Source: Candidatus Saccharimonadales bacterium (GTDB taxonomy: Bacteria; Chloroflexota; Limnocylindria; P2-11E). From it: a DNA stretch of 64,000 nucleotides. The translations under genes and the position numbers were made by a program. This document shows, piece by piece, positions 1 to 64,000 of this stretch. Position 1 is the first letter of the stretch. Each line of letters starts with the position of its first letter. The notes below the pieces were generated by a model. It saw only the letters and a program-made list of their open reading frames with translations. It had not been told where the DNA came from and made no database searches. Location: contig DATJHW010000082.1 in NCBI GenBank assembly GCA_035493615.1, positions 766 to 64,765 of the forward strand. The letters are read 5' to 3'.

Positions 1-422
1 AGGCGGCCGAAGGCCGCGCCTGAGCCGAACAGGCCGATCCCGAATCGCGCGCCCTCCTCGTCGCACCACCCGACGACCTCCACCGGACGCCGGAACCGGG
101 TCCCGTCGTCAAGGAGCGCCTCGACCGCCTCGACGGCACAGAGCACGCCCAGCGCGCCATCGAATCGTCCGCCCTCGGGGACGGAGTCGAGGTGCGATCC
201 GACGAGGACCGCGGGCCCGACGTCCTCGCCGAATCGTGCATACCCGTTCGCGGCGGCATCGCGCCACACCGTCGCGCCGCGGGCCTTGAGCCAGCCGCCG
301 ACGAGCTCTCGCGCGCGCTGCTCCTCGGTGCTCAGTCCCAGGCGGGTGACGCTCGTGCCGCTGCCGCCGATCGCCGACAGCTCGGCGATCCGCCGCTCGA
401 GCCGCGCGCGGTCGACCGTCAC
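1..422 (-). CDS. M20-family Zn amidohydrolase (allantoate amidohydrolase / N-carbamoyl-L-amino-acid hydrolase-like), N-terminal ~140 aa; the 3' end lies outside the window
   Basis: Not in the ORF track because the window edge truncates it. Hand translation of the minus strand from GTG 422-420 gives VTVDRARLERRIAELSAIGGSGTSVTRLGLSTEEQRARELVGGWLKARGATVWRDAAANGYARFGEDVGPAVLVGSHLDSVPEGGRFDGALGV. GSHLDSV...GGxFDGxLGV is the signature region of this family. GTGA overlap with the stop of the upstream HD gene. Confidence 0.7.
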   Translation of the reverse strand, partial: MTVDRARLERRIAELSAIGGSGTSVTRLGLSTEEQRARELVGGWLKARGATVWRDAAANGYARFGEDVGPAVLVGSHLDSVPEGGRFDGALGVLCAVEAVEALLDDGTRFRRPVEVVGWCDEEGARFGIGLFGSGAAFGR

Positions 423-970
423 GCGAGATCCTCGGGACGGATGGCGATGCCGGCGAAGACCTCCGCCTCGATGGCCTTCGCCATCGCGAGGTCGGCGTCG
501 CGAAGCCCCGCGAGCTCCGGGAACCGCGAGAGCTGCTCGTCGAGACGGTCCTCCAGGCTCACCACTGCTTGCCCGCCGCGCCGGTCGGCGTAGTAGACGA
601 TCTTCTCCGCGAGCGTGCGCGGCGCCGTCGCCGGATCGCGCGGCGCGTAGACCGGATGCCGGCGCGACAGCTCGACCTGCTCTGCCAGTCCCTCGGCCGC
701 GAGGACCAGCGGGCCAAGGACACTGTGGTCGCGACCGTCCCCGGCGAGCAATGGGCTCCGTCCGATGTCGTGGAGATACCCGCCCAGCCCGACCGACGCT
801 GTGTTGAGCCGCGCGCCGCTGTTCGCGTGCGCGTCCGCGAGCGTAGTGGCGAGCCGGCCGACCACGAGCGAGTGCGCGCGCAGCCAGTCTGGATACCGGT
901 AGCGCGCGAAGTACCCCTCCGCGATTGTGGACAATTCTGTCACTGTGTTATTGACACCGGGTCCGGCCAT
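419..970 (-). CDS. HD-domain phosphohydrolase
   Basis: ORF 419..1189, trimmed to the internal ATG (MAGPGVNNTVTELS...). HD motif GGYLHDIGRSPL. The first 73 aa of the track ORF are low-complexity and overlap the divergent gene. Confidence 0.65.
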   Translation of the reverse strand: MAGPGVNNTVTELSTIAEGYFARYRYPDWLRAHSLVVGRLATTLADAHANSGARLNTASVGLGGYLHDIGRSPLLAGDGRDHSVLGPLVLAAEGLAEQVELSRRHPVYAPRDPATAPRTLAEKIVYYADRRGGQAVVSLEDRLDEQLSRFPELAGLRDADLAMAKAIEAEVFAGIAIRPEDLA

Positions 971-979
971 CGATAGGGT
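951..979 (+). promoter_or_regulatory. Candidate sigma-70-type promoter (TTGACA-17 nt-TAGGGT) facing the membrane-protein gene at 1122
   Basis: TTGACA at 951-956, a 17-nt spacer, then TAGGGT (TANNNT) at 974-979, inside a locally AT-richer stretch. It overlaps the 5' end of the divergent HD gene. Confidence 0.3.
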
Positions 980-1121
980 CCCGCCGGGGAGCGAAGAGTG
1001 GATCCGCAGACGAGTGATGACCGCATCATCGCGCACCTCGGGCAGGTCGACGCCGAGCGCGACCACGCGCGGGCCGAACGGCACTATGCGCCGAGCCGCA
1101 GCGCGGGTCACGATCGCTCGC

Positions 1122-1625
1122 ATGTGGCACCGGCTGCGGGTGACGTTGGTCGTCTGGCTCGCGATGATCGGGCTGGACTTCGTGCTCAACGCCGCGATCT
1201 TCGCGAGCCTGTATCAGAGCGGCGGCCCATTCATGCTCACCCCGCTCGAGGCGTTCCGGCGGATCCCGCTCGGGTACCTGGCGTTCCTGATCCTTGCGGC
1301 CGCGATGGTCGAGCTGTCGTTCCGGCTGCGGACCACGACCGTCGCGGCCGGCGTTCGGCTCGGGGCGCTCGCGGGGACGGCGCTCGGGACCTCGTGGAGC
1401 TTGGGGCTGTACTCGGTCGCGACGTTGGCGCCCCAGACCGCCCTCGCCTTCGCCTTCATCTGGCTGTCGCTCTTGACCGTGGCCGGCGGTGTGGCGGCGG
1501 CGGGCCTCGGCGGCCGACCATCGCTTCGTGGTCTCACCCTGCGCGTGATCGGGGTCGACCTCCTCGGGGCGATCGCCGTCGTCGCGCTCCAGTCGTTCGG
1601 CATCCTGCCCACGCTCACTCCGTAG
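1122..1625 (+). CDS. Integral membrane protein, unknown function (about 5 predicted TM helices)
   Basis: ORF 927..1625, trimmed to the internal ATG (MWHRLRVTLVVWLAMIGLDFVLNAAIF...). Hydrophobic helices throughout and high GC3. Confidence 0.55.
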   Translation: MWHRLRVTLVVWLAMIGLDFVLNAAIFASLYQSGGPFMLTPLEAFRRIPLGYLAFLILAAAMVELSFRLRTTTVAAGVRLGALAGTALGTSWSLGLYSVATLAPQTALAFAFIWLSLLTVAGGVAAAGLGGRPSLRGLTLRVIGVDLLGAIAVVALQSFGILPTLTP

Positions 1626-1662
1626 CGCTCGCGCGGAGTGCGCCGGATGCGCGCCTCGGCGC

Positions 1663-2265
1663 ATGAGCTCCACCGAAGCCGACGACCGGATCGTGGCCCA
1701 TCTCGGATTCGCGAGAGCCGTGGCGTCGCGGGCCCTCGATCCGCGCTGCCGCGGAGCCGACCGTGAGGACCTGGTGGCGTGGGGGGTCGTCGGGCTCGTG
1801 CAGGCCGCGCACCGTTATCGCGACGATGCCGGTGCCCCGTTCGCCGCCTACGCAGCGCGGCGCGTGCGCGGCCAGGTGCTCGACGCGCTCCGCGAGCGCG
1901 ACCCGCTCACCCGCTCTGCGCGCCGTGCGTACCGGGAAGCGCGCGAGCAGGAGCCCGACCTGCCGCCACCGGTCGTCGAGGTCTCGCTCGATCGGTGCGT
2001 CGCGGCCGGGCTCGAAGCTTCCGACTGGGGCTCCGGCCGGGCGGGCACAGGCCGACCCGGCCGGACGCGCTGCAGCGACGAGCAATGGCGACGGGTCGCC
2101 GCCGCCCTGCGCCATCTCGAGCCGATCGAGCGCAAGGTCCTCGTCCTCTCGTTCGCACGCGAGCTCACGTTGAAGGAGATCGGCGCGCAGATCGGGCTCA
2201 GCGAGTCAGGGGTCTGCCGGCTGCGAGCCCGCGCCCTCCGTCACGTCCGGGCGCGCTGCGCGTGA
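1663..2265 (+). CDS. RNA polymerase sigma factor, sigma-70 family (compact group 3/FliA-SigF-like)
   Basis: Region 2 (DLVAWGVVGLVQAAHRYRDDAGAPFAAYAARRVRGQVLDALR) and region 4 HTH (LTLKEIGAQIGLSESGVCRLRARAL). Confidence 0.8.
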   Translation: MSSTEADDRIVAHLGFARAVASRALDPRCRGADREDLVAWGVVGLVQAAHRYRDDAGAPFAAYAARRVRGQVLDALRERDPLTRSARRAYREAREQEPDLPPPVVEVSLDRCVAAGLEASDWGSGRAGTGRPGRTRCSDEQWRRVAAALRHLEPIERKVLVLSFARELTLKEIGAQIGLSESGVCRLRARALRHVRARCA

Positions 2266-2304
2266 TGGCGCCGGCTCGGTGCCCGGCATTGCGATCGCTC
2301 GCGA

Positions 2305-2697
2305 CTAGGTCGCGCCGGACGCGGTGTTGGGCTCGCCGAGCGCGCCGCGGACCGCGGCCTGCACCGCCGCGAGGCTGAACGGCTTCTCGAGGAACGAATC
2401 CGCGCGCAGCTCGAGCCTGCTGCGCGCGAGCGCTCCCCGGTCGCCGCTGATGATGACGATCGGCACGTCGCGCGTGCTCGGCGCGTCGCGCAGCGCGCGA
2501 CCGACCGCGACCCCCGACACATCCGGCAGCAGCAGATCGAGGAGCACCGCGTCGGGTGTGCTCGCGCGCGCCGAGTCGATCGCATCCTGGCCCGCGTACG
2601 CGCGCGTCACGTCGTAGCCCTCCTCCGACAGGAAGTCGGACAGGAGATCGCAGAGATCCCGGTCGTCATCGACGACCAGCACCCGTCTGGGGCCCAT
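2305..2697 (-). CDS. Single-domain response regulator (receiver only)
   Basis: RVLVVDDDRDL...AVLLDLLLPDVSG...PIVIISG...EKPF. The canonical DD-D-S/T-K receiver residues are present. Confidence 0.85.
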   Translation of the reverse strand: MGPRRVLVVDDDRDLCDLLSDFLSEEGYDVTRAYAGQDAIDSARASTPDAVLLDLLLPDVSGVAVGRALRDAPSTRDVPIVIISGDRGALARSRLELRADSFLEKPFSLAAVQAAVRGALGEPNTASGAT

Positions 2698-2718
2698 GAC
2701 GCCGGTAAAGTAGACCTA

Positions 2719-3087
2719 ATGTCCAACCTCGAGCGTGCGCGGTTCGCCCGCCTCGTCCGCCGCGCGGTCATGGATCTTCCGGCGGAGTTCGGGCAGCGGA
2801 TGCGCAACGTCGAGATCGTCGTCGACGACGAACCCGATCCCGCGCACGTGCGTGATGGCCGCGAGCTCCTCGGGCTGTACGAGGGCGTTCCCCTCACCGA
2901 GCGCGCGTATGGCGAGCCCTACCTGCCGGACCGCATCTCCATCTACCGCCTGCCGATCCAGCGGATGTCGAGCTCGCCGAAGCGTCAGGCGCAGATCGTG
3001 CGCGACACGGTGATGCACGAGATCGCGCACCACTTCGGGATCAGCGACGCGCGGCTGGCCGAGCTGGGCCGAGGCGACGCCGACTAG
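2719..3087 (+). CDS. Zincin-like metallopeptidase family protein (small HExxH protein)
   Basis: 122 aa with C-terminal VMHEIAHHFG (HExxH). The size and layout are typical of the Zincin_1-type family. Confidence 0.7.
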   Translation: MSNLERARFARLVRRAVMDLPAEFGQRMRNVEIVVDDEPDPAHVRDGRELLGLYEGVPLTERAYGEPYLPDRISIYRLPIQRMSSSPKRQAQIVRDTVMHEIAHHFGISDARLAELGRGDAD

Positions 3088-3746
3088 GCGATCGCCTTCC
3101 GGAACTTCGCGAGGGCCGCGCTCACGCCGGCGGGATCGAGGAACACCGCCGACCCGGCGACGAGCACCGACGCCCCCGCATCGGCCACGGCTGTGGCGTT
3201 GTCCGGCTTGATGCCGCCGTCGACCTCGAGCTCCGCGCGCGACCCGGCCGCGTCAAGGGCGGCGCGGAGGGCGCGGACCTTGTCCAGCGCGGATGCGATG
3301 AACGGCTGCCCGCCGAACCCGGGATGCACGCTCATGACGAGGACCAGGTCCACGCGGTCGAGGTATGGAACGAGCCGGGAGGCGTCGGTCTCCGGATTCA
3401 GGGTCAGACCTGGCCGGGCGCCGGCCTTCCGGATGGCGTCGAGCACGCTCGCAGGATCACGCGCCGCCTCGATGTGCACCGTGACATAGGTGGCGCCGGC
3501 CTCGGCGTAGCGGGCCACCCAGTCCTCGGGCCGTTCGATCATCAGGTGGACGTCGAGTGGCAGGCGTGTCGCGCGGCGCAGGTCCGCGACCATCTTCGGC
3601 CCGAATGTGAGATTCGGTACGAAATGCCCGTCCATGACGTCGACGTGGATCCAGTCGGCGCCGCCGGCCTCCGCCGCGGCCACCGCATCGGCCAACCGAC
3701 CGAAGTCCGCGGACAGGATGGATGGCGCGACCTTCGGGCCGCTCAG
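3084..3746 (-). CDS. rpe: Ribulose-phosphate 3-epimerase; start uncertain (probable CTG at 3746)
   Basis: The track ORF 3084..3695 starts at TTG, but the conserved N-terminal strand KVAPSILSADFGR is encoded in frame upstream of it. HVDVMDGHFVPNLTFG, MSVHPGFGGQ and VDGGI motifs are present. See the finding on the start codon. Confidence 0.85.
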   Translation of the reverse strand: MSGPKVAPSILSADFGRLADAVAAAEAGGADWIHVDVMDGHFVPNLTFGPKMVADLRRATRLPLDVHLMIERPEDWVARYAEAGATYVTVHIEAARDPASVLDAIRKAGARPGLTLNPETDASRLVPYLDRVDLVLVMSVHPGFGGQPFIASALDKVRALRAALDAAGSRAELEVDGGIKPDNATAVADAGASVLVAGSAVFLDPAGVSAALAKFRKAIA

Positions 3747-3825
3747 CGCGTTCCCTTGTCCCGAAGCATGCCGGCTGGCATCATTGATGTCGCTTCCCCC
3801 GCTTTATCCGGAGAGGATTTGCCAT

Positions 3826-5052
3826 ATGTATAGGCCGCAGAACCTGCGGATCCCTGGTCCGACCTTTGTCCCCCAGACCGTGCTGAACGCATCGGCGCGG
3901 CCGATGATCAACCACCGTGGCCCCGAGTTCGCGGCCCTCATGGCCGGCCTGACCCGCGCGCTGCAGGAATTCCTCAACACCGAGGGCGACGTGTTCCTGC
4001 TCACGGCCTCCGGCTCCGGCGGCATGGAGGCGGCGGTCGTCAACACGCTCTCGAGCGGCGACCGGGTGCTCCTGTTCGTGAACGGCGCGTTCGGCGAGCG
4101 CTTCGCAGCGGTCTGCAAGGCCTACGGCGTCGACGCACGGCGGATCGACGTCCCGTGGGGCCGCGCGGTCGAGCCCGATCTCGTGCGCGAGGAGCTCGCG
4201 AAGGAGAAGGGCAAGGATGGCGCGAAGGCGGTCCTGCTGACCCATAACGAGACCTCGACCGGCGTCCTGAACCCGCTCAAGGAGATCGCGGAGGTCGTCC
4301 GCGAGTCGGGCAAGCTGCTCATCGTCGACAGCGTGTCCGGAGCGGGCGCGGTCGATCTCGCGGTCGACGACTGGGGCGTGGACGTGCTCATCTCGGCCTC
4401 GCAGAAGGCCTGGGGCGCGCCGCCCGGGGTCGCGATCATCACGATGAGCGAGAAGGCCTGGAAGGCCTACGACCGCTCGAATCTCCCGAAGCTGTACTTC
4501 GACCTCCAGTCCTACAAGGCATCCCTCGAGAAGGGCGCGACGCCGGCGACGCCGGCGGTCACCGTCTTCATCGGGCTGCAGGAGTCGCTCCGGCTGATGG
4601 CCGAAGAAGGCCAGGCCGCGATCATCAAGCGGCACCGCGACCTCGCGTACGCGACCCGCCGCGGTCTCCAGGCGTTGAACCTCGGGATCTTCGGGGACGA
4701 GCGCTACGCCTCTCCCTGCGTCACCGCGTTCCGCATGCCCGCGCGGGTCGACCCGCGCAATCTCATCCGGATCCTGCGTGACGACTACGACACCGTCATC
4801 GCCGGCGGGCAGGGGCGCATCGAGGGGCAGGTCGCGCGGGTCGGGCACATGGGCTTCGTGACGTTGCAGGACATGGTCGCGTTCTTCGGCGCGCTCGAGC
4901 CGGCGCTCAAGGACCTCAACCAGCCGGTCGAGCCGGGCCAGGCGATCTCCGCGGTCCTCCGCGCGTACGCCGAGACTTCCGCGCCGCCTGCGCGGACGGC
5001 GCGCGGCACCGCTCGCCGCGAGCCCGCCGATGCCGTCGCCGGCCGCCGCTAG
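3826..5052 (+). CDS. Class V PLP aminotransferase (serine-glyoxylate/phosphoserine aminotransferase-like), probably the SerC-equivalent partner of serA
   Basis: ORF 3607..5052, trimmed to ATG 3826 behind SD GGAGAGGA. MYRPQNLRIPGPT..., with the PLP lysine in ISASQKAWGAPPG. Overlaps serA by 23 nt. Confidence 0.85.
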   Translation: MYRPQNLRIPGPTFVPQTVLNASARPMINHRGPEFAALMAGLTRALQEFLNTEGDVFLLTASGSGGMEAAVVNTLSSGDRVLLFVNGAFGERFAAVCKAYGVDARRIDVPWGRAVEPDLVREELAKEKGKDGAKAVLLTHNETSTGVLNPLKEIAEVVRESGKLLIVDSVSGAGAVDLAVDDWGVDVLISASQKAWGAPPGVAIITMSEKAWKAYDRSNLPKLYFDLQSYKASLEKGATPATPAVTVFIGLQESLRLMAEEGQAAIIKRHRDLAYATRRGLQALNLGIFGDERYASPCVTAFRMPARVDPRNLIRILRDDYDTVIAGGQGRIEGQVARVGHMGFVTLQDMVAFFGALEPALKDLNQPVEPGQAISAVLRAYAETSAPPARTARGTARREPADAVAGRR

Positions 5053-6619
5053 CCGACCCAGACCCATCGTCGTCGTCGCGGACCCGCTGGCCCCCGAAGG
5101 GCTGGCGCTGCTCCGCGAGCGGTGCGAGATCCTGACCCCGAACGGCCCGGACGCGCTGCAGGCCAGCCTTGGCTCGGCGATCGCGCTCCTGGTGCGCAGC
5201 GAGACGAAGGTGACGGCGGCGCTGCTCGATCACGCGCCCCAGCTGCAGATCGTTGGGCGCGCGGGCGTCGGCGTCGACAACATCGACGTGCCGGCGGCCA
5301 CCGCGCGCGGCGTCTACGTCGTCAACGCGCCCACCGGCAACGTCCACGCGGCCGCCGAGCACGCGCTCACGCTCGCGCTCGCCGTGATGCGCAACGTCGT
5401 GCCGGCCGATGCGAGCGTCCGGCGCGGCGAGTGGACGCGCAGCAAGCTCATGGGCCGCGAGCTCCGTGGCAAGACGCTCGGGCTCGTCGGCATCGGCAGG
5501 GTCGGCAGCCTCGTTGCCCGGCGCGCGGCCGCGTTCGAGATGAAGATCGTCGCTCACGATCCGTTCGCGACCGAGGGCCTCGCGCGCGCCCTCGGGGCGG
5601 AGCTCGTGGAGCTCGACCGGCTCCTCGCCGAAGCCGACGTCATCTCGCTGCACACGCCGCTCACCGACAAGACCCGTGGGCTCATCGGCGCGTCCGCGCT
5701 CGCGAAGCTGAAGCGGACCGCGATCCTCGTGAACTGCGCGCGAGGCGAGATCGTCGACCTGGACGCGCTCGCCGACGCGCTCGAGGCCGGGACGATCGGC
5801 GGCGCCGCGCTGGACGTGTTCCCGGCCGAGCCGATCCCAGCCGATGCTCGCATCCGTACCGCCCCGCGCACCATCCTCACGCCGCACATCGCGGGGTCGA
5901 CGGTCGAGGCGCAGCAGAACGTCGCGGTGGATGTCGCGCGGCAAGTGCTCGCGGTCATCGACGGCGAGGTGCCGAGCGACGCGGTGAACGCGCCGCGGCC
6001 ACCGGCCGACAAGACCGGGATGCAGTGGGTCCGGCTGGCCGAACGCGCCGGCGCGCTCGCGGGGCAGCTCATCGCGGGCCGGCCCGAGGCGATGGCCCTC
6101 ACCTACCGCGGCGCGCTCCTCGAGATGGACCCGACGGCCCTGCGCGCCGCCGCAGCCAAAGGGGTCCTGGAGACGTTCAAGGCCGGCCGGGTGAACCTCG
6201 TGAACGCGCTGGCCGAGGCGAAAGCACGTGGGCTCGACATCGTCGAGCGCCGCGAGACGGAGGAGTCGCGCTACCCGAGCCTCCTCGAGGTCGCCGTGGG
6301 CGGCACGACCGTCGGCGGCACGGTCGTCGGCGGCGAGCCGCGGATCGTCTACATCGACGGCTTCTGGGTCGACGTGCCGATCGAGGGACATCTGCTGCTG
6401 ACGAAGCACCGGGACAAGCCCGGCCTCGTCGGCCGCGTCGGCACGCTGCTCGGCGGCTCGGACGTGAACATCTCGTCGATGCAGGTCGGGAGGCTCCACG
6501 CTCGCGGCGACGCGCTCATGATCCTCACGCTCGACGATCCGGTGCCGGACGTGGTGCGCGACCAGATCGGCCTGTTCGCCGACGTGGACGAGGTGAGGAC
6601 CGCGAAGCTCGGCGCCTAG
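5030..6619 (+). CDS. serA: D-3-phosphoglycerate dehydrogenase (long form with ASB and ACT domains)
   Basis: 529 aa. NAD-binding GLVGIGRVGSLVARR, catalytic region NCARGEIVD...TPHIAGST, and C-terminal ACT-like LLLTKHRDKPGLVGRVGTLLG. Confidence 0.9.
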   Translation: MPSPAAASRPRPIVVVADPLAPEGLALLRERCEILTPNGPDALQASLGSAIALLVRSETKVTAALLDHAPQLQIVGRAGVGVDNIDVPAATARGVYVVNAPTGNVHAAAEHALTLALAVMRNVVPADASVRRGEWTRSKLMGRELRGKTLGLVGIGRVGSLVARRAAAFEMKIVAHDPFATEGLARALGAELVELDRLLAEADVISLHTPLTDKTRGLIGASALAKLKRTAILVNCARGEIVDLDALADALEAGTIGGAALDVFPAEPIPADARIRTAPRTILTPHIAGSTVEAQQNVAVDVARQVLAVIDGEVPSDAVNAPRPPADKTGMQWVRLAERAGALAGQLIAGRPEAMALTYRGALLEMDPTALRAAAAKGVLETFKAGRVNLVNALAEAKARGLDIVERRETEESRYPSLLEVAVGGTTVGGTVVGGEPRIVYIDGFWVDVPIEGHLLLTKHRDKPGLVGRVGTLLGGSDVNISSMQVGRLHARGDALMILTLDDPVPDVVRDQIGLFADVDEVRTAKLGA

Positions 6620-7467
6620 CCCAGCTCGCGCATCCGCGGCAGCAGCTTCGTGGCGGCGAGCTCGGCGCCGCCCACCGGGTCCGAGCCGGTCAGCATCACG
6701 ATCTGTTCGGTGAACCCTGCCTTCAGATAGGTCTCGGCGGTCCGCAGCGACTCATCGACCGTCGTCAGCCGGAACTGCACCGACCGGCGCACCGCACTCG
6801 GGTCGCGGCCGACGGTCTTGCAGTGCTCGTCGAGGATCTTCGACAGCGCGACCGTCTGATCGAGCTCTCCCGAGTTCGAGTTCCACACGTCGCCGTGCCG
6901 CGCGACGATCTTCAGCGTGCGCTGCGGCCCGGAGCCACCGATCCAGATCGGCGGATACGGCTTCTGTACCGGCTTCGGCTCCGCGATCGCGTCGGTGATG
7001 GTGAAGTACTTGCCCTTGAAATTCGCCCGCTCCTGCGTCCAGAGACGCTTGATCACGCGTACGGCTTCGCCGAAGCGTCCGAGCCGCTCGCCGACGGGCG
7101 GAAAGTCGATGCCCAGCTCCACGAACTCCGGCTCGTTCCAGGCCGCCCCGATCCCGAACTCGAGGCGGCCGTCCGAGAGGTGGTCGATGGTCGCACCGAT
7201 CTTCGCGTGCATGCCCGGATGCCGGTACAAGCTGCCGGCGACCATGAGCCCGATCCGCACGCGCTTCGTGGCCTCGGCCATCGCGGCGAGCATCGTCCAG
7301 CCCTCGAAGATCGGCCGGGTCGGATCAGGGCCGAGCGCGAGCAGGTGATCGAAGCCCCAGAGGCCGTCGAAGCCCGCATCGTCGGCGATCTTCCATACCG
7401 CGCGGTGCGTCGGGATCGGGTGGACCTGTGGGGAGAGCTTCAGCCCGACGTGGAGCGGATGCGGCAT
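6616..7467 (-). CDS. LLM-class (luciferase-like) F420-dependent oxidoreductase
   Basis: 283 aa. GFDGLWGFDHL...RIGLMVAGSLYRHP...LEFGIGAAW...PPIWIGGSGP is typical of the LLM/F420 family. Confidence 0.85.
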   Translation of the reverse strand: MPHPLHVGLKLSPQVHPIPTHRAVWKIADDAGFDGLWGFDHLLALGPDPTRPIFEGWTMLAAMAEATKRVRIGLMVAGSLYRHPGMHAKIGATIDHLSDGRLEFGIGAAWNEPEFVELGIDFPPVGERLGRFGEAVRVIKRLWTQERANFKGKYFTITDAIAEPKPVQKPYPPIWIGGSGPQRTLKIVARHGDVWNSNSGELDQTVALSKILDEHCKTVGRDPSAVRRSVQFRLTTVDESLRTAETYLKAGFTEQIVMLTGSDPVGGAELAATKLLPRMRELG

Positions 7468-7518
7468 TCACTCGAGCCTAGCGGCGGCGGCGGAGTTGGG
7501 TGCTATGGTCCTCGCCTC

Positions 7519-7830
7519 ATGGAAGCAGCGCGCTTCGAGCGCACCGTCCGCACCGAATCGAGTGAGATCTTCGCGATCTACGGGGGCGCGCGGCGCGTCG
7601 GTCGCGTCGATCTGCACTACGGACGGTTCGAGGTGAACGCGACGCTCCTGCTGGAGGTCGACCTGACCGACGACGAGCTGCAGCAGCTCATCGATCAGCT
7701 CGACGAGGAGCTCGTCCAGACGCACGACCCGGAGCGCGAGGACTTCCTCGTCACCGTATTCAAGTCCGAGGAGCTCGGCTTCTACTCCGACGAGTTCGAA
7801 GAGGATGACGAGGATGACGACGAGAGGTAG
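7519..7830 (+). CDS. Hypothetical small acidic protein (103 aa)
   Basis: This is the C-terminal in-frame part of the spurious 902-aa track ORF. It starts at ATG 7519 (MEAARFERTV...), has high GC3, and ends in the acidic tail EFEEDDEDDDER. No family recognised and no obvious SD. Confidence 0.5.
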   Translation: MEAARFERTVRTESSEIFAIYGGARRVGRVDLHYGRFEVNATLLLEVDLTDDELQQLIDQLDEELVQTHDPEREDFLVTVFKSEELGFYSDEFEEDDEDDDER

Positions 7831-8747
7831 CTGACCAGGCCGTCGCGCAGCGAGCGCGGCGAATAGCCGAGCTCCGCGCGCGCCTTCGCATCGGTCGCCC
7901 AGAAGGTCACGCCATCGGCGCTCCTCACGACTTCGGCGACCTCGGGGCGCAGCCGTGCGGCGAACCGCAGGATCGACGGCGGCACCTCGAATCGCGGCGC
8001 GGGCTTGCCGGCAAGCGCGGCCATGATCCGGATCGCGTCACGGAGACGTACCACCTCTCCCCCGAGCACGTACGACTGGCCCGCGCGGCCCCGGTCGAGC
8101 AGCAGCAGGATCCCGGCGGCCGCGTCGGCGGCGTGCACGAGGTTGAGGCCGAGGTCCCCGAAGGTCAGCACCGGCAGCTTCCCCGCCGCCGCGCGGCGGA
8201 AGAGCGCGCCGATCCCGGAATGATCGCCCGGCCCGTAGATCTGGCCCGGCTGCGCGATGACGACCGGCAGGCCCTTCGCGTTGAACCCCTCGGCGACGCG
8301 GTGGGCCAGCGTCTTCGTCTCCTCGTAGTACGACGTGTAGCCGTCCGCGCGCTGGTAGGCCTCGTCGACGATCTTCCCGTTCGTGTTCCCGAACACGACG
8401 ATCGACGACACGTGTACCGCCTTCGGCACGCCGACCGCGAGCGCCGCGCCGAGCACGGCTTCGGTGCCCTCGACGTTCGCCTTGTACATGTCGACCCTTC
8501 GAGGCGCGGTGATGCCGACCTCGTAGATCGCGCCGGCGTGCACGACGGCATCGCAGCCGTCGCAGCCGCGCTTCAGCGCGTCCGGATCGGCGAGGTCCCC
8601 GACGACGACGTCGCGGCCGGTCTTCTTCAGCAGCTCGGCCTTGGCGGGATCGCGGACCAGCTGCACGACGGTGTCGCCCCGGGCGCGGAGCTGCTCGGCG
8701 ACCACGCTCCCCAGGAATCCGGTGGTGCCGGTCGCGAAGATCCTCAT
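7782..8747 (-). CDS. SDR-family NAD(P)-dependent epimerase/dehydratase
   Basis: MRIFATGTTGFLGS Rossmann motif and YYEETK (YxxxK). The C-terminal poly-Ser tail is antisense to the acidic tail of 7519..7830. Confidence 0.85.
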   Translation of the reverse strand: MRIFATGTTGFLGSVVAEQLRARGDTVVQLVRDPAKAELLKKTGRDVVVGDLADPDALKRGCDGCDAVVHAGAIYEVGITAPRRVDMYKANVEGTEAVLGAALAVGVPKAVHVSSIVVFGNTNGKIVDEAYQRADGYTSYYEETKTLAHRVAEGFNAKGLPVVIAQPGQIYGPGDHSGIGALFRRAAAGKLPVLTFGDLGLNLVHAADAAAGILLLLDRGRAGQSYVLGGEVVRLRDAIRIMAALAGKPAPRFEVPPSILRFAARLRPEVAEVVRSADGVTFWATDAKARAELGYSPRSLRDGLVSYLSSSSSSSSSNSSE

Positions 8748-8867
8748 GGGCGCGTGCGTGCGTCAGGGGCCGGCGGGCGCTCGACTCGCTCGCTCGTCAC
8801 GTGCGTTCACGGTAGCGGGCGTTCCTGCCGGACGAGCCTTCGCTCGCGAGCGCCCACCGGCCCCGCA

Positions 8868-9329
8868 TCACCGCGCGTCGTGCGATGAGGAGATGTCCGC
8901 GACCGTCGCTCGTGAGAGGCGTACGAGGTCGGCCGGGGCGATCGGGAAGACCGCGTCGGGCAGGCCCGCCGCGGCCCACACGGTCGGGTGCTCGAGCAGG
9001 CCCGGGTCGACGATGACCCGGAGCTCCGCGGCGTGGCCGAAAGGCGGCACTCCCCCGATCGCATAGCCGGTCGCGCTCTTCGCTTCGTCGGCGGTCGCGC
9101 GCCGCACCGCGGACACGCCGAGAGCGTTCCGGAGCTTCGGCTCGTCGACGCGATCTGCGCCGGAGCACAGCACGACGACCGGCGCGCCGTCGGCCAGGAA
9201 CACCAGGCTCTTCACGATCTCCGCCACGGTGCAGCCGATCTCCCGGGCGGCGTCCTGCGCCGTGCGGGTCGTGGATGGGAAGCGCGTGACCGCCAGCTCG
9301 AGACCGTGCTCGGCGGCGTGCGCGCTCAC
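8868..9329 (-). CDS. YbaK/EbsC-type aminoacyl-tRNA deacylase domain protein
   Basis: ORF 8868..9431, trimmed to GTG 9329 because the longer form overlaps the upstream gene by 79 nt with a low-complexity N-terminus. EIVKSLVF...GYAIGGVPPFGH is typical of the YbaK family. Confidence 0.7.
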   Translation of the reverse strand: MSAHAAEHGLELAVTRFPSTTRTAQDAAREIGCTVAEIVKSLVFLADGAPVVVLCSGADRVDEPKLRNALGVSAVRRATADEAKSATGYAIGGVPPFGHAAELRVIVDPGLLEHPTVWAAAGLPDAVFPIAPADLVRLSRATVADISSSHDAR

Positions 9330-9352
9330 CCGCGCGACGTTGGGATGCCCGG

Positions 9353-11617
9353 CTATCGGACGAGCTTCGCGAGCGCCCGGATGACCCTCGTCGGCAGCAG
9401 CGTCACGAAGATCCGCGCGGCCTTCCGCCATGCGGCCGCTGCCGCGTCGCGCTCCGCGTCCGTCGCTCCGGTCGGTGAGTAGCGGTCCTGGACGCGGGCC
9501 CGCGCGATCGTCTGCATCGGCTCATGGACGTCCGGGATCTCGCGGCCGATCGCGTCGGCGTACTCGTATGGCGTCTGCGACGGCCGGGCGGCGTGGCCGG
9601 CGTACGCGCCGAGGAGCCGGGACTTGCCCCAGGCGGAGTCGATGGTGCCGAGGCCGCGGAACCGCATCTCGAAGCGGACGAGGCCGACGAACAGCGCGAG
9701 GAGCAAGGCCGAGAGCACCGCGAGGCCGGGCCGCGGATCGACCGACTTGCCCAGATCGCCGCCGAGGCCGCTGGGCGGCGTGTCGTCGACGCCGCCGATG
9801 CCCGGGTCGGGCTCGGTGTCGCGGCCGAGGAGGCCGGAGCTGTCCTCACGACCCGTCTTCGGCGAGCCATCCGGATTCGTCGTCCCGGTGTCCGTGGTCT
9901 CGGCCCGGTCGAACGGCAGCTCGGACGGAGTCGGCTCGAACTCGATCCAGCCGTACGACGGGAAGTACGCCTCGACCCACGCGTGCGCATTCAGCTCACG
10001 CACCGCGTACCGGTTGCTCGGATCGAGCTCGCCGGAGGTGAAGCCTTCGACGACGCGCGCGGGTACTCCGACCTCGCGGAGCATGACCGCCATCGACGAC
10101 GCGAAGTACTCGCAGAAGTCGGCTTTCAGGTCGAACAGGAAGTAGTCCACCGGGTCGCGGCCGGCGGGCGCGGACTTCACGACGGTCGAGTACTTGTACG
10201 TGTTCCGCAGGTACGTCTCGACGGCCTCGGCCTTGTCGTACGCGGTGGCCTTGTTCTGGGTGATCTGGATCGCCAGGTCACGCACCCGGGCGGGGATGCT
10301 CGACGGCAGCTGCAGGTACTTGGTCTTGATCGTGGTCGGGTACGCGGTGAGCGCCTTGCGCAGCTCGTCCTTCGTCGCGACCGATACGTAGGACGTGGTC
10401 GTGTACGTGCCTTCGGCCTGATTGCGGTTGACGGCCCGCACGGAGGTCGAGTAGGCGCGGTCGTCGCCCGTCTGGAACTGGAACGGTACGTTCACCTTGG
10501 CCGGCTCGTTCGCGCCGAACAGCAGGTTCGTGTGCGGCACGACGATCTCAAAGGTCGCATCCATCTTCTCGCGCTCGAGCGTCGGCGGGGTCACCTTGTC
10601 GACGCGATCGGTCTCCGTGGTGCGCCAGCCGGCGCCGGTGTAGAAGTCGTAGGTCACGGCCCGCCAGAAGTGGGCCGCCGGCGCGTCGACGTAGAAGACG
10701 ATCCGATCGCCGAGGTTCGGCGCCTGGCCGAGGCGGATCGAATCGGAGAACGAAACGCCCTGAAGGCGGCTCGGCCCGGAGACCCCGGCGAAGAAGCGCT
10801 GCCACTCCGTCTGCAGGCGCTGGTACGGCGCGTCGAACGTGTTGAACGCGTTCGAGACGAGGTCCGCCGCGCCGACACGCGGCGTGAAGAAGGCCATGAG
10901 GATCAGCACGAGGGTCCAGGTCAGCCCGCCGCGAAGCAGCCGCCAGTCCATCTCGCCGGCGGGCACGATGTTCTGACGCTCCCAGCGCTCCATCAGGTTG
11001 ACGATGTGCAGCCGCGTGAGCAGGACCAGCGCGAGGAGCGTGAACAGGATCAGGTCGAAGTAGAGCGAGGTGAGCGCGAGCGACACATTCACCGTCAGGC
11101 AGATGCCGCTGAACACGACGGCGTCCCACGGCCGGTGCTCGCGTGCGAGCGCGAACGCGCCGAGGTAGGCGCTGGCCCAGCAGGTCCCCCCGAGCAGCAG
11201 CACGAAGACCGAGGGGTCGTTCGCCGATTCGCCGGCGATGATCTGGGTCACCCAGTTGTTCACATGGACCGCGAGGTCGACCGTCTTGTCGTGCAGCGAC
11301 GTCCCGTTCGTCGCGACGATCGTGAAGATCACGACGGTCAGCGCGCCGGCGATCGCGCCGAGCAACGTCGAGCGTCGAGCGCGCATCCGCCCGTTGCCGA
11401 CGATCGTGCCGAGCAGCGCGCCGGCGAGCGCGATGTAGGTGAACTGCGCGTTCAGGTCGACCCACCCGGCCTGCGCGAGCGAAGCCGGGTAGATGAGGAT
11501 CATGACCAGGTAGATCGGGAGCCCCGCCCAGCCGCCGCGGAAGTGCAGCTTGCGCAGGTCCATGGGCGGGAACAGCGACCGGCGGACGGAGCCGAGGAAC
11601 AGCTCAGGCGATCGCAT
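9353..11617 (-). CDS. Transglutaminase-like membrane protein (TgpA-type: polytopic N-terminus plus transglutaminase core)
   Basis: 754 aa. Cys-His-Asp core: DFCEYFASSMAVMLREVGVPARVVEGF...NAHAWVEAYFPSYGWIEFEPT. Multiple N-terminal TM helices. Confidence 0.85.
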   Translation of the reverse strand: MRSPELFLGSVRRSLFPPMDLRKLHFRGGWAGLPIYLVMILIYPASLAQAGWVDLNAQFTYIALAGALLGTIVGNGRMRARRSTLLGAIAGALTVVIFTIVATNGTSLHDKTVDLAVHVNNWVTQIIAGESANDPSVFVLLLGGTCWASAYLGAFALAREHRPWDAVVFSGICLTVNVSLALTSLYFDLILFTLLALVLLTRLHIVNLMERWERQNIVPAGEMDWRLLRGGLTWTLVLILMAFFTPRVGAADLVSNAFNTFDAPYQRLQTEWQRFFAGVSGPSRLQGVSFSDSIRLGQAPNLGDRIVFYVDAPAAHFWRAVTYDFYTGAGWRTTETDRVDKVTPPTLEREKMDATFEIVVPHTNLLFGANEPAKVNVPFQFQTGDDRAYSTSVRAVNRNQAEGTYTTTSYVSVATKDELRKALTAYPTTIKTKYLQLPSSIPARVRDLAIQITQNKATAYDKAEAVETYLRNTYKYSTVVKSAPAGRDPVDYFLFDLKADFCEYFASSMAVMLREVGVPARVVEGFTSGELDPSNRYAVRELNAHAWVEAYFPSYGWIEFEPTPSELPFDRAETTDTGTTNPDGSPKTGREDSSGLLGRDTEPDPGIGGVDDTPPSGLGGDLGKSVDPRPGLAVLSALLLALFVGLVRFEMRFRGLGTIDSAWGKSRLLGAYAGHAARPSQTPYEYADAIGREIPDVHEPMQTIARARVQDRYSPTGATDAERDAAAAAWRKAARIFVTLLPTRVIRALAKLVR

Positions 11618-12812
11618 TCATCGCCTCGTGGAAGAGATCCTCGATGTTCATCTCCGGCAGCAGGTGCGCGGTCTTGACCCCGGCGACCGCGAGCTCGCCC
11701 AGGAGCGCGTGGCGCCGGGCGCGATCGCGGTCATCGGTGTCCTCTGATCCGACGAGGACCGCCTGCGTCGAGATCGACGATTCGCGGAACGTGCTCGCCG
11801 GGCGCACCCACGCGCGGTCGAGCGAGGGCGTGATCAACAGGACCGAGGCGCCGCGGCGGATACGGGGGAGCGTCTCGACCATGACCTCGGCGATCGTGCG
11901 CGACCCACCCACCTGCACCTCGGCGAGGTACTGCATGAGCTTGCCGAATTGTTTCGTCCCGCGGTCCGGGTGGAGGATGTCGGCCCGCACTCCGGTCGTC
12001 ACCAGGCCGACGTTCCGGTGCTCCCGGAGGGCCTTCGACACGACCGAGGCCGCCACCGTGACCGCGCGCTCCTCCGTCGAGCGCTCCCCTTCGCCGCGAT
12101 GCCAATGGCGTTCGAGGTCGAGGTAGATCCACAGGTCGGCGGTCTTGTCGAGCTCGAACTCCTTCACGTAGAGCCCGCGGTGCCGGACCGACGAGGGCCA
12201 GTGAATGCGATTCATCGCGTCGCCCGCGCGGTAGTCGCGGATGCCCATGACCATCGAGGTCGACTGCAGCGAACGCTGCCCGGTGAGGACGTTCCCCTCG
12301 AGGAACGATCCGGGAAGCTGCCAGAACGGCAGCGGGAGCACCTTGGGATACACGAGGACGAGCGCGTCCAGCGGGATCCGAGCGACCGTCGAGAACAACC
12401 CGAACGGGTCGCCCGAGCGCAACACGATCGGCCCGAGGTGGAAGCGGCCGCGGCGGAGCGCCGGCACGCTGACCTTCCAGCGCCGCACGGTGCCCCGGCC
12501 GGCGATCGACAGGACGCGCCCGGTGAGCGGCTCCGGCCAGTTCGAGGTCTCGCTCACTTCGACCCAGAGCTTCCCGAGCCGGTGGTCGTTCCGCAGCTCG
12601 TAGTTGAGGTCGATCTTGTCGCCGAGGTGGGCGTACGCCTGGCCGACGGTCCGTTTCACCGACAGGCCCTCGAGCGTCAGCCGGGCGGTGACCCACATCG
12701 CCGCGCCGACGAACAACAGGAGGTACGCGAGGTAGCTGAGGAGCTCCACACCGCTCGAGATCGCGGCGATGAAGAGCCCGACCCAGAGGACCGCGAAGTG
12801 CCAGGGCCGCAT
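11604..12812 (-). CDS. DUF58 domain protein (MoxR-associated, vWA-like)
   Basis: IRDYRAGDAMNRIHWPSSVRHRGLYVKEFE, the DUF58 hallmark. Sits between the MoxR and transglutaminase genes. Confidence 0.85.
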   Translation of the reverse strand: MRPWHFAVLWVGLFIAAISSGVELLSYLAYLLLFVGAAMWVTARLTLEGLSVKRTVGQAYAHLGDKIDLNYELRNDHRLGKLWVEVSETSNWPEPLTGRVLSIAGRGTVRRWKVSVPALRRGRFHLGPIVLRSGDPFGLFSTVARIPLDALVLVYPKVLPLPFWQLPGSFLEGNVLTGQRSLQSTSMVMGIRDYRAGDAMNRIHWPSSVRHRGLYVKEFELDKTADLWIYLDLERHWHRGEGERSTEERAVTVAASVVSKALREHRNVGLVTTGVRADILHPDRGTKQFGKLMQYLAEVQVGGSRTIAEVMVETLPRIRRGASVLLITPSLDRAWVRPASTFRESSISTQAVLVGSEDTDDRDRARRHALLGELAVAGVKTAHLLPEMNIEDLFHEAMNAIA

Positions 12813-12816
12813 GGAC

Positions 12817-13836
12817 CTAGGCCCGCAACGCGGCCGGCGAACCGACCTCCACCGGCACGCTCGCCAGGACCTCGGCGATGACCGTGGTCTGCGCGAGGTC
12901 CTTCAACCGCGCCTGTGGCTGGAGGATCAAGCGGTGCGCGAGCGTCGGGCCGGCGAGGGCCTTCACGTCGTCCGGCACGACGTAGTCACGGCCGCGGACC
13001 GCCGCGTAGGCCTGCGCCGCGCGCGCGAGCGCGAGCGAGCCGCGGGGCGATGCGCCGAGATACACGTCCGGGTGCGACCGCGTCGCGCCGACGACCGCGA
13101 CGACGTACTGCTTCACGGCTTCGGCGAGATGCACGTCGCGGACGCCGGCCTGCGCCGCCACGAGCTCGTCGGCGGTCATGACCTGGCCGAGGCTGTCGAG
13201 CGGGTGATGGACGCGCTGCGCGTCCAGGATGTCGACCTCCTCCTTCGGCTTCGGGTACCCGAGCTGCAGCCGGATGAAGAACCGGTCGAGCTGCGCTTCC
13301 GGCAACGGGAACGTGCCTTCGTACTCGATCGGGTTCTGGGTCGCCATCACCAGGAACGGGTCGGGCAGCTGGTAGGTGGTCCCGTCGACGGTGACCTGAC
13401 GCTCCTCCATCGCCTCGAGCAGCGCGGACTGGGTCTTGGGCGTCGCGCGGTTGATCTCGTCGGCGAGGACGATCTGGCTCATGACCGGTCCAGCGCGGAA
13501 CTCGAACGTATTGCGCTGCTGGTTGAAGATCGAGACGCCGGTCACGTCGGAGGGCAGGAGGTCGGGGGTGAACTGGATGCGCCGGAAGCTGCAGCCCAGG
13601 GACCGGCTGAACGCCTTGGCGAGGACCGTTTTTCCGGTCCCGGGAACATCCTCGATGAGGATGTGCCCGCGGCACAGGAGCGCGACGAAGGCCAGCTCGA
13701 CCTCGTGGTGCTTCCCGAAGATGACCCGCTCGACGTTCTCGACCACACCGGCGACCTGCCGGGAGAGCGCAGTGCTGTCCAAGCGAATTTCCCCCTGAAA
13801 CCCCGTCTCCGGTCTAGATGGTACGGGCCGGGCCAC
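12817..13836 (-). CDS. MoxR-family AAA+ ATPase
   Basis: Walker [10 protein letters not shown] and Walker [32 protein letters not shown] is typical of MoxR. Confidence 0.9.
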
Positions 13837-13911
13837 GGTGCCCGTTCCTCTTAGAACGTCTCAACGGGCCGGACGGTTCAATCAGTACTGCCGCGGCCCC
13901 CCGGCGGTTCC

Positions 13912-15351
13912 CTAATGGCCGAGGGCGGCCTTCATCACGGCACCACCGAGCGGAGCCGCATCGACCCCGCCCTGGCCGGCGTTCTCGATGATCACCGCGA
14001 CCGCGATCTGGGGGTCATCGGCCGGAGCGAATCCGACGAACCAGCCGTGGGGGGAGCCGGCGGGGTTCTCCGCGGTGCCCGTCTTTCCCGCCACGTGAAC
14101 GCCGGCGATCTTCGCACCGAAGGCGAACGCGCCCGGCGCCTCGACCGCCTGGACGAGATAGGTCGTGAGCTTGGCTGCCGTGGCCGCGCTGATGATCTGG
14201 TCACCCGCTCCACCGCCGACCGTACGGAGCACACCGCCGGACGAGTCGCGGATCTCGGTCACATAGTGCGGCTGGACCTGCACGCCGTGGTTACCGACCG
14301 TCGCGGCGACCATCGCCATCTGCAGCGGTGACACAAGCAGCTCCCCCTGCCCGTAGCTCGTGTCCGCGAGCAGCGTCGGCCGGTCGATCGTGCCGCCGTT
14401 GGAGAGCTGGCCCTTCCCCACGGCGAGATCGAGCGCCGGAGCGCTCCCGACGCCGAACTTCCTGGCCATATCGCCCAGCTTCTGCGCGCCGATCGTCAGG
14501 CCGACCTTCGCGAAGTAGATGTTCTCGCTGCGCTGGAACGCGAGCGACATGTCGAAGTCGCCATGGGCCTGCGACGACGATCGCACGAAGTAATCGCCCC
14601 ACGACTTGTCGGCCTGGTACGGATCGTCGACGCGGATCTTCTGGTTCGGATCGAACCCGCTCTCGAGCGCCGCCGCCGCGGTGATGATCTTCATCGTCGA
14701 ACCGGGCGGGTAGAGGCCCTGCGCGACGCGGTTGATGAGCGGCTTGTCGGAGGCGGCGTTGAGCTGGCCCCACGCGGCGTCCTGTTGGGCCGGATCGACG
14801 AGCGCGTTCGCGTCGTAGTTCGGCAGGCTCACGGATGCCAGGATCCGGCCGGTCTTCGGATCGAGCGCGACGATCGCTCCACGCCGGCCCCCGAGCGCCG
14901 CGACGGCCGCGGCCTGCACCTTCGGGTCGATGCCGAGGACGACGGAGCCCGGCTCGGTGCGCTCGCCGAGGTAGCGCGCCTTCCACTGGCCGAGGAGGTC
15001 CGAGGGATCCTGGCCGATGAGCGATTCCTGGTAGGCGCCCTCGACCCCCGACGCGCCGTACTTGAACGACGCGTAGCCGAGCACCTGCGCCAGGGAGCGA
15101 TCGGAGTACTTCCGCCGGTACGCGTCGCCATCCCGCACCGACTCGGCGAGCACCCGGCCCGAGGAATCCACGATCTTCCCGCGCGGCCGATCGCGCACCG
15201 CCGCGATCAGACGGGGATTGAACGGATCCGCATTGAGATCCGAAGCGGCGACGATCGACCAGTAGCCGACCCCAACGGACGTCACGAGGAACGCGATCGC
15301 GATCGTGAGGGTCAGCCGACGGATGTTGGCCGCGATGGTTCGCTGACTCAC
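13912..15351 (-). CDS. pbpA: Class B penicillin-binding protein / peptidoglycan D,D-transpeptidase (PbpA-like)
   Basis: N-terminal TM anchor, STMK (SxxK), RSEN (SxN-like) and KTGTA (KTG) motifs. Lies downstream of rodA. Confidence 0.85.
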   Translation of the reverse strand: MSQRTIAANIRRLTLTIAIAFLVTSVGVGYWSIVAASDLNADPFNPRLIAAVRDRPRGKIVDSSGRVLAESVRDGDAYRRKYSDRSLAQVLGYASFKYGASGVEGAYQESLIGQDPSDLLGQWKARYLGERTEPGSVVLGIDPKVQAAAVAALGGRRGAIVALDPKTGRILASVSLPNYDANALVDPAQQDAAWGQLNAASDKPLINRVAQGLYPPGSTMKIITAAAALESGFDPNQKIRVDDPYQADKSWGDYFVRSSSQAHGDFDMSLAFQRSENIYFAKVGLTIGAQKLGDMARKFGVGSAPALDLAVGKGQLSNGGTIDRPTLLADTSYGQGELLVSPLQMAMVAATVGNHGVQVQPHYVTEIRDSSGGVLRTVGGGAGDQIISAATAAKLTTYLVQAVEAPGAFAFGAKIAGVHVAGKTGTAENPAGSPHGWFVGFAPADDPQIAVAVIIENAGQGGVDAAPLGGAVMKAALGH

Positions 15352-15418
15352 GGCGAAGGACGACCACGGAGCACGTGGGGTGTGCGGTCGTGGCGGCTGG
15401 CGGGCGGCTCACGCCCGC

Positions 15419-16714
15419 TCACCGTCGCACCCGCGCCGTGATGTCGCTCACGCGAAGCAACAGCGCGCAGAGCATGAAGTTCGTGACCAGTGACGAGCCG
15501 CCGTAGGCCACGAACGGCAAGGTGATGCCGGTGAGCGGGATGAGCTTGGCGTTGCCACCGACGATGACGAGCGTCTGGAACGCCACGATGAACGACAGGC
15601 CGGCCGCGAGCAGCTGCAGGAAGGTCGTCGGCGCCCGGAGCGCGATGAGCATGCCGCGGTACACGAAGACGAGGTAGAAGGCCAGGAGCGCGAGCGCCCC
15701 GATGAACCCCACCTCCTCGGTGAACGCGTCGAACACGAAGTCGCTCCACACCACCGGGATGCGCTCCGGCATGCCCGCGCCGAGGCCCGCGCCGAAGAGG
15801 CCGGCGTTGCCCAGCGAGAAGAGCCCCTGCGTGAGCTGGTACGCCTGGTCGAACCGCAGATCGCTGTTGAACGGCGCGAGCCACACGTCGACGCGCGCCG
15901 CGACGTGCGCGAACGCGTGGTACGCGACGAAGCCGCCGCCGACCAGGAGCACCAGGCCGATCGCGACGTAGAAGGGCTCGCCCGTCGCGAGGTACAGCAT
16001 CGCGAGGAAGATCCCGAAGAAGAGCAGTGTGGCCCCGAGGTCCTTTTCGAACACCATGACGAGCATGGCCACGAGCCACATCGCGACGATCGGCAACAGG
16101 TACGGGACCGGCGGCACGGGGATCGGGCCGAATCGCCGGGGCGGGGTGGACAGCATCTCGCGGTACTCCTCGAGGTACGCCGCGAAGAAGATCACGAGGG
16201 CGATCTTCACGAGCTCCCAGGGCTCGAACTGCGCGAGGCCCGTGATGCCGACCCAGATGCGCGCACCGTTGATCTCGCGGCCGACGAACGGCAGCAGGGG
16301 CGAGACCAGGAGGAGCACCCCGACGAGCGCCCACGTGTACTTGAACCGGGCGAGCACCGAGAGGTCGCGCGGGATGAGGATCGTGACGCAGAAGGCGCCC
16401 GCCGCGATGACCAGCCACGTGAGCTGCTGCAGCAGCAGCGTCGGCGCGAGGCGCTCGACCAGCACGAATCCGATCCCGGTCAACCCGACCGCCAGCGGCA
16501 TGAGCAGCTGATCGCCGCGGAATCCGATCGAGACGAGGAAGACGTGGAGCAGGCCGAAGACCGCGAGGACCGCGACCGGGACGGCGATCTCGTACCACGC
16601 GAACCGGCCGGAGGCCGCGGCCACCACGGCGACGTAGCCGACGAGGCTGAGCGCCGCGACCCAGATGAGGAGCCGGAGCTCCGCAAGCCGGGCGACGGGG
16701 CGGACGCGGATCAT
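15419..16714 (-). CDS. rodA: FtsW/RodA/SpoVE (SEDS) family peptidoglycan polymerase
   Basis: ORF 15419..16846, trimmed to the ATG at 16714, which forms an ATGA overlap with the upstream FHA gene. About 10 TM helices and a conserved C-terminal region (LPFVAYGGSSL). Confidence 0.85.
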   Translation of the reverse strand: MIRVRPVARLAELRLLIWVAALSLVGYVAVVAAASGRFAWYEIAVPVAVLAVFGLLHVFLVSIGFRGDQLLMPLAVGLTGIGFVLVERLAPTLLLQQLTWLVIAAGAFCVTILIPRDLSVLARFKYTWALVGVLLLVSPLLPFVGREINGARIWVGITGLAQFEPWELVKIALVIFFAAYLEEYREMLSTPPRRFGPIPVPPVPYLLPIVAMWLVAMLVMVFEKDLGATLLFFGIFLAMLYLATGEPFYVAIGLVLLVGGGFVAYHAFAHVAARVDVWLAPFNSDLRFDQAYQLTQGLFSLGNAGLFGAGLGAGMPERIPVVWSDFVFDAFTEEVGFIGALALLAFYLVFVYRGMLIALRAPTTFLQLLAAGLSFIVAFQTLVIVGGNAKLIPLTGITLPFVAYGGSSLVTNFMLCALLLRVSDITARVRR

Positions 16715-17157
16715 TGGGCGCGCTCGAGACGGAGGGCGATGCGTCCGACGGCGACCTCGTCGCCGTAGTGGAACCGCTCCCGGTCCCAGATGCGCGAGCC
16801 GTTGAGCACCGTGCCGTTCGTGCTCCCGGCGTCCTCGAGCCACCACTCGCCGTCGGCGAAGCTCACGATCGCGTGCTTGGCCGAGGCGGCCTCGTCGTTC
16901 AGCACGATGTCGTTGCCCGCATCGCGGCCGACGCTGGAGACCGCGCGGAGGGGCATCCGCTCACCCACCCGTGGGCCGCCGCCGTGACTGCGTGTGACGA
17001 CGAGCGCGGCGAGCCCGACCTGGCGCGCCGCGACCGCGGTGCGCTCGTCCGCGAGCGCGCGCTGCAGCGCCCGGAAGGATCGGATCAGGAACAGATAGAG
17101 GAGCACGAGGAACGCGATCCGGACCGCCCACAGGATGACGGCGAACGTGATCTCCAT
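16711..17157 (-). CDS. fhaB: Membrane-anchored FHA-domain protein (FhaB/FipA-like)
   Basis: N-terminal TM helix plus a C-terminal FHA domain (VGRDAGNDIVLNDEAASAKHAIV...DAGSTNGTVLNG). Confidence 0.8.
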   Translation of the reverse strand: MEITFAVILWAVRIAFLVLLYLFLIRSFRALQRALADERTAVAARQVGLAALVVTRSHGGGPRVGERMPLRAVSSVGRDAGNDIVLNDEAASAKHAIVSFADGEWWLEDAGSTNGTVLNGSRIWDRERFHYGDEVAVGRIALRLERAQ

Positions 17158-17918
17158 CAGCCCTCGAGGCGGACGAGCAGCTCCGCTCCGCCGATGGTGA
17201 TCCGGTCGTCGTCGGAGAGGACCATCTCCGCGATGCGCCGTCCGTTCACGAACGTGCCGTTCGTGCTCTGCAGGTCGTACAGGGTGTAGCGGCCGAGCCG
17301 CAGGCGGACCTCCGCGTGCCGGCGTGACACGCGCCGGTCGTCGAGAACGATGTCGTTCTTCGGATCGCGGCCCACCGTGATCGGATCGGCCGTGAGCGGC
17401 ACCTCGCGCCGCACGTTGCCCTCGCGCGCGACGATCGCGCCCTGCGGCGCGCGCGGCTTGGCCGCCCGCAGGGCGTCGCGATCGAGGACCATCGTGTGCC
17501 CGGTCTCGACCGCGCCGAGCCGCCCGGGCTCGTTCGCCGGCACCTCCTCGCCGGACGCGTCGACGAGCGCACAGGCGACCCGCAGGTCCCCAGGCGAGAT
17601 GTCCGCGTCCTGCTCGAGCTCGACCGTCGGGTAGGACAGGAGGGTGAAGCTGCGATCCCGCGCGGCGCCGAGGACCGCCTCGGCGAGGTCACGCTCGAGG
17701 CTCCGCTTGTACTGCTCGAACTGGGCGTAGTCCGAGGGCGAAAGGGAGACGAGGTAGCTATTCGGCACGAACGTCTTGGCGAGCGAGATGGTCTGGTGCG
17801 CTTCCATCGCGCGGATCACGCGCTTGGCGATCTGCACCGGTTGCAGCCGCGCGCGGAACAGCCGGGCGCTCCAGCCTTCGATGACCCGGCTGGCCATCGC
17901 TTCGAGCCGCTCAAGCAT
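17157..17918 (-). CDS. fhaA: FhaA-like protein (DUF3662-type N-terminal domain plus C-terminal FHA)
   Basis: MLERLEAMASRVIEGWSARLFRARLQPVQIAKRV... is the FhaA N-domain. The C-terminal FHA is VGRDPKNDIVLDDRRVSRRHAEV...STNGTFVNG. Confidence 0.8.
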   Translation of the reverse strand: MLERLEAMASRVIEGWSARLFRARLQPVQIAKRVIRAMEAHQTISLAKTFVPNSYLVSLSPSDYAQFEQYKRSLERDLAEAVLGAARDRSFTLLSYPTVELEQDADISPGDLRVACALVDASGEEVPANEPGRLGAVETGHTMVLDRDALRAAKPRAPQGAIVAREGNVRREVPLTADPITVGRDPKNDIVLDDRRVSRRHAEVRLRLGRYTLYDLQSTNGTFVNGRRIAEMVLSDDDRITIGGAELLVRLEG

Positions 17919-18699
17919 CGCCGGCTTTCACGACCTCCGCTCCGATGAGGATGATGACCGCTGTCACGTAGATCCAGGTCAACAGTCCGGCAGCGAACGC
18001 GAGCGCACCGTACGCCTCGAAGATCCCGAGGCCGCTCGTGAGGAAGCCGAAGGCGACCTTGGCGACCTCCCAGAGCACGGCCGATACCAGCGCCGCCTGG
18101 CGCGCGGCTCGGCGCCGGACCGGCCGCCTCGGCGCGAACCGGAACACGAGGTAGAAGAACCAGAACCCGAAGCCCAGCCCGACCAGCGGCGAGACGAGCT
18201 GGAAGAGCAGCCGGACGCCCCGAAGGCCGGTACCGACCAGCGCGGCGGCCAGCAGCTGGACCCCGAAGCTCACCGCGAACGAGGCGATGGCGAGGACGAA
18301 CACGAGGATCACGAACAGCGTGCTGTTGAGGCGCTCGCGGACGAACGCGCGACGTCCCTCGCGCCCGAGGATGTGGGACATCGCCGTGTCGATCGATCCG
18401 AGGATGGCCGTGACGGTGAGCAGCGTTCCGGCGAGGCCGAGGCTGAGGGACAGCGCGCGACCCTGCACGAGCTGGCCGACGAGCTTCGTTTCCTGGCCCG
18501 TGGCCGCCGGCAACAGGCCGCCGACGATCCGGGCGAGCTCGAGCTCGGCCTCCTGAGTGCCGTAGATGAAGCCGAAGATGCCGATGATCAGCGCGAGCAG
18601 CGGGATGAGCGCGAAGAAGATCTGGTAGGCGATCGCGCCCGCGAGGAACGGGCCATCGTCGGCGAGAAATCCGCCGACGACCCGGCGCGCGATGGTCAG
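17911..18699 (-). CDS. YihY/BrkB-family membrane protein; start uncertain (the only canonical start is GTG 18975; CTG 18699 proposed)
   Basis: LAGAIAYQIFFALIPLLALIIG... plus about 6 TM helices are typical of YihY. The 85-aa Arg-rich N-terminal extension of track ORF 17911..18975 overlaps fmdB out of frame and has poorer GC3. See the finding. Confidence 0.7.
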   Translation of the reverse strand: MTIARRVVGGFLADDGPFLAGAIAYQIFFALIPLLALIIGIFGFIYGTQEAELELARIVGGLLPAATGQETKLVGQLVQGRALSLSLGLAGTLLTVTAILGSIDTAMSHILGREGRRAFVRERLNSTLFVILVFVLAIASFAVSFGVQLLAAALVGTGLRGVRLLFQLVSPLVGLGFGFWFFYLVFRFAPRRPVRRRAARQAALVSAVLWEVAKVAFGFLTSGLGIFEAYGALAFAAGLLTWIYVTAVIILIGAEVVKAGDA

Positions 18700-19058
18700 G
18701 ATGCGGCGTCCGCCTTCGATGACCCGCCGCTCTTGGTCCCGCCCGCGCGCTTCATGTCGGTCGCCGGTTTCGCGTCGGCCGCGGGCTTCGACTCTCCAGC
18801 GGGCTTCGCGTCGGACCCGGGCTTCTGTGCGGCGTCCGTCGCTGCCTCGCCCGGCTTGCTCTCGCCGCCGTCCTTCTGCGCGGGCCGGCTGTCGGTCTTG
18901 TACCAGCCCCCACCCTTGAACACGATCGCCGGCATCGCCATGAGCTTGCGCGGACGTTTGCCGCAGCTTGGACACCGCTCGAGTGTCGCGTCGGTGTACG
19001 ACTGGACAGCCGAGAACGTGTGACCGCAGTGGTCGCAGTGGTAGTCATAGATCGGCAT
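18696..19058 (-). CDS. FmdB-family zinc-ribbon regulatory protein
   Basis: MPIYDYHCDHCGHTF...CPSCG (CxxC...CxxC), then GGGWYKTD and a low-complexity K/P/A/G tail. SD AGGGGG lies upstream of ATG 19058. Confidence 0.8.
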   Translation of the reverse strand: MPIYDYHCDHCGHTFSAVQSYTDATLERCPSCGKRPRKLMAMPAIVFKGGGWYKTDSRPAQKDGGESKPGEAATDAAQKPGSDAKPAGESKPAADAKPATDMKRAGGTKSGGSSKADAAS

Positions 19059-19096
19059 TCGCCCCCTATCATCGCAGCACGGTGAGGGCTTCCGTC

Positions 19097-20113
19097 ATGA
19101 CGCGCCCCGCGGCCGGCGCGGCCCGCCGCCGTCGCATCCTCGGGGAGAACGTCCTCGCCTACGCGTTCGTCCTTCCGGCGATCATCGTCATCCTCATCTT
19201 CCAGTTCCTTCCGGGCTTCGCGGCGGTCTACATGTCGCTGTTCCGGTGGGACATCGTCCAGGGCGCGTTCCGCGGGCTCGACAACTACCAGACCGTGCTC
19301 GTCGGCGCGCGGGCCGAGGAGTTCTGGCAGTCGCTGTCCGTGACGCTCACCTACACCGTCATCACGGTGCCGGTCGAGATCGTCCTGTCGCTCGTGCTGG
19401 CGTACCTGCTGTTCCAGAAGATGCGCGGCCGCGGGATCTACCGGACCCTGTACTACCTCCCGTACATCACGTCGGTGATCGCGGCCTCGGTGATCTTCAA
19501 CTGGCTCATGAACCCGAGCTACGGGCTGTTCAACACGATCCTTGGCTTCGTCGGGATCGGGCCGCAGCGGTGGCTCGACGAGCCGCGGGGGGTCATCGAG
19601 CTGATCGCAGGGTCGTTCGGCTGGACGCTGCCGGATTGGTCGCCGTTCGCCGCGGGCAGCCAGTTCCATCAATCGATCCTCGCCGGACCGAGCCTCGCGC
19701 TCGTGGGCGTGTCCATTTACACGATCTGGCACTACATCGGCTTTCAGGTGGTGATCTTCCTCGCCGGCCTGGGAAACATCTCGAACGAGTACTACGAGGC
19801 CGCGCGGCTGGATGGTGCCTCCGAGCGCCAGATCTTCACCAAGATCACCCTGCCCCTCCTCAGCCCGACCACCTTCTTCGTCGCCACGATCGCCACGATC
19901 GGCTCGCTGAAGGCCTTCAACCAGATCTACACGATGACCAACGGCGGGCCGCTGGAGACGACCAAGACCCTGGGGTACGAGATCTTCCACGTGTTCTTCC
20001 AGCAAGGCCGGATCGATCTCGGCGCCGCGATGGCGGTGCTGCTCACGGTGATCATCCTCGGCTTCACGGTGTTCCAGTTCCGCGTGGCCGAACGGCGCGT
20101 GCATTATGGCTAG
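19097..20113 (+). CDS. Carbohydrate ABC transporter permease (CUT1, MalF/UgpA-like)
   Basis: ORF 18968..20113, trimmed to ATG 19097 (MTRPAAGAARRRRILGENVLAYAFVLPA...). EAA loop YYEAARLDGASERQIFTKITLPLL. Confidence 0.85.
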   Translation: MTRPAAGAARRRRILGENVLAYAFVLPAIIVILIFQFLPGFAAVYMSLFRWDIVQGAFRGLDNYQTVLVGARAEEFWQSLSVTLTYTVITVPVEIVLSLVLAYLLFQKMRGRGIYRTLYYLPYITSVIAASVIFNWLMNPSYGLFNTILGFVGIGPQRWLDEPRGVIELIAGSFGWTLPDWSPFAAGSQFHQSILAGPSLALVGVSIYTIWHYIGFQVVIFLAGLGNISNEYYEAARLDGASERQIFTKITLPLLSPTTFFVATIATIGSLKAFNQIYTMTNGGPLETTKTLGYEIFHVFFQQGRIDLGAAMAVLLTVIILGFTVFQFRVAERRVHYG

Positions 20114-20966
20114 CGCCGCGGTCGCGCGGCCATCGGGCATCCCGCGGGTCCGCCCACGGACCGTGGTGAAGCACGTCGTGCTCGCGGCGGTCGCGATCGT
20201 GATCGCGTTCCCGTTCTACTGGATGATCTCGACGGCGTTCAAAAGCTTCTTCGAGGCCACCCAGTTCCCGCCGACCGCGTTCCCCCACGAGCTGCACTTC
20301 GAGAACTTCGCGATCGCCTGGGGCGACGCGCCCTGGGCCGGCTTCTTCCGCAACACGCTGCTCATCGGGGTGGTCGTGACGCTCGGCGAGCTCACGACAT
20401 CGGTCCTCGCGGCCTACGCATTCGCGCGGATGAACTTCAAAGGAAAAGGCGCGATCTTCTTCATCCTGCTCGCCACCTACATGATCCCGGGCGAGGCGAC
20501 GCTCATCCCGAACTTCGTCCTCGTCACGAAGTACCTCAAGATCGCGGACACCCTCCAGGTCCAGATCATCCCGTTCCTCGCGTCCGTCTTCTCGGTGTTC
20601 CTCCTGCGCCAGCATTTCCGGTCGATCCCGAACGAGCTGGCCGACGCGGCGAAGGTCGACGGCGCCGGACACCTTCGATTCCTCTGGGGTGTCGTGCTTC
20701 CGCTTTCGATCCCCGTCCTGGTCACGGTCACCTTGATCACCGGGCTCGGTGTGTACGACGCCTTCCTGTGGCCGCTCCTGGTGACCAACAGCGACGCGGT
20801 CAGACCGGTCCAGGTGGGAATGGCGCAGTTCCGCACAGAATTTGGGGCGCAATATCATCTCGAGATGGCGGCGGCGACCTTCGTGATCGCCCCTGTCGTC
20901 GTGATCTTCCTGTTCGCGCAGCGATACCTGATCCAAGGTGTGGCGAGGACCGGTATCCGTGGCTAG
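20106..20966 (+). CDS. Carbohydrate ABC transporter permease (CUT1, MalG/UgpE-like)
   Basis: EAA loop ELADAAKVDGAGHLRFLWGVVLPL. 8-nt overlap with the upstream permease gene. Confidence 0.85.
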   Translation: MASAAVARPSGIPRVRPRTVVKHVVLAAVAIVIAFPFYWMISTAFKSFFEATQFPPTAFPHELHFENFAIAWGDAPWAGFFRNTLLIGVVVTLGELTTSVLAAYAFARMNFKGKGAIFFILLATYMIPGEATLIPNFVLVTKYLKIADTLQVQIIPFLASVFSVFLLRQHFRSIPNELADAAKVDGAGHLRFLWGVVLPLSIPVLVTVTLITGLGVYDAFLWPLLVTNSDAVRPVQVGMAQFRTEFGAQYHLEMAAATFVIAPVVVIFLFAQRYLIQGVARTGIRG

Positions 20967-21025
20967 GGCTGATTCGTATCGATGTGCGTAGCGAGTAGAA
21001 GCGGGGAATTGACGGAGGGGTGGTC

Positions 21026-22354
21026 ATGCGGTTGAAGCTTGCGGTCATCGCGGCGGTCATGGTCGTCGCCCAGGCGTGCAGCGGGGCTGCGTCGCCGGCG
21101 CCGGCCCAGTCCACTCAGGCGGACATCGACCTTTCGGGCGCGCCGGTCGCGCTCACGCTCTGGCACACCCAGACCGGCGCGAACGCCGCGGCGCTCCAGG
21201 CCATGGTCGACCGCTTCAACTCGACCAACGGCAAGGGCATCACGGTGACGCTCCAGTACCAGGGCAGCTACACGCAGCTCTACCAGAAGAACCTCTCGGC
21301 CATCCAGGCCGGCGCGCTGCCCGAGCTCGCCGTCGCGTACGAGAGCTTCGTGGCCGACTACATGAAGGCCGACGTGGTCCTCAACCTCGACCCGTACGTG
21401 AACTCCGCGAAGAACGGCCTCTCCAAGGAGTCGCAGGCCGACATCTACAAGCCGTACTACGACACGAACCGCTTCCCGCAGTTCGGCAACCAGCTGCTCT
21501 CGTTCCCGTTCACGAAGTCGCTGTTCCTCCAGTACAACAACGAGGACATCCTCAAGGAGATCGGGAAGAGCGACCCGAAGACCTGGGATGAGTTCGAGGC
21601 GACCGCCAAGGCCGCGAGCAAGGTCGGGCCCGACGGGAAGCCGACCCGCTATGGCTGGGCGATCACGATCAACGCGTCCAACTTCAACGGTTGGGTCCTC
21701 TCGCGCGGCGGCCAGCTCATGAGCGCCGACCAGAAGACCGTCGCGTGGGACCAGCAGCCCGCGATCGACGCCGTCACGATGATGAAGCGCATGATCGACA
21801 ACGGCAGCGCGTACGTGCCGAAGGGCTTCGACTACCAGACCGACTTCGGCACCGGGAAGGCCGCGTTCGTCCAGGAGTCGAGCACCGGCCGGCCGTTCTT
21901 CGTCTCGAGCTTCAAGCAGCCGATCAACTGGAGCCTCTCGAGCATCCCGCAGAAGGACCCGGCCAAGGCACAGACGGTCCAGTACGGGGCGAACATCGCG
22001 ATCTTCAAGAGCACCCCGGAAAAGCAGCTCGCCTCGTGGCTGTTCGTGAAGTGGTTCTCTGACGCCGCGCAGACCGCCGAGTGGGCCGTGAAGTCGAGCT
22101 ACATGCCGGTCCGCAAGAGCGCGCAGGACACCGACACGCTCAAGAACGCGTGGAAGACCGACGTCCAGGGCAAGCAGGCGTTCGACCTGATCGGGACGAG
22201 CGTCCCCGAGCCGAACGTCCGCGGCCAGCAGGACATCCGCACGGTCATCGAGGACATGCTCAACGCGGTCGTGGCCGGCAAGGTCACCGACATCCCGGCA
22301 GCCGTGAAGGCCGCGGGCGTGAAGGCGAACCAGATCCTCAAGGACAACCAGTAG
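21026..22354 (+). CDS. ABC transporter extracellular solute-binding lipoprotein (family 1, sugar-type)
   Basis: ATG 21026 lies 5 nt after SD GGAGGGG (the track starts at GTG 21020). Signal peptide with lipobox VVAQAC. Family-1 SBP-like sequence. No ATPase gene in the cluster. Confidence 0.85.
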   Translation: MRLKLAVIAAVMVVAQACSGAASPAPAQSTQADIDLSGAPVALTLWHTQTGANAAALQAMVDRFNSTNGKGITVTLQYQGSYTQLYQKNLSAIQAGALPELAVAYESFVADYMKADVVLNLDPYVNSAKNGLSKESQADIYKPYYDTNRFPQFGNQLLSFPFTKSLFLQYNNEDILKEIGKSDPKTWDEFEATAKAASKVGPDGKPTRYGWAITINASNFNGWVLSRGGQLMSADQKTVAWDQQPAIDAVTMMKRMIDNGSAYVPKGFDYQTDFGTGKAAFVQESSTGRPFFVSSFKQPINWSLSSIPQKDPAKAQTVQYGANIAIFKSTPEKQLASWLFVKWFSDAAQTAEWAVKSSYMPVRKSAQDTDTLKNAWKTDVQGKQAFDLIGTSVPEPNVRGQQDIRTVIEDMLNAVVAGKVTDIPAAVKAAGVKANQILKDNQ

Positions 22355-22421
22355 GCGGAGCCTGCTGAGAACCCCTGCTTCGCAGGGTGCCAGTAGCCGT
22401 CACCGCGATCATGCGATAACG

Positions 22422-22449
22422 AGAAGGCGGGGTGTAAGCCCCGCCTTCT
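22422..22449. terminator. Intrinsic terminator hairpin between convergent genes (U-tract on the plus-strand side)
   Basis: AGAAGGCGGGG-TGTAAG-CCCCGCCTTCT is an 11-bp perfect stem followed by TCTATTTCT on the plus strand. It lies between the SBP stop (22354) and the stop of the minus-strand gene (22451). Confidence 0.55.
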
Positions 22450-22450
22450 T

Positions 22451-22867
22451 CTATTTCTGCGGGCGCGGCGCCGGCGCGCGGTCCGGGAGCAGCCACGGAA
22501 GCGCCTCGGCCAGCGGCTCGACGAGCTCCGCGTACTGCTCTCGCGAGAGGTGCTCCTTCGCGAAGAGCCCGAGGGCCGCACCGAATGCGGCACTCTCGGC
22601 CTTGTGTCCGAGCTGGCCGTGCCGGGCCCTCCAGTTGACCAGCGCGCCGGATGCCTCGGTCAGACCGAACAATCTCCGGCGGAGATCTTCCCACCCCGGC
22701 CCGAGATCGTGTTGTTCGATCTGCGCGAGCGCGGCCTTCTCCGCGCGGTGATAGGCATCGAGGCCGCGAGACCCGTGCCGGTCCCAGCCCCACGCGGCGC
22801 GCTCGATGCCATTCGTGTCGAACACGCGGAGGTCGGCGGCCAGCCGGTCAAGGTCGCTCTGCGCCAT
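22451..22867 (-). CDS. Hypothetical protein (138 aa)
   Basis: ORF 22451..22900, trimmed to ATG 22867 (MAQSDLDRLAADL...), which overlaps the stop of the upstream phosphatase gene (TGATG). High GC3. No family recognised. Confidence 0.5.
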   Translation of the reverse strand: MAQSDLDRLAADLRVFDTNGIERAAWGWDRHGSRGLDAYHRAEKAALAQIEQHDLGPGWEDLRRRLFGLTEASGALVNWRARHGQLGHKAESAAFGAALGLFAKEHLSREQYAELVEPLAEALPWLLPDRAPAPRPQK

Positions 22868-23409
22868 CAAGGGGAGGTTGCAGCCGTCCGGTAGAGCCAA
22901 CCGGGTTGCCAGTCGAAGGGCGCGTCAACGAGCTCCTCGAGGGTGCGGCCGGCGAGGAGGTGGTCGAGTGCCCAGCGCGTGGCCGAGTGGCCGATGACGA
23001 CGATCCGGCGGCCGTCGAACGGCACGAGATCGCCAAGGAAGCCGCGAACCCGTTCGACGACCTGCCGATAGCTCTCACCAGCGGGGAACGGCGTCGCGAT
23101 GAATCGCGAACGCGGCGCGAGCGTCTCGACCGGTGCTCCGTTCAGGTCCCCGTAGTCGCATTCCCGCAGGCGCGGGTCGGCGCGGATCGGCAATCCCGAG
23201 CCGTCGAACGCGATCACGGCCGTCTCGACGGCTCGCGCGAGGTCGGAGGTGAAGACGGCGACCAGACCGTCGTCCCGCCGGCGCGCACCGAGCTCTCGCG
23301 CAAGGCTCCGGCCGCGTTCGGACAGCCGCCCCGGCAGCCACCCCGTCGCGACGCCACGCTCATTGTCTTCGCTGATCGAATGCGTCTCGAACAGGATCTC
23401 GACGGCCAT
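22867..23409 (-). CDS. Histidine phosphatase superfamily protein (phosphoglycerate mutase-like), variant N-terminal motif
   Basis: TSDLARAVETA, LRECDYG and VVIGHSATRWAL match branch-1 histidine phosphatases. The N-terminal RHG motif reads THS (ILFETHSIS). Confidence 0.7.
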   Translation of the reverse strand: MAVEILFETHSISEDNERGVATGWLPGRLSERGRSLARELGARRRDDGLVAVFTSDLARAVETAVIAFDGSGLPIRADPRLRECDYGDLNGAPVETLAPRSRFIATPFPAGESYRQVVERVRGFLGDLVPFDGRRIVVIGHSATRWALDHLLAGRTLEELVDAPFDWQPGWLYRTAATSP

Positions 23410-23413
23410 GGCC

Positions 23414-26119
23414 CTACCCCAGCCGGTCGAGCTCGGTCTGCAGCGACGCGACAGCGGCCTCCCGTTCGGCGAGCGCAGCTTTCGTCTTTTCGACCACGGC
23501 GGCGGGCGCGCGCGCGCTGAAGCTCGGATCGGCGATGAGGCCGCGCGACCGCTCGAGCAGGCCCCGAGCCGCGGCGAGCTCCTTCTCCAGGCGGGCGCGG
23601 TCGGCGGTGGCGTCGCGGGGCACCTCGACCCGCACTTCGACGGCCCGAACGAGCGTCGGTGCCGAATCGCCTGGTCCGAAGCGCACGTCCGCGCCGGTGA
23701 GGGACGCGATGATGTCCGCGAACGGCCGGAGCGCGGCGGCGTCTCCCCCCAGCGCGACCCGCACCGTCATCCGCGGGTCGATGCCTGCTTCCTGCCGGCG
23801 CTCGCGGATCCGGCGGACGACCTCGATCGCCAGGCCAAAGCGGTCTTCGAGCTCGGCATCGCGGGTCCCGGGCTTCGGCCACGCCGACAGCACGAGCGAC
23901 GGCGCGCGGTCGGACTTCGAGCCGTGCTGCCAGAGCTGGAGGGCCAGCGTCTCGGTCACGAACGGGATGCTCGGGTGCGCGAGCCGTAGCACGCGGTCGA
24001 GAACGTAGGCGAGCGTGCGCACGGCTGCGTCCTCGGATCCGGCCGCCCGACGCTGGGGCTTCGCGAGCTCGACGTAGAAGTCGGCGAGCTCGGTCCAGAT
24101 GAATTGCTGGAGCGCGGTCGCGTATTCGCCGAACTGGTACTGCTCGATCAGCCGGGTGAGCTCCTCGACCGCCGCTTCGGTCCGCGAGAGGATCCACCGG
24201 TCCGCCTCGGTGAGGTCCGCGCCCGACGGCACCACGTCGATCGGCCCGGCCAGCGCGGCCGGGCGAGCCTCGAGCTGCGCGAGCACGAACCGTCCGACGT
24301 TCCAGAGCTTGTTGACGAAGCGGCGGCCGTTCTCGAGCTTGCCCTCGGAGAACTCGCTGTCCGCGCCCGCGGCGATGCCGTTCACCAGCGCGTAGCGCAG
24401 CGCATCCGCGCCGTGCTCCTCCATCATCTCGACCGGGCTCACCACGTTGCCCTTCGACTTGCTCATCTTCAGGCCCTCCGTCCGCACGAGCCCGTGGAGG
24501 TAGACGACTCCGAACGGCACGTCGCCCATGTTCTGGATGCCCATCATCAACATGCGGGCGACCCAGAAGAACAGGATGTCGTAGCCCGTCTCGAGCACCG
24601 AGCCCGGGTAGAACCGCGCGAGGTCCTCGGTCTGCTCCGGCCAGCCGAGCGTCGAGTGCGGCCACAGCGCCGAGCTGAACCACGTGTCGAGCACGTCCGG
24701 GTCCTGCCGCAGGTCGTGCGAGCGGCACTTCGGGCACGTCGTCGGATCTGGGGCATCCTCGTCCGGGACCACGATCTCGTTGCAGTCCTGGCAGTACCAG
24801 ACCGGAATGGAATGGCCCCACCAGATCTGGCGGGACACCGGCCAGTCCCGGATGTTCTCCATCCACTCGAAGTAGATCTTCTCCTGGTACTTCGGGATGA
24901 TCCGCACCGTGCCGTCGCGCACCGCGGCGATCGCCGGCTTCGCGAGCGGTTTCATCTTCATCCACCACTGCTTCATCACGAGCGGCTCGTCGACGGTCTC
25001 GCACCGATCGTGGATCCCGACGTTGTGCGTGATCGGCTCCTGGCGCATGAGCAGGCCCTTCTCCTTGAGCCGCTCGATCATCGCCGCCCTCGCCGCGTCG
25101 CGATCGAGCCCCGCGAGCGGACCGGCGGCCGGCGTCATGAATCCGCGCGTGTCGATGGCCGAGAGCACCTGGAGCCCGTGACGCTGACCGATGTCGAAGT
25201 CCGTCGCGTCGTGGCCGGGCGTGACCTTGAGCGCGCCGGTCCCGAACTCACGGTCCACAGCCTCGTCGCCGATGATCTTCACCTTGCGCTCGGATACCGG
25301 CACGAGCACCTCTTTGCCGATGAACCCCTTCCAGCGAGGGTCATCGGGGTGCACGGCCACCGCGGTGTCGGCCACGATCGTCTCCGGCCGCGTCGTCGCG
25401 ACGATCACGTCGGGGGTGCCGGACGGCATGGCCTGGGCCCACGGGTACCGCACGTAGCTCAGCTGGTCGGTCCGCACGACGTGCAGCGACTCGAGGTCCG
25501 AATACGTCGTCTGGCAGGTGAGGCACCAGTGGACGATCCGGTCGGCGCGGTAGAGATGGCCGTTCCGGTAGAGCCGGATGAAGTGGATGCGCACCCGGCG
25601 CTGCATGTCGGGATCCATCGTGAAGTGCACGCGCGTCCAGTCGAGACTGCAGCCCAGCATCCGGAGCTGCTTGTAGATCCTCGGCTTGTAGTGCTCCATC
25701 CAGCGCCACATCTCGGCGAGGAACTCGTCCCGTGAGAGGCCGAGCGTGGGCGAGGTCGTCATGTTCGTGCGCCCGGCGCCCTCCTTCGCGAGCTCCTTCT
25801 CGACCACGATCTGGGCGATGATCCCGGCGTGGTCGGAGCCCGGCAGCCAGAGCGTCGGCTCGCCGCGCATCCGGTGCCAGCGAGCCATGAGGTCTTCGTA
25901 CCCGCCGAAGCCGAGGGCATGCCCGAGATGGAGGTCGCCGGTCACGTTCGGTAGCGGCAGCATCATCACGAACGGCGTCTCGCCGGGTCGCTTCGGTCCG
26001 GGCGTGAAGAAGCCGGACGATTCCCACCAGTCGTAGAGGAACGTCTCGACGGCGCTCGCGTCGAAGTTCTTGCCGCGGTATTCGAGGACCGCTCGCGGTG
26101 CCTCGCTCCGGATCGCCAT
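23414..26119 (-). CDS. valS: Valine--tRNA ligase
   Basis: ORF 23414..26200, trimmed to ATG 26119 behind SD GAGAGGAGG. HIGH motif (PNVTGDLHLGHAL), KMSKS motif (LKMSKSKGN) and a C-terminal coiled coil. Confidence 0.95.
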   Translation of the reverse strand: MAIRSEAPRAVLEYRGKNFDASAVETFLYDWWESSGFFTPGPKRPGETPFVMMLPLPNVTGDLHLGHALGFGGYEDLMARWHRMRGEPTLWLPGSDHAGIIAQIVVEKELAKEGAGRTNMTTSPTLGLSRDEFLAEMWRWMEHYKPRIYKQLRMLGCSLDWTRVHFTMDPDMQRRVRIHFIRLYRNGHLYRADRIVHWCLTCQTTYSDLESLHVVRTDQLSYVRYPWAQAMPSGTPDVIVATTRPETIVADTAVAVHPDDPRWKGFIGKEVLVPVSERKVKIIGDEAVDREFGTGALKVTPGHDATDFDIGQRHGLQVLSAIDTRGFMTPAAGPLAGLDRDAARAAMIERLKEKGLLMRQEPITHNVGIHDRCETVDEPLVMKQWWMKMKPLAKPAIAAVRDGTVRIIPKYQEKIYFEWMENIRDWPVSRQIWWGHSIPVWYCQDCNEIVVPDEDAPDPTTCPKCRSHDLRQDPDVLDTWFSSALWPHSTLGWPEQTEDLARFYPGSVLETGYDILFFWVARMLMMGIQNMGDVPFGVVYLHGLVRTEGLKMSKSKGNVVSPVEMMEEHGADALRYALVNGIAAGADSEFSEGKLENGRRFVNKLWNVGRFVLAQLEARPAALAGPIDVVPSGADLTEADRWILSRTEAAVEELTRLIEQYQFGEYATALQQFIWTELADFYVELAKPQRRAAGSEDAAVRTLAYVLDRVLRLAHPSIPFVTETLALQLWQHGSKSDRAPSLVLSAWPKPGTRDAELEDRFGLAIEVVRRIRERRQEAGIDPRMTVRVALGGDAAALRPFADIIASLTGADVRFGPGDSAPTLVRAVEVRVEVPRDATADRARLEKELAAARGLLERSRGLIADPSFSARAPAAVVEKTKAALAEREAAVASLQTELDRLG

Positions 26120-26352
26120 CGTCGCCTCCTCTCTGACAACAACAAAGCCGTCGTCCGAACAGGACGACGGCTGATGCCGCGTGGTACCACCTGAGTTCAC
26201 GTTCGCTCCCGCGAACGCCTCATCCGCGCTTTACCGGGCGCACCCGATCCGGCTCGCGGGCGACTTCCCTGCTCCGGTGCCGCGGCCCGCTTCCAGTCGC
26301 GTCGGGCCTTCCCTGTCGGTCGGGGCTCGGTACTCCTCCCGGTCGCCGCCGG
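26120..26352 (-). promoter_or_regulatory. T-box riboswitch leader (Val-specific; specifier GUC) controlling valS
   Basis: The minus strand shows a Stem I specifier loop closed by CGGG/CCCG, with AGGAGUA on the 5' side and GGGAA-GUC-G on the 3' side (GUC at 26264-26262). Stem III is CGUUCGC-GGGA-GCGAACG. The T-box sequence is AACUCAGGUGGUACCACGCGG (26191-26178 core) with a UGGU bulge. An alternative antiterminator/terminator pairing is present. Confidence 0.85.
26136..26171 (-). terminator. T-box attenuator terminator upstream of the valS RBS
   Basis: Minus strand GCCGUCGUCC-UGUUC-GGACGACGGC followed by UUUGUUGUUGU. Its 5' arm is shared with the 3' strand of the antiterminator (CCG(U)CGU-CCUG pairs with ACGCGG and CAGG of the T-box). 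Confidence 0.8.
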
Positions 26353-26364
26353 TCTGGGATCAGT

Positions 26365-29300
26365 CTAGCCCGCGCGGGCTCTCCCGAGCTGCTTCTGGCG
26401 GTACATCGCCCGGTCGGCCGCATCGACGAGGGCGTCCACGGAGGTGCCCTCGACGAGCGCCGGCGCAATGCCCCAGGCGATGGTCGGCACCGGCTGGCCC
26501 GACGGGATCGTCGCGTCGGCGATGTCCAGAGCCAGCCGTCGCATGATCCGGTCAGCCGCGAACAGGGGTGCGCCGGGGAACACGATGGCAAACTCGTCGC
26601 CGCCGATCCGTGCGACCACGTCGTGCTGGCGGACGCCCGCGGCGAGGAGCTCGCCGATCCGGATCAGCGCCTGGTCGCCGGATGCGTGGCCGTACTGATC
26701 GTTCAGCTGCTTCAGGCCGTTCGCGTCGATCATCGCCACCGAGAGGGGCGCGCCATCCCGCTCGCTCTTCGCGAGATGCTCGGCGAGCTGGTCGAAGAAC
26801 GCCCGCCGGTTCGGAAGTCCGGTGAGCGGATCGGTCGCGGCCGCGGACTTCGCGGCCTGGTGCAGGCGCGCGACCCGGACGGCCGCCGCGACCTGATGGG
26901 ACGTCGCGGTCAGGAGGGTCTCGTCCTCCGATGAGAACGCCGCGGGGCGGGTGCTCTCGATCCCGATGATGCCCACGGTCTCGTCGCCGATCCGCAGCGG
27001 GACGATGAGGCTCGAGCGGATGTCCGCCGGACCCACGAACCGCGTGTCCGAGTGGACGTCCGCGACGTTCTGGAGCCGCCCGTGCTCCATGACCCACCAG
27101 CTGATGCCGGTGCCGGACGGGAGCGATTGCCCGATGAACGCGGTCGATGGTCCGAACGCGGCACGAATGCTGAGCTCGCCGTCGTCGTTGAGCGTGGTGA
27201 GGAAGCCGTTCTCGTATCCCATCGCGTCACACACGATGCGCAGCAGCCGGCTGGTGAGCTCATTGAGATCCAGCACCGCGCTGATCTCGGAGGCCAGCCG
27301 CTGGAGGATCGCGAGCTGGCGGGCGTGGGTGTGCGAGTGCTCGGCCATGCGCTCCACGAGCGAGCCGGGACCGGGCACGTCGTCGATGTCCTCGTGCTCG
27401 ATCGCGCCCACTTTGCTCAGGTACACGCTGCCCTCGCGGCGGTCGCGCTCGATGACCCGGATGAACGCCGCGACGACGTCGGGGTGGAACTGCGTGCCAC
27501 TGCACCGGCGCAGCTCGGCCACGGCGAAGTCGACGCTCTGCGCCGCCTTGTACGCGCGCTTGCTCACGATCACCTCGTACGCGTCCGCGGCGGACACGAT
27601 GTACGCGCCGAGCGGGATCGCGTCGCCCGCCAGCCCATCGGGATAGCCGGCGCCGTCGAAGCGTTCGTGGTGCGCGTGGACGATGGGCACCAGGTCGGCC
27701 AGCGGCTCGACGGCCGCCAGGATCGAGGCGCCGAGCGGCGCGTGGGTCTTCATGATCACCCACTCCTCGGTCGTGAGGGCGGCCGGCTTGTTGAGGATGG
27801 CGTCGGGGATGCCGATCTTGCCGATGTCGTGCAGCAAGGCCGACAGCTGGACGCGCCGGATCTCGTCCGGCGGCAGCTGCATCTCGACGGCGATGATCCG
27901 CGACAGCGCCGCGACGCGCGCCGAGTGGCTTCGGGTATACGGGTCCCGCGCGTCGACGGCGGCGGCCAGCGCCTTGACGGACGCGAGGTAGAGCTCGCGG
28001 AGCCGGGCGTGATGCTCGGCGTTCTCGAACGATGACGCGACGAGGTTCGAGAACGACTGGAGGATCGCGACGTCCTCGGCGTCATACGCGGCCGGGCGGT
28101 ACGACTGCACCGAGACCACGCCGATGATCTCGCCGCGGATCTTGAGGGGCATGTGGACGGCCGACGCACACCGTCGCGACTCGTCGCCGTAGGTCTTGCC
28201 GCGCTTCTGGACGGCATCGTCGCGGCTCGTCGTCACGTACGGCTCGCCGCTCAGCACCACCTGGCTGGTGGGTCCGGCGCCCAATGGGAGGAAGAACTCC
28301 CCTTCGCGCACGTGCCCGCCGTCGACCTCGATGAGGAAGTCGAACAGCCGGCGTTCGCCGTCATAGCGCGCGACGTAGAACGCGTCGAACTCCACGAGCG
28401 ATCGGGCCGACTCGTGGGCGAAGCTCGCGATCTGTTGAGGCTCATGGACGAGCGCGGTCTTCGAGGCGATCTCATTGAGCGCCGTGAGCCGCTGGATCCG
28501 CCGCTCCCGCTCGCGGCGGCCGGTGACCGCGCGGATGGCGCTCCCGGCGAGCTCGGCGAGGTCGAGGAGCCCTTGCTCGTCGACGACGTCGAATCTGCGA
28601 TGCGGATCGGTGGTCCCGACCATGAACACGGCGACGACGACGTCGGCCACGATCACCGGGACGACGACGACGGCGTGAATGCCGGCCTCGAGTGCGGCCT
28701 CGGTCCCGACATCGCCGTACTCGTTCGCGTAGTCGCGGACCGTCATCGCGGCCCGCTGCTCGATGACCTTCGCGAGGAGCGGACCGACCTGATCGTGGCT
28801 GAGCCCGGCGAGGCTCGATGCCGCGCCGAGCGCCGCGATGACGCGGATCCCGCGGGCGGGGGTGATCTCGGCGGCCGCGACGTACTCGGCGTTGAACGCG
28901 CGCTCGGCTTCGACCGCGAGGCGGGCGATGACCTCTTCCGTCGTGCACGAGGCGAGCTCGCGAGCGAGCTCCTCGCGGCGTTTCCCGAGCTCGAGCCGCC
29001 GCGCGTTGGCGAGTGCGATGGCGGCATGGGCGGCGAATCCTTCCAGCGCGTCACGCTCGTCCCGGTCGAACGGCCGGACGACGCACCGTCCGACGTTGAG
29101 GACCGCCGCGATCTCACCCTGCACCAGGACGGGGATCGCGATCGCGCTCCGCAGGCCGAGATCCAGCACCGCCTTCGGCGCATCGGTCAGCTTGCGGTAG
29201 TCGTCGACGGTCACCGTCGCGCGGGTCATGACCACGCGCCCGACGATGCCGCTCGTGGCCGGCCCGCGCACGCCGACGACCCGCTCGCCGAGGCCCGCGC

Positions 29301-29994
29301 CGGCGATGATCATGAACTCGCGCCCCCGATGGACGTTCAGCGTGGCATGGTCCGCCGACACGAGCTCGAGCGCGTGACGCGGGATCGAACCGAGGACCAG
29401 ATCCGCGCCCGCCTCCGCGTCGATCTCGGTGGCCGCCTGCTCGAGCAGGTGCGCCCGGCGCAGCGCGCGCGCCCCGCGCTCCTGCTCGTCACGGTACGCG
29501 GCGGCGACGACACCGATGACCAGGAGGACCATACCGACGACGATGACGAGGCGGAACACAGACTGCGGATCGACCGGCAAGCCGAGGGCGAGGAGCACGA
29601 GCTGCTGTCCCGCGGCGGCGACCAGGAACGCGCATCCCGCGACCGCGGTACCGAGCCGACCGAGCCGGAACTGCACGAGTACCGCGGCGATGAGGACGAG
29701 CGCGAAGGCGACGCTGCGCGGATCGGCCGCCGTGGCCATCATCCAGAGCGTCGTGATGGCGAGGTCGGCGATGACCAGACCGATCGGTGTCGTCGTCAGC
29801 GTGAACGTCGTGCCGCGCGTCGCCTGCGCCGTCCAGCTGTAGACGATCGTCCCGAACAGGATGGTGAGGGCGAGCGCCGCGAGGGGCACGACGATCAGGC
29901 TCCCGATCGCGATCCAGACGATCGCGGCGGCCAGGCCGAACACGCGGCCATAGAGCAGCGCATCGCCGGGAACGCGCGGGATCTGCTCGGTCAT
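26365..29994 (-). CDS. Membrane-bound multi-GAF / HD-GYP / GGDEF composite c-di-GMP signalling protein (1209 aa)
   Basis: About 5 N-terminal TM helices and several GAF-like regions. HD-GYP: LLHDIGKIGIPD...HAHHERFDGAGYPDGL. A further GAF, then a C-terminal GGDEF domain (DPLTGLPNRRAF...RIGGDEFAIVFPG). Confidence 0.9.
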   Translation of the reverse strand: MTEQIPRVPGDALLYGRVFGLAAAIVWIAIGSLIVVPLAALALTILFGTIVYSWTAQATRGTTFTLTTTPIGLVIADLAITTLWMMATAADPRSVAFALVLIAAVLVQFRLGRLGTAVAGCAFLVAAAGQQLVLLALGLPVDPQSVFRLVIVVGMVLLVIGVVAAAYRDEQERGARALRRAHLLEQAATEIDAEAGADLVLGSIPRHALELVSADHATLNVHRGREFMIIAGAGLGERVVGVRGPATSGIVGRVVMTRATVTVDDYRKLTDAPKAVLDLGLRSAIAIPVLVQGEIAAVLNVGRCVVRPFDRDERDALEGFAAHAAIALANARRLELGKRREELARELASCTTEEVIARLAVEAERAFNAEYVAAAEITPARGIRVIAALGAASSLAGLSHDQVGPLLAKVIEQRAAMTVRDYANEYGDVGTEAALEAGIHAVVVVPVIVADVVVAVFMVGTTDPHRRFDVVDEQGLLDLAELAGSAIRAVTGRRERERRIQRLTALNEIASKTALVHEPQQIASFAHESARSLVEFDAFYVARYDGERRLFDFLIEVDGGHVREGEFFLPLGAGPTSQVVLSGEPYVTTSRDDAVQKRGKTYGDESRRCASAVHMPLKIRGEIIGVVSVQSYRPAAYDAEDVAILQSFSNLVASSFENAEHHARLRELYLASVKALAAAVDARDPYTRSHSARVAALSRIIAVEMQLPPDEIRRVQLSALLHDIGKIGIPDAILNKPAALTTEEWVIMKTHAPLGASILAAVEPLADLVPIVHAHHERFDGAGYPDGLAGDAIPLGAYIVSAADAYEVIVSKRAYKAAQSVDFAVAELRRCSGTQFHPDVVAAFIRVIERDRREGSVYLSKVGAIEHEDIDDVPGPGSLVERMAEHSHTHARQLAILQRLASEISAVLDLNELTSRLLRIVCDAMGYENGFLTTLNDDGELSIRAAFGPSTAFIGQSLPSGTGISWWVMEHGRLQNVADVHSDTRFVGPADIRSSLIVPLRIGDETVGIIGIESTRPAAFSSEDETLLTATSHQVAAAVRVARLHQAAKSAAATDPLTGLPNRRAFFDQLAEHLAKSERDGAPLSVAMIDANGLKQLNDQYGHASGDQALIRIGELLAAGVRQHDVVARIGGDEFAIVFPGAPLFAADRIMRRLALDIADATIPSGQPVPTIAWGIAPALVEGTSVDALVDAADRAMYRQKQLGRARAG

Positions 29995-30117
29995 GCAACA
30001 TGGACGCTAGGGATGCCGCGCCCGAAGCGGGTATCAGGCCGAGAGAGGGATGCCCTACGCGCTCCCCCGGTCGGGGGAGGAGCCCGGTCCTAGGCCCCCA
30101 TCAAGCGGTCGCTGCGG

Positions 30118-30447
30118 CTACAGGTCATCACGCGGGGGCGCCCAGATGTCGATGACCTGGCATGGCTCCTCGAACACGCGAGCCCCATGCGACGCATTCG
30201 GCGGCACGCGGTACGTGTCGCCGGGAGTGAGGATCCGCTGCTCGCCAGCGATGACCATCACGAGACTGCCCTTGGTGACCACGCCGGTCTGTTCCATCGG
30301 ATGCTTGTGCGACTCGACCACCGTCTTGGGCGCGAGGTCGGTGATCGCGACCGTCGCGGCCTCGGCGCGGATGATCCGCTGGGTCATGCCCGGGATCGGG
30401 CTCTTGGTGGGCAGGTCGCGCGGCGAGGCGTAGTAGAGCTTCGGCAT
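30118..30447 (-). CDS. Cupin domain protein
   Basis: 109 aa. [20 protein letters not shown]...[13 protein letters not shown] is a two-motif cupin pattern. Confidence 0.75.
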
Positions 30448-30464
30448 CCGTCGATGCTAGCTGG

Positions 30465-32422
<1,958 letters not shown>

Positions 32423-32495
32423 GGCTCCTCCCGAGTGTACCAACCGATGTCCGCCCGAACGGGTGACGAGACGGTAGCCGTCTAGCATTCCAGCG

Positions 32496-34934
32496 ATGCG
32501 GAGACGCTCGGCGTACGTAGCGGTGGCGGTGGTCTACGCGGTCGCGGTGTACGTCGCGCTGGCACTCGGCGGCTCGCGGGCCGAGAGCATCGAGATCCTC
32601 CTGTTGGTCATCGCGGTCAGCGTGGCCGCCGGCATCGTCGCCTGGCGGTTCGCGACGAACATGGACGTGGCCCTCCGCGATACGGAACGCAGCCGCGAGG
32701 AGCTGGCCCTCGTCGGCCGCCTCTCGGCCGGGCTGTCAGGTCCGCTGACGCCCACGGAGGTGGCGACGCAATTCCTCGCCGCGATCAAGGGACGGCTGCC
32801 GGAGTCAGTCGTCGCGTCGCTGCTGCAGTACGAAGAGACGGCGGAATCCGTCCGGATACTGGCCCAGCTCGGCGGATCCGAGACGCCGAGCACCGGAGCG
32901 GTGTACCCGGTCGGGGCCTTCCCACCGGTGCTGCGGATGCGTCTCATCGGCGAGCGCCGGAGCTTCGTGGTCGACGATACGGAGGCGATGCCCGATTGGT
33001 CGGCCCTCGCGGCCGAGCTGCCCGCGCTCGCGGCCGCTCGATCCTTTGCGCTGCTGCCACTCGTGTCCCGCTCGCGGCTCATCGGCGCCCTCGCGCTCTC
33101 CGACGCGCAGCCGAACGCGATCACCCGCGACCAGCTGCAGCTGGTCGCGCTCCTGGGCCAGTACGTCGCGGGCGCGCTCCACAACGCACTCTCGATCGCC
33201 GAGGCCGACTCGCGCGCCGACCGCGAGGCCGTCGTCAACCGCATCTCGCAGCGCATCTACTCCAACCTCGATCCCGACGCGGTCGTCGCCTCCGCCCTCG
33301 AGGAGCTCGGCAGGGAGCTCGGGGTGTCGCGGGTCGTCCTGAGCGGCGCCGGCGATGCCGGCCTGACCGTGCTGCACGAATGGGCTGCGCCCGGGGTCGA
33401 ACCGGTCGGCGTCGGCGCCCACGGCTCGCTGCCGCTGAGCGCGCTCGCCGTGCGCGAGGGACGCACGATCGCGGTCAGAGATGCGCGGACGGACGCGCGA
33501 CTGGCCGACCCGACGCTCGGCGACCGGACGCTCATCGAGCGCGGCACGCTCGCGGCGGTCGCGACGCCGATCGGCCTGGGCGGCCAGGTCACCGGAGTCC
33601 TGGCCCTCGATCAGGTCGGCGAGACGCGGGCGTGGACGTCCCAGGAGATCAGGCTCCTCGAGAGCGTCGCGCGCGAGCTGCGGACCGCGCTCGAGGCCGC
33701 GCAGCTGCTCCTTGCGCGCCAGCGTGAGAACCAGCGGATGCTCGCCCTGCACCGCGCGTCGACGCTGATCGCCGCGGAGACGGACCCCACCGAAGTGCTC
33801 CGCGAGATCCTCGAGGCAGCCGGCGCGCTGCTCGGCCGGGGGAGTGCGCTGCTGTACCGGTGGGACGAGCACGCCGCGCTGCTGCGCCACGCGGACAGCA
33901 TCGGCGCGGAGCGCAATGCCCCGCCGGTGCTCCGGAGCGGCGAGGGCGTCACGGGCCAGGCGTTCCTCACCCAGAAGCCCGTCATCGTGAACGACTACGA
34001 AGGGTGGGAACACGCCCTACCGTCCAGCCGGGAAGCCGGGTGGCAGGCCGCGCTCGCCGTTCCACTGATCCGCGCGGGTCAGCCGCTCGGCGTGCTCACC
34101 GTCCGGTCGACGCACGCCCTGGCTCGGTTCGATGAGGAGGACGCGCGCCTGTTGAGCCTCTTCGGCGACCAGGCGGTCGCGACCCTCACCACGGCCGAGC
34201 TCGTGGAGCAGCAGCGGCGGGCCGTGGAGCAGCTCGAGAAGCTGAACAGCGCCAAGAGCAACTTCGTCTCCATCGTGAGCCACGAGTTCCGCACGCCGCT
34301 GACCGGCATCCAGGGCTTCAGCGAGCTCATGCGCGACGAGGACCTCAGCGTGGTCGAGATGAAGGAGTACGCCGGCGACATCAACAAGGATGCGCAGCGG
34401 CTCAACCGCATGATCACCGAGATGCTCGACCTCGACCGGATGGAGTCCGGCCAGATGACCCTGAACCGGGAACGGACCGACATCAACGCGGTCATCGCCG
34501 AGGCCGCTGACCGGCTGAGCACGAACGCCGAGCGCCACCCGATCCATCTCAACTGCGACCCCACCCTCCCGCTCATCGAGATGGACGCCGACAAGATCAA
34601 GCAGGTGCTTGTGAATCTCCTGAGCAACGCCGTCAAGTACTCGCCCGAGGGCGGTGCGATCACGATCACGACGCGGGTCGAGGGCGCGATGGTCCACGTG
34701 TTCGTGCGCGACGAGGGGATGGGGATCCCGCCCGACTCCCTGGAGAAGGTGTTCGAGCGCTACTCGCGGCTCGAGTCGGGCGCGACCCGCTATATCCAGG
34801 GCACCGGGCTCGGCCTGCCGATCTCGCGGCAGATCATCGAGATGCACGGCGGGCGCGCGTGGGTCGAGAGCACGCTCGGTGAGGGTTCGGTCTTCCAGTT
34901 CACCCTGCCCCTCGCGGCCGTGGCGAGCGTATAA
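32496..34934 (+). CDS. Sensor histidine kinase (2 TM, about 3 GAF-like domains, HisKA, HATPase_c)
   Basis: H-box [19 protein letters not shown]-box [10 protein letters not shown], and G-boxes DEGMGIP / [18 protein letters not shown]. Confidence 0.9.
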
Positions 34935-34945
34935 GGAGTCGCGAG

Positions 34946-35329
34946 ATGGCGAAGATCGTGTTCTGCGAGGACGATCCGATGATCCGAAAGCTGATCACCG
35001 CCGCCATGCGTGACAGCGGTCACGACGTGCGGCTCGCGGTCGACGGCGAAGAAGGGCTCGCGCTCATCCGCGACACGCGGCCCGACCTCGTCTTCAGCGA
35101 CGTGTCGATGCCGAAGCTCGATGGCTACCAGCTCGGCGACGCCCTACGGGCGTCGCCCGACACCGCGCACATCCCCCTCGTGTTCGTGACCGCCTCGGTC
35201 CAGCGGGCGCAGATCGTCGAGGCCGAGCGACATGGCGGCACCGGCGTCCTGCCGAAGCCGTTCACGATGGCGGAGCTGCGCAAGCGCGTCACGGACCTCC
35301 TGCCGGCGGGTGCTGACGATGGCCGGTGA
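34946..35329 (+). CDS. Single-domain response regulator (receiver only)
   Basis: KIVFCEDDPMIR...DLVFSDVSMPKLDG...PLVFVTAS...LPKPF. Confidence 0.85.
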   Translation: MAKIVFCEDDPMIRKLITAAMRDSGHDVRLAVDGEEGLALIRDTRPDLVFSDVSMPKLDGYQLGDALRASPDTAHIPLVFVTASVQRAQIVEAERHGGTGVLPKPFTMAELRKRVTDLLPAGADDGR

Positions 35330-35696
35330 ACGCGTTCTGTTCGTCGACGACGAAGGCCAGATCCGCAAGCTCGTCGAGACGTTCCTGACGAAGCACGGCT
35401 ACGTCGTGGCCACGGCCACGGACGGCTACGAGGCCGTGAAGGAGATCAAGAAGCAGCGTCCGCACATCGTGATCACGGACGTGCAGATGCCGAACATGAA
35501 CGGGCTCGAGCTGACCCGCCGGCTGCGGTCGGAGGCCGCGACCGCGCGGCTTCCGATCATCATGCTGTCCGCGAAGAAGCAGGCCGACGACATCCTCGCC
35601 GGATATGCCCAGGGTGCCGACGAGTACGTCGCGAAGCCGGTGGAGCTCGCGGTCCTCGCGGCGAAGGTCGACCTGCTCCTGCGGCGCGGCCGCTAG
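35319..35696 (+). CDS. Single-domain response regulator (receiver only)
   Basis: ORF 35232..35696, trimmed to ATG 35319 (MAGERVLFVDDEGQIRKL...). HIVITDVQMPNMNG...PIIMLSAK...VAKPV. 11-nt overlap with the preceding RR gene. Confidence 0.85.
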   Translation: MAGERVLFVDDEGQIRKLVETFLTKHGYVVATATDGYEAVKEIKKQRPHIVITDVQMPNMNGLELTRRLRSEAATARLPIIMLSAKKQADDILAGYAQGADEYVAKPVELAVLAAKVDLLLRRGR

Positions 35697-35735
35697 GCGG
35701 CTGGGACGCCGTCGGTACCGCTGCCGAAGGGGCGG

Positions 35736-36467
35736 GTGTGCGTGCTGCTGCACGGGAAAGGCGGCGTCGGCACGACAACGCTGGCCGTGAACACCGCCCT
35801 CGCGCTCGCCAGCACGATGATCTATCGCGTGGCGGTGCTCGATCTCTCGCTGGAGTTCGCGAACGCCGGCATGCTCATGGACCAGAAGCCGAACCGGACG
35901 CTCGCCGATCTGTCGGACGTGCGGATCGAGGACATGAGCGACGACCTCTTCGATCTGTTCATCGCGAGCCACTCGAGCGGCGTACGGCTGGTCACCGGAG
36001 CCGATCGGCCGGAGCTGGCGGAGCTCGTGACCGTGCCGGCCGTCCACCACGCGATCGATCGTCTGCGGGCGAGCTCGGACTACGTGGTCGTCGACACCGC
36101 GGCGACGTTCACCCAGCACACCCTGGCGGCCATCGACGGGTCGGACGTGCTGACGATCGTCACGGCGGCACATCTTGCGTCGTTGAAGGCGACCAACGAC
36201 CTCCTCAGCGTCATCGACAAGCTGTCGATCCCGAAGGAGAACACGCTGCTGGTGCTGAACCAGACCACCGCGGCAGGCCTCCATCCCGACCAGGCCACCC
36301 GGTTCTTCGGCCGGAAGCCCGACGTCATCGTCCCGTTCACGCCGGCATTCGACGACGCGGCCGACGAAGGGAAGCCGCTCGTGGCGAGCGCGCCCGGCAA
36401 CGCCGGATCGGTCTCGGTCCGCGATCTCGCCGCACAGGTCACGGTGCGGGCGCCGGTGAAGCACTAA
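35736..36467 (+). CDS. MinD/ParA-superfamily ATPase of the CpaE/TadZ type (deviant Walker A without the second Lys)
   Basis: GTG start. Walker A HGKGGVGTTTLAVN sits at the extreme N-terminus. YVVVDTAATF is Walker B-like. No receiver-like N-domain is encoded in this ORF. Confidence 0.8.
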   Translation: MCVLLHGKGGVGTTTLAVNTALALASTMIYRVAVLDLSLEFANAGMLMDQKPNRTLADLSDVRIEDMSDDLFDLFIASHSSGVRLVTGADRPELAELVTVPAVHHAIDRLRASSDYVVVDTAATFTQHTLAAIDGSDVLTIVTAAHLASLKATNDLLSVIDKLSIPKENTLLVLNQTTAAGLHPDQATRFFGRKPDVIVPFTPAFDDAADEGKPLVASAPGNAGSVSVRDLAAQVTVRAPVKH

Positions 36468-37786
36468 TCCGCATCCGCTTCTGGGGGGTAAGGGGATCCA
36501 TCGCGGCGGCCGGTCCGGAGACGGCCCGCTACGGCGGGAACACGCCCTGCGTCGAGGCGCGCGCCGACGACGGGACGCTCCTGATCTTCGATTGCGGCAC
36601 GGGCGCGCGGAAGCTTGGGATCGCGCTTGCTCGCGGCGGCCCGACGCGAGCGCACCTGTTCATCAGCCACACCCACGCTGACCACATCCAGGGGCTGCCA
36701 TTCTTCCTGCCGGCCTTCGTGCCGGGCTCGCACCTCACCGTGTACGGGCCGGCCGGCATCGACCGCTCGTTCCCGGCCGCGCTCGGCGGGCAGATGGACT
36801 ACGCGTACTTCCCGGTGCCGATGGACCAGCTGCCGGCGAAGGTCGAGATCGTGGAGCTGGGCGAGGGAGAATTCGGGATCGGCGCGCTCCGCATCCGGAC
36901 GCAATTCATGAACCACACCGCGCCGACCCTCGGATACCGGGTCTCCGGGGCCGGCGGCATCCTCGTCTACGCGACCGACCATGAGGCTCACGAAGGCGCG
37001 ACCTGGCGTCCGGATCACGACGGCCGGTCGTTCGAGGAGTCGGACCTCCTCCACACCGGGGACCAGCGCCACGCCGCGTTCCTGCGGGACGCGTACCTGG
37101 TCATCCACGACGCGCAGTACCACGCCGCCGACTATCCGGCCAAGGCCGGCTGGGGCCACAGCACGATCGAGTACGCCGTCGACATGGCGCGGGTCGCCAA
37201 CGTGAAGCGGCTCGTCCTTTATCACCACGATCCGAACCGCGAAGATGCCGGCGTCGACGCGCTGACCCGCGCGGCGCGCGACCGAGCCGGCCCGCTCGAG
37301 GTCGTCGCCGCGGCCGAGGGCGACGAGCTGGTGCTCCGCGAGACCGCCCGCGACGGTCACGCCGAGGCCGAAGGCCCGCACGCCCCGAAGATCCAGACCC
37401 GGGCCCGCATCCTGGTGGCGGACGACGACCGCGCCGTTCTCCAGGTGCTCGACACCGTCCTCAGCGGTGACGGCTATCAGGTCATCACCGCCGAGGATGG
37501 CGAAGCCGCTCTCGAGCTCGCGAAGCACGATGGGTTCGACCTGATCCTGCTCGATGTGCAGATGCCGAAGCTCGATGGGCTCGCGACCGCGCGGCAGCTG
37601 CGCCGCGAGCCGAAGCTCGCGGACGTGCCGATCGTGATGCTGACCGCGCGCACGGCGGACCGGGACATCGAGGCGGCCTTCGCCGAGGGCGTGACCGACT
37701 ACATCACGAAGCCATTTGCGGTCAGCCAGATGCGGGCCCGGGTCCGGTCGTGGCTGGCGCGCTCCGCCGAGGTCGAGAAGGGCTGA
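36467..37786 (+). CDS. MBL-fold metallo-hydrolase fused to a C-terminal response-regulator receiver; start non-canonical or uncertain
   Basis: This is the 3' two-thirds of track ORF 35738..37786. IRIRFWGVRGSIAAAG...ISHTHADHIQGLPFF (HxHxDH)...LVLYHHDP, then RILVADDDRAVL...LILLDVQMPKLDG...PIVMLTAR...ITKPF. N-terminus aligns with the paralog at 46687..47508. Confidence 0.8.
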   Translation: MRIRFWGVRGSIAAAGPETARYGGNTPCVEARADDGTLLIFDCGTGARKLGIALARGGPTRAHLFISHTHADHIQGLPFFLPAFVPGSHLTVYGPAGIDRSFPAALGGQMDYAYFPVPMDQLPAKVEIVELGEGEFGIGALRIRTQFMNHTAPTLGYRVSGAGGILVYATDHEAHEGATWRPDHDGRSFEESDLLHTGDQRHAAFLRDAYLVIHDAQYHAADYPAKAGWGHSTIEYAVDMARVANVKRLVLYHHDPNREDAGVDALTRAARDRAGPLEVVAAAEGDELVLRETARDGHAEAEGPHAPKIQTRARILVADDDRAVLQVLDTVLSGDGYQVITAEDGEAALELAKHDGFDLILLDVQMPKLDGLATARQLRREPKLADVPIVMLTARTADRDIEAAFAEGVTDYITKPFAVSQMRARVRSWLARSAEVEKG

Positions 37787-37787
37787 G

Positions 37788-38258
37788 CTAGTTCGGCTGA
37801 GAGTCCTTCTGGCGGTGGCGTTCGATCATCTCGAGCAGCTCGTTCACATCGAAGGGCTTGGCGATGTAGCCGGTCGCGCCGATCTCCTCGGCCCAGCGGC
37901 GCGCGCTCTCGGCGGCGGTCATCACGACGATCGGGTACGTGAGCGCCCGCTCGTGCAACCGCTTCGCGAACGCCCACCCGTCGAGGACCGGCATGCGCAT
38001 GTCGAGGAGGATCAGCGCGGGCGCGACATCATCGAGCGCTTCGAGCGCCTCGGCGCCGTTCGCCGCGGTGCGGACCGCGAGCCCCTCGCTCTCGAGGAAA
38101 TCGCGCAGCATCGCGAGGATCTCCGGATCGTCGTCGACGACGAGGATCGGCCGGGCGGCGACGGCCGCGTCGCCGACGCGGGCGCTCGAGCGCGCGGCTC
38201 GATCCGGCGGAGTCGGTCGATCCGGCGCGAGCGCCTGGAACGCGAGCGTGCTCGTCAA
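37788..38258 (-). CDS. Single-domain response regulator (receiver only)
   Basis: ORF 37788..38369, trimmed to TTG 38258, which forms a TTGA overlap with the upstream kinase stop. PILVVDDDPEIL...LILLDMRMPVLDG...PIVVMTAA...IAKPF. Confidence 0.8.
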   Translation of the reverse strand: MTSTLAFQALAPDRPTPPDRAARSSARVGDAAVAARPILVVDDDPEILAMLRDFLESEGLAVRTAANGAEALEALDDVAPALILLDMRMPVLDGWAFAKRLHERALTYPIVVMTAAESARRWAEEIGATGYIAKPFDVNELLEMIERHRQKDSQPN

Positions 38259-40093
38259 TTCAGCTTTCCTTCTCCGGCATCCGGCAGCGCGACGTGAAAG
38301 GTGCTGCCTTCGCCCACTCTGCTTTCCACCCAGATGCGGCCGCCATGCTCCTGCGCGATGCCGCGGCAAATGTACAGACCGAGACCGATCCCCGCGTAGC
38401 GCCGGGCATCGACGTTCGCCGCCCGGTGGAAGCGCTCGAAGACGAATGGCAGGTCCGTCGCCGGGATACCGATGCCGTGGTCCCGCACGCTGAGCCGGAT
38501 CGCCGTCATGTCGCGCCAGGCGTGCACTTCAACGGGACTGTCCTCGGCGCTGTACTTCAATCCGTTCTCGATGAGGTTGTCGACCAGCTGCTCGATCCGG
38601 CGCGGGTCGAACGTGCCGGGGAGCCGCTCCAGCGCATCGACGACGATCCGCTCCCGCTCGGGGCGTTGGCGCTCCGCAACCTGGCGGACGACGGCACCGA
38701 CGTCGATGAGCTCGCGGTGCACGTCGAGCTTGCCTTCCTCGATGCGCGACGCGTCCAACAGGTCCTCGACCAGCGCCGACAGGCGGCGGGCCTCTCTGGC
38801 GATCCGGGCGATGGCCGGCTGGTGCGCCGCGAGGGCGGGATCGCGGGCGAACCGCAGCTCGAGGATCTGGGCCTGGCCGAGCAACGTCGTGAGCGGGGTC
38901 TTGAGGTCGTGCGCGGCGGCCGAGACGAAATCCTCCTTGAGCTTCGCGGAGTCCTCGAGCGCGCGGACCCGGGCAGCCTCATCGATGAGCGCCCGGCTCT
39001 CGAGGACGACGGCGGCCTGATCGGCGAGCAGCTGCGCCAGCGCCAGGTCGTCGTTCGAGAACACCGGCTGGTGCGCAGCGAAGGCCTCGAGGACGCCGAT
39101 GCGGCGCGAGCCTGCGGTGATCGGCGCGATCAGCACGGGGCCGACGCGGGCCTGCCGGTAGTCGCTCGCATGCTCCGGGTGCGCCCGCGCGGCGTCGGCG
39201 AAGAACTCCGCCCGTTGGGATGCGAACACGCGCGACGCGAGATAGGGGCTGTCCTCGCGGACGATCCGCGGCAGGGCGCCCTGCCCGTCGTTGAACCGGA
39301 GCCCGCCGGCATCCGGGTCGTAGAGCCCGATGGCGGCCCGGGCGCCGAACGACTCTCCCGCTCCGCGCTCGAGCTCGCGGATGATCGCGTCGGTGGTGGG
39401 CAGCCGCGGGAGCGTCCCCGCGCGGGCGAGGAACGCGCGGAGCTCGGGCTCCTGCCAGTAGCGGCGGAGCTGCACCGGTGGCGCGAATCCGAGCAGCCAC
39501 GCTGCCGCGGCGAGCAGCGCGAGCAGCTGCGTGGCCCCGGACACCAACCCGGCCCAGCTTGGGGCCAGCGTGCTCCCTGCGGCGACGAGCACCGCGAGCC
39601 CGAGCAGGCCCATCCCGGCGGCGACGGCCTGCGTGCGGCGCTTCGTCACGCCCGACGAGCGCCGGGCCAGCTGGACGAAGCCGAACGCGACGTACATCGC
39701 GACGGCGCCGAAGTACACGATCAGGAAGAGCGTCGCGGCCGGGTCGATCGGCGAGCCGCTGGTGACGACGATGATCGCGGACGCGATCAGGCCGCCGAGC
39801 GTCGCCGCCCGCACCAGCAGGGGCACGTCGGCGAAGTCGTCGAGCAGCCGCAACATCAGATACGGCAGCGCCATGACCAGGATCGCGGCGATGGAGCTGG
39901 TCACGATGTTGCTCGCGAGGCCCGCGAGCTGCAGGGCCGGGACCTCGAGCACGGCGGCCGCGATCACGCCGAAGAAGACGGCGGTGTCGACGGCGGTGCG
40001 GGTCCGGTCACGCGAGGCGGCGAACGCCACGAGCACGAAGATGCCGACGAACAGCGCGTCGGTGAGGCCTTGAATGAGCTGGAGCGCCGTCAT
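38255..40093 (-). CDS. Sensor histidine kinase (polytopic N-terminus, GAF, HisKA, HATPase_c)
   Basis: About 6-7 TM helices, H-box FVSAAAHDLKTPLT, and G-boxes DHGIGIP / GIGLGLYICRGIAQEHGG. Confidence 0.9.
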   Translation of the reverse strand: MTALQLIQGLTDALFVGIFVLVAFAASRDRTRTAVDTAVFFGVIAAAVLEVPALQLAGLASNIVTSSIAAILVMALPYLMLRLLDDFADVPLLVRAATLGGLIASAIIVVTSGSPIDPAATLFLIVYFGAVAMYVAFGFVQLARRSSGVTKRRTQAVAAGMGLLGLAVLVAAGSTLAPSWAGLVSGATQLLALLAAAAWLLGFAPPVQLRRYWQEPELRAFLARAGTLPRLPTTDAIIRELERGAGESFGARAAIGLYDPDAGGLRFNDGQGALPRIVREDSPYLASRVFASQRAEFFADAARAHPEHASDYRQARVGPVLIAPITAGSRRIGVLEAFAAHQPVFSNDDLALAQLLADQAAVVLESRALIDEAARVRALEDSAKLKEDFVSAAAHDLKTPLTTLLGQAQILELRFARDPALAAHQPAIARIAREARRLSALVEDLLDASRIEEGKLDVHRELIDVGAVVRQVAERQRPERERIVVDALERLPGTFDPRRIEQLVDNLIENGLKYSAEDSPVEVHAWRDMTAIRLSVRDHGIGIPATDLPFVFERFHRAANVDARRYAGIGLGLYICRGIAQEHGGRIWVESRVGEGSTFHVALPDAGEGKLN

Positions 40094-40105
40094 TGGCGCG
40101 GAATG

Positions 40106-41608
40106 CTACTGGGCGGGTCGGTCGTTGAGCATGGCCCGAATGGCTTCCCGGCTCTCGGTGGATCGCTCGGGGGCCGGTGCCTGCGCCGGTGGCACGATGA
40201 TCGCTTGCTCGGCCGGCTGGTCGGACGGATGTGGCGACTCGGCGTCCTCCGGCCCACCGGCGGCGCGGATCAGGTTGCGCTCGGCGTCCGGCGAGTCGAG
40301 GCCGATGAGCTTGTCGACGAGCTTGCGGTTGCGCATCGAGCGCGCGAGGGCGCCGAGCACCGCCGGGTTGCGCAGCGCATTCGGATCCTGCTGCGCGAGC
40401 GGCGTGAGCGCGACCTCCTGCGCGAGCTCGGTCGATGAGATCGTGACGTTCTCCTTCTTGGCGAGGGCATCGAGGACGAGCAGTGACTTCGCCCGGCGTT
40501 CGGCGGTCGCGCGCCAATCCGTGCGGATCTCGTCCTCGGTCTTCCGCGCCTGGAGGAGGAACTGCTCCCAGCTCAAGCCCTGATCCTTCACGCGGGCTTT
40601 CAGGTCGGCCATCAGGTGGTCGAGCTCATCGGAAACGAGGATCTCGGGTACCTCGACGGTCGACGTGTCGAGCAGATGCGCGAGGAGCGTCTCGGCCGCC
40701 TCGTCGCGGGCCTCGTGGAACGCCGCATGCGCGAGCTCGCTCCGGACGGCCTTGTCGAGCTCGGCGAGCGTGGCGACCCCGACCGTCTTGGCGAACTCGT
40801 CGTCCAGCGGTGGCAGGAGCTTCTCCGCGACCTGCGACACGTGCGCGGTGAACGCGCCGGTCTTGCCCCGGAGATCCTCGTCCGGGTAGTCGTCCGGGAA
40901 CGCCAGCTCGAAGTCCCTCGTGTCGCCGGCCTTCGCTCCGACGAGAGCTTCGGCGAGCCCCGGGATCGCGTAATCCTTCCCGAGCTCGAGGTGCGCGTTG
41001 CGGCCCATCGGCGGCATCTGCTTGCCATCGAGCTTCACGTCGAGATCGATCGTGAGCACGTCGTTCGGCTCGGCCGCCCGCTCGACGGGCTTGAGCTCGG
41101 CGTGGTGCTCGCGCATCCCGGCGATGGTCTGCTCGACCTGCTCGTCGGTGATCGGCGTCGGCCGGACGGCCACCCCGGCCGCGCCGGGATCGCCGAGCGT
41201 GACCTCCGGGCGCACCGGGACGGTCGCCGAGTACTTGAGCGGCTTTCCCGGCTCCAACTGGCTCACCTCGACGTCCGGCCGGTCGAGCCAGTCGATGCTC
41301 TCGAGATCCGCGATCTCTTTGAACGTCTCGTCGACGACGTCGGCCGCCGCGTCCTCCCAGAGGTGGTCGGCGCCGTACGTGCGCTCGTACAGCGCGCGCG
41401 GCGCCTTGCCCGGCCGGAAGCCGGGGATCTTGGCGTGCTGCACGTGCTTCGCGAACGCGCGGTCGCTCGCGCGCTCGAGCCGGCCGGCGTCGACCTCGAC
41501 GTTCAGCGCGACGATCGAGCCGGGCTTGCGCTCGATGGTGTGGGTGAACGAGCGGGTGGGCTCGGCCTCGGGCGCGGGCGTGGTGGTCGGCGGCTGCTCC
41601 GTCGTCAT
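40106..41608 (-). CDS. tig: Trigger factor
   Basis: ORF 40106..41719, trimmed to the internal ATG 41608 (MTTEQPP...). Ribosome-binding signature IPGFRPGKAPR, a PPIase-like middle region, and a C-terminal arm domain. Confidence 0.9.
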   Translation of the reverse strand: MTTEQPPTTTPAPEAEPTRSFTHTIERKPGSIVALNVEVDAGRLERASDRAFAKHVQHAKIPGFRPGKAPRALYERTYGADHLWEDAAADVVDETFKEIADLESIDWLDRPDVEVSQLEPGKPLKYSATVPVRPEVTLGDPGAAGVAVRPTPITDEQVEQTIAGMREHHAELKPVERAAEPNDVLTIDLDVKLDGKQMPPMGRNAHLELGKDYAIPGLAEALVGAKAGDTRDFELAFPDDYPDEDLRGKTGAFTAHVSQVAEKLLPPLDDEFAKTVGVATLAELDKAVRSELAHAAFHEARDEAAETLLAHLLDTSTVEVPEILVSDELDHLMADLKARVKDQGLSWEQFLLQARKTEDEIRTDWRATAERRAKSLLVLDALAKKENVTISSTELAQEVALTPLAQQDPNALRNPAVLGALARSMRNRKLVDKLIGLDSPDAERNLIRAAGGPEDAESPHPSDQPAEQAIIVPPAQAPAPERSTESREAIRAMLNDRPAQ

Positions 41609-41656
41609 GGAGACATCAAGTCTAGGGCTCCGCGGCCTATGCTGGCGAGCACCCCG

Positions 41657-41995
41657 ATGTACTTCTACGAGATCCACGAGCCGGACGACGACCTCGGCAC
41701 CGCGGTGCTGTTGTCCCACGAGGACCGCTTCTCACCCGAGGAGTTCTTCCGGATGGTCAAGAAGGCGCGCGACCTCGTGAAGGACAGCTTCGAGGAGGCA
41801 TCGTTGCCCGAAGCCATCGCGAACGAGCTCGAGCGGTCGAGCCGATTCGTGCACGTCACGGACGAGCGGCTCCTCGCATCGGTGAGCGTCGGCGACACGG
41901 ACCAGGACACGTTCCTGGTCGCGAGCGACGAGGGCGTGCGCACCGTCTACGTCGAAGGCGACGAGCCGAAGGCCAATGGCGACCGCCCGAACTGA
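41657..41995 (+). CDS. Hypothetical acidic protein (112 aa; alternative ATG at 41639)
   Basis: In-frame C-terminal part of the spurious ORF 40616..41995. MYFYEIHEPDDDLGTAVLLSHEDRFSPEEFFRMVKKARDLV... High GC3. No family recognised. Confidence 0.5.
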   Translation: MYFYEIHEPDDDLGTAVLLSHEDRFSPEEFFRMVKKARDLVKDSFEEASLPEAIANELERSSRFVHVTDERLLASVSVGDTDQDTFLVASDEGVRTVYVEGDEPKANGDRPN

Positions 41996-42890
41996 CCGCC
42001 CGCGCATCGGCTTCGTCGGCCTCGGGATCATGGGCCGGCCGATGGCCCAGAACGCCCTCAAGGCGGGCTTCCCGGTCACGGTGACGAACCGCACGCTGGA
42101 CCGGGCGGAGCCGCTTCGGGCCGCAGGGGCCACGGTGGTCAACACGCCGCGCGAGGTCGCGGAGCGGTCGGACATCACCGTGACGATGGTCACGAACGCG
42201 CCCGACGTCGAGACGGTCACGTTCGGCCCAGGCGGGATCGCCGACGGCGCGCACGACGGCCTGCTGGCGATCGACATGAGCAGCATCTCCCCCGTCGCGG
42301 CGCGCTCGTTCGCGGAGCGTGCGGAGGCGAAGGGCTTCACGACCCTCGACGCGCCGGTGTCGGGTGGCGAGATCGGCGCGATCGAGGCGCGCCTCTCGAT
42401 CATGGTCGGCGGCGACGACGCGGACGTCGAGCGCGCGCGCCCGCTGTTCGAGGCGCTCGGCAAGACCATCGTCCACATCGGCGGCCACGGCGCCGGGCAG
42501 GCCTGCAAGCTCGCGAATCAGATCGCGGTCGCGATCAACAACCTGGGCGTGTCCGAGGCGCTCGTCTTCGCCGCCGCCATGGGTATCGACCTCGAACGCA
42601 CGCGTCAGGTCATCGCCGGAGGCGCGGGCAGCTCGTGGGCGATGCAGAACTACGCCCAGAAGATGCTCGCCGGCGACTTCAAGCCCGGCTTCATGGTCGA
42701 CCATCAGCAGAAGGACCTGCGGAACGTCCTCGACGCCGCGTATTCGGCGCACGTGTCGCTGCCGGGAACGGCGCTCGCGCACGCGCTGTACAACGCGCTG
42801 CAGCAGGACGGCGGCGGCCGCGAGGGGAACCTCGCGATCATCAAGGTCATCGAGAAGCTCTCGGGGATCGAGGCGCGCACAAGGTCGTGA
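41976..42890 (+). CDS. NAD(P)-dependent beta-hydroxyacid dehydrogenase (3-hydroxyisobutyrate / 2-hydroxy-3-oxopropionate reductase family)
   Basis: IGFVGLGIMGRPMAQNALKAGF Rossmann motif...DAPVSGG...GAGQACKLANQ is typical of the HIBADH family. Confidence 0.85.
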   Translation: MATARTDRPRIGFVGLGIMGRPMAQNALKAGFPVTVTNRTLDRAEPLRAAGATVVNTPREVAERSDITVTMVTNAPDVETVTFGPGGIADGAHDGLLAIDMSSISPVAARSFAERAEAKGFTTLDAPVSGGEIGAIEARLSIMVGGDDADVERARPLFEALGKTIVHIGGHGAGQACKLANQIAVAINNLGVSEALVFAAAMGIDLERTRQVIAGGAGSSWAMQNYAQKMLAGDFKPGFMVDHQQKDLRNVLDAAYSAHVSLPGTALAHALYNALQQDGGGREGNLAIIKVIEKLSGIEARTRS

Positions 42891-42895
42891 GGCGG

Positions 42896-42980
42896 TGCCC
42901 GAGGTGGGACTCGAACCCACACGAGGTTTCCCTCATCGGCTCCTAAAACCGACGCGTCTACCGAACTTCGCCACTCGGGC
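42896..42980 (-). tRNA. tRNA-Leu (anticodon UAG), class II with long variable arm; CCA not encoded
   Basis: Hand fold of the minus strand: GCCCGAG-UG-GCGAAGUUCGGUAGACGC-G-UCGGU-UUUAGGA-GCCGA-UGAGGGAAACCUCGU-GUGGG-UUCGAGU-CCCAC-CUCGGGC-A. Confidence 0.9.
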
Positions 42981-43006
42981 AGGCGATCCTCAGGATGGTA
43001 ACGAGG

Positions 43007-43900
43007 TCACTTCGACGGAGCGGACGAGCGACGCACGTAATCGTTCCAAATCTCCCGTTTCCGAAGCAGCGACGGTGCGTTTGGATCCGCGTAGAGCCAC
43101 TCGAGAAGGGTGATCGAGTCGTGCTTCCCATACGCAAGGCGGTAGCTCGGGTGCCGATCGGGACGAACGAATGTGCCGATCCATCCGCGGAGGCCGAGGG
43201 CCGCACGTAACTCGGAGTGCAGCCACTCAACGTGAGCACGACTTCCCGAAACGAAATGCACCCGAAGGTATTCGTAGTAGTAGTCCGAACGCCGAGTGGT
43301 ATCGGCTCGCCATACCTTGTTGATGATGCTGCCATCGCCGTCGAGAAGGCCCCGAACAAGATGGGCCATCAGCCCATCTGGAACGTGGAGCGGACCGAGC
43401 GTCAAGCTCTTCCGAGGACTCAACCCCGCATGCTCCAGCCAGCGATAGAGCACGACGTCCTTGATCTGAAAGCGGTAGATCTCGCGACCCAGCCGTGTTC
43501 GACACACGCGGTAGTTGGGCTCGCGGCCTAGGCACCGAAGCAACACCTCGACCAGCTGCGCGTCCTGACTGACAAATGCGATCGCGTGTCCCCGCTCGAT
43601 GAGACAGCCGTCGGTCGCGATGAGTCCCACGGCATAGGCCATCGTCGGCGTCCAGTCGTACGACGACGGCCGGCCCGACATTCCCCGCCAGCGGAGAAGC
43701 TCGGTCGGCGTCCGGCGCTGATACGTGAGGCCCGTGTGTGCCGCCGCGGCACGCGCGATCCGCGCATCCGACGCCGCGGTCTTGCCGCGCGCCCAGCCCT
43801 TGCCGCCACCGGTCATCGCCAAGATATGCGCAGACGGACGACGCCGTGTCCATAGGACCGCCTGATCTTGTGCGCGTTCACGCACCTTCGGATGCATCAC
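43007..43900 (-). CDS. Free-standing double-motif LAGLIDADG homing-endonuclease-like protein (alternative ATG at 43816)
   Basis: Two LAGLIDADG motifs: AYAVGLIATDGCL and HLVRGLLDGDGSI. Codon usage is visibly A/T-richer at third positions than in all neighbouring genes. Confidence 0.75.
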   Translation of the reverse strand: MMHPKVRERAQDQAVLWTRRRPSAHILAMTGGGKGWARGKTAASDARIARAAAAHTGLTYQRRTPTELLRWRGMSGRPSSYDWTPTMAYAVGLIATDGCLIERGHAIAFVSQDAQLVEVLLRCLGREPNYRVCRTRLGREIYRFQIKDVVLYRWLEHAGLSPRKSLTLGPLHVPDGLMAHLVRGLLDGDGSIINKVWRADTTRRSDYYYEYLRVHFVSGSRAHVEWLHSELRAALGLRGWIGTFVRPDRHPSYRLAYGKHDSITLLEWLYADPNAPSLLRKREIWNDYVRRSSAPSK

Positions 43901-44027
43901 TGGTACGGTGAGGAGGTCGCAGCACGGTCCCGATGACCGCGCGTCGCGATGCCGGGCACGGTTTGGGTGTGCCCGTCAGCTCGATCAAGACCCGTCCCAT
44001 GCCGGGCCACCCAGTGAAGGAGCCCGC

Positions 44028-44753
44028 ATGGCAACAGGCGTCACCGTCTCCGACCTCGACCAGAACCGTGTCCTCGCGCCACTCCCGGTGGCGGACCGGA
44101 CCCGGCTCGCGGCCGCGCTCGAGCCGTACCAGTCCGATCACCAGGTGCTGGTCGAGGCGGGGGGCGCGATCACCCACGCCTACTTCCCGTCGGTCGGCAT
44201 GATCTCGGTCGTCGCGGCGCTGAAGAACGGCAGGCGGGCGGAGGTCGCGACGGTCGGACGGGAGGGGATGGCCGGCCTACCGCTGTTCCTCGGTTCGAAG
44301 ACGAGCCTGTACGAGATCGTCTCGCAGGTCGCCGGCAAGGGGCTCCGCATGCCGGCGGCTGTGTTCACCGACGAGGTCACCCGCAGCCCGGCGTTCCGTG
44401 CCAGGCTGCTGCGGTACAGCGAGCTCCGGATGGCCATGCTCGGGCAGACGGCGGCGTGCAACGCGGCGCATCGGATCGGCCCCCGCCTCGCCCGCTGGCT
44501 GCTCCTCAGCCAGGATTCGGTCGACAGCGACCGCTTCGTCCTGACCCACGAGTTCCTCTCGCACATGCTGGGCGCCGAGCGTCCGAGCGTGACCCTCGCA
44601 GCCGGCGCGCTCCAGAAGCGCGACCTGATCACGTACCGCCGCGGCTCCGTCCAGGTCAAGGACCGCCCAGGCCTGGAGCGCGCGGCCTGCGAGTGCTACG
44701 GCATCGTGCGCCGGGAAGCGTCGCGCCTCATGGAGGACGGCCGCCCGGCCTGA
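44028..44753 (+). CDS. Crp/Fnr-family transcriptional regulator
   Basis: ORF 43908..44753, trimmed to ATG 44028 (MATGVTVSDLDQNR...). N-terminal cNMP-binding-like beta-barrel and C-terminal HTH (SHMLGAERPSVTLAAGALQKRDLI). Confidence 0.8.
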   Translation: MATGVTVSDLDQNRVLAPLPVADRTRLAAALEPYQSDHQVLVEAGGAITHAYFPSVGMISVVAALKNGRRAEVATVGREGMAGLPLFLGSKTSLYEIVSQVAGKGLRMPAAVFTDEVTRSPAFRARLLRYSELRMAMLGQTAACNAAHRIGPRLARWLLLSQDSVDSDRFVLTHEFLSHMLGAERPSVTLAAGALQKRDLITYRRGSVQVKDRPGLERAACECYGIVRREASRLMEDGRPA

Positions 44754-44860
44754 GCCCGGCTCGCCCGTTCCGTCAGGTGCCGGACAGACAGGCACCCCCC
44801 CCGGTGCAAACCTGCATGTAGGGCTGTCATGAGGCAGCGTCATGACCGGGGGGGTTCGAC

Positions 44861-45556
44861 GTGGTGATCAGCTGGACGCGGCTGCTCGGCACCGCGCGGG
44901 TGACGATCCACACCCAGGACCAGACGCTGGCGGACTCCGTCGCACTCGGCCTGCGCGAGCACGCCCAGCTGTCGGTGGACCGCGGCATCCACCGCCGCGA
45001 GGTGACCGTCCCCCACGTCGTCCTCATCGACCTCGACGGCGCCCACTCCGTCGAGACCCTCCGCGCGTACACCCAGGGAGCGGCACCCGTCCCGACCATC
45101 GCGCTGACCCGGACGGCCGAGCTTCAGCCCCGGCTCGCCGCCTACGCGAACGGCGCCGACGATGTCATCGCGATCCCGGTCACCGGGGCGGAGCTCGCGG
45201 CGCGGATCCGGGCGCTGCTCCGGCGGTCGTACGGGACGCGCCTCTCGTTCGTGCCCACGGTCAAGGTCGGCGACCTCGAGATCGACGTCATGGAGAATCG
45301 CGTGCGCTGCGGCGCCACGGTCCCCGCGCTCACGAACACCGAGCAGGCGATCCTGTTCGTGCTCGCCTCGAATGCCGGTCACACGGTGAGCCGCGAGATG
45401 ATCCGCCGAAGCGTGTGGGGCGCCTCCAATGCCCCGCCCAGCAACATCGTCGATCGACACGTCCGCTCGCTGCGCTCGAAGCTCGGCGACTCGTGGCGCG
45501 CACCCCGATACATCGCGACCGTGCGCCAGGGCGGGTACCGGCTGGTGGCGGCATGA
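44861..45556 (+). CDS. OmpR/PhoB-type DNA-binding regulator with an atypical (probably phosphorylation-independent) receiver domain
   Basis: C-terminal winged helix (LTNTEQAILFVLASNAGHTVSREMI...IVDRHVRSLRSKL...IATVRQGGYRL). The receiver keeps VVLIDLDG but lacks the N-terminal acidic pair (VTIHTQDQ) and the conserved Lys (DVIAIPV instead of DYLxKP). Confidence 0.8.
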   Translation: MVISWTRLLGTARVTIHTQDQTLADSVALGLREHAQLSVDRGIHRREVTVPHVVLIDLDGAHSVETLRAYTQGAAPVPTIALTRTAELQPRLAAYANGADDVIAIPVTGAELAARIRALLRRSYGTRLSFVPTVKVGDLEIDVMENRVRCGATVPALTNTEQAILFVLASNAGHTVSREMIRRSVWGASNAPPSNIVDRHVRSLRSKLGDSWRAPRYIATVRQGGYRLVAA

Positions 45557-45843
45557 GCGGCGACCCGATGAAGCTGGTCAAGTTCGTCTGCGTCGCGACG
45601 AGCCACGCCGCCGGCCGGAGCGACTCCGCGCTCACGATCCACCAGGGGATGTGGGCGTTCTGTCCGGCGGGCGGCGATCAGCGGGATCACGACTGGCAGC
45701 CGAGCGATGGCCTGCCGCTCGCCGACGCGATGCGGTTCAGCCCGCGCGAGGTGCCCGAGCCGCCGCAGAGCGCGACACCTGGCTCGGCGAAGCCCGCGCC
45801 TCCTCGAGCCCCGTCGGCCCGAGGGCGAGCGCGACCGGGCTGA
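45553..45843 (+). CDS. Small Cys/His-motif protein, unknown family (96 aa), paralog of 45912..46130
   Basis: ATG 45553 forms an ATGA overlap with the regulator stop. KLVKFVCVATSH...LTIHQGMWAFC...HDW...SDGLPL core plus a Pro-rich tail. High GC3. Confidence 0.6.
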   Translation: MSGDPMKLVKFVCVATSHAAGRSDSALTIHQGMWAFCPAGGDQRDHDWQPSDGLPLADAMRFSPREVPEPPQSATPGSAKPAPPRAPSARGRARPG

Positions 45844-45911
45844 CCGGGCGTCATCCGACCGGTAGACGTTCGCCGGTCGCGTCGTACCCTCATCGATCGG
45901 GGAGGCGGGGC

Positions 45912-46130
45912 ATGGCTGGTCCGCTGATCGAGTTCATCTGCGTCGCCGCGGCACACAAGCCGCATCACAGTGGCGAGCACGCCAGCACCGTGACCGTGCA
46001 CGAGGGCCGTTGGGCGTACTGCGACTCACCGGCGGAAGCCGGCCACGAGTGGGTCACGAGCGGCGGCATCCCGCTCGAGCTGCTGCGACATCGCCTTCGA
46101 ACGCCAGACCAGGCGACCCGGTCCGCGTAG
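45912..46130 (+). CDS. Small Cys/His-motif protein, unknown family (72 aa), paralog of 45553..45843
   Basis: ATG 45912 behind SD GGGGAGG. PLIEFICVAAAH...VTVHEGRWAYC...HEW...SGGIPL shares the core pattern. Confidence 0.6.
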   Translation: MAGPLIEFICVAAAHKPHHSGEHASTVTVHEGRWAYCDSPAEAGHEWVTSGGIPLELLRHRLRTPDQATRSA

Positions 46131-46270
46131 CGGCCTGACCCCCCAGTGGCCCATTCGTGTCATTGCGGTAACGGAAGGGTCCGAAGCGCAACGGCTGAGC
46201 GACAGAACAGGCTGTTGCCCTCCCTGGGGCACGCCGGCTGCGGCCACCCTCCGCGGGCAGGGAGGATCCC

Positions 46271-46690
46271 TTGAAGAACGAGATCCGCGAGCGACGTGGG
46301 CTTCGTGAGCGCGTGCTCGTCGTCGAAGATGACGCCGACACGCGCCGGATGCTCGTGTCCGCGATCGCCGACGAGGGGTACGAGCCGATCCCGGCGCTGG
46401 ACGGCCAGCACGCTCTACGCACGGCACTTGCCGTCGAGCCGAGCGCGATCGTGCTCGACCTCATGCTTCCCGAAGCGAGCGGCGAAGAGTTCGCGCGTGC
46501 GTACCACGAGCAGAGCCGAGCGGATGCTCCGATCGTCGTCGTGAGCGCGAAGCACGATGCGGCGCGCATCGGGAAGGCGATCGGCGCGGCCGCGGTCCTG
46601 CCGAAGCCGCTCGACATCGCTGACTTCGTCCGGAAGCTGCGATCGACCATCCGCGCGAGCCACGCGAGCCATCGGGCGGCCCCCGCCTAG
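46271..46690 (+). CDS. Single-domain response regulator (receiver only)
   Basis: TTG start behind SD GGGAGGA. RVLVVEDDADTRR...AIVLDLMLPEASG...PIVVVSAK...LPKPL. Confidence 0.85.
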   Translation: MKNEIRERRGLRERVLVVEDDADTRRMLVSAIADEGYEPIPALDGQHALRTALAVEPSAIVLDLMLPEASGEEFARAYHEQSRADAPIVVVSAKHDAARIGKAIGAAAVLPKPLDIADFVRKLRSTIRASHASHRAAPA

Positions 46691-47508
46691 ATCGCGAGCT
46701 CCATTCCCTCACGCGCGACGATCACCTCGAGGCCCGGACCGGCTTCATCGGCGGAGTGCTGGGCCTCGATGCCGATCCGGTCGAGCGCGTCGTCGGTGCG
46801 GTCCGGATCGTGGTGATACAGGATCAACCGCTTCGCCTTCGCGCGCTTGGCCACGTCGAGCGCGGCGGCCACGGTGGAGTGGCCCCAGCCGGCCTTGAAG
46901 TCGCTATCGAGGAACTGGCCGTCGTGGATGAGCGCGTCCGCGTTCTTCGCCAGCTCGACGACCGGATTCACCTGCCCGCTGAACGGGTCTTCGGTATCGG
47001 TCGCGTAGACGAGCGACCGGCCGTCGGCCTCGATGCGGTAGGCGAGGGCGGGCGCCGGGTGGAAGATCGTCGCCGCGCTGACCTGATAGCCGCCCACGTT
47101 GCGCTTCGATCCGCTCTCGAACTCATGCACCTCGAGGTGGACCGGCAGGCCGTCGAGATCGACCGGAAAGAAGGGATCGTCCATCCCGAGCCCGAGGAGC
47201 TCCCTGAGTGGCCGGTGCTGGATCGGGCCGTAGAGCCGGAGCGTGCTCTTCGGGTCGAAGGCAGGCCGGAAGAACGGGATGCCCTGGATGTGATCCCAGT
47301 GCAGGTGCGACAGGAGAAGGTCAACGGTCAGCGGCGACGTGCCGTTGAGGTTCAGTCCGAGCTCGCGCAGGCCGGTGCCGGCGTCGAGCACCAGGAGGTG
47401 GCCCGCGACGTCGCGCACCTCGACGCAGGCCGTGTTCCCGCCGTAGCGGACGGTGCGCTGGCCCGGCGTCGGGATCGAGCCGCGGGTCCCCCAGAACCGG
47501 ACCTTCAC
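46687..47508 (-). CDS. MBL-fold metallo-hydrolase (paralog of the hydrolase domain of 36467..37786)
   Basis: MKVRFWGTRGSIPTPGQRTVRYGGNTACVEV...LLSHLHWDHIQGIPFF (HxHxDH)...LILYHHDPDR. 4-nt overlap with the upstream HD-GYP gene. Confidence 0.85.
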   Translation of the reverse strand: MKVRFWGTRGSIPTPGQRTVRYGGNTACVEVRDVAGHLLVLDAGTGLRELGLNLNGTSPLTVDLLLSHLHWDHIQGIPFFRPAFDPKSTLRLYGPIQHRPLRELLGLGMDDPFFPVDLDGLPVHLEVHEFESGSKRNVGGYQVSAATIFHPAPALAYRIEADGRSLVYATDTEDPFSGQVNPVVELAKNADALIHDGQFLDSDFKAGWGHSTVAAALDVAKRAKAKRLILYHHDPDRTDDALDRIGIEAQHSADEAGPGLEVIVAREGMELAI

Positions 47509-48818
47509 GATCGCGCCGCCGGCACCTTGCGCGGTTTGCGATCGCGTTCGGACAGGCCGCCGCTCGCGGCTTCGGCGAGGCTGCCCATCCCTTCGTCTCC
47601 GGCCTTCGGCCAGGTGCCCTTCAGCTCGTCGACCGTTCGCTCGAGCTCGGGCAGCGCGCGATGGACGGCGGCCACGACCGCGGGGTCGAGGTGGTCGCCG
47701 GCCATCCCGTCCATGAGCTCGAGCGTGCGCTCGATCGAGTAGGCCGGCTTGTAGTAGCGGGGCGCGGTGAGGGCGTCGAACACGTCCGCCGCGGCGACGA
47801 TGCGCGCGCCGACGAGGATCTCCCCACCGCGCAGGCCCTTCGGATAGCCCGTGCCGTCCATCCGCTCGTGGTGCTGGGCCGCGATCTCGGGGACCTCGCG
47901 CATGTCGGACGGGAAGTCGAGGTAGCCGAGGAACTCCGCCGTCTTCTCCGCGTGAGCCTTCATGTACGCGAACTCCGCGTCGTCCAGCTTGCCCGGCTTC
48001 TGGAGGAAGCGGTCGCGCACCGCGATCTTCCCGTAATCGTGGAGCAGCGCCGCGGCCTGCAGGCGCTCCAGCTCCTCGACGGAGAGTCCCGCCTCGACGC
48101 CGATGACCGCCGCGTAGCGCGTCACGCGCTTGCTGTGGCCGGCGGTCTGCTGATCCCGGGCGTCCACGGTCGTGGCGAGCGTCTCGATGAGCGACAGCCA
48201 GAGGCGCTTCTGCGCCGTCACGAGCTGCGCGTTCTCCACCGCGACCGCGGCCGACGACGCGAGCGCGCGGAGCGTCGTCTCGTCCTCGGTCGTGAAGCTG
48301 CCGTCCGTCTTGTTGACCGCCTGGAAGACGCCGATGACCGCGCCGTCGTGGTCGGTCATCGCGAGGGTCAGCAGGTTGCGCGTCCGGAAGCCCGTGCGCT
48401 TGTCGCTCTCGTCGTTGAACCGCGGATCCGCGTACGCGTCGGGGATGTTGATCGTCTCGCCGGTCTGCGCGACGGTGCCGGCGATACCAACGCCGATCGG
48501 GAACCGCAGCTCTCCCACGCCGCTGCCCGTGGCCACCCGCGACCAGAGCTCCTGACGGTCCCGGTCGACGATGTAGATCGTCGCGCGCTCAGAGCCGACC
48601 ATCGTCACCGTCGCCTCGGCGATGAGCCGCAGAAGCGCGTCGAGGTTGGTCACGGTCATGAGCCGCCGGGTGACGTCGAGCAACATGTCGAGATCGCGCC
48701 GGCCGGCGCCGCGACGCCGCTCGGCCGCGCGCCGTTCGCGGGACTCCTCGCTTCGCCGGTCCATCCGATCGGGACTGCGGCGCTCGCCGATCCGCCGCTC
48801 GAACGGCTGCCGGCTCAC
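47505..48818 (-). CDS. GAF (NKFDE-type) plus HD-GYP domain phosphodiesterase
   Basis: GAF with AVNKTDGSFTTEDE. HD-GYP: LLHDYGKIAV...QHHERMDGTGYPKGL. Confidence 0.85.
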   Translation of the reverse strand: MSRQPFERRIGERRSPDRMDRRSEESRERRAAERRRGAGRRDLDMLLDVTRRLMTVTNLDALLRLIAEATVTMVGSERATIYIVDRDRQELWSRVATGSGVGELRFPIGVGIAGTVAQTGETINIPDAYADPRFNDESDKRTGFRTRNLLTLAMTDHDGAVIGVFQAVNKTDGSFTTEDETTLRALASSAAVAVENAQLVTAQKRLWLSLIETLATTVDARDQQTAGHSKRVTRYAAVIGVEAGLSVEELERLQAAALLHDYGKIAVRDRFLQKPGKLDDAEFAYMKAHAEKTAEFLGYLDFPSDMREVPEIAAQHHERMDGTGYPKGLRGGEILVGARIVAAADVFDALTAPRYYKPAYSIERTLELMDGMAGDHLDPAVVAAVHRALPELERTVDELKGTWPKAGDEGMGSLAEAASGGLSERDRKPRKVPAARS

Positions 48819-49312
48819 GACGCCTCCAACGGGATCTGGGCCAGCACCGGGCTCACGCTCTCAGCGATCCGCTCGAGGAGCATCTGGTCGCGCCGCTCGA
48901 ACGGGCCGCTGCGCTTGTTCAGCACCTGCAGCACCCCGATCACCGACCGGCCGGCCTGATCCCACACCGGGACGACCAGCATGTTCAGCGTCCGGTAGCC
49001 GCTGCGCAGGTCGACGTTCCGGTCGAAGCGCGGATCGGCATAGGCGTCCGGCACGTTGATCGTCTCGCCGGTCATGGCGGCCTGACCCGCGATACCGGTG
49101 CCGAGGGGCAAGCGGATCTCGAGCGCCGTCCGGGACGCGATCCGTGACCACAGCTCCTGTTTCGCCTGGTCGACGAAATACACCGTGCAGCGTTCGGCAT
49201 CGCAGGCCTGCGCGCAGAGGTCGATGAGCCCGCGGAGATAGGCCTCGCGGTCGCGCTGCACCGCGAGATGGGTCAGCTTCATGAGCACGAACGCGACCTT
49301 GTCGTCGATCAT
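48815..49312 (-). CDS. Stand-alone GAF domain protein (NKFDE-like motif)
   Basis: 165 aa. LPLGTGIAGQAAMTGETINVPDAYADPRF...VLNKRSGPFERRDQ. 4-nt overlap with the downstream gene. Confidence 0.8.
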   Translation of the reverse strand: MIDDKVAFVLMKLTHLAVQRDREAYLRGLIDLCAQACDAERCTVYFVDQAKQELWSRIASRTALEIRLPLGTGIAGQAAMTGETINVPDAYADPRFDRNVDLRSGYRTLNMLVVPVWDQAGRSVIGVLQVLNKRSGPFERRDQMLLERIAESVSPVLAQIPLEAS

Positions 49313-49324
49313 CGCCGGACCAAC

Positions 49325-51325
49325 CTAGTGATACCCCGCGACGGCGGCGGCGCCGATCGGGCGCTCCGGCGCGGGTGCGGGATTCGGGCTCGCGATGGAT
49401 CCGAGGCTGTTCACCTGGTAGCACCGTACCGGCTCTGCCCGACCCCTGACCTGAACCGCGCCGAGGTCGACCGCGACGACGTCGGCGCCGAGCTCGGCGA
49501 GGGTCTCCGCGCTGACCGCGACCTGGTCACGCCGCGCGATGTCGTTCGACGTGAGTCGAGACGCGACGTTCGCCGTGTCGCCGATCACCGTGTACTCCAT
49601 GCGGCCGAGCGCGCCGAGAAAGCCCGCGACGACCGGGCCGGTGTTGATGCCGAAGCCGAACGAGACGTCCGGACCCCCGGTGCCGCGCTCGCCGACGATC
49701 CAGCGCTGGATCTCGAGCGCCGCCTGCACCGCCTTGCGCGCCGGGTCCGCGACGGGGAGCGGCGCGCCCCAGATCACCATGATGTTGTCACCGTTGAATT
49801 TGTTCACGGTGCCTTCGTAGCGGTTGACGATGTCCACGATCCCTTCGAAATAACGATTCAGCGTGTCGAGCAGTACGCCGGGCGTCATCCCTTCGCTCAA
49901 TCCGGTGAAGCCGCGGATGTCACCGAACAGTACGGTGACCCGCTTCTCCTCACCGCCCAGGGCGAGCTTCCCGCTCTCTTCGATGTCCATGATCGTGCGC
50001 GCGATCGACGGCGTGACGAACCGGCCGAACGTCGTCTGCGTGCGCGCGACGGCGCGCTGCTCCTCGACCAGCAGATAGCCGAGCGCGACCACCCACCAGA
50101 ACGCCGTCGGGACGAGATAGCCAAAGGACGCGACCGCGATCGGGCCTTGTCCGACCGGGCCGTCCGTCGCCACGGAGAAGAACAGGTATCGCGCATAGCC
50201 GTAGGTCACGAGGGCGGCCAGCGCGGCGAGGAAGCCATAGAGCCGGAACGCGGCGACGAGCAGGATCCCGCCGAACGTCGCGATGACGAGCTCCACGAGC
50301 GTGACCGGGAAGCTCTCGCGGGTCTCCGGGTAGCGGTTCGTGAAGATCGAGGCGGCGGTGTTCGCCCAGATCTCGACACCCCACATCTTGAGCGCGCCGC
50401 TGTTCGGCACCGGATAGTTGTCGGGTACCGCGGAGAGCGTGTGCGCGCCGATGAGGATCGTGCGGTTCGCGATGAGGTCGCGCGACACCGTGCCCGCGAT
50501 GAGGTCGGCCAGCGAGATCACGCAGAACCTGCCCGGGTCCGCGCAGGGCGCGCTGCCCTGCGTCGCGGTGAGGTCTTGCGAGGGCAGGGCGGCGTAGTAG
50601 ATCGGCATGTGGCCGCTCCGATCGATGGGCATCACGCGGTCCGCGGTGCCTGCGCGTCCGGGCAGCACCAGCGTGTCGCCGCGCCGCTCGAGCGTGGTCT
50701 CGTCCCCGGCGACCTGCTTGCCGGCGGCCAGGGAGCGCGCGGTCGCGACGAGGGACAGCGAGTAGTAGCGGCCGCTCGGCGTGTCGATCGCGAGCTCGGC
50801 CCTGCGGACGCGGCCGTCCTCGTCGGGGCGGACGTTCACCGAGCCGACGCCGGCGGCTGCCTGTCGCAACATCGGGATCGGAAGCTGCTCGGCGCTGTAC
50901 CGGACGGCGCCGTCACCGTCGATGTGCGAGCCGGCGCCCTCCATCGCGAGGATGACGTTCCCCGAGTCCTTGATCGCGGACGCGAGCGCCCGATCCTGGT
51001 CCGGATTCGGCGACTCGTCGTAGAACCCGATGTCGAACGCGACGACCCGGGGGTCCAGCGGCCTCAACGCCGCGAGCAGATCCACCCACGCCTGGCGCGG
51101 GAGCGGGTAGGTGCCGTATCGGCGGACGGCCTGGTCGTCGAGCGCGATCACCGTCACCTGGTTCGAGAGCTTGCCTGGCGCGTAGGTGATGAACGTGTCG
51201 TACGTGACCGCCTGCAGGGTCGAGTCGAGGAGATGCGAGTCGAACGCGAGCGCGCCGAGGAGGATGCCGAGGGCCGCGAGGGCGGCGAGGATGACGCGCT
51301 GGCGCTGAAGCCGCTTCGAGAGCAC
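49325..51325 (-). CDS. CHASE2-sensor class III nucleotidyl cyclase (adenylate-cyclase-like Lys/Thr specificity pair)
   Basis: N-terminal CHASE2 (VTVIALDDQAVRRYGTYPLPR...VVAFDIGF), TM helices, and a catalytic domain VTVLFGDIRGFTGLSE...VNKFNGDNIMVIWG...EYTVIGDTANVASRL. Confidence 0.85.
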   Translation of the reverse strand: MLSKRLQRQRVILAALAALGILLGALAFDSHLLDSTLQAVTYDTFITYAPGKLSNQVTVIALDDQAVRRYGTYPLPRQAWVDLLAALRPLDPRVVAFDIGFYDESPNPDQDRALASAIKDSGNVILAMEGAGSHIDGDGAVRYSAEQLPIPMLRQAAAGVGSVNVRPDEDGRVRRAELAIDTPSGRYYSLSLVATARSLAAGKQVAGDETTLERRGDTLVLPGRAGTADRVMPIDRSGHMPIYYAALPSQDLTATQGSAPCADPGRFCVISLADLIAGTVSRDLIANRTILIGAHTLSAVPDNYPVPNSGALKMWGVEIWANTAASIFTNRYPETRESFPVTLVELVIATFGGILLVAAFRLYGFLAALAALVTYGYARYLFFSVATDGPVGQGPIAVASFGYLVPTAFWWVVALGYLLVEEQRAVARTQTTFGRFVTPSIARTIMDIEESGKLALGGEEKRVTVLFGDIRGFTGLSEGMTPGVLLDTLNRYFEGIVDIVNRYEGTVNKFNGDNIMVIWGAPLPVADPARKAVQAALEIQRWIVGERGTGGPDVSFGFGINTGPVVAGFLGALGRMEYTVIGDTANVASRLTSNDIARRDQVAVSAETLAELGADVVAVDLGAVQVRGRAEPVRCYQVNSLGSIASPNPAPAPERPIGAAAVAGYH

Positions 51326-51376
51326 CCCGTCCCCCTTCGGCCCGAGCCTCGTCGGAGGCGCTCCGGCGCGGTCATG

Positions 51377-52432
51377 CTAGCGGCTGGCCGCCCTCCGGAG
51401 CACGTCTTTCAGCACCGCGATCGAACGACCGTAATCGGCGAGCGCGAGCCGCTCGATCGGCGTGTGGTCGTAGCGCGCATCGCCCGGGCCATACGCGACC
51501 ATCGGACACGCCCACGCCGGGAGCAGCACGTTCATGTCGCTCGTGCCGGTCTTCTCCTTGAACGCCGCGTGGCCGCCGATGCCCGCGATCGCGCGCACGA
51601 ACGAGCTCGCGACCGGCGTCGTGCGCGAGACTCGCGCCGGCTCTTCCGAGGCGATCCGCTCGATCGTGACCTCGGCGTCGCCGTCGTGCTGCTCGGCGGC
51701 CGCCCGCGCCGCCGCCTCGAGCGCATCCGTCGACGTCCCAGAGGGCACTCGGTACCCGACGCGCAGGTCCGCGCGCTCGACGAGGCCATCCCCGGCCGCA
51801 GAGCGCATCCCCTCGAGCCGGCAATCGAGCCGCGGGGTGGTCGCGGCGTCCTCCCGCATCCGCGCCCAGAGCGCGAGGGCCTCCTCGGCGATCGTCGGCC
51901 CGGGTGACGCCCCGTGCCGCGCATCGCGCGAGAGCGACACGCCGAGGACGAGCCGGCCCTTGTACGCCACGGTCACGCCGTCCCAACCCGACGGCTCGCC
52001 GATGACGCACCAGTCCGGCGCGGCGAGCGTCGCGCGGAAGCGCGCGCCCTTGCTCGTCGGCGACTCCTCCTCCACCGCGCCCACGACCGTCACGCGCACG
52101 CCGGGGATGGGCACCGTGGCAGCCGCGACGAACGCGGCGAGCGGGCCCTTCGCGTCGACGGCGCCGCGGCCGATCAGCTCGCCGTCCTCGACGCGCACCG
52201 GGATCTCGCCCGGCACGGTGTCGATGTGCCCGAGCAGCACGACGTGCACGGGGCCGTCGCCGATCTCACCGACCGCGTTCCCCACCGCGTCGACGGACGC
52301 GCGGAATCCGCGCTCGGCCATCCGCGCCACGAGCCATTCCACCGCGTCGCTTTCCTGACGCGAGACCGACGGGATCGCGACCAGCCCGCCGACCAGGGCA
52401 ACGTCATCGGGTGCGAGCTCGACCTCGTTCAC
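51377..52432 (-). CDS. lysK: [LysW]-lysine/ornithine hydrolase (M20 deacylase, LysK)
   Basis: ArgE/LysK-like M20 protein ([10 protein letters not shown]...GRGAVDAKG). GTGA overlap with lysJ. Last gene of the lysW cluster. Confidence 0.8.
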
Positions 52433-53589
52433 TCCGCGAGCGCGGCGCGGGTCGCGTCGATCACGGCGTCGATCTGCGCGGCGGAGATCACGAGCGGCGG
52501 GAGGTATCGCACCACCGTCGGGCCTGCGCCGAGCGCCAGTACGCCGTTCTCTTGCAGCCTCTTGAGGGTCGGGCCGGCGTTCTCCTTGAGCTCGACGCCC
52601 TGGATCAGCCCGAGGCCGCGGACCTCACGGATCTTCGGCGACTCGATCGAGACCAGGCCGTCGTGCAGCTGGCGGCCCCGCTCGGCCGCGGCGGCGGCGA
52701 GACCGAGCCGCAGGTGCTCGTCGATGGTGGCGACCGCCGCCGCGCAGGCGAGCGGGTTCCCGCCGAAGGTCGTGGAGTGCGACCGCTTCGGCAGCTCGCC
52801 GAGGGCGCGCGAGAACGCGATCGCACCCATCGGGATGCCGCCCGCGATCGACTTCGCGAGGCAGAGCATGTCCGGCACGATCCCGAACTGCTCGATCGCG
52901 AACATCGTCCCCGTTCGGCCGAAGCCCGTCTGCACCTCGTCCACGACGAGCAGCACGCCGCGCTCGCGGCAGAGTCGCGCGGCCTCGGTCACGAACTCGC
53001 GCGTCGCCGGCCGCACGCCACCCTCACCCTGCACGAGCTCCACGATGAACGCCGAGGTCTCGTCCGTGATCGCGCCGTCGAGCGCCTCGATCTTGTTGAA
53101 CGGGATGTGGCTGAACCCCTCGAGCAGCGGGCCGAACAGCTCGCGGTACTCGGGCCCCCAGGTCGCCGAGAGCGCGCCCATCGTCTTGCCGTGGAAGCCG
53201 CGCATCGTCGCGACCACCTTCGTGCGCTTCGTCGCGAGGCGCGCGAACTTCAGCGCGCCCTCGACCGCCTCGGTGCCGCTGTTGCAGAGGAAGACGCGGT
53301 CGAGTGCCGGGGGCAGGATCCGGGCGAGCCGGTCGTACAGGTCGGCGCGGCGGTCGTTGTAGAAGAGCTCGGTGCAGAACGACAGCGTCCGGGCCTGCGC
53401 CGCGAGCGCGTCCGCGACGGCGGCGTTCGCGTGCCCAAGATTCCCGGAGCCCTGGCCGCCGACGCAGTCGATGAACTGGTGGCCGGCGTCGTCCCACACG
53501 AGCGCGCCGTCACCCCGCACGAGCGCGACGTCGCGCTTCTGGTAGAGGCCCGAGGTGTGCGCGGCCTCCCGGCGGATCGTGTCAGCCAT
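52429..53589 (-). CDS. lysJ: [LysW]-aminoadipate semialdehyde / acetylornithine-type class III aminotransferase (LysJ); alternative GTG start at 53607
   Basis: Class III aminotransferase ([15 protein letters not shown]...[13 protein letters not shown]...). ATG 53589 overlaps the lysZ stop by 8 nt. Confidence 0.85.
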
Positions 53590-54361
53590 GGATGACCGTG
53601 CGCACACGCGGGTCGCCCGCGGCGCTGCGGATGATCACCTCGCCGACGCCACCTTCGATCGCCTCGCGCGCGGCCAGGATCTTCTTCTTCATCCGGCCCT
53701 GGGCGAGCCCCTCGGCCTCGTCCAGCGTCGTCTCGGGCACGAGCGAGTCCGGATCGGCGACGTCGCGCAGCAGGCCGGGCACGTTCGTGAGGATGAGGAG
53801 CGCATCGGCCTCCACCGCGACCGCGATACGGGCAGCGACCCGATCGCCGTCCACGTTCACGGCCTCGTTCTCCGTCGAGAGGGCGAGCGGCGCGACGACG
53901 GGAACGCGGCTCGGTCCCATGAGCTGCCGGAGCAGCGGCACGTTCACCGCCTTCACCGTGCCCGTGTAGTCGTCGCGGAGGATGACGGTCTTGCCGTCCT
54001 TCACCGACCGGACGGCCTTGCGCTCCGCGACGAGCAGCCGGCCAGAGAGACCGGACAGGCCGAACGCGTCGACGCCGCGCGCCTGGAGCTTCTCCACGTA
54101 GAGGAAGTTCTCGACGCCGAGCGCGGCCATCGCGAAGAGCTCGAGCGTGCGCCGATCGGTCCGCCGGCTCTCGTGGCCGGACGGCGACGTGATCGTCTCC
54201 ACCGGATGTCCGAAAGCGGCCTGCAGCTTGTCGGTCTCGGCGGAGGCGCCGTGCACGAGGACGATCTCGTCCGAGCGCGCGACGTCGGCGACGAGGTCGG
54301 CCACGCTATCGCGGTCGACGCCCGCCGAGCCTCCGGCCTTGATGACCGCCCGCAGGGTCAC
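53582..54361 (-). CDS. lysZ: [LysW]-aminoadipate kinase (amino-acid kinase family, LysZ)
   Basis: 3' part of track ORF 53582..54865, starting at GTG 54361 (GTGA overlap with the lysY stop). VTLRAVIKAGGS...VLVHGAS...NVDGDRVAARIA. Confidence 0.85.
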   Translation of the reverse strand: MTLRAVIKAGGSAGVDRDSVADLVADVARSDEIVLVHGASAETDKLQAAFGHPVETITSPSGHESRRTDRRTLELFAMAALGVENFLYVEKLQARGVDAFGLSGLSGRLLVAERKAVRSVKDGKTVILRDDYTGTVKAVNVPLLRQLMGPSRVPVVAPLALSTENEAVNVDGDRVAARIAVAVEADALLILTNVPGLLRDVADPDSLVPETTLDEAEGLAQGRMKKKILAAREAIEGGVGEVIIRSAAGDPRVRTVIHG

Positions 54362-55377
54362 GGATGCAGCCCGGGGAAGTCGAGGCCGGCCACCTCGGGG
54401 AATCCGCACGCCACGTTCATCGCCTGCACCCCGTTGCCCGCGGCGCCCTTCATCAGGTTGTCGATGGCGCACAGCGCGACGACGCGTTCGCCGCGGGGGT
54501 CCGACGCGAATCCGACATCGGCGAAGTTGGAGCCGGCAAGGAGCCTCGGCTCCGGGTAGCGAAAGATCCCCGTGCGCTCCTTCACGATCCGCACGAACGG
54601 CTCGCTCGCGTACGTCTCCCGGTACGCGCGCCAGCACGCCTTGTCGTCGACGCCGCTCTGCACCGGCACGTGCGCGGTGGCCAGCACGCCGCGAACGAGC
54701 TCGACCGCGGTGACGGAGAGCTGGATCCGGACGCCGAGCTCCTGCTCGACCTCGGCGGTGTGGCGGTGGCCGACCGGCTTGAACGAGCGCACGACGCCGG
54801 CGCGCTCCGGATGGTGCGAATCCTCGCCTGGCTCGCGCCCACCCTCGCTCGAGCCGACCTTGCACTCGACCACGATCGGGCGCGACGGATCGATGAACCC
54901 GGCGCGCGCGAGCGGCAAGAGGGCAAGGAGCGTGGCCGTCGCGTTGCAGCCGGCGCCGGTCACGAGCTTCGCGGTCCGGATCTCATCGCGGTGGAGCTCC
55001 GGGATCCCGTAGACCGCCGTGCCCAGCAGCTCCGGGTGGGGATGGTCGGCCTCGTACCAGGACCGGTAGGCGGAGGCGTCGCGCAGCCGGTGATCGGACG
55101 ACAAGTCGATCACGAGCGTGCCGCGGGACCGGAACTCGGAGAGGCGGTGCGCGCCGTTCGGCAGCGAGAGGAACACCACGTCGCAGCCGGTGACCTCGTC
55201 GTAGCGCACGAATTCGAGCGACGTGCGCTTGCGAAGGTTCGGGTGCGCGGTCGTGACCGGCTTCCCCGCGAGCGACTCGCTGCCCGCGACGATCTCCCCC
55301 ACCTCGGGGTGCCCGCTGAGCAGCCGCAACAGCTCGCCACCGGCGTACCCGCCGGCGCCGATCACGCCGACCTTCAT
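54358..55377 (-). CDS. lysY: [LysW]-aminoadipate 6-phosphate reductase (ArgC-like, LysY)
   Basis: ORF 54358..55593, trimmed to ATG 55377 (ATGA overlap with lysX). [20 protein letters not shown], and the catalytic Cys in GAGCNATATLLAL. Confidence 0.85.
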   Translation of the reverse strand: MKVGVIGAGGYAGGELLRLLSGHPEVGEIVAGSESLAGKPVTTAHPNLRKRTSLEFVRYDEVTGCDVVFLSLPNGAHRLSEFRSRGTLVIDLSSDHRLRDASAYRSWYEADHPHPELLGTAVYGIPELHRDEIRTAKLVTGAGCNATATLLALLPLARAGFIDPSRPIVVECKVGSSEGGREPGEDSHHPERAGVVRSFKPVGHRHTAEVEQELGVRIQLSVTAVELVRGVLATAHVPVQSGVDDKACWRAYRETYASEPFVRIVKERTGIFRYPEPRLLAGSNFADVGFASDPRGERVVALCAIDNLMKGAAGNGVQAMNVACGFPEVAGLDFPGLHP

Positions 55378-56234
55378 CAGGCCCGCTTCGCGACGCCGAG
55401 CGCGTAGTCGACGACCCGGCCGGGGATGTTGACGCCGGTCGTGTCGATGGAGTTGCGGAACTCCATCGTGTAGTTCACCTCGTTCACCAGGAGCCCCTCG
55501 GGCGCCTCGAGCACGTCGACCGCCACGACGCCACCGCCCACGGCCCGCGCGGCCCGAACGCAGAGGTCGTTGAGCTCGGGCGTGACCGCGCACTTCGTCG
55601 CCTTTCCACCGCGGGCGGTGTTCGTGATCCAGTGGTCCGAGTACCGGTAGATCGCGCCGATCGTCTCGTCCCCGACGACGAACGCACGGATGTCACGGCC
55701 CGGCTTCGGGACGTATTCCTGGATGTAGTAGATGGAGTGGATGTAGGTCCCGAGGACGTCCTTGTGCTCGAGGATCGACTCGGCGGCATCCCGGTCATTG
55801 ACCCGGGAGATGAGCCGGCCCCACGAGCCGACGAGCGGCTTCAGGACGGCGGGGTAGCCCAGCTCCTCGACCGCGGCGAGGGCCGACTCCGGCGTGAACG
55901 CGAGGCGGGTCCGCGGTGACGGGACGCCGTCGCGGATGAGCCGCATCGTCGTGAGCAGCTTGTTGCCGCACACATCGGCGACCTCGAACGTGTTGACGGT
56001 CGGGATGCCCCAGGTCTCCAGCACGGAGAGCGCGTACAGCGCGCGGGAATGCTGGATGCATCGCTCGAGGACCACGTCGACCCCGAGCTCCGGCTTGCGC
56101 TCGAGCGTGAGGACGAGCTCGCGATCGTCGATGACCTTGGTCGCCACGCCACGCCGCTCGAGCTCCTCGAGCAGGAGCTTCTCCTCCACGCGCACGCGCG
56201 AGAGGAGCACGCCGACGGTCGCGGTGTTACTCAC
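55377..56234 (-). CDS. lysX: ATP-grasp alpha-aminoadipate--LysW ligase (RimK/LysX)
   Basis: 285-aa RimK-type ATP-grasp protein ([23 protein letters not shown]...). GTG 56234 overlaps the lysW 3' end by 8 nt. Confidence 0.85.
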
Positions 56235-56400
56235 CCCAGTCTTCTTCGGCCTCCGGCGCGAGCGCGAGCGCGACCGGGGCGGTCGCGGTCACCTCGAGCT
56301 CGGCGCCGCAGTCCGGGCACGAGACGATCTCACCCTTCACGGCGTCGGCGCCGACGGCCACATCCGCATCGCACTCCGGGCACTTGGTCGTAGCGGGCAT
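56227..56400 (-). CDS. lysW: Amino-group carrier protein LysW (57 aa)
   Basis: Absent from the ORF track (shorter than 60 aa). Hand translation: [57 protein letters not shown]. CxxC...CxxC zinc ribbon plus the C-terminal EDWGE acceptor motif. SD GAGGGAGGA lies upstream. Confidence 0.9.
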
Positions 56401-56434
56401 CGAACGCGGTCCTCCCTCAGCTGGTGGGAAGACT

Positions 56435-58420
56435 TTAGCCGAGCCGACCCCGCGCGCGGGCCTTGTCCTGATACATCCGCTCGTCCGCTTTCGCGATCAG
56501 CTGGTCGGTCAGCAGGCCGTCCTCGGGGAAGGCGGCGATCCCGAACGACACGCGCGGCAGCGCATGCGGCATCCCGCCCCACATGTACGTCTGCTCCGGC
56601 AGCTCGTGGGTCAGACGCATCACCAGCGAGCGGGCCTGATCGAGCGCGGTGCGTGGGAGGAGCAGCACGAATTCGTCACCACCGAAGCGCGCGACCACAT
56701 CCTCGGTCCGCGCCGTCGTACGGAGGGTCGTCGCGACCGAACGGAGGACGGAATCGCCGACCAGGTGGCCGGCGGTGTCGTTGACCGCCTTCAGGCCGTC
56801 GACGTCACAGAGGATCACGCAGAACGCGTCCCCGTGACGGCGCGCCTCGGCCGTCTCGGCCTCGAGCCGCTCCACGAGGACGCGCCGGTTCGTGAGGCCG
56901 GTGAGCGGATCGTGGCTCGCCAGGCGCCGGCTCTCGCCGAGCAGCCGCGCGTTCGAGATCGCGATGGCGGCCTGCGCGGCATACAGCCGGAACATCCGCT
57001 GGGTCTCGTTGCCCCAGTGGCGCGGCCGCCCGGAGTACAGCGACATCGTGCCGACGAGCTCGCCATGCGCGATGAGCGGCAGCGCGATCGCGGACATGAC
57101 GATGCCGTGCAGCTTCGGATTCGACTGGGGATGGGTCGAGTAGTCGGTCGCGACGGCGGCCTCGCGCGTACGGACCGATTCGAGCGCGATGCCCATGAGC
57201 GGGCCTCCCGGGTCGTCGCGCAGCTGGGGCATCTTCGACCGGTTGATCGCGCGGACGATGAGCGTCCCATCGGGGTCGGCGAGCGCGATCATCGCGCCGT
57301 CGGTCTGGGTGAGCCGCGTGACGTTGTCGACCGCGAGCCGGGCGAGATCGTCAAGCGAGATCTCGCCGGCGGTGGCGAGACCGACGTCGTACAGGGCGGC
57401 GAACTGAGCGGCGCGCCGCCGCTCGCGCTGGCCAAGGCGCCAGTTCGCGTACAGCGCGAGAGCGGCACGGATCGCGAGGAGCACGATCGTGATCGCGATG
57501 GCCGCGGCCACGAGCGGATCGGTCGCGGTCTCGCGGTCGAGCTGGCTCACGACGAGGATCGCGGCCGCCGCGATCGAGACCGCGCCGGGCAGCACCATCC
57601 GCGACACCTGCACCGCTTCCGTCGGCACGAGGGGGACCGCCTCGCCCGTCGCGTCCTCGGCCCACTGCCAGCCGGCGACACCGATGGCCAGGATGCCCAC
57701 CATCCAGAACAGATCGACGACCGTCCCAGGCTCGAACGACTGGTGCATGTACTCGGGCAGCCACACCACGAAACCGATGGCATTCAGGGCGATGCCGATG
57801 AGCAGCGAGAAGTGCGCGCGGCGGGTCTGCAGTGGAGGGAGGCCCCAGAACATCGAGAGCGCCGCACCGGTGGCGGCGACGTAGAGGATCGGATAGGCGA
57901 ACGCGACGGCGATGGCCGCGGGCTGGCGGGCGATCTCGGGCGCGAACAGACCTTCGACGTACAGCGCGACACCGGCGAGCATGGTGAGGACCGCCGCGCT
58001 CACGTCGAGAACGAGCGCATAGACGGCGAGCCGCTGCTCGTGCCCGGCGAGGAACGCGCCGCACCCGATGACGAAGAGGAGCGCGGCGATGAGGAACGCG
58101 AGATCCGCAGGCGCGGGCGGTGCCGCGGCGATCCCGGCGACGAGGGACGCATCGGCGACGAGCTGGCCGATCGCCCACGCGGTCGCGCCGAGGAACGTGC
58201 AGATCCAAGCGAGGCGCTCACGGGTCTGCGGTACGAAGGCGGCGCGTCCGGTGCCGACCACGGCGCCGAGCGCGAAGCCGGTCAGTCCGAGGTCGGCGAT
58301 GAGCTGCCGCAGCCCGCCCGGCCCCGCGAAGAGCTCCGCGAGCCACACGACCGCCGCGCCCGCGAGGCCGGCATAGAGTCCCTGCTGCGACCGCGATCGC
58401 GCGCTGAACATCGCAAGCAC
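56435..58420 (-). CDS. Polytopic membrane GAF-GGDEF diguanylate cyclase
   Basis: About 10 N-terminal TM helices, a GAF-like region, and GGDEF: DPLTGLTNRRVL...DVDGLKAVND..GH..GD...RFGGDEFVLLLP. Confidence 0.85.
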   Translation of the reverse strand: MLAMFSARSRSQQGLYAGLAGAAVVWLAELFAGPGGLRQLIADLGLTGFALGAVVGTGRAAFVPQTRERLAWICTFLGATAWAIGQLVADASLVAGIAAAPPAPADLAFLIAALLFVIGCGAFLAGHEQRLAVYALVLDVSAAVLTMLAGVALYVEGLFAPEIARQPAAIAVAFAYPILYVAATGAALSMFWGLPPLQTRRAHFSLLIGIALNAIGFVVWLPEYMHQSFEPGTVVDLFWMVGILAIGVAGWQWAEDATGEAVPLVPTEAVQVSRMVLPGAVSIAAAAILVVSQLDRETATDPLVAAAIAITIVLLAIRAALALYANWRLGQRERRRAAQFAALYDVGLATAGEISLDDLARLAVDNVTRLTQTDGAMIALADPDGTLIVRAINRSKMPQLRDDPGGPLMGIALESVRTREAAVATDYSTHPQSNPKLHGIVMSAIALPLIAHGELVGTMSLYSGRPRHWGNETQRMFRLYAAQAAIAISNARLLGESRRLASHDPLTGLTNRRVLVERLEAETAEARRHGDAFCVILCDVDGLKAVNDTAGHLVGDSVLRSVATTLRTTARTEDVVARFGGDEFVLLLPRTALDQARSLVMRLTHELPEQTYMWGGMPHALPRVSFGIAAFPEDGLLTDQLIAKADERMYQDKARARGRLG

Positions 58421-58507
58421 GCTAGGCCCGCTCGCGGCCGGGCAGAAGGGACCAACTCGTCCTGACCCGGGTGCGGTACCCGGACGGGGCGGCCTCCCCC
58501 GCCGGTG

Positions 58508-58774
58508 CTAGGCGGCCTTCTTCTTGGACCGGCTCTTCTTCACGTTGTCTCCCGTGGAGAGATCGATCTTGTGCTTGCGGGCAGCCCCGACGATCTTGCG
58601 GCGCGCGGCTTCCTTCTTTGCCGGGCTCTCGAACGTGGTCTGGTTCCAGCGAGCCATGGCGTTCCGGATGTGGCTCTCGTCGTTGAGCGGCAGGTGGCCC
58701 TCGCCGTCTTTGTCGACGTACGCGAATACGCCCTTGTTCATGCTCTTGCGCTGCTTCGCCTTCAACTCGGCCAT
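58508..58774 (-). CDS. Small conserved basic protein (resembles the DUF6582 family)
   Basis: ORF 58508..58804, trimmed to ATG 58774 behind the strong SD AGGAGGTG. FAYVDKDGEGHLPLNDESHIRNAMARWNQT. The family name is from memory and was not verified. Confidence 0.65.
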   Translation of the reverse strand: MAELKAKQRKSMNKGVFAYVDKDGEGHLPLNDESHIRNAMARWNQTTFESPAKKEAARRKIVGAARKHKIDLSTGDNVKKSRSKKKAA

Positions 58775-58852
58775 GTCAGCACCTCCTATGCGACCGGCCT
58801 GCACGCGGCGTTCCGTAACCGGGCCAGTTGGCAGGGACGCAAGGCAAGCGAG

Positions 58853-58924
58853 TGAGCCAGGAGGGATTCGAACCCACGACCAAGGGATTAAGAGTCCCCT
58901 GCTCTACCGCTGAGCTACTGGCCC
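58853..58924 (-). tRNA. tRNA-Lys (anticodon CUU); CCA not encoded
   Basis: Hand fold of the minus strand: GGGCCAG-UA-GCUC-AGCGGUA-GAGC-A-GGGGA-CUCUUAA-UCCCU-UGGUC-GUGGG-UUCGAAU-CCCUC-CUGGCUC-A. There is one U-U mismatch in the T stem. Confidence 0.85.
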
Positions 58925-59014
58925 GGTCCTAGGGTACCGAAGACGGCATCGCCGCGGTTATCCACCGCGGCGATGGCGCTCGTCAGCACGAGTGCTCGGG
59001 TCACGTCGCGATGC

Positions 59015-59158
59015 TCACGAGGCGCCGATCTTGAAGATCTTCGTTCCACAGACCGGGCAGGTGCCCTGCGTCGCAGGACGGCCATTCTTCATCGTGATCT
59101 GCTTCGCGTCCTTGATCTCTCGCGAGGCCTTGCACTTCACGCAGTATCCGGTCGCCAC
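59015..59158 (-). CDS. Small zinc-ribbon protein (DUF5679-like, 47 aa)
   Basis: ORF 59015..59209, trimmed to GTG 59158, 5 nt after SD GGAGGTG. VATGYCVKCKASREIKDAKQITMKNGRPATQGTCPVCGTKIFKIG (CxxC...CxxC). Confidence 0.7.
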   Translation of the reverse strand: MATGYCVKCKASREIKDAKQITMKNGRPATQGTCPVCGTKIFKIGAS

Positions 59159-59261
59159 CGGGTCACCTCCACGCGCGATCTTGAACGCGACGCGTTCAGC
59201 GGTACGCACCCCGTCTGAAGCGGCGGGTATCGTACCTCCACCCTATTGGACGCCAGAAACC

Positions 59262-59290
59262 ACAAAACCCCGCCACAGGGGCGGGGCTTC
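59262..59290 (-). terminator. Intrinsic terminator-like hairpin on the minus strand with no obvious upstream gene
   Basis: Minus strand (GAA)GCCCCGCC-CCUGU-GGCGGGG(UUU)UGUGGUUUCUGG: a 7-10 bp GC stem plus a U-tract. Confidence 0.45.
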
Positions 59291-59370
59291 GTGGTGAGGA
59301 AGGGAAGGGTTGGGAAGTCGTATTCAGTTGACGGCCAAGGGTGCAAGCGCCATGCCAGGTAACGACGAGG

Positions 59371-60501
59371 ATGACGCCGGTGCGGGCTGAGCTCCTATCC
59401 ATCGGCACAGAGCTCCTGCTCGGGCAGATCGTCGACACGAATTCGGCCTATTTGGCCGGTCGGCTGGCCGGCCTGGGCATCGACCTCCTGTACACCTCGA
59501 CGGTCGGCGACAACCTCGGGCGGGCCACCGAGACCGTCCGGCGGGCCATCGAGCGAAGCGACCTCGTCGTGTGCACCGGCGGCCTTGGGCCGACGGAGGA
59601 TGACCTCACCCGGGAGGCGATCGCCGCCGCGCTGGGCGAAACGCCTTCGGTCGATCCGGCCCTGGCGGCGGAGCTCGCGGCCTGGTTCGCCGGCCGCGGG
59701 GCCCAGATGCCCGAGCGCAATCGGAAGCAGGCGTGGCTCATCCCATCGGCGCGCGCGCTCGCGAATCCGCTCGGCACGGCACCCGGGTGGGACGTCCGCC
59801 GAGACGGCAGGCGGATCGTCGCGATGCCGGGTGTGCCCCGCGAGATGACCCGGATGTGGGAGGTCGAGGTCGAACCGACCCTGGGTGACGGCAGCGTCCT
59901 CCGCTGGCGCACGCTGAAGCTCCTGGGTATCGGCGAGTCGAACGTGGAAGAGGCGCTCGACGAGCTCGTCCATTCGACGGCGCCGACCGTCGCGACGTAC
60001 GCGAAGAATGACGGCGTGCACGTGCGGATCACCGACAAGGGCACCGACGGCTCCGCCGTCGCCGGCCGGATCGAGGCGATGGACCGCACGATCCGCGCGC
60101 GGATCGGCCAGCACGTGTGGGGCACCGACGACGACACGCTCGGGACGGTGGTCGGCCGGTCGCTCGTGGCGCGCGGCTGGCGGCTCGCGGTCGGCGAAGC
60201 GATCACCGGCGGGGAGATCGCGCGGGCGCTGACCGACACCGATGGCAGCGCCGCGTGGCTGGCCGGTGCGATCGTCGTGCCGGACGCCGACGAGCGAACG
60301 CTCGCCGACTGGGCGGCGCGGCTCGGCGCGGAGGTGACCTGCCTCGCACCCGCGGGCGATGGCGAGACCGCGCTCGTGGTCCGCACGCCGGAACGCGACG
60401 CACGCCGCGCGACCGTGCGCTACCGGTCCATGAGCGAGGGCCGCCGTCGCGCGACCCTCGCGGCGCTCGACCTCATCCGGCGAGCGCTGCTCGATCGCTG
60501 A
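59371..60501 (+). CDS. cinA: CinA-family protein (MoCF-type N-domain plus CinA C-domain; competence/damage-inducible, NMN deamidase-like)
   Basis: ORF 59341..60501, trimmed to ATG 59371. RAELLSIGTELLLGQIVDTNSAYLAGRLAGLGID...VVCTGGLGPTEDDLT...MPGVPREM. Confidence 0.85.
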   Translation: MTPVRAELLSIGTELLLGQIVDTNSAYLAGRLAGLGIDLLYTSTVGDNLGRATETVRRAIERSDLVVCTGGLGPTEDDLTREAIAAALGETPSVDPALAAELAAWFAGRGAQMPERNRKQAWLIPSARALANPLGTAPGWDVRRDGRRIVAMPGVPREMTRMWEVEVEPTLGDGSVLRWRTLKLLGIGESNVEEALDELVHSTAPTVATYAKNDGVHVRITDKGTDGSAVAGRIEAMDRTIRARIGQHVWGTDDDTLGTVVGRSLVARGWRLAVGEAITGGEIARALTDTDGSAAWLAGAIVVPDADERTLADWAARLGAEVTCLAPAGDGETALVVRTPERDARRATVRYRSMSEGRRRATLAALDLIRRALLDR

Positions 60502-60514
60502 CACTGACGAACAC

Positions 60515-60580
60515 GATCCCGCAGCGGACAGTCGACCCGACGATCGTCGTGTCGAATGCTTCGAAGTCCACTGCGGGATC
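60515..60580. repeat. Nested inverted repeats in the convergent intergenic region (probable terminator or structured element)
   Basis: GATCCCGCAG (60515-60524) pairs with CTGCGGGATC (60571-80), a perfect 10-nt inverted repeat. It encloses the near-palindrome GACCCGACGATCGTCGTGTC and the hairpin CGAA-TGC-TTCG. Confidence 0.5.
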
Positions 60581-60636
60581 GGACGAGGGTCTAGCAGGCA
60601 GACGCGATGCCAGCGCGCGTCACGGCGCGTAACGGT

Positions 60637-61785
60637 TCAGCGACGGGTCGGGCTGGGGCTCGGCGAGCGCTTCGTGGCGCGCTTCGCCTTTTCGACGGCG
60701 AGCGCTGCCTTGTGCGCCGCTTCCTTCGCCTTGTCGGCGGCGAGTCGCGCGGCGGTCGCGTTCACGGGCGGAGCTTGGACGAAGATCTCATCGGCCGTCG
60801 CGTCGTCGGCCTCCGGATCGGCGGTCGGGGCCGGACGCGGCGTCGCGGCGTCGCGCGTATCACCGGCGGCTCGTCCGAGCGGGCCGGTCGTTGGCTGCGC
60901 GGTCGACGGGTCGGTCTGCGGCGTGACCGTCGCGCGCGGCGCCGCCGTCCGCTGGGAGTCCGCGAGCTTCGCGCGATCGTCGGCGAGGGTCGACAGGCGC
61001 GAGGTCATCGCGGCCGCCTGGTCCGCGATCCTCGTCGCGGGCGAATCCTTGCTCGGAGCCGAGGTCGCGCCGACGGACGCAAGCACCGCCGCGGCGACGG
61101 CCGTGCGTGGATCGGCTGCCAGCCGCGTCGCGATCTCGACGACGCGCTGCTGGCTCAGCGTCAGCGCGGTCTGTACCTGGGTGACCAGCGCGGCGGTGGC
61201 GGGGTCGCTCGACTCGACGGTCGCGAGGTCGGCGGCCGCGTCCGCGAGCGAGCTGCCGTAGCTCGCGGTCGCGATGATGCAGTCGTCCTCGAGGCCGTTC
61301 GCCGCCAGACGCTCCGCCTCGCTGAGGCGATGGTCGGCGATCGAGAGCTCGACCGCGGCACGATCTTCCACGCTGATCGCGATCGCCAGACGCAGCTGCT
61401 CGCCGGCGAGCTTGAATCCGTAGAGCGCGTCGGCGGGAAGCGAGTCGGCGCTCGCGACGGTCGCGCCGCCGAGGACCCCGGCGACGATCAGACAGACGGC
61501 GAGCGCCCGAACCAGCATCGGTGCGGGCATGCCGATGAGCGCGAAGATCCCGTACACGCGGTCCGAGGTGGTCGGCTTGGCCGGCGCGAGCGCCGCGAGG
61601 ACGGTATTGCGCATCCGCACGCGACTCGCCGGATCCGGCCGGAGGTCGCGCTCGCTGAGCCGGAGCGCCGCCGCGACCGCCTCCCGGAGGATCGGATCCT
61701 GGATCTGCTCCAGACGCCGAACCCCCCGGGCGACCGCCTCGAGATTCTCCGTGAAGTCGCCGCGTGCGCCTCGTCCGCTCACCAC
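60637..61785 (-). CDS. Membrane-anchored DUF5667-like protein (possible anti-sigma-type), Ala/Pro/Thr-rich C-terminus
   Basis: Single central TM helix (MLVRALAVCLIVAGVLGGATV) followed by ALYGFKLAGEQLRLA, typical of DUF5667 (family name from memory), then a low-complexity tail. Confidence 0.6.
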   Translation of the reverse strand: MVSGRGARGDFTENLEAVARGVRRLEQIQDPILREAVAAALRLSERDLRPDPASRVRMRNTVLAALAPAKPTTSDRVYGIFALIGMPAPMLVRALAVCLIVAGVLGGATVASADSLPADALYGFKLAGEQLRLAIAISVEDRAAVELSIADHRLSEAERLAANGLEDDCIIATASYGSSLADAAADLATVESSDPATAALVTQVQTALTLSQQRVVEIATRLAADPRTAVAAAVLASVGATSAPSKDSPATRIADQAAAMTSRLSTLADDRAKLADSQRTAAPRATVTPQTDPSTAQPTTGPLGRAAGDTRDAATPRPAPTADPEADDATADEIFVQAPPVNATAARLAADKAKEAAHKAALAVEKAKRATKRSPSPSPTRR

Positions 61786-61954
61786 ACCTACTAACGGCCT
61801 GGCTGGCCGCTCCGCTACGCCACGTGAGTGGCCTCGAAATACGCCAAAACGCGCACGATCCGAGCGAATTCCCCGGTCGGACGGTCAGGGCGTGGATGGA
61901 CGGTGGACAACCGTCACGGATCGAAACGCGCCGAACAGGCTGCCTGTTGCGGGT

Positions 61955-63748
61955 CTAGCGGGCCGGCCCGCCCCACACCGGCACGTAGTGGCTGAAGAAG
62001 GTCTCCTGGTGGACGACCGTGTCGCCCTGCCAGACCGTCCAGGTGCGCGAGACGTCGCGACCGAGGGTCACGCCTCCCGGCAGGTAGGCCGGGTCGGCGG
62101 GCTGATCGGGGGCGGGACTCGTCAGGTTGTACTCGTATGGCGTGCCGATCTCGACGCGCCTGCCGGTCGGCACGCTGATCAGGTCGAAGCGCAGCGCCGC
62201 CGCGTAGGGATACGCCTTGATCAGCACCGGGTACTGCGTGTCGTTCTTCCACTTGAAATCGACGCCGGGCTCGAAGACCGCGGCATCGAACCCGATCGGG
62301 TAGCGATCGATGTAGTAGCCGTGCGCGTGGCGCTCCACGATCTCGAAGCCCGCGCGCGCGACGGCGTTGAAGAGCGTGGTCGACACCTGGCACAGCCCGC
62401 CACCGATCACGTTCTCGTCGGACTTCCCCTCGATGATCGCGCCGGCGAACGCGTAGCCGCGGTCCACCGACACCGGCCCCAGGAGATCCCAGAAGCTGAA
62501 CGACTGGCCCGGAGCGAGGACCAGATCGTTGAACTGCATCGCGCCCGTCGTGATGTTCGCGTGACGAGCGGCGTCGGCCGGATACGTCGTGGTGAACGTG
62601 GCCACCTGCGTCATCTGGGGCGCGTACCGGGTCGCCTGTTCGGTGGTGAGCACGGGCGCATCGGCGACGAACACCGGGACGATCTCGCGCGGCGCGGTCA
62701 CCGGTGTGAACAGCCCGGCCGTGACGTCGGTGACGAGCCGCTGCTGATCGATCTTCACGCCGTCGACGGCGGGCACCACGACGAGGCTTCCATCGGCCTG
62801 GACCGCGTACGTCGCGTTCTGCGCGGGATGGTCGAGCAGCGCGGCGAGGCGGCTCACCCACTCCGCGACGCGCGCGTCGTCCAACCGCGTGCGGTAGATG
62901 TAGCGCGTCGCCGGCGCTGACGCGCCGGCCGGGATCGCGTCGAGGTCGTCCGGGGTCGCGACGGTCTTCTCGATGACCAGGAGCGTGGCGAGCCCCGCGG
63001 CATCCTCGCTCGTGCTGCGATCGCCGGCGACGATGGTGAGCGCCGTCGTGGCGGCGATCGCCTTCGCGGCCGCTTCGCGGATCCCGCTCGGATCGACCGC
63101 CGGATACGTCTCGTGGACCTGCAGCGCGATGGCGCGATCGCCGAGCGTGCTCGATGCCGTGAGCGCGCTGCGTAGCGCACTGCCGTCGACGGACCGTCCC
63201 ACGACGGCCGGGGTCACGTCGATGCCGAGGAGCGTCGGGACGATCGCGCCATCCGAGGCCGGGCGATCGACCGCGGCCACGATCATGCGTACCCATTCGT
63301 CCGCCGCCGAGCCGTCGACGCGCATCGCGAACGGCACCGCGGCGCGGCCTTCGAGCGCATCGATCCACGCGACGATCCGCTGCGTCGGCGAGCCGGTATG
63401 GCCGTACGCAAGCGCCTGCGCGACGGCGCGATCGACGTCCGGCGCGATCGCGAGCAACTCGTTCGTGGTCGTCCACTCCTGCCCATCCGGTCCGTGAACG
63501 ACGACCTGCGCGGCGGCCCACGGGCGCGCGACCTCCTGCACCAGCCGATCGCGCAGCTCCGACGCCGGCAACGTACCGACCTCGACACCGCCGACCGTGA
63601 CGCGGGGCAGCGCGCGTTGCGCGAACGCGGCGTCCACGCCGAGGGCGAGCACCGCCAGGGCCGCCGCCGCGAGCAGCGGCGCGACCAGGTGCTTCCAGGG
63701 CGTTCGACTCACGCCGTACGTGCGCGCTTCTTTCGCGGTGACGGTCAC
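61955..63748 (-). CDS. VanW-family protein (YoaR-like, N-terminal TM anchor)
   Basis: VanW core GGGLCQVSTTLFNAVARAGFEIVERHAHGYYIDRYP.GFDAAVF. ORF 61955..63889 is trimmed to GTG 63748, 8 nt after SD GGGGAGG, just before the TM helix (WKHLVAPLLAAAALAVLALG). Confidence 0.8.
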   Translation of the reverse strand: MTVTAKEARTYGVSRTPWKHLVAPLLAAAALAVLALGVDAAFAQRALPRVTVGGVEVGTLPASELRDRLVQEVARPWAAAQVVVHGPDGQEWTTTNELLAIAPDVDRAVAQALAYGHTGSPTQRIVAWIDALEGRAAVPFAMRVDGSAADEWVRMIVAAVDRPASDGAIVPTLLGIDVTPAVVGRSVDGSALRSALTASSTLGDRAIALQVHETYPAVDPSGIREAAAKAIAATTALTIVAGDRSTSEDAAGLATLLVIEKTVATPDDLDAIPAGASAPATRYIYRTRLDDARVAEWVSRLAALLDHPAQNATYAVQADGSLVVVPAVDGVKIDQQRLVTDVTAGLFTPVTAPREIVPVFVADAPVLTTEQATRYAPQMTQVATFTTTYPADAARHANITTGAMQFNDLVLAPGQSFSFWDLLGPVSVDRGYAFAGAIIEGKSDENVIGGGLCQVSTTLFNAVARAGFEIVERHAHGYYIDRYPIGFDAAVFEPGVDFKWKNDTQYPVLIKAYPYAAALRFDLISVPTGRRVEIGTPYEYNLTSPAPDQPADPAYLPGGVTLGRDVSRTWTVWQGDTVVHQETFFSHYVPVWGGPAR

Positions 63749-64000
63749 GTGCCGCGCCTCCCCTGCTGATCGACCGTTCGCTCGCTCGGTGACCGGAATG
63801 GTCCTCGCCGTATCGACGCAGCGATGCTGGGTCTTGTTCCGCTGTTGCGCATCACCCTTGGGTACGCATAAGTCGTACCCGGTAGCCATCCGACCTATCC
63901 CCCGCTTCGGCCGTTACTCGGCCGATACACCGCTCGCAGCTGACGCCCGCGGCAGCCGGCGGCTCCCCGACAAAGAGCGGCCCGGCGGTCCAGGGGAGCA

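Follow-up and report, generated by a model that had tools for sequence, protein, structure and literature searches.

The ZAS anti-sigma factors (RsrA, ChrR) are zinc-thiolate redox switches, in which the release of zinc on oxidation frees the factor. The WhiB-like (Wbl) proteins, which bind region 4 of sigma factors, have four cysteines holding a [4Fe-4S] cluster. A small protein that controls an OmpR-type regulator is found in Agrobacterium tumefaciens: MirA, 76 aa in length, sequesters the atypical regulator Rem by binding to it (bioRxiv 10.1101/2021.06.24.449765; PMC12632262). MirA is an anti-activator: it binds the DNA-binding domain of Rem and blocks activation (bioRxiv 10.1101/2021.06.24.449765; PMC12632262), and its own expression is under a different two-component system (bioRxiv 10.1101/2021.06.24.449765). 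According to a 2025 review, the control of pseudo-receiver regulators is for the most part unknown (PMC12632262).

The locus considered here, in a 64,000-nucleotide stretch of DNA (the window) from a member of the Chloroflexota class Limnocylindria, offers a compact and testable case of how such regulators receive their signals. Its elements are an atypical OmpR-type regulator (ARR) belonging to a clade that lacks phosphorylation residues, a conserved candidate operator, and a Cys/His protein, predicted to be co-translated, in the place of a kinase; orthologs with and without the regulator provide natural controls.

The regulator and its operon

Residues 156-228 of ARR match the DNA-binding domain model Trans_reg_C (PF00486) in Pfam with E=3.7e-21. 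The receiver model Response_reg (PF00072) stays below threshold (E=0.004; 17.8 bits for a cut-off of 30.2) and covers only residues 53-117; the domain can still be aligned to the receivers of KdpE and PrrA. In alignments with these two and with canonical paralogs, ARR retains the acceptor Asp57 and Thr83; the Mg-binding acidic pair after beta-1 is replaced by T18 and Q19 and the conserved Lys by I105. The Lys is missing from all 19 aligned sequences of the ARR clade. ARR thus fits the definition of a pseudo-receiver or atypical response regulator, in which a receiver is recognisable and key phosphotransfer residues are absent (PMC12632262). Its assignment as a canonical phosphorylation-dependent regulator of the OmpR/PhoB type was considered and rejected: there is no acidic pair, no Lys, no above-threshold receiver and no kinase in the operon. 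Judged by its residues, ARR is a phosphorylation-blind OmpR-type regulator that has lost catalytic residues. Its clade is monophyletic (support 100/100), stands apart from the nine canonical OmpR regulators that the genome also encodes, is Limnocylindria-specific and is present in 0-7 copies per genome; the dN/dS of ARR is 0.08.

Table 1. Features of the ARR locus, in window positions
Feature	Position	Strand	Remarks
Crp/Fnr-type regulator (context)	43908..44753	+	directly upstream; HTH_Crp_2 4e-13, cNMP_binding 2e-6
TCATGA-N7-TCATGA repeat, candidate ARR operator	44827..44845		ends 16 nt before the GTG start
Atypical OmpR-type regulator (ARR), 231 aa	44861..45556	+	GTG start; pseudo-receiver and winged-helix DNA-binding domain
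Small Cys/His protein 1 (ORF1), 96 aa	45553..45843	+	core at about residues 8-61, then disordered Pro/Ala/Arg-rich tail
Shine-Dalgarno (SD) GGGGAGG of small protein 2	45899..45905	+	read from sequence; 6 nt before the ATG
Small Cys/His protein 2 (ORF2), 72 aa	45912..46130	+	paralog of protein 1
Canonical single-domain receiver, 139 aa	46271..46690	+	140 nt downstream of ORF2; Response_reg E=1.8e-14

The ARR and ORF1 reading frames overlap in the sequence ATGA, the ATG of the small gene starting at 45553 and the TGA stop of the regulator occupying 45554-45556; 68 nt separate ORF1 from ORF2. The nearest histidine kinase gene (38255-40093, minus strand) is 4.8 kb off, with five genes between. The ARR operon itself holds no kinase gene, the overlapping downstream gene being that of the 96-aa small protein. 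The first-pass annotation of this DNA, which described an atypical OmpR-type regulator with no adjacent kinase and gave the same coordinates, ATGA overlap, intergenic gap and ORF2 SD sequence, is borne out in all of these respects. A scan for consensus promoters and terminators returned no match. The window as a whole is a signalling-gene-rich stretch.

The same annotation saw a three-gene module lying in an accessory-looking stretch. The second part of that description does not hold, for the order Crp-regulator-95aa-72aa is syntenic in a relative (L008). The first part holds for the regulator and ORF1, which make up the conserved core, but is to be qualified for ORF2, which belongs to a separate paralog lineage that is found elsewhere after a Crp or receiver gene; at one related locus (L009), for example, a small protein 2 ortholog comes immediately after a Crp gene. 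The single-domain receiver at the downstream end is probably part of the ARR/small-protein module.

A family of small Cys/His proteins

Long chance ORFs are common in DNA of 70% GC, and one might on that account take the two small ORFs for spurious frames, as which they have next to no chance of being explained: the conservation data refute it. The dN/dS of small protein 1 is 0.30 overall and 0.22 in the core, that of small protein 2 is 0.18-0.31, and these values were obtained at dS of 0.6-1.3. Small protein 2 has 37 close clusters at 64-92% identity, the same genome carries seven paralogs, and the two proteins are themselves paralogs by BLASTP (E=2e-13, 34% identity). Their GC3, already remarked on as high in the first-pass annotation, is 0.87 and 0.82. 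The AF2 model of small protein 1 has a confident core (pLDDT 88-93) and a disordered tail, and that of small protein 2 (pLDDT 77) has the same topology. Both ORFs are genuine genes under purifying selection.

The family to which they belong comprises at least 492 clusters at 50% identity, sharing the pattern C-x4-H … C-x7-9-H-x-W. Two Cys, one His and two Trp are invariant across these clusters, and at least 90% of sequences keep the first His. Of the C, H, H, C and H residues proposed as invariant from the window's two proteins, the middle His, that of T-(I/V)-H, lacks conservation across the family. Exactly two Cys are present in 80 of 102 members. The core of about 55 aa is confidently modelled by AF2 as four strands and a helix, with C13, H18, C37 and H46 (numbered as in small protein 1) placed at strand ends; it is acidic (pI 5.7-5.9), and members linked to ARR have longer basic, disordered tails. 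Most likely the two Cys, the invariant His and the nearly invariant first His hold one Zn ion.

That the proteins are of an unrecognised kind, as first suggested, also stands. Scans of both against Pfam, NCBIfam and PHROGs found no match, and in a Pfam scan of 103 family members no family, zinc-binding models included, was matched by more than one of them. Checks of the core against structures, which brought in no known family, gave chance antibody matches only (PDB sequence profiles, E ~0.7) and no match in Foldseek for two models searched against the PDB (best E 2.2 and 3.3); the homologs that were found, all within the new family, share the C…C…H-x-W residues. A k-mer search upstream of all members found GGGGAGG-type, SD-like words enriched and no other shared motif. 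Members are present in 57 of 61 genomes of the GTDB family, at 1-14 copies each, and were not found in the class sample's other orders, represented by roughly 140 genomes. (A search for related loci with a narrow alignment of the family returned only four.) The small Cys/His proteins are thus an undescribed family that has expanded within a single order of Candidatus Limnocylindria, to which it is confined. It is a sizeable family to be without a database entry or fold match, and it marks out a widespread lineage of soil Chloroflexota for which the records examined include no cultured representative.

Gene order, the upstream repeat and their interpretation

Directly downstream of an ARR gene and on the same strand is where 19 of 102 surveyed members are found. 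The chance expectation for a member as the immediate neighbour of ARR is about 0.3%, and the position directly downstream is enriched approximately 100-fold. The pairs span at least three ARR subclades and at least two well-separated member clades, and the ATGA overlap is conserved in five loci. The orthologous contexts are not independent of one another, and the raw counts accordingly exaggerate how many separate events there were. Seen from the regulator, the expected co-occurrence with OmpR-like genes is there: of the 25 ARR genes in 12 genomes, 15 have a member no more than two genes away and ten have none nearby. It is looser from the side of the small proteins, about 90% of which are not beside an ARR. 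Two of the sampled genomes lack ARR-clade genes altogether although they do have members: G325 (97% complete) has six and G428 (82% complete) has 14. The association is therefore real but not obligate. Within the genus the upstream ARR is missing from five of ten small protein 1 orthologs, and the trees of ARR and of the members are congruent only in part.

The TCATGA-N7-TCATGA repeat occurs once in the window, where 0.01 matches would be expected. There are seven exact matches in 602 kb of related loci: six are directly upstream of ARR-clade genes and the seventh (L075) is upstream of an ORF1 ortholog whose regulator was lost. With up to two mismatches allowed, the repeat is found in 17 of 35 upstream regions of ARR genes, spread across ARR subclades, compared with 7 of 429 for other genes. 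Its significance emerged from this clade-wide pattern search and not from simple alignment, by which the GTCATGA repeat is kept in L008 (one mismatch per copy), is not conserved in L057 and lies elsewhere in L040. The ARR-small protein operon is probably autoregulated through this candidate operator. Taken together, the ATGA overlap, a gene order that recurs in several subclades and the shared upstream repeat support, at the level of comparative sequence data, the proposal made at the outset that the regulator and the small protein are functionally linked.

Receiver-type proteins are also the commonest family among the members' neighbours in general (55 of 380 neighbours, in 12 of 39 member groups, as against about 2.2% of genes genome-wide), and stand-alone receivers flank members in at least seven member groups. 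One protein (P0137) is a natural fusion of the small-protein domain with a canonical receiver. It is a singleton on a 1.6-kb contig, the only such fusion that a search for more of them found, and could be an assembly error. Other neighbours include grpE-dnaK, cold-shock, ECF sigma and CO-dehydrogenase genes, genes for a hemerythrin with a GlsB-type protein, an HtrA-like protease and a DinB/mycothiol-transferase-like protein, and GerE and Crp regulators.

The reading that we favour, at a little less than an even chance, is that the small proteins are Zn-binding partners or modulators of receiver-type regulators, encoded in the operon's kinase slot. The operon would run from the candidate operator through ARR and small proteins 1 and 2 to, probably, the single-domain receiver, with small protein 1 taking the gene position of the sensor kinase in a normal two-component operon and the ATGA overlap setting a fixed ratio in which it and ARR are made. 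Small protein 1 would bind ARR and set its dimerisation or DNA binding, and the Cys/His site, if it indeed binds metal, could make that association sensitive to metal or oxidant. More generally, the family's members may bind receiver-domain regulators, either to modulate them or to serve as their signal-input subunits. A bolder version, which we consider unlikely, has the locus represent a new class, in which a zinc-thiolate small protein replaces the histidine kinase as the input subunit of a pseudo-receiver regulator, 1:1, binds its receiver-like or DNA-binding domain and turns a metal or oxidant signal into altered binding at TCATGA-N7-TCATGA, the family having radiated to other receiver proteins. 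Were a kinase-replacing input subunit of this kind to prove true, it would make a 'two-component system without phosphate'.

The small proteins might instead be the output of regulation, ARR binding the repeat and simply driving expression of a small protein whose stress, metal or redox function lies elsewhere. We regard this as somewhat unlikely. Many members stand alone beside stress genes, members occur in genomes that have no ARR, the ortholog that has lost its ARR retains the repeat directly upstream, and members have strong SD sequences, all as expected of an output; but partner proteins typically show such an ATGA overlap and a position in the kinase slot, the enrichment among neighbours extends beyond ARR to receiver domains generally, and the repeat precedes just 3 of 103 members, which places most of the family outside an ARR regulon. 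Alternatively, the family could consist of small accessory transcription factors that work on RNA polymerase, sigma factors or nucleic acids in the manner of WhiB-like proteins or RbpA, the regulators nearby signifying shared regulons only. An acidic core, two Cys where an Fe-S cluster site has four, and a sequence and fold that resemble no known transcription factor make this quite improbable, even for a small, lineage-restricted family whose copy number recalls that of the Wbl proteins, whose neighbours include ECF sigma, GerE and Crp regulators, and many of whose members have basic, disordered tails. Hardly more credible, and slightly less so in our estimate, is adjacency without function, the small protein being an independent metal-binding or redox protein and the gene order a reflection of the very high density of signalling genes in this group. 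Genomes of 2.4-3.0 Mb do have 55 receiver domains, the window is itself an instance of such density and the contexts of members are diverse overall, yet none of this sits well with the scale of the enrichment directly downstream of ARR, its recurrence in several ARR subclades or the conserved 4-nt overlap.

Comparison with known systems

The ZAS anti-sigma factors resemble the present case in that a small Cys/His protein is encoded beside, and co-expressed with, the transcription factor that it would control. The H-x3-C-x2-C motif is, however, absent from both small proteins and from the family consensus, there is no homology, and the partner would be a response-regulator-type protein rather than a sigma factor. 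With the Wbl proteins of Actinobacteria the family shares its restriction to a lineage, its multiple copies, small size and Cys content and its ties to transcription regulation; it differs in its two Cys and two His and in a fold predicted to be rich in beta structure, with no similarity between the two.

Rem and MirA provide the parallel of a phosphorylation-independent OmpR-family regulator paired with a protein of only some 70-100 aa, and no sequence relationship is claimed. Here the small gene overlaps that of the regulator by 4 nt, and the family is a multi-copy one, built on a Cys/His core and encoded mostly away from such regulators; binding is demonstrated for MirA, while the present pairing is known from gene order and co-occurrence.

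For ARR itself, the counterparts are GlnR of actinomycetes, ChxR of Chlamydia and HP1043 of Helicobacter, orphans with a winged-helix output and a receiver-like fold that has lost catalytic residues (PMC12632262, PMC3960148, PMC5253667); GlnR, like ARR, has retained the Asp despite the loss of phosphorylation chemistry. ARR differs from all three in the recurrent small-protein gene at the kinase position, none having been reported for them (PMC12632262, PMC3960148, PMC5253667), and in forming a separate clade with a TCATGA-N7-TCATGA repeat of its own.

The locus and its surroundings

The regulator and the two small open reading frames (ORFs) lie where the first-pass annotation had placed them (see table), and the two ORFs encode paralogs, as it had proposed (BLASTP E=2e-13, 34% identity). 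The second is preceded by GGGGAGG 6 nt ahead of its ATG. It also holds that no kinase gene adjoins the regulator: the nearest histidine kinase gene is 4.8 kb off, and tig, a dehydrogenase gene, tRNA-Leu, a LAGLIDADG-like ORF and a Crp-type regulator gene lie between. The description of an accessory-looking stretch has to be given up, since a relative also has the Crp, regulator, 95-aa and 72-aa genes between tig and the cyclase operon. The neighbourhood is one of cyclic-nucleotide and two-component signalling (Crp, receiver, MBL hydrolase, GAF-HD and CHASE2 cyclase). In one related genome the orthologous regulator-small protein pair is immediately preceded by a Mutator-family transposase gene; the Crp gene is therefore not always the neighbour.

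Features of the locus (positions in the window) and of other contigs and loci (handle before the colon)
Feature	Position	Strand	Remarks
Nearest histidine kinase gene	38255-40093	-	
Hairpin element TCCGTCAGGTGCCGGACAGAC	44771-44793		roughly 20 nt; GGTGCC-N9-GGCACC
GTCATGA repeat	44826-44845		upstream of regulator
12-codon ORF MRQRHDRGGSTW	44829-44867		opens at first ATG within the repeat
Regulator gene	44861-45556	+	GTG start, 231 aa
Small protein 1 gene	45553-45843	+	96-aa ORF; ATG (45553) overlaps regulator TGA stop (45554-45556)
Small protein 2 gene	45912-46130	+	72-aa ORF, 68 nt after small protein 1 gene
Second ARR locus, same genome (G000)	C5:14962-16932		
Second exact repeat site, same genome (G000)	C99:10715-10734		spacer N7/N8; outside window
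Mutator-family transposase upstream of orthologous pair, related genome G317	L040:5167-6456		
Domain fusion P0137	L134:135-719		

A family of small Cys/His proteins

The small proteins match no family in Pfam, NCBIfam or PHROGs; 103 members of their family, scanned one by one against curated families, have no match in common, and a profile search of the PDB yielded chance matches only, which bears out the verdict 'unrecognised family'. A word-based search gave 37 close clusters, none carrying a name other than 'hypothetical'. Homologs keeping the C/H pattern, the absence of which would have meant spurious ORFs, were found by profile search of 1.84 billion representatives (492 clusters at E<=1e-3, 108 at E<=1e-10), almost all 63-120 aa long. 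That family, together with dN/dS of 0.18-0.31 for both small proteins (against orthologs at dS 0.6-1.3) and GC3 of 0.87 and 0.82, respectively, excludes the spurious-ORF reading.

Among 134 aligned sequences (small protein 1 numbering), C13, C37, H46 and W48 are invariant and H18, T28, W34 and A35 are kept in at least 90%; the family motif is [FY]-x-C-x4-H … L-T-[IV]-x-x-G-x-W-A-[YF]-C-x7-9-H-x-W. The C, H, H, C, H pattern that had been proposed thus stands for both cysteines and the last histidine and nearly so for the first, but the middle histidine is variable. Exactly two cysteines are present in 80 of 102 members, and the core is acidic (pI 5.7-5.9); the tail after H-x-W is longer and basic in members linked to atypical OmpR-type regulators (ARRs), with a median of 48 vs 26 residues. 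One member (P0144) carries the domain in two tandem copies.

AlphaFold2 models built with the family alignment give both small proteins the same topology: strand, short helix or turn, beta-hairpin, long strand and C-terminal helix. The small protein 1 core (residues 11-60) reaches pLDDT 88-93, its Pro/Ala/Arg-rich tail being disordered; the small protein 2 model has a mean pLDDT of 77. Foldseek, which the first-pass annotation had called for, matched neither model to a known fold in the PDB (best E 2.2 and 3.3). The cysteines and histidines are placed at strand ends and adjoining loops, where they probably form a zinc site, and a redox or metal sensor is possible.

Named relatives are Chloroflexota of Candidatus Limnocylindria. 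The window's genome, a metagenome-assembled genome of 2.44 Mb and 70% GC, has seven paralogs. Members occur in 57 of 61 genomes of its own GTDB family (20/20 of high quality), at 1-14 copies each. A class sample of 201 genomes has them in 59 of 60 from that family and in one from a sister family within its order, with none in about 140 genomes of other orders; a phylum sample has them in 3 of 401, own GTDB family only.

The atypical regulator and its upstream repeat

Trans_reg_C is strong in the regulator (Pfam, E=3.7e-21), and the receiver match falls under the Pfam cut-off. Aligned with the KdpE and PrrA structures and with the genome's own canonical paralogs, the regulator does lack the acidic pair (T18/Q19 there) and the conserved Lys (I105 there); Asp57 and Thr83 are kept. 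Its dN/dS against orthologs is 0.08. In a tree that includes the genome's nine canonical OmpR-type regulators, it groups with 29 relatives (support 100/100). In all 19 aligned sequences of this ARR clade the Lys is replaced (by V, I, L or F) and the Asp retained, and the acidic pair is absent from most. Judged by sequence, the regulator is a member of a lineage-specific atypical clade. Next after the genome's second ARR-clade gene comes a receiver-kinase-like gene (374 aa), and that locus has neither a small Cys/His gene nor a TCATGA repeat.

The repeat TCATGA-N7-TCATGA occurs once in the window (0.01 expected). In 602 kb of related loci it has seven exact matches, six directly upstream of ARR genes of different subclades and the seventh immediately ahead of an ortholog of small protein 1 that has lost its ARR; with up to two mismatches it is found in 17 of 35 ARR upstream regions, vs 7 of 429 for other genes and 3 of 103 for members. 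From this distribution it is best read as a candidate operator of the regulator itself. The whole genome has two exact sites (0.18 expected); the second, about 80 nt upstream of a gene for a 240-aa predicted membrane protein, is possibly another target. The 12-codon ORF, whose TGA overlaps the GTG start region of the regulator, may be incidental. The hairpin element, separate from the repeat, is kept upstream of the regulator in one related locus (L008) and partly in another (L057).

Partner or regulated product

The small protein would take the kinase's place in a two-component-like operon, with the typical 4-nt overlap with the regulator. This arrangement, the candidate operator upstream and a tie to receiver domains across the lineage lead us to favour, tentatively and at somewhat less than an even chance, a partner or modulator of the regulator. 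The tie emerges from a survey of 95 regions with 102 members (39 groups at 55% identity). No neighbour family is commoner there than the receiver-type proteins, which supply 55 of the 380 neighbours lying up to two genes away, in 12 member groups; this cluster includes a few receiver-less hydrolases drawn in by linkage. Genome-wide, receivers make up about 2.2% of genes (55 per genome). Co-occurrence with OmpR-like genes, a proposed check, is partial: an ARR lies directly upstream, on the same strand, of 19 of the 102 members, but in twelve genomes about 90% of members are not beside one. An ARR has that place in 4/9 of the small protein 1 group (4-nt overlap), in one member of a sister group with the same overlap, in 10/14 of a regulator-regulator-member-NIPSNAP group and in 4/7 of a third group. 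Eight loci have a tandem ARR pair, then a member, then a NIPSNAP-domain gene, the upstream ARR carrying the variant repeat CATTAC-N7-TTCATC. Member-linked ARRs fall into three or more subclades and their members into at least two well-separated clades. Contexts at orthologous loci do not count as separate events; the number of independent pairings is put at four to five. Twelve genomes contain 25 ARR-clade genes (0-7 per genome): 8 immediately precede a member, 5 stand first in a tandem pair, 2 have a member within 1 kb and 10 have none nearby; the chance of a member next to any given gene is about 0.3%.

The main rival, that the small protein is no more than a product under regulation, we rate as less likely than the partner reading. 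The link between regulator and small protein has its limits, seen in contexts that lack the regulator. Two genomes have members but no ARR-clade gene: one is 97% complete and has six members, the other has fourteen. Among small protein 1 orthologs of the genus, half have a DinB/mycothiol-transferase-like gene upstream in place of the ARR (at three loci of the genus the neighbour is DinB_2/mycothiol-S-transferase-like), which hints at thiol chemistry. Ahead of the small protein 2 ortholog stands a Crp gene in one relative, and in another a receiver gene. Other recurrent contexts are a divergent ECF sigma gene, a divergent cold-shock gene, CO-dehydrogenase/amidohydrolase genes and a Ser/Thr kinase neighbourhood. 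At four loci, in as many genomes, the order is grpE-dnaK-member (same strand, gap 135-153 nt), a place often held by dnaJ or hspR. One protein, a singleton on a 1.6-kb contig, has the small Cys/His domain (1-63) fused to a canonical receiver (79-187).

For the partner or modulator reading, ZAS anti-sigma factors and Wbl proteins offer analogy only, the defining motif of each being absent from the small proteins. With no claim of homology, the closest functional precedent for regulator and small protein is Rem-MirA, in which the DNA-binding domain of Rem, itself an atypical OmpR-type regulator, is the binding target of the 76-aa MirA (bioRxiv 10.1101/2021.06.24.449765; PMC12632262).

Follow-up and report, generated by a model that had tools for sequence, protein, structure and literature searches.

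A conserved operon of Candidatus Limnocylindria that may couple cAMP to c-di-GMP signalling

Four adjacent genes (g1 to g4) in a 64,000-nucleotide stretch of DNA (the window) probably constitute a conserved Ca. Limnocylindria signalling operon that couples cAMP to c-di-GMP, in which a signal from outside would lower c-di-GMP through a pulse of cAMP. The gene structure, the domain identities, the conservation of catalytic and pocket residues, the synteny and the recurrence of the same set of parts in another phylum were all directly supported (Table 1).

Table 1. Features of the locus, their positions in the window and the basis of each assignment
Feature	Position	Strand	Basis
g1, predicted CHASE2-class IIIb adenylate cyclase, 666 aa (putative writer)	49325..51325	-	Pfam, PDB matches, hydrophobic segments
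CHASE2 extracytoplasmic sensor domain, g1 residues 24-354	50264..51256	-	PF05226, 132.8 bits (cutoff 26.3); flanking hydrophobic segments
Class III cyclase catalytic domain, g1 residues 461-639	49409..49945	-	Catalytic motifs, alignment to 3R5G
g2, stand-alone cNMP-type GAF protein, 165 aa (putative reader, buffer or partner)	48815..49312	-	Pfam, PDB match, motifs
g3, GAF-HD-GYP, predicted c-di-GMP phosphodiesterase, 437 aa (putative reader and effector)	47505..48818	-	PDB 4MCW match
GAF domain, g3 residues 58-194	48237..48647	-	Pfam GAF 1.2e-19
HD-GYP domain, g3 residues 214-381	47676..48179	-	Pfam HD_5 5e-38; PmGH alignment
g4, RNase-Z-like MBL phosphodiesterase, 273 aa (putative cAMP eraser)	46687..47508	-	Pfam Lactamase_B_2, Foldseek, synteny
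lysK ([LysW]-lysine hydrolase), constant upstream neighbour	51377..52432	-	NCBIfam NF003367, 373 bits (cutoff 363)
Single-domain response regulator, convergent; stop overlaps g4 stop	46271..46690	+	Pfam Response_reg 1.8e-14
Crp-like regulator (weak cNMP_binding and HTH_Crp_2)	43908..44753	+	Pfam; only in the closest relatives (L001, L002, L005)

Gene order and operon structure

An ORF search returned four co-directional genes separated by a 12-nt gap at the g1/g2 junction and joined by 4-nt GTGA stop/start overlaps at both the g2/g3 and the g3/g4 junctions, exactly as a first-pass annotation of this DNA had claimed; a GGAGG is positioned 5 nt before the start of g3. A neighbourhood comparison found the order lysK-g1-g2-g3-g4 retained in 16 Limnocylindria loci, 12 of them complete and 4 partial, with lysK ahead of the cassette in all complete loci, the g3/g4 GTGA overlap kept across the cassette-bearing genomes, and MBL identities of approximately 69-86% among the complete loci (96% in one partial locus). 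Because the arrangement recurs in this way it is not due to chance, and the annotation's proposal of a single operon is supported by the conserved synteny together with the overlapping stop and start codons. The host is a soil Chloroflexota bacterium.

Upstream, 51 nt separate the end of lysK from g1, a distance at which the cassette may be co-transcribed with the lysine genes; a search for promoters and terminators at the locus detected neither. The Crp-like regulator is possibly a further cAMP reader, and the other c-di-GMP machinery within the window comprises two GGDEF proteins and one additional HD-GYP.

The domains assigned to g1-g4 from the letters alone were confirmed by Pfam scan (CHASE2 2e-38 and Guanylate_cyc 5e-23 in g1, GAF 2.7e-19 in g2, and GAF, HD_5 and Lactamase_B_2 in the others), and the motif strings quoted for them (VLFGDIRGFT, VNKFNGD, EYTVIGDTANVASRL, HDYGK, HHERMDGTGYP and, as the HxHxDH of g4, SHLHWDH) were all found. 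Catalytic and pocket residues were invariant or nearly so across the 13-20 orthologues aligned for each window protein.

Cyclase, GAF and HD-GYP domains

The hydrophobic segments of g1 (residues 8-33, 338-375 and 396-420) fit a predicted layout of one transmembrane helix, CHASE2 on the outside, three transmembrane helices and the cyclase on the inside. Its best PDB matches were Cya2 and P. aeruginosa CyaB, and its catalytic residues (metal Asp in FGDIRGFT and NGD, substrate Lys in VNKF, Thr in EYT, Asn and Arg in ANVASR) were invariant in the alignment of the window protein with 13 orthologues. Since the Lys and Thr align with those of CyaB (3R5G) and are kept in all 13 orthologues, the adenylate-cyclase pairing recognized in the first pass is supported and cAMP is indicated as the likely product; the Lys stands where the guanylate cyclase Cya2 has Glu.

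A Pycsar-like anti-phage cyclic-nucleotide defence or counter-defence island was also considered, given PycC matches for g1 in PADLOC (best 65.7 bits) and an Apyc1 family listed for g4 in precomputed Pfam. The PycC likeness is, however, only the general similarity of class III cyclases, an effector gene is absent, and the chromosomal site beside lysK is fixed across species; we regard the defence reading as effectively refuted. Against it also stand the Lys/Thr pair, which suggests ATP as the substrate, g2 and g4 without a PADLOC match, a local Pfam scan of g4 without the Apyc1 family, and Foldseek TM-scores to Apyc1 of only 0.57-0.64.

For g2 the top PDB match was the cAMP-binding tandem GAF of CyaB2 (3.8e-40), and for the g3 GAF the CyaB2, PDE10A, PDE5 and PDE2A GAFs ranked at 1e-22 to 1e-41 versus 1e-4 to 1e-7 for non-cNMP GAFs. 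Per-domain E-values of the two against the cAMP-binding CyaB2 GAFs were 1e-17 to 1e-19, and PDE2A GAF-B is 41% identical with the operon GAFs. In CyaB2 GAFb, cAMP is contacted by R291, T293, I308 and D356, with Arg291 and Thr293 reaching adenine N1, N6 and N7 (PMC4411481). The equivalent residues in g3 and g2 are R, T, V/I and D; the R-x-T, the Ile, the Asp and the NK..F..DQ motif of g2 are conserved in the window protein and 14 orthologues, and the g3 GAF contains SERATIY, RVAT, SDKRTGFRT and AVNKTDGSFTTEDE in the alignment. The same alignment gave neither GAF the Asp that PDE2A carries beside the I308-equivalent hydrophobic contact, which we take to be a cGMP determinant. Because of the PDB ranking and the retained cAMP-contact residues, the assignment of both operon GAFs to the cNMP type appears well supported. 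In a search of 1.8 billion proteins, tandem-GAF cyclases, which made up at least 27 of 150, and proteins of GAF-GAF-HD-GYP architecture were the nearest relatives of g2, and among the closest relatives are GAFs joined to cyclase or cNMP_binding domains.

It could still be argued that the GAF messenger is cGMP or another small ligand and that the adjacent cyclase reflects co-regulation only, as GAFs bind many kinds of ligand without contacting them through NKFDE itself (PMC11977230), isolated CyaB2 GAFb binds both cGMP and cAMP (PMC4411481), and the PmGH GAF has no assigned ligand (10.1101/2021.11.05.467447). We consider this improbable, as g1 has the Lys/Thr typical of adenylate cyclases without the guanylate cyclase Glu, the pocket keeps the Arg291 and Thr293 equivalents without the PDE2A Asp, and the nearest GAF relatives are fused to cyclases and cNMP_binding domains.

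The NKFDE-type signature reported for both GAFs is real, but the two strings had been assigned to swapped genes: VLNKRSGPFERRDQ is located in g2, the GAF-only gene, and AVNKTDGSFTTEDE in g3. The signature had also been described as missing from roughly nine other GAF-like regions of the window. That count was right (four in a 1213-aa protein at 26368-30006, three in a histidine kinase at 32478-34931, one in a kinase at 38258-40105 and one in a GAF-GGDEF protein at 56438-58507) and the NK pair occurred in none of the nine in the alignment, but the F-x3-(D/E)(D/E) half is carried by most of them; only the NK half and the pocket segment GIAG..TG..IN[IV]PDAYADPRF..D..[TS]G[FY]RT discriminate. Identities between the operon GAFs and these nine are only 11-27%.

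The HD-GYP call at the C-terminus of g3 was borne out by HD_5 and by a colinear match to PDB 4MCW, PmGH (E 3.4e-72; 40% identity over 341 aa). The HD, HHE and GYP motifs are kept along with all but one of the eight PmGH metal ligands; the exception is the third-metal (third-iron) ligand E185, which is Q224 in g3. The R-Y-Y-K of g3 corresponds to PmGH R314/K317, and RxxK is typical of c-di-GMP-specific HD-GYP enzymes whereas cGAMP-specific ones have RxxQ/N (bioRxiv 10.1101/600031). These features support a predicted catalytically competent domain of the c-di-GMP type. We think it very improbable that g3 acts on 3'3'-cGAMP instead, or serves as a catalytically inactive scaffold: the domain does match V-cGAP3 strongly in the PDB search and inactive HD-GYP proteins exist (Bd1817; PMC4159591), but g3 has the full set of motif residues with R-x-x-K, and its top full-length match, PmGH, is an active c-di-GMP phosphodiesterase.

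The MBL hydrolase g4 and its neighbourhoods

The identification of g4 as an MBL hydrolase stood (Lactamase_B_2, PF12706, 1.8e-22; SHLHWDH, H150, D171 and H232/H233 invariant), while its proposed role as a cNMP eraser is supported rather than proven. The NCBIfam model cyc_nuc_deg_phdiest (NF041851) matched g4 over its full length at 70 bits, far under the cutoff of 400, RNase Z models fit about as well as cNMP-PDE ones, and the profile scan gave no Pfam PDEase_II match. The Foldseek neighbours were RNase Z, BA1088 and YhfI, and TM-scores of 0.58-0.73 were too similar to tell RNase Z, YhfI, PDE1 and Apyc1 apart. The sequence of g4 has the [T/S]HxHxDH that marks atypical class-II PDEs (PMC9293780), as does that of RNase Z; the RNase Z flexible arm is missing from the 273 aa of g4, and RNase Z model matches are partial (TIGR02651, 79 bits versus a cutoff of 293).

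On one alternative, g1-g3 would form the cAMP to c-di-GMP module and g4 would lie outside it as a housekeeping RNase-Z-like phosphodiesterase acting on RNA or another diester, an ancestral neighbour of lysK. We hold this to be unlikely, if less so than the other alternatives. In its favour, besides the equally good RNase Z models and structures, two Limnocylindria genomes (L006 and L020) have lysK followed directly by the MBL gene without g1-g3, and g4 orthologues occur amid unrelated, metabolic genes in Acidobacteriota and Actinomycetota and beside the endoribonuclease YbeY in Ignavibacteria (anthranilate synthase and glutamate dehydrogenase being among these neighbours). However, a housekeeping cAMP phosphodiesterase too should outlast the loss of any single cyclase, and the missing flexible arm and the preserved g3/g4 overlap argue against this alternative, as do the neighbourhoods of MBL genes in other phyla.

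In Myxococcota, a GAF-sigma54 activator follows the g4-family gene in 24 of 26 loci, and the 24 GAFs carry R-x-[TS] (24/24), D..TG[FY].T (23/24) and the N[KR]..F..DE pattern (16/24). In one Terriglobia locus, PilZ-GAF-PAS-cyclase follows the g4-family gene. Neighbouring cNMP-type GAF genes occur with g4 and its family in two phyla. In Aquificota, the PmGH locus (L083) and L090 have the order GAF-HD-GYP, FecR, CHASE2-cyclase (Lys/Thr), MBL, and in two Desulfurobacterium loci (L088, L091) the MBL gene overlaps or abuts GAF-HD-GYP. These MBLs are not orthologous to g4; those of L083 and L088 lie above the Pfam PDEase_II threshold in a local scan, and those of L090 and L091 have precomputed PDEase_II matches. 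Six of ten sampled PmGH relatives had neither a cyclase nor an MBL neighbour. The neighbourhood mining suggested in the first pass found the parts set in both Limnocylindria and PmGH-type clusters, and supports an apparently independent recurrence of its logic in Aquificota around PmGH. Both the clusters of PmGH and its Desulfurobacterium relatives, with a CHASE2 Lys/Thr cyclase and a non-orthologous class-II-PDE-type MBL, and the Myxococcota adjacency are new observations, and they support g4 as a candidate cAMP eraser.

Alternatively, g4 could act downstream of the HD-GYP domain, clearing linear pGpG or another c-di-GMP breakdown product. pGpG is the end product of some HD-GYP enzymes (10.1101/2021.11.05.467447), E185 is not in g3 and the fold of g4 is that of an RNase-Z-like phosphodiesterase, but the g4 family is also linked to the Myxococcota GAF-sigma54 context, which has no c-di-GMP enzyme, and the two locally scanned Aquificota counterparts fall in the cAMP PDE class II Pfam family; we rate a pGpG role as a slim prospect.

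Proposed signalling route and closest known systems

In the favoured reading, an extracytoplasmic cue would act on the CHASE2 domain of g1, whose class IIIb (Lys/Thr) domain would make cAMP. Binding of cAMP to the CyaB2/PDE-type GAF of g3 would then switch on the HD-GYP domain, as in Tlr0485, with switching perhaps relayed through the GAF-alpha5 dimer helix known from PmGH, and the c-di-GMP hydrolysed would come from GGDEF enzymes of the kind that other genes of the window encode. The RNase-Z-like g4 would most likely hydrolyse cAMP and so reset the switch, and the translationally coupled g2 might either titrate cAMP, setting a threshold, or dock on g3 as a second GAF in trans, a role as titrator or partner that is pure conjecture. 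The cyclase product, cAMP binding, activation as the direction of regulation, the g4 substrate and the role of g2 are the steps that we infer.

The first-pass annotation knew of no characterized system of this composition, which holds for the operon packaging but not for the core step. Tlr0485 of Thermosynechococcus vulcanus is a cAMP-activated GAF-HD-GYP c-di-GMP phosphodiesterase (Enomoto et al. 2020, as described in PMC8846402, PMC10124867 and 10.1101/2021.11.05.467447); by that description it resembles g3 in having one GAF followed by HD-GYP, with the same logic as is proposed for g3, but it belongs to a different phylum, and where the citing papers discuss it they do not mention a cyclase of its own, a separate GAF protein or an MBL gene. 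Analogous cAMP inputs, in which cAMP on a sensor domain directly controls a cyclic-dinucleotide enzyme, are found in Bd1971 (cNMP-binding domain-EAL; PMC6717892), Lcd1 (GAF-GGDEF, Leptospira) and GacB (GAF-Hypr GGDEF; bioRxiv 10.1101/600031), which differ in output (EAL, GGDEF) or sensor fold (cNBD); the cited literature describes none of them as sharing an operon with a dedicated cyclase and a candidate phosphodiesterase for cAMP. Because Tlr0485 and these analogous inputs are already characterized, novelty is limited to the operon packaging.

PmGH of Persephonella marina (PDB 4MCW/4MDZ/4ME4; PMC4159591) shares with g3 a colinear GAF, alpha5 helix and HD-GYP, and its cluster shares the cyclase and MBL hydrolase with the window, but the gene order differs, a FecR-domain gene replaces the stand-alone GAF and the MBL is of the class-II PDE type (PF02112). 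The g2 and g3 GAFs have the NK..F..D(E/Q) and the pocket segment of Anabaena CyaB1/CyaB2 and mammalian PDE2/5/10, and of the CyaB2 cAMP contacts they keep R, T, I/V and D; in the CyaB and PDE proteins tandem GAFs share one chain with a cyclase or class I PDE, whereas in the operon g2 is a GAF on its own and the second GAF is joined to HD-GYP in g3. Rv1339, CpdA (Cgl2508) and YhfI, all atypical class-II PDEs (PMC9293780), resemble g4 in PF12706, [T/S]HxHxDH and size, and YhfI is among its top structural neighbours, although g4 falls well below the NF041851 cutoff and fits RNase Z equally. By architecture g1 is like CyaD1, CyaD2 and CyaK of Sinorhizobium meliloti (PMC13001267), CHASE2-TM-class III cyclases that turn an external cue into cAMP; there the cAMP feeds the Crp-type regulator Clr instead of a c-di-GMP enzyme.

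Operon architecture and conservation

The four minus-strand ORFs that the first-pass annotation had proposed as a cAMP-to-c-di-GMP cross-talk operon (g1, a CHASE2-class III cyclase; g2, a stand-alone GAF protein; g3, a GAF-HD-GYP protein; and g4, a metallo-beta-lactamase-fold (MBL) hydrolase) were recovered at exactly the coordinates it had assigned, and the junctions agreed as well, with a 12-nt gap between g1 and g2 and two 4-nt overlaps (g2/g3 and g3/g4), each a GTGA stop/start. A GGAGG is located 5 nt 5' of the g3 start, a Shine-Dalgarno-like box (AAGGGGGA) stands ahead of g1, the upstream neighbour lysK is separated from g1 by 51 nt, and the stop codons of g4 and a convergent response-regulator gene overlap. 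All of the earlier domain calls were reproduced by Pfam, and a promoter and terminator scan of 46000-52600 gave no signal exceeding the shuffled background.

The G+C content of the window is ~70%, and the MAGs closest to it carry the names Candidatus Limnocylindria or Chloroflexota. For the locus survey, an alignment of g4 relatives served to scan one genome per GTDB species, and the resulting 80 loci were annotated using the window's own domains. The gene order proved to be conserved: lysK → CHASE2-cyclase → 165-aa GAF → GAF-HD-GYP → MBL was found in 12 Limnocylindria loci, these complete loci being the ones with sufficient flanking DNA, and four further, shorter Limnocylindria contigs agree with it. 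The MBL proteins are about 69-86% identical to g4 in the complete loci and 96% identical in one partial locus, and among the 13-20 orthologues aligned per window protein the catalytic and pocket residues vary little or not at all. At two other Limnocylindria loci, L006 and L020, lysK directly abuts the MBL gene and the cyclase, GAF, and HD-GYP genes are absent; the three-gene block g1-g3 is a clean presence/absence polymorphism. A neighbour-joining tree placed L006 within the cassette-bearing clade, and g1-g3 were therefore lost cleanly at least once with the MBL gene retained.

Features of the window and of the loci compared with it (Lnnn, genome loci)
Feature	Coordinates	Strand	Content
g1	49325-51325	-	CHASE2 (2e-38), Guanylate_cyc (5e-23), Pfam
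g2	48815-49312	-	GAF (Pfam), 165 aa
g3	47505-48818	-	GAF, HD_5/HD (Pfam)
g4	46687-47508	-	Lactamase_B_2 (Pfam)
lysK	51377-52432	-	constant upstream neighbour
Composite GAF protein	26368-30006	-	three GAFs, HD-GYP (HD_5), fourth GAF, GGDEF
Histidine kinase	32478-34931	+	GAFx3
Response regulator	35190-35693	+	
Histidine kinase	38258-40105	-	GAF
tRNA-Leu gene	42894-42980	-	
LAGLIDADG-like ORF	43007-43900	-	weak Pfam match
Small ORF	~45553-45843	+	96 aa
Small ORF	~45912-46130	+	72 aa
GAF-GGDEF protein	56438-58507	-	
Limnocylindria locus	L006:5851-7874		lysK abutting MBL
Limnocylindria locus	L020:4673-6873		lysK abutting MBL
PmGH cluster, Persephonella	L083:6001-10657		GAF-HD-GYP → FecR-domain protein → CHASE2-cyclase → MBL
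Myxococcota pairs	L024-L081 (24/26 loci), e.g. L028:10001-12378		MBL + GAF-sigma54
Terriglobia locus	L056:11362-13248		PilZ-GAF-PAS-class III cyclase, adjoining MBL
Putative fusion ORF	L042:9812-11407		MBL-GAF

Predicted cAMP synthesis, recognition and output

The g1 protein belongs to the CHASE2 receptors (PF05226; 132.8 bits, cutoff 26.3) and matches Guanylate_cyc (PF00211; 82 bits, cutoff 21.9). Its hydropathy peaks (residues 8-33, 338-375, and 396-420) outline a layout in which an N-terminal hydrophobic segment and the hydrophobic segments at 338-375/396-420 flank a CHASE2 region of ~310 residues as N-terminal and C-terminal TMs, with a predicted cytoplasmic cyclase domain beyond them. The D of FGDIRGFT, the D of NGD, and the N and R of ANVASRL are invariant in the window protein and 13 orthologues. 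Among substrate residues, Lys with Thr marks the class IIIb adenylate cyclases, Asp marks class IIIa, and Glu, Cys, or Gly mark guanylate cyclases. In HMMER alignments, P. aeruginosa CyaB (3R5G) has its Lys and Thr opposite the K of VNKFNGD and the T of EYTVIG, and the g1 Lys stands where the guanylate cyclase Cya2 (2W01) has Glu. With the metal Asp, the Asn, and the Arg also present, the Lys/Thr pairing claimed for g1 holds; the pattern is that of a class IIIb adenylate cyclase, and g1 is a predicted cAMP maker. CHASE2 adenylate cyclases are known from S. meliloti (CyaD1/CyaD2/CyaK; PMC13001267), and the operon would give a CHASE2 receptor a defined output in an uncultured soil phylum.

The NKFDE-type strings reported earlier for the g2 and g3 GAF domains had been assigned the wrong way round: VLNKRSGPFERRDQ is the g2 string and AVNKTDGSFTTEDE the g3 string. 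The motif reads NK-TDGS-F-TTE-DE in g3 and NK-RSGP-F-ERR-DQ in g2, where Q replaces E, and it is kept in orthologues. A joint alignment bore out the claim that the nine other GAFs of the window are without the NK pair, and in it the F-x3-(D/E)(D/E) half of the motif was generic among window GAFs. The g2 and g3 GAFs share 41% identity with one another and also with PDE2A GAF-B, and 11-27% with the nine others. Their top PDB matches were all cNMP GAFs (1e-17 to 1e-26 per domain), among them CyaB2 (1e-17 to 1e-19), PDE10A GAF-B (3e-26), PDE5, and PDE2A GAF-B; PmGH, the Persephonella marina GAF-HD-GYP protein (PDB 4MCW), also scored high, and the non-cNMP GAFs Nlh1, DevS, and PtsP reached merely 1e-4 to 1e-7.

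Because NKFDE is a marker of cNMP GAFs that makes no ligand contact (PMC4411481, PMC11977230), we mapped the true cAMP contacts of CyaB2 GAFb, namely R291, T293, I308, D356, and N359 (PMC4411481). Both proteins have Arg at R291 (adenine N1), Thr at T293 (N6/N7), and Asp at D356; I308 is V in g3 and I in g2, and N359 is T in g3 and S in g2, as in CyaB2 GAFa and PDE2A, so that four of the five contacts are identical or conservative. The cGMP binder PDE2A, by a contact numbering consistent with its printed sequence, has Ile at the CyaB2 Arg position and Asp beside the hydrophobic contact, and g2 and g3 lack both. With the CyaB2 contacts kept and the PDE2A-type Ile and Asp absent, the g2/g3 pocket looks cAMP-like, and binding is predicted.

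An exhaustive search with g2 across 1.8 billion cluster representatives returned 16,170 matches. Multi-GAF proteins make up nearly the whole of the best 150, including at least 27 tandem-GAF cyclases of CyaB1/2 type and three GAF-GAF(-GAF)-HD-GYP proteins, and a cNMP_binding domain is also carried by 8 of the 75 short proteins among them. Stand-alone GAFs like g2 formed three clusters among the matches listed, in a ranking that puts multi-GAF proteins first and may miss stand-alone GAFs of weaker similarity; all are at least 57% identical to g2 and are presumably Limnocylindria orthologues. In CyaB2, the tandem arrangement sharpens cAMP selectivity (PMC4411481).

The g3 protein matches PmGH end to end (E 3.4e-72, 40% identity across 341 residues). 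Its HD-GYP residues (H228, H260/D261, H289, the HH of QHHERMDGTGYP, the D of DVFDAL, and GYP) are present and conserved, and the HD-GYP identity claimed for its C-terminus is upheld by seven of the eight PmGH metal ligands together with GYP. The third-iron ligand of PmGH, E185, is Q224 in g3 and Gln in all orthologues, and at the trinuclear iron signature E/D-T-G (PmGH 185-187) g3 has Q-T-A, conserved in orthologues, which suggests a binuclear or variant metal site. The P-R-Y-Y-K of g3 aligns with R314..K317 of PmGH, the guanine-recognition motif Rxx(K/R) of c-di-GMP-specific HD-GYPs, cGAMP-specific ones having RxxQ/N (bioRxiv 10.1101/600031), and this RxxK makes c-di-GMP the likely substrate of g3. 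GGDEF proteins are encoded elsewhere in the window, which indicates that the organism makes c-di-GMP.

To our knowledge, a few single enzymes account for all known cAMP/c-di-GMP cross-talk, namely Tlr0485, Bd1971, GacB, and Lcd1, the last a cAMP-controlled GAF-GGDEF protein. Bd1971 is a cNBD-EAL protein (PMC6717892) and GacB a GAF-Hypr GGDEF protein (bioRxiv 10.1101/600031), both controlled by cAMP, and in the GAF-HD-GYP protein Tlr0485 of Thermosynechococcus c-di-GMP hydrolysis requires GAF-bound cAMP, according to the HD-GYP survey of Galperin and Chou (10.1101/2021.11.05.467447) and two reviews (PMC8846402, PMC10124867). We liken g3 to Tlr0485 by architecture, each having a single GAF followed by HD-GYP (Pfam for g3; PMC10124867 for Tlr0485). 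Based on these precedents, the core cross-talk step is a known mechanism, and the earlier statement that no characterised system has this composition stands for the packaging but not for that step. What is new is that a single conserved operon brings its own CHASE2 cyclase together with a stand-alone GAF and an MBL hydrolase. As a prediction, the cross-talk interpretation is largely supported by the comparative evidence, its central mechanism being one already characterised.

The Aquificota counterpart and the role of the MBL hydrolase

In the HD-GYP survey (10.1101/2021.11.05.467447) the ligand of the PmGH GAF is given as not identified. The genes of the Persephonella PmGH cluster (L083) are joined by overlaps of 11 and 20 nt and one 2-nt gap, and its cyclase aligns colinearly with g1 (27% identity) and likewise has Lys/Thr. 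A second Persephonella-like contig (L090) has the same gene order, Desulfurobacterium atlanticum (L088) has CHASE2-cyclase … FecR … MBL with the MBL gene overlapping GAF-HD-GYP, and another Desulfurobacterium (L091) has FecR … MBL → GAF-HD-GYP. Of the ten PmGH relatives that could be placed on a contig, six had neither cyclase nor MBL neighbours. The MBLs of L083 and L088 pass the model for PDEase_II (PF02112), the classical class-II cAMP phosphodiesterase family, with 45.8 and 47.6 bits (cutoff 23.7) in a local scan, and those of L090 and L091 have PDEase_II matches in precomputed annotations. Similarity between these MBLs and g4 is marginal (27% identity over a stretch of 78 residues). In the company of a CHASE2 adenylate cyclase and a GAF-HD-GYP of cAMP type, the same slot is held by two unrelated MBLs, as expected if the slot is that of a cAMP eraser. 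A literature search found no published link between PmGH and the neighbouring cyclase; the gene context points to cAMP as the ligand of the PmGH GAF, and the set of parts around this structurally solved protein makes its ligand question directly testable.

For g4 itself, the HxHxDH MBL assignment was sound: the HxHxDH/H/D/H site is intact and Lactamase_B_2 scores 80 bits. The protein fits PF12706 and the [T/S]HxHxDH signature (SHLHWDH, invariant) that defines the atypical class-II PDEs Rv1339, CpdA, and YhfI (PMC9293780); RNase Z fits this signature too, and the motif is thus non-discriminating for g4. NCBIfam NF041851 (cyclic nucleotide-degrading phosphodiesterase) matches g4 over its full length at 70 bits, short of its equivalog cutoff of 400, and g4 orthologues from five other phyla scored 48-72 bits, forming no bridge to the equivalog. 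RNase Z models give similar scores over part of the protein only; for TIGR02651 g4 reaches 79 bits in two partial stretches (cutoff 293), short of a full-length RNase Z match, and its 273 aa lack the flexible-arm (exosite) insert. The classical family PF02112 (PDEase_II) gave no g4 match at E<=1 in the local Pfam scan. By Foldseek against the PDB, the AF2 model of g4 (mean pLDDT 81) has as neighbours at TM 0.57-0.73 YhfI (0.63-0.73), RNase Z (0.62-0.73), BA1088 (0.65-0.71), Apyc1 (7U2R/7T28, 0.57-0.64), ELAC1, and yeast PDE1, and the RNase Z, YhfI, PDE1, and Apyc1 clades were not separable in this comparison. Sequence and modelled structure say that g4 is a putative nucleotide phosphodiesterase, without pointing to a substrate. 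Precomputed annotations place PF23023 (Anti-Pycsar Apyc1) on g4 and its relatives P0001-P0120, and this family is absent from the local Pfam scan at E<=1; a defence-system reading of the locus was discarded, PADLOC having shown generic cyclase similarity only.

Genomic context is a stronger argument for the role of g4 than family or structure comparison. The g4-type MBLs number at least ~8000 proteins at E<=1e-10, and the 80 loci fall in Chloroflexota, Myxococcota, Acidobacteriota, Actinomycetota, and Ignavibacteria. A GAF-σ54 activator-HTH_8 gene lies 72-267 nt downstream of the g4 orthologue (42-46% identity to g4) in 24 of the 26 Myxococcota loci; the GAFs of these activators have R-x-[TS] (24/24), D..TG[FY].T (23/24), and N[KR]..F..DE (16/24), and the pair could be a cNMP-responsive enhancer-binding protein with its hydrolase. 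At the Terriglobia locus a PilZ-GAF-PAS-class III cyclase fusion (a 629-residue stop-to-stop ORF) adjoins the MBL orthologue, and this protein, in which a c-di-GMP receptor domain (PilZ) is joined to a cyclase, is a candidate for cross-talk that runs the other way. Elsewhere the family has unrelated neighbours (Acidobacteriota, Actinomycetota) or lies next to YbeY (Ignavibacteria). Such scattered occurrence, and the survival of the MBL gene after loss of g1-g3 in two Limnocylindria genomes, is what a housekeeping enzyme with another substrate would display too; a general cAMP phosphodiesterase and such an enzyme both fit this context, and we therefore put the chance that g4 is a cAMP phosphodiesterase at even or marginally better.

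The apparent MBL-GAF fusion ORF at L042 was set aside, a frameshift-like tail on its GAF part making an assembly error probable. L042 is a MAG labelled 'uncultured delta proteobacterium' and grouped here with the Myxococcota loci; we take its 'MFD' isolate name to mean a long-read MAG.

Proposed circuit and other genes of the window

Beyond the anatomy and conservation observed, we infer every biochemical step as follows. An outside cue would act on CHASE2 and g1 would make cAMP, which on occupying the g3 GAF pocket would activate HD-GYP via the GAF-α5 dimer as seen in PmGH (PMC4159591); the c-di-GMP level would fall, and cAMP would be removed by g4. The g2 protein, translationally coupled to g3, may act as a cAMP buffer or may serve in trans as the second GAF, a domain that almost every one of its relatives (best 150 of 16,170) has in cis. 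The locus and its Aquificota counterpart suggest a whole circuit, with input receptor, messenger writer, messenger-gated c-di-GMP eraser, and messenger eraser, packaged as one transcription unit; if the predictions fail, the locus would be a mere neighbourhood of ordinary signalling genes. Taken jointly, the propositions that a portable module of sensor cyclase, cAMP-gated HD-GYP, and dedicated cAMP eraser occurs in Chloroflexota and Aquificota at least, with unrelated MBLs recruited twice, that the g4-type MBLs form a large clade of bacterial cNMP phosphodiesterases that has gone unrecognised, that the 165-aa GAF acts in trans as a subunit to complete a tandem-GAF sensor split between itself and the HD-GYP enzyme, and that the PmGH GAF ligand is cAMP form a tentative picture, rather unlikely to hold in all its parts.

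GAF signalling proteins are unusually dense in the window. The 1213-residue stop-to-stop ORF at 26368-30006 is a composite, predicted to encode both a c-di-GMP-degrading and a c-di-GMP-making enzyme, and none of its GAFs is of NK type. A Crp-like regulator 2 kb from the operon was rejected as a module member and treated as context, being conserved in the closest relatives only. Between an OmpR-like regulator and the response regulator convergent with g4 lie two paralogous small ORFs that have in common F[VI]CVA..H...T[IV]H[QE]G.WA[FY]C...H.W; they had no Pfam match, and the gene calls of L001 and L002 include them as well. The LAGLIDADG-like ORF lies immediately upstream of the tRNA-Leu gene, on the same strand.
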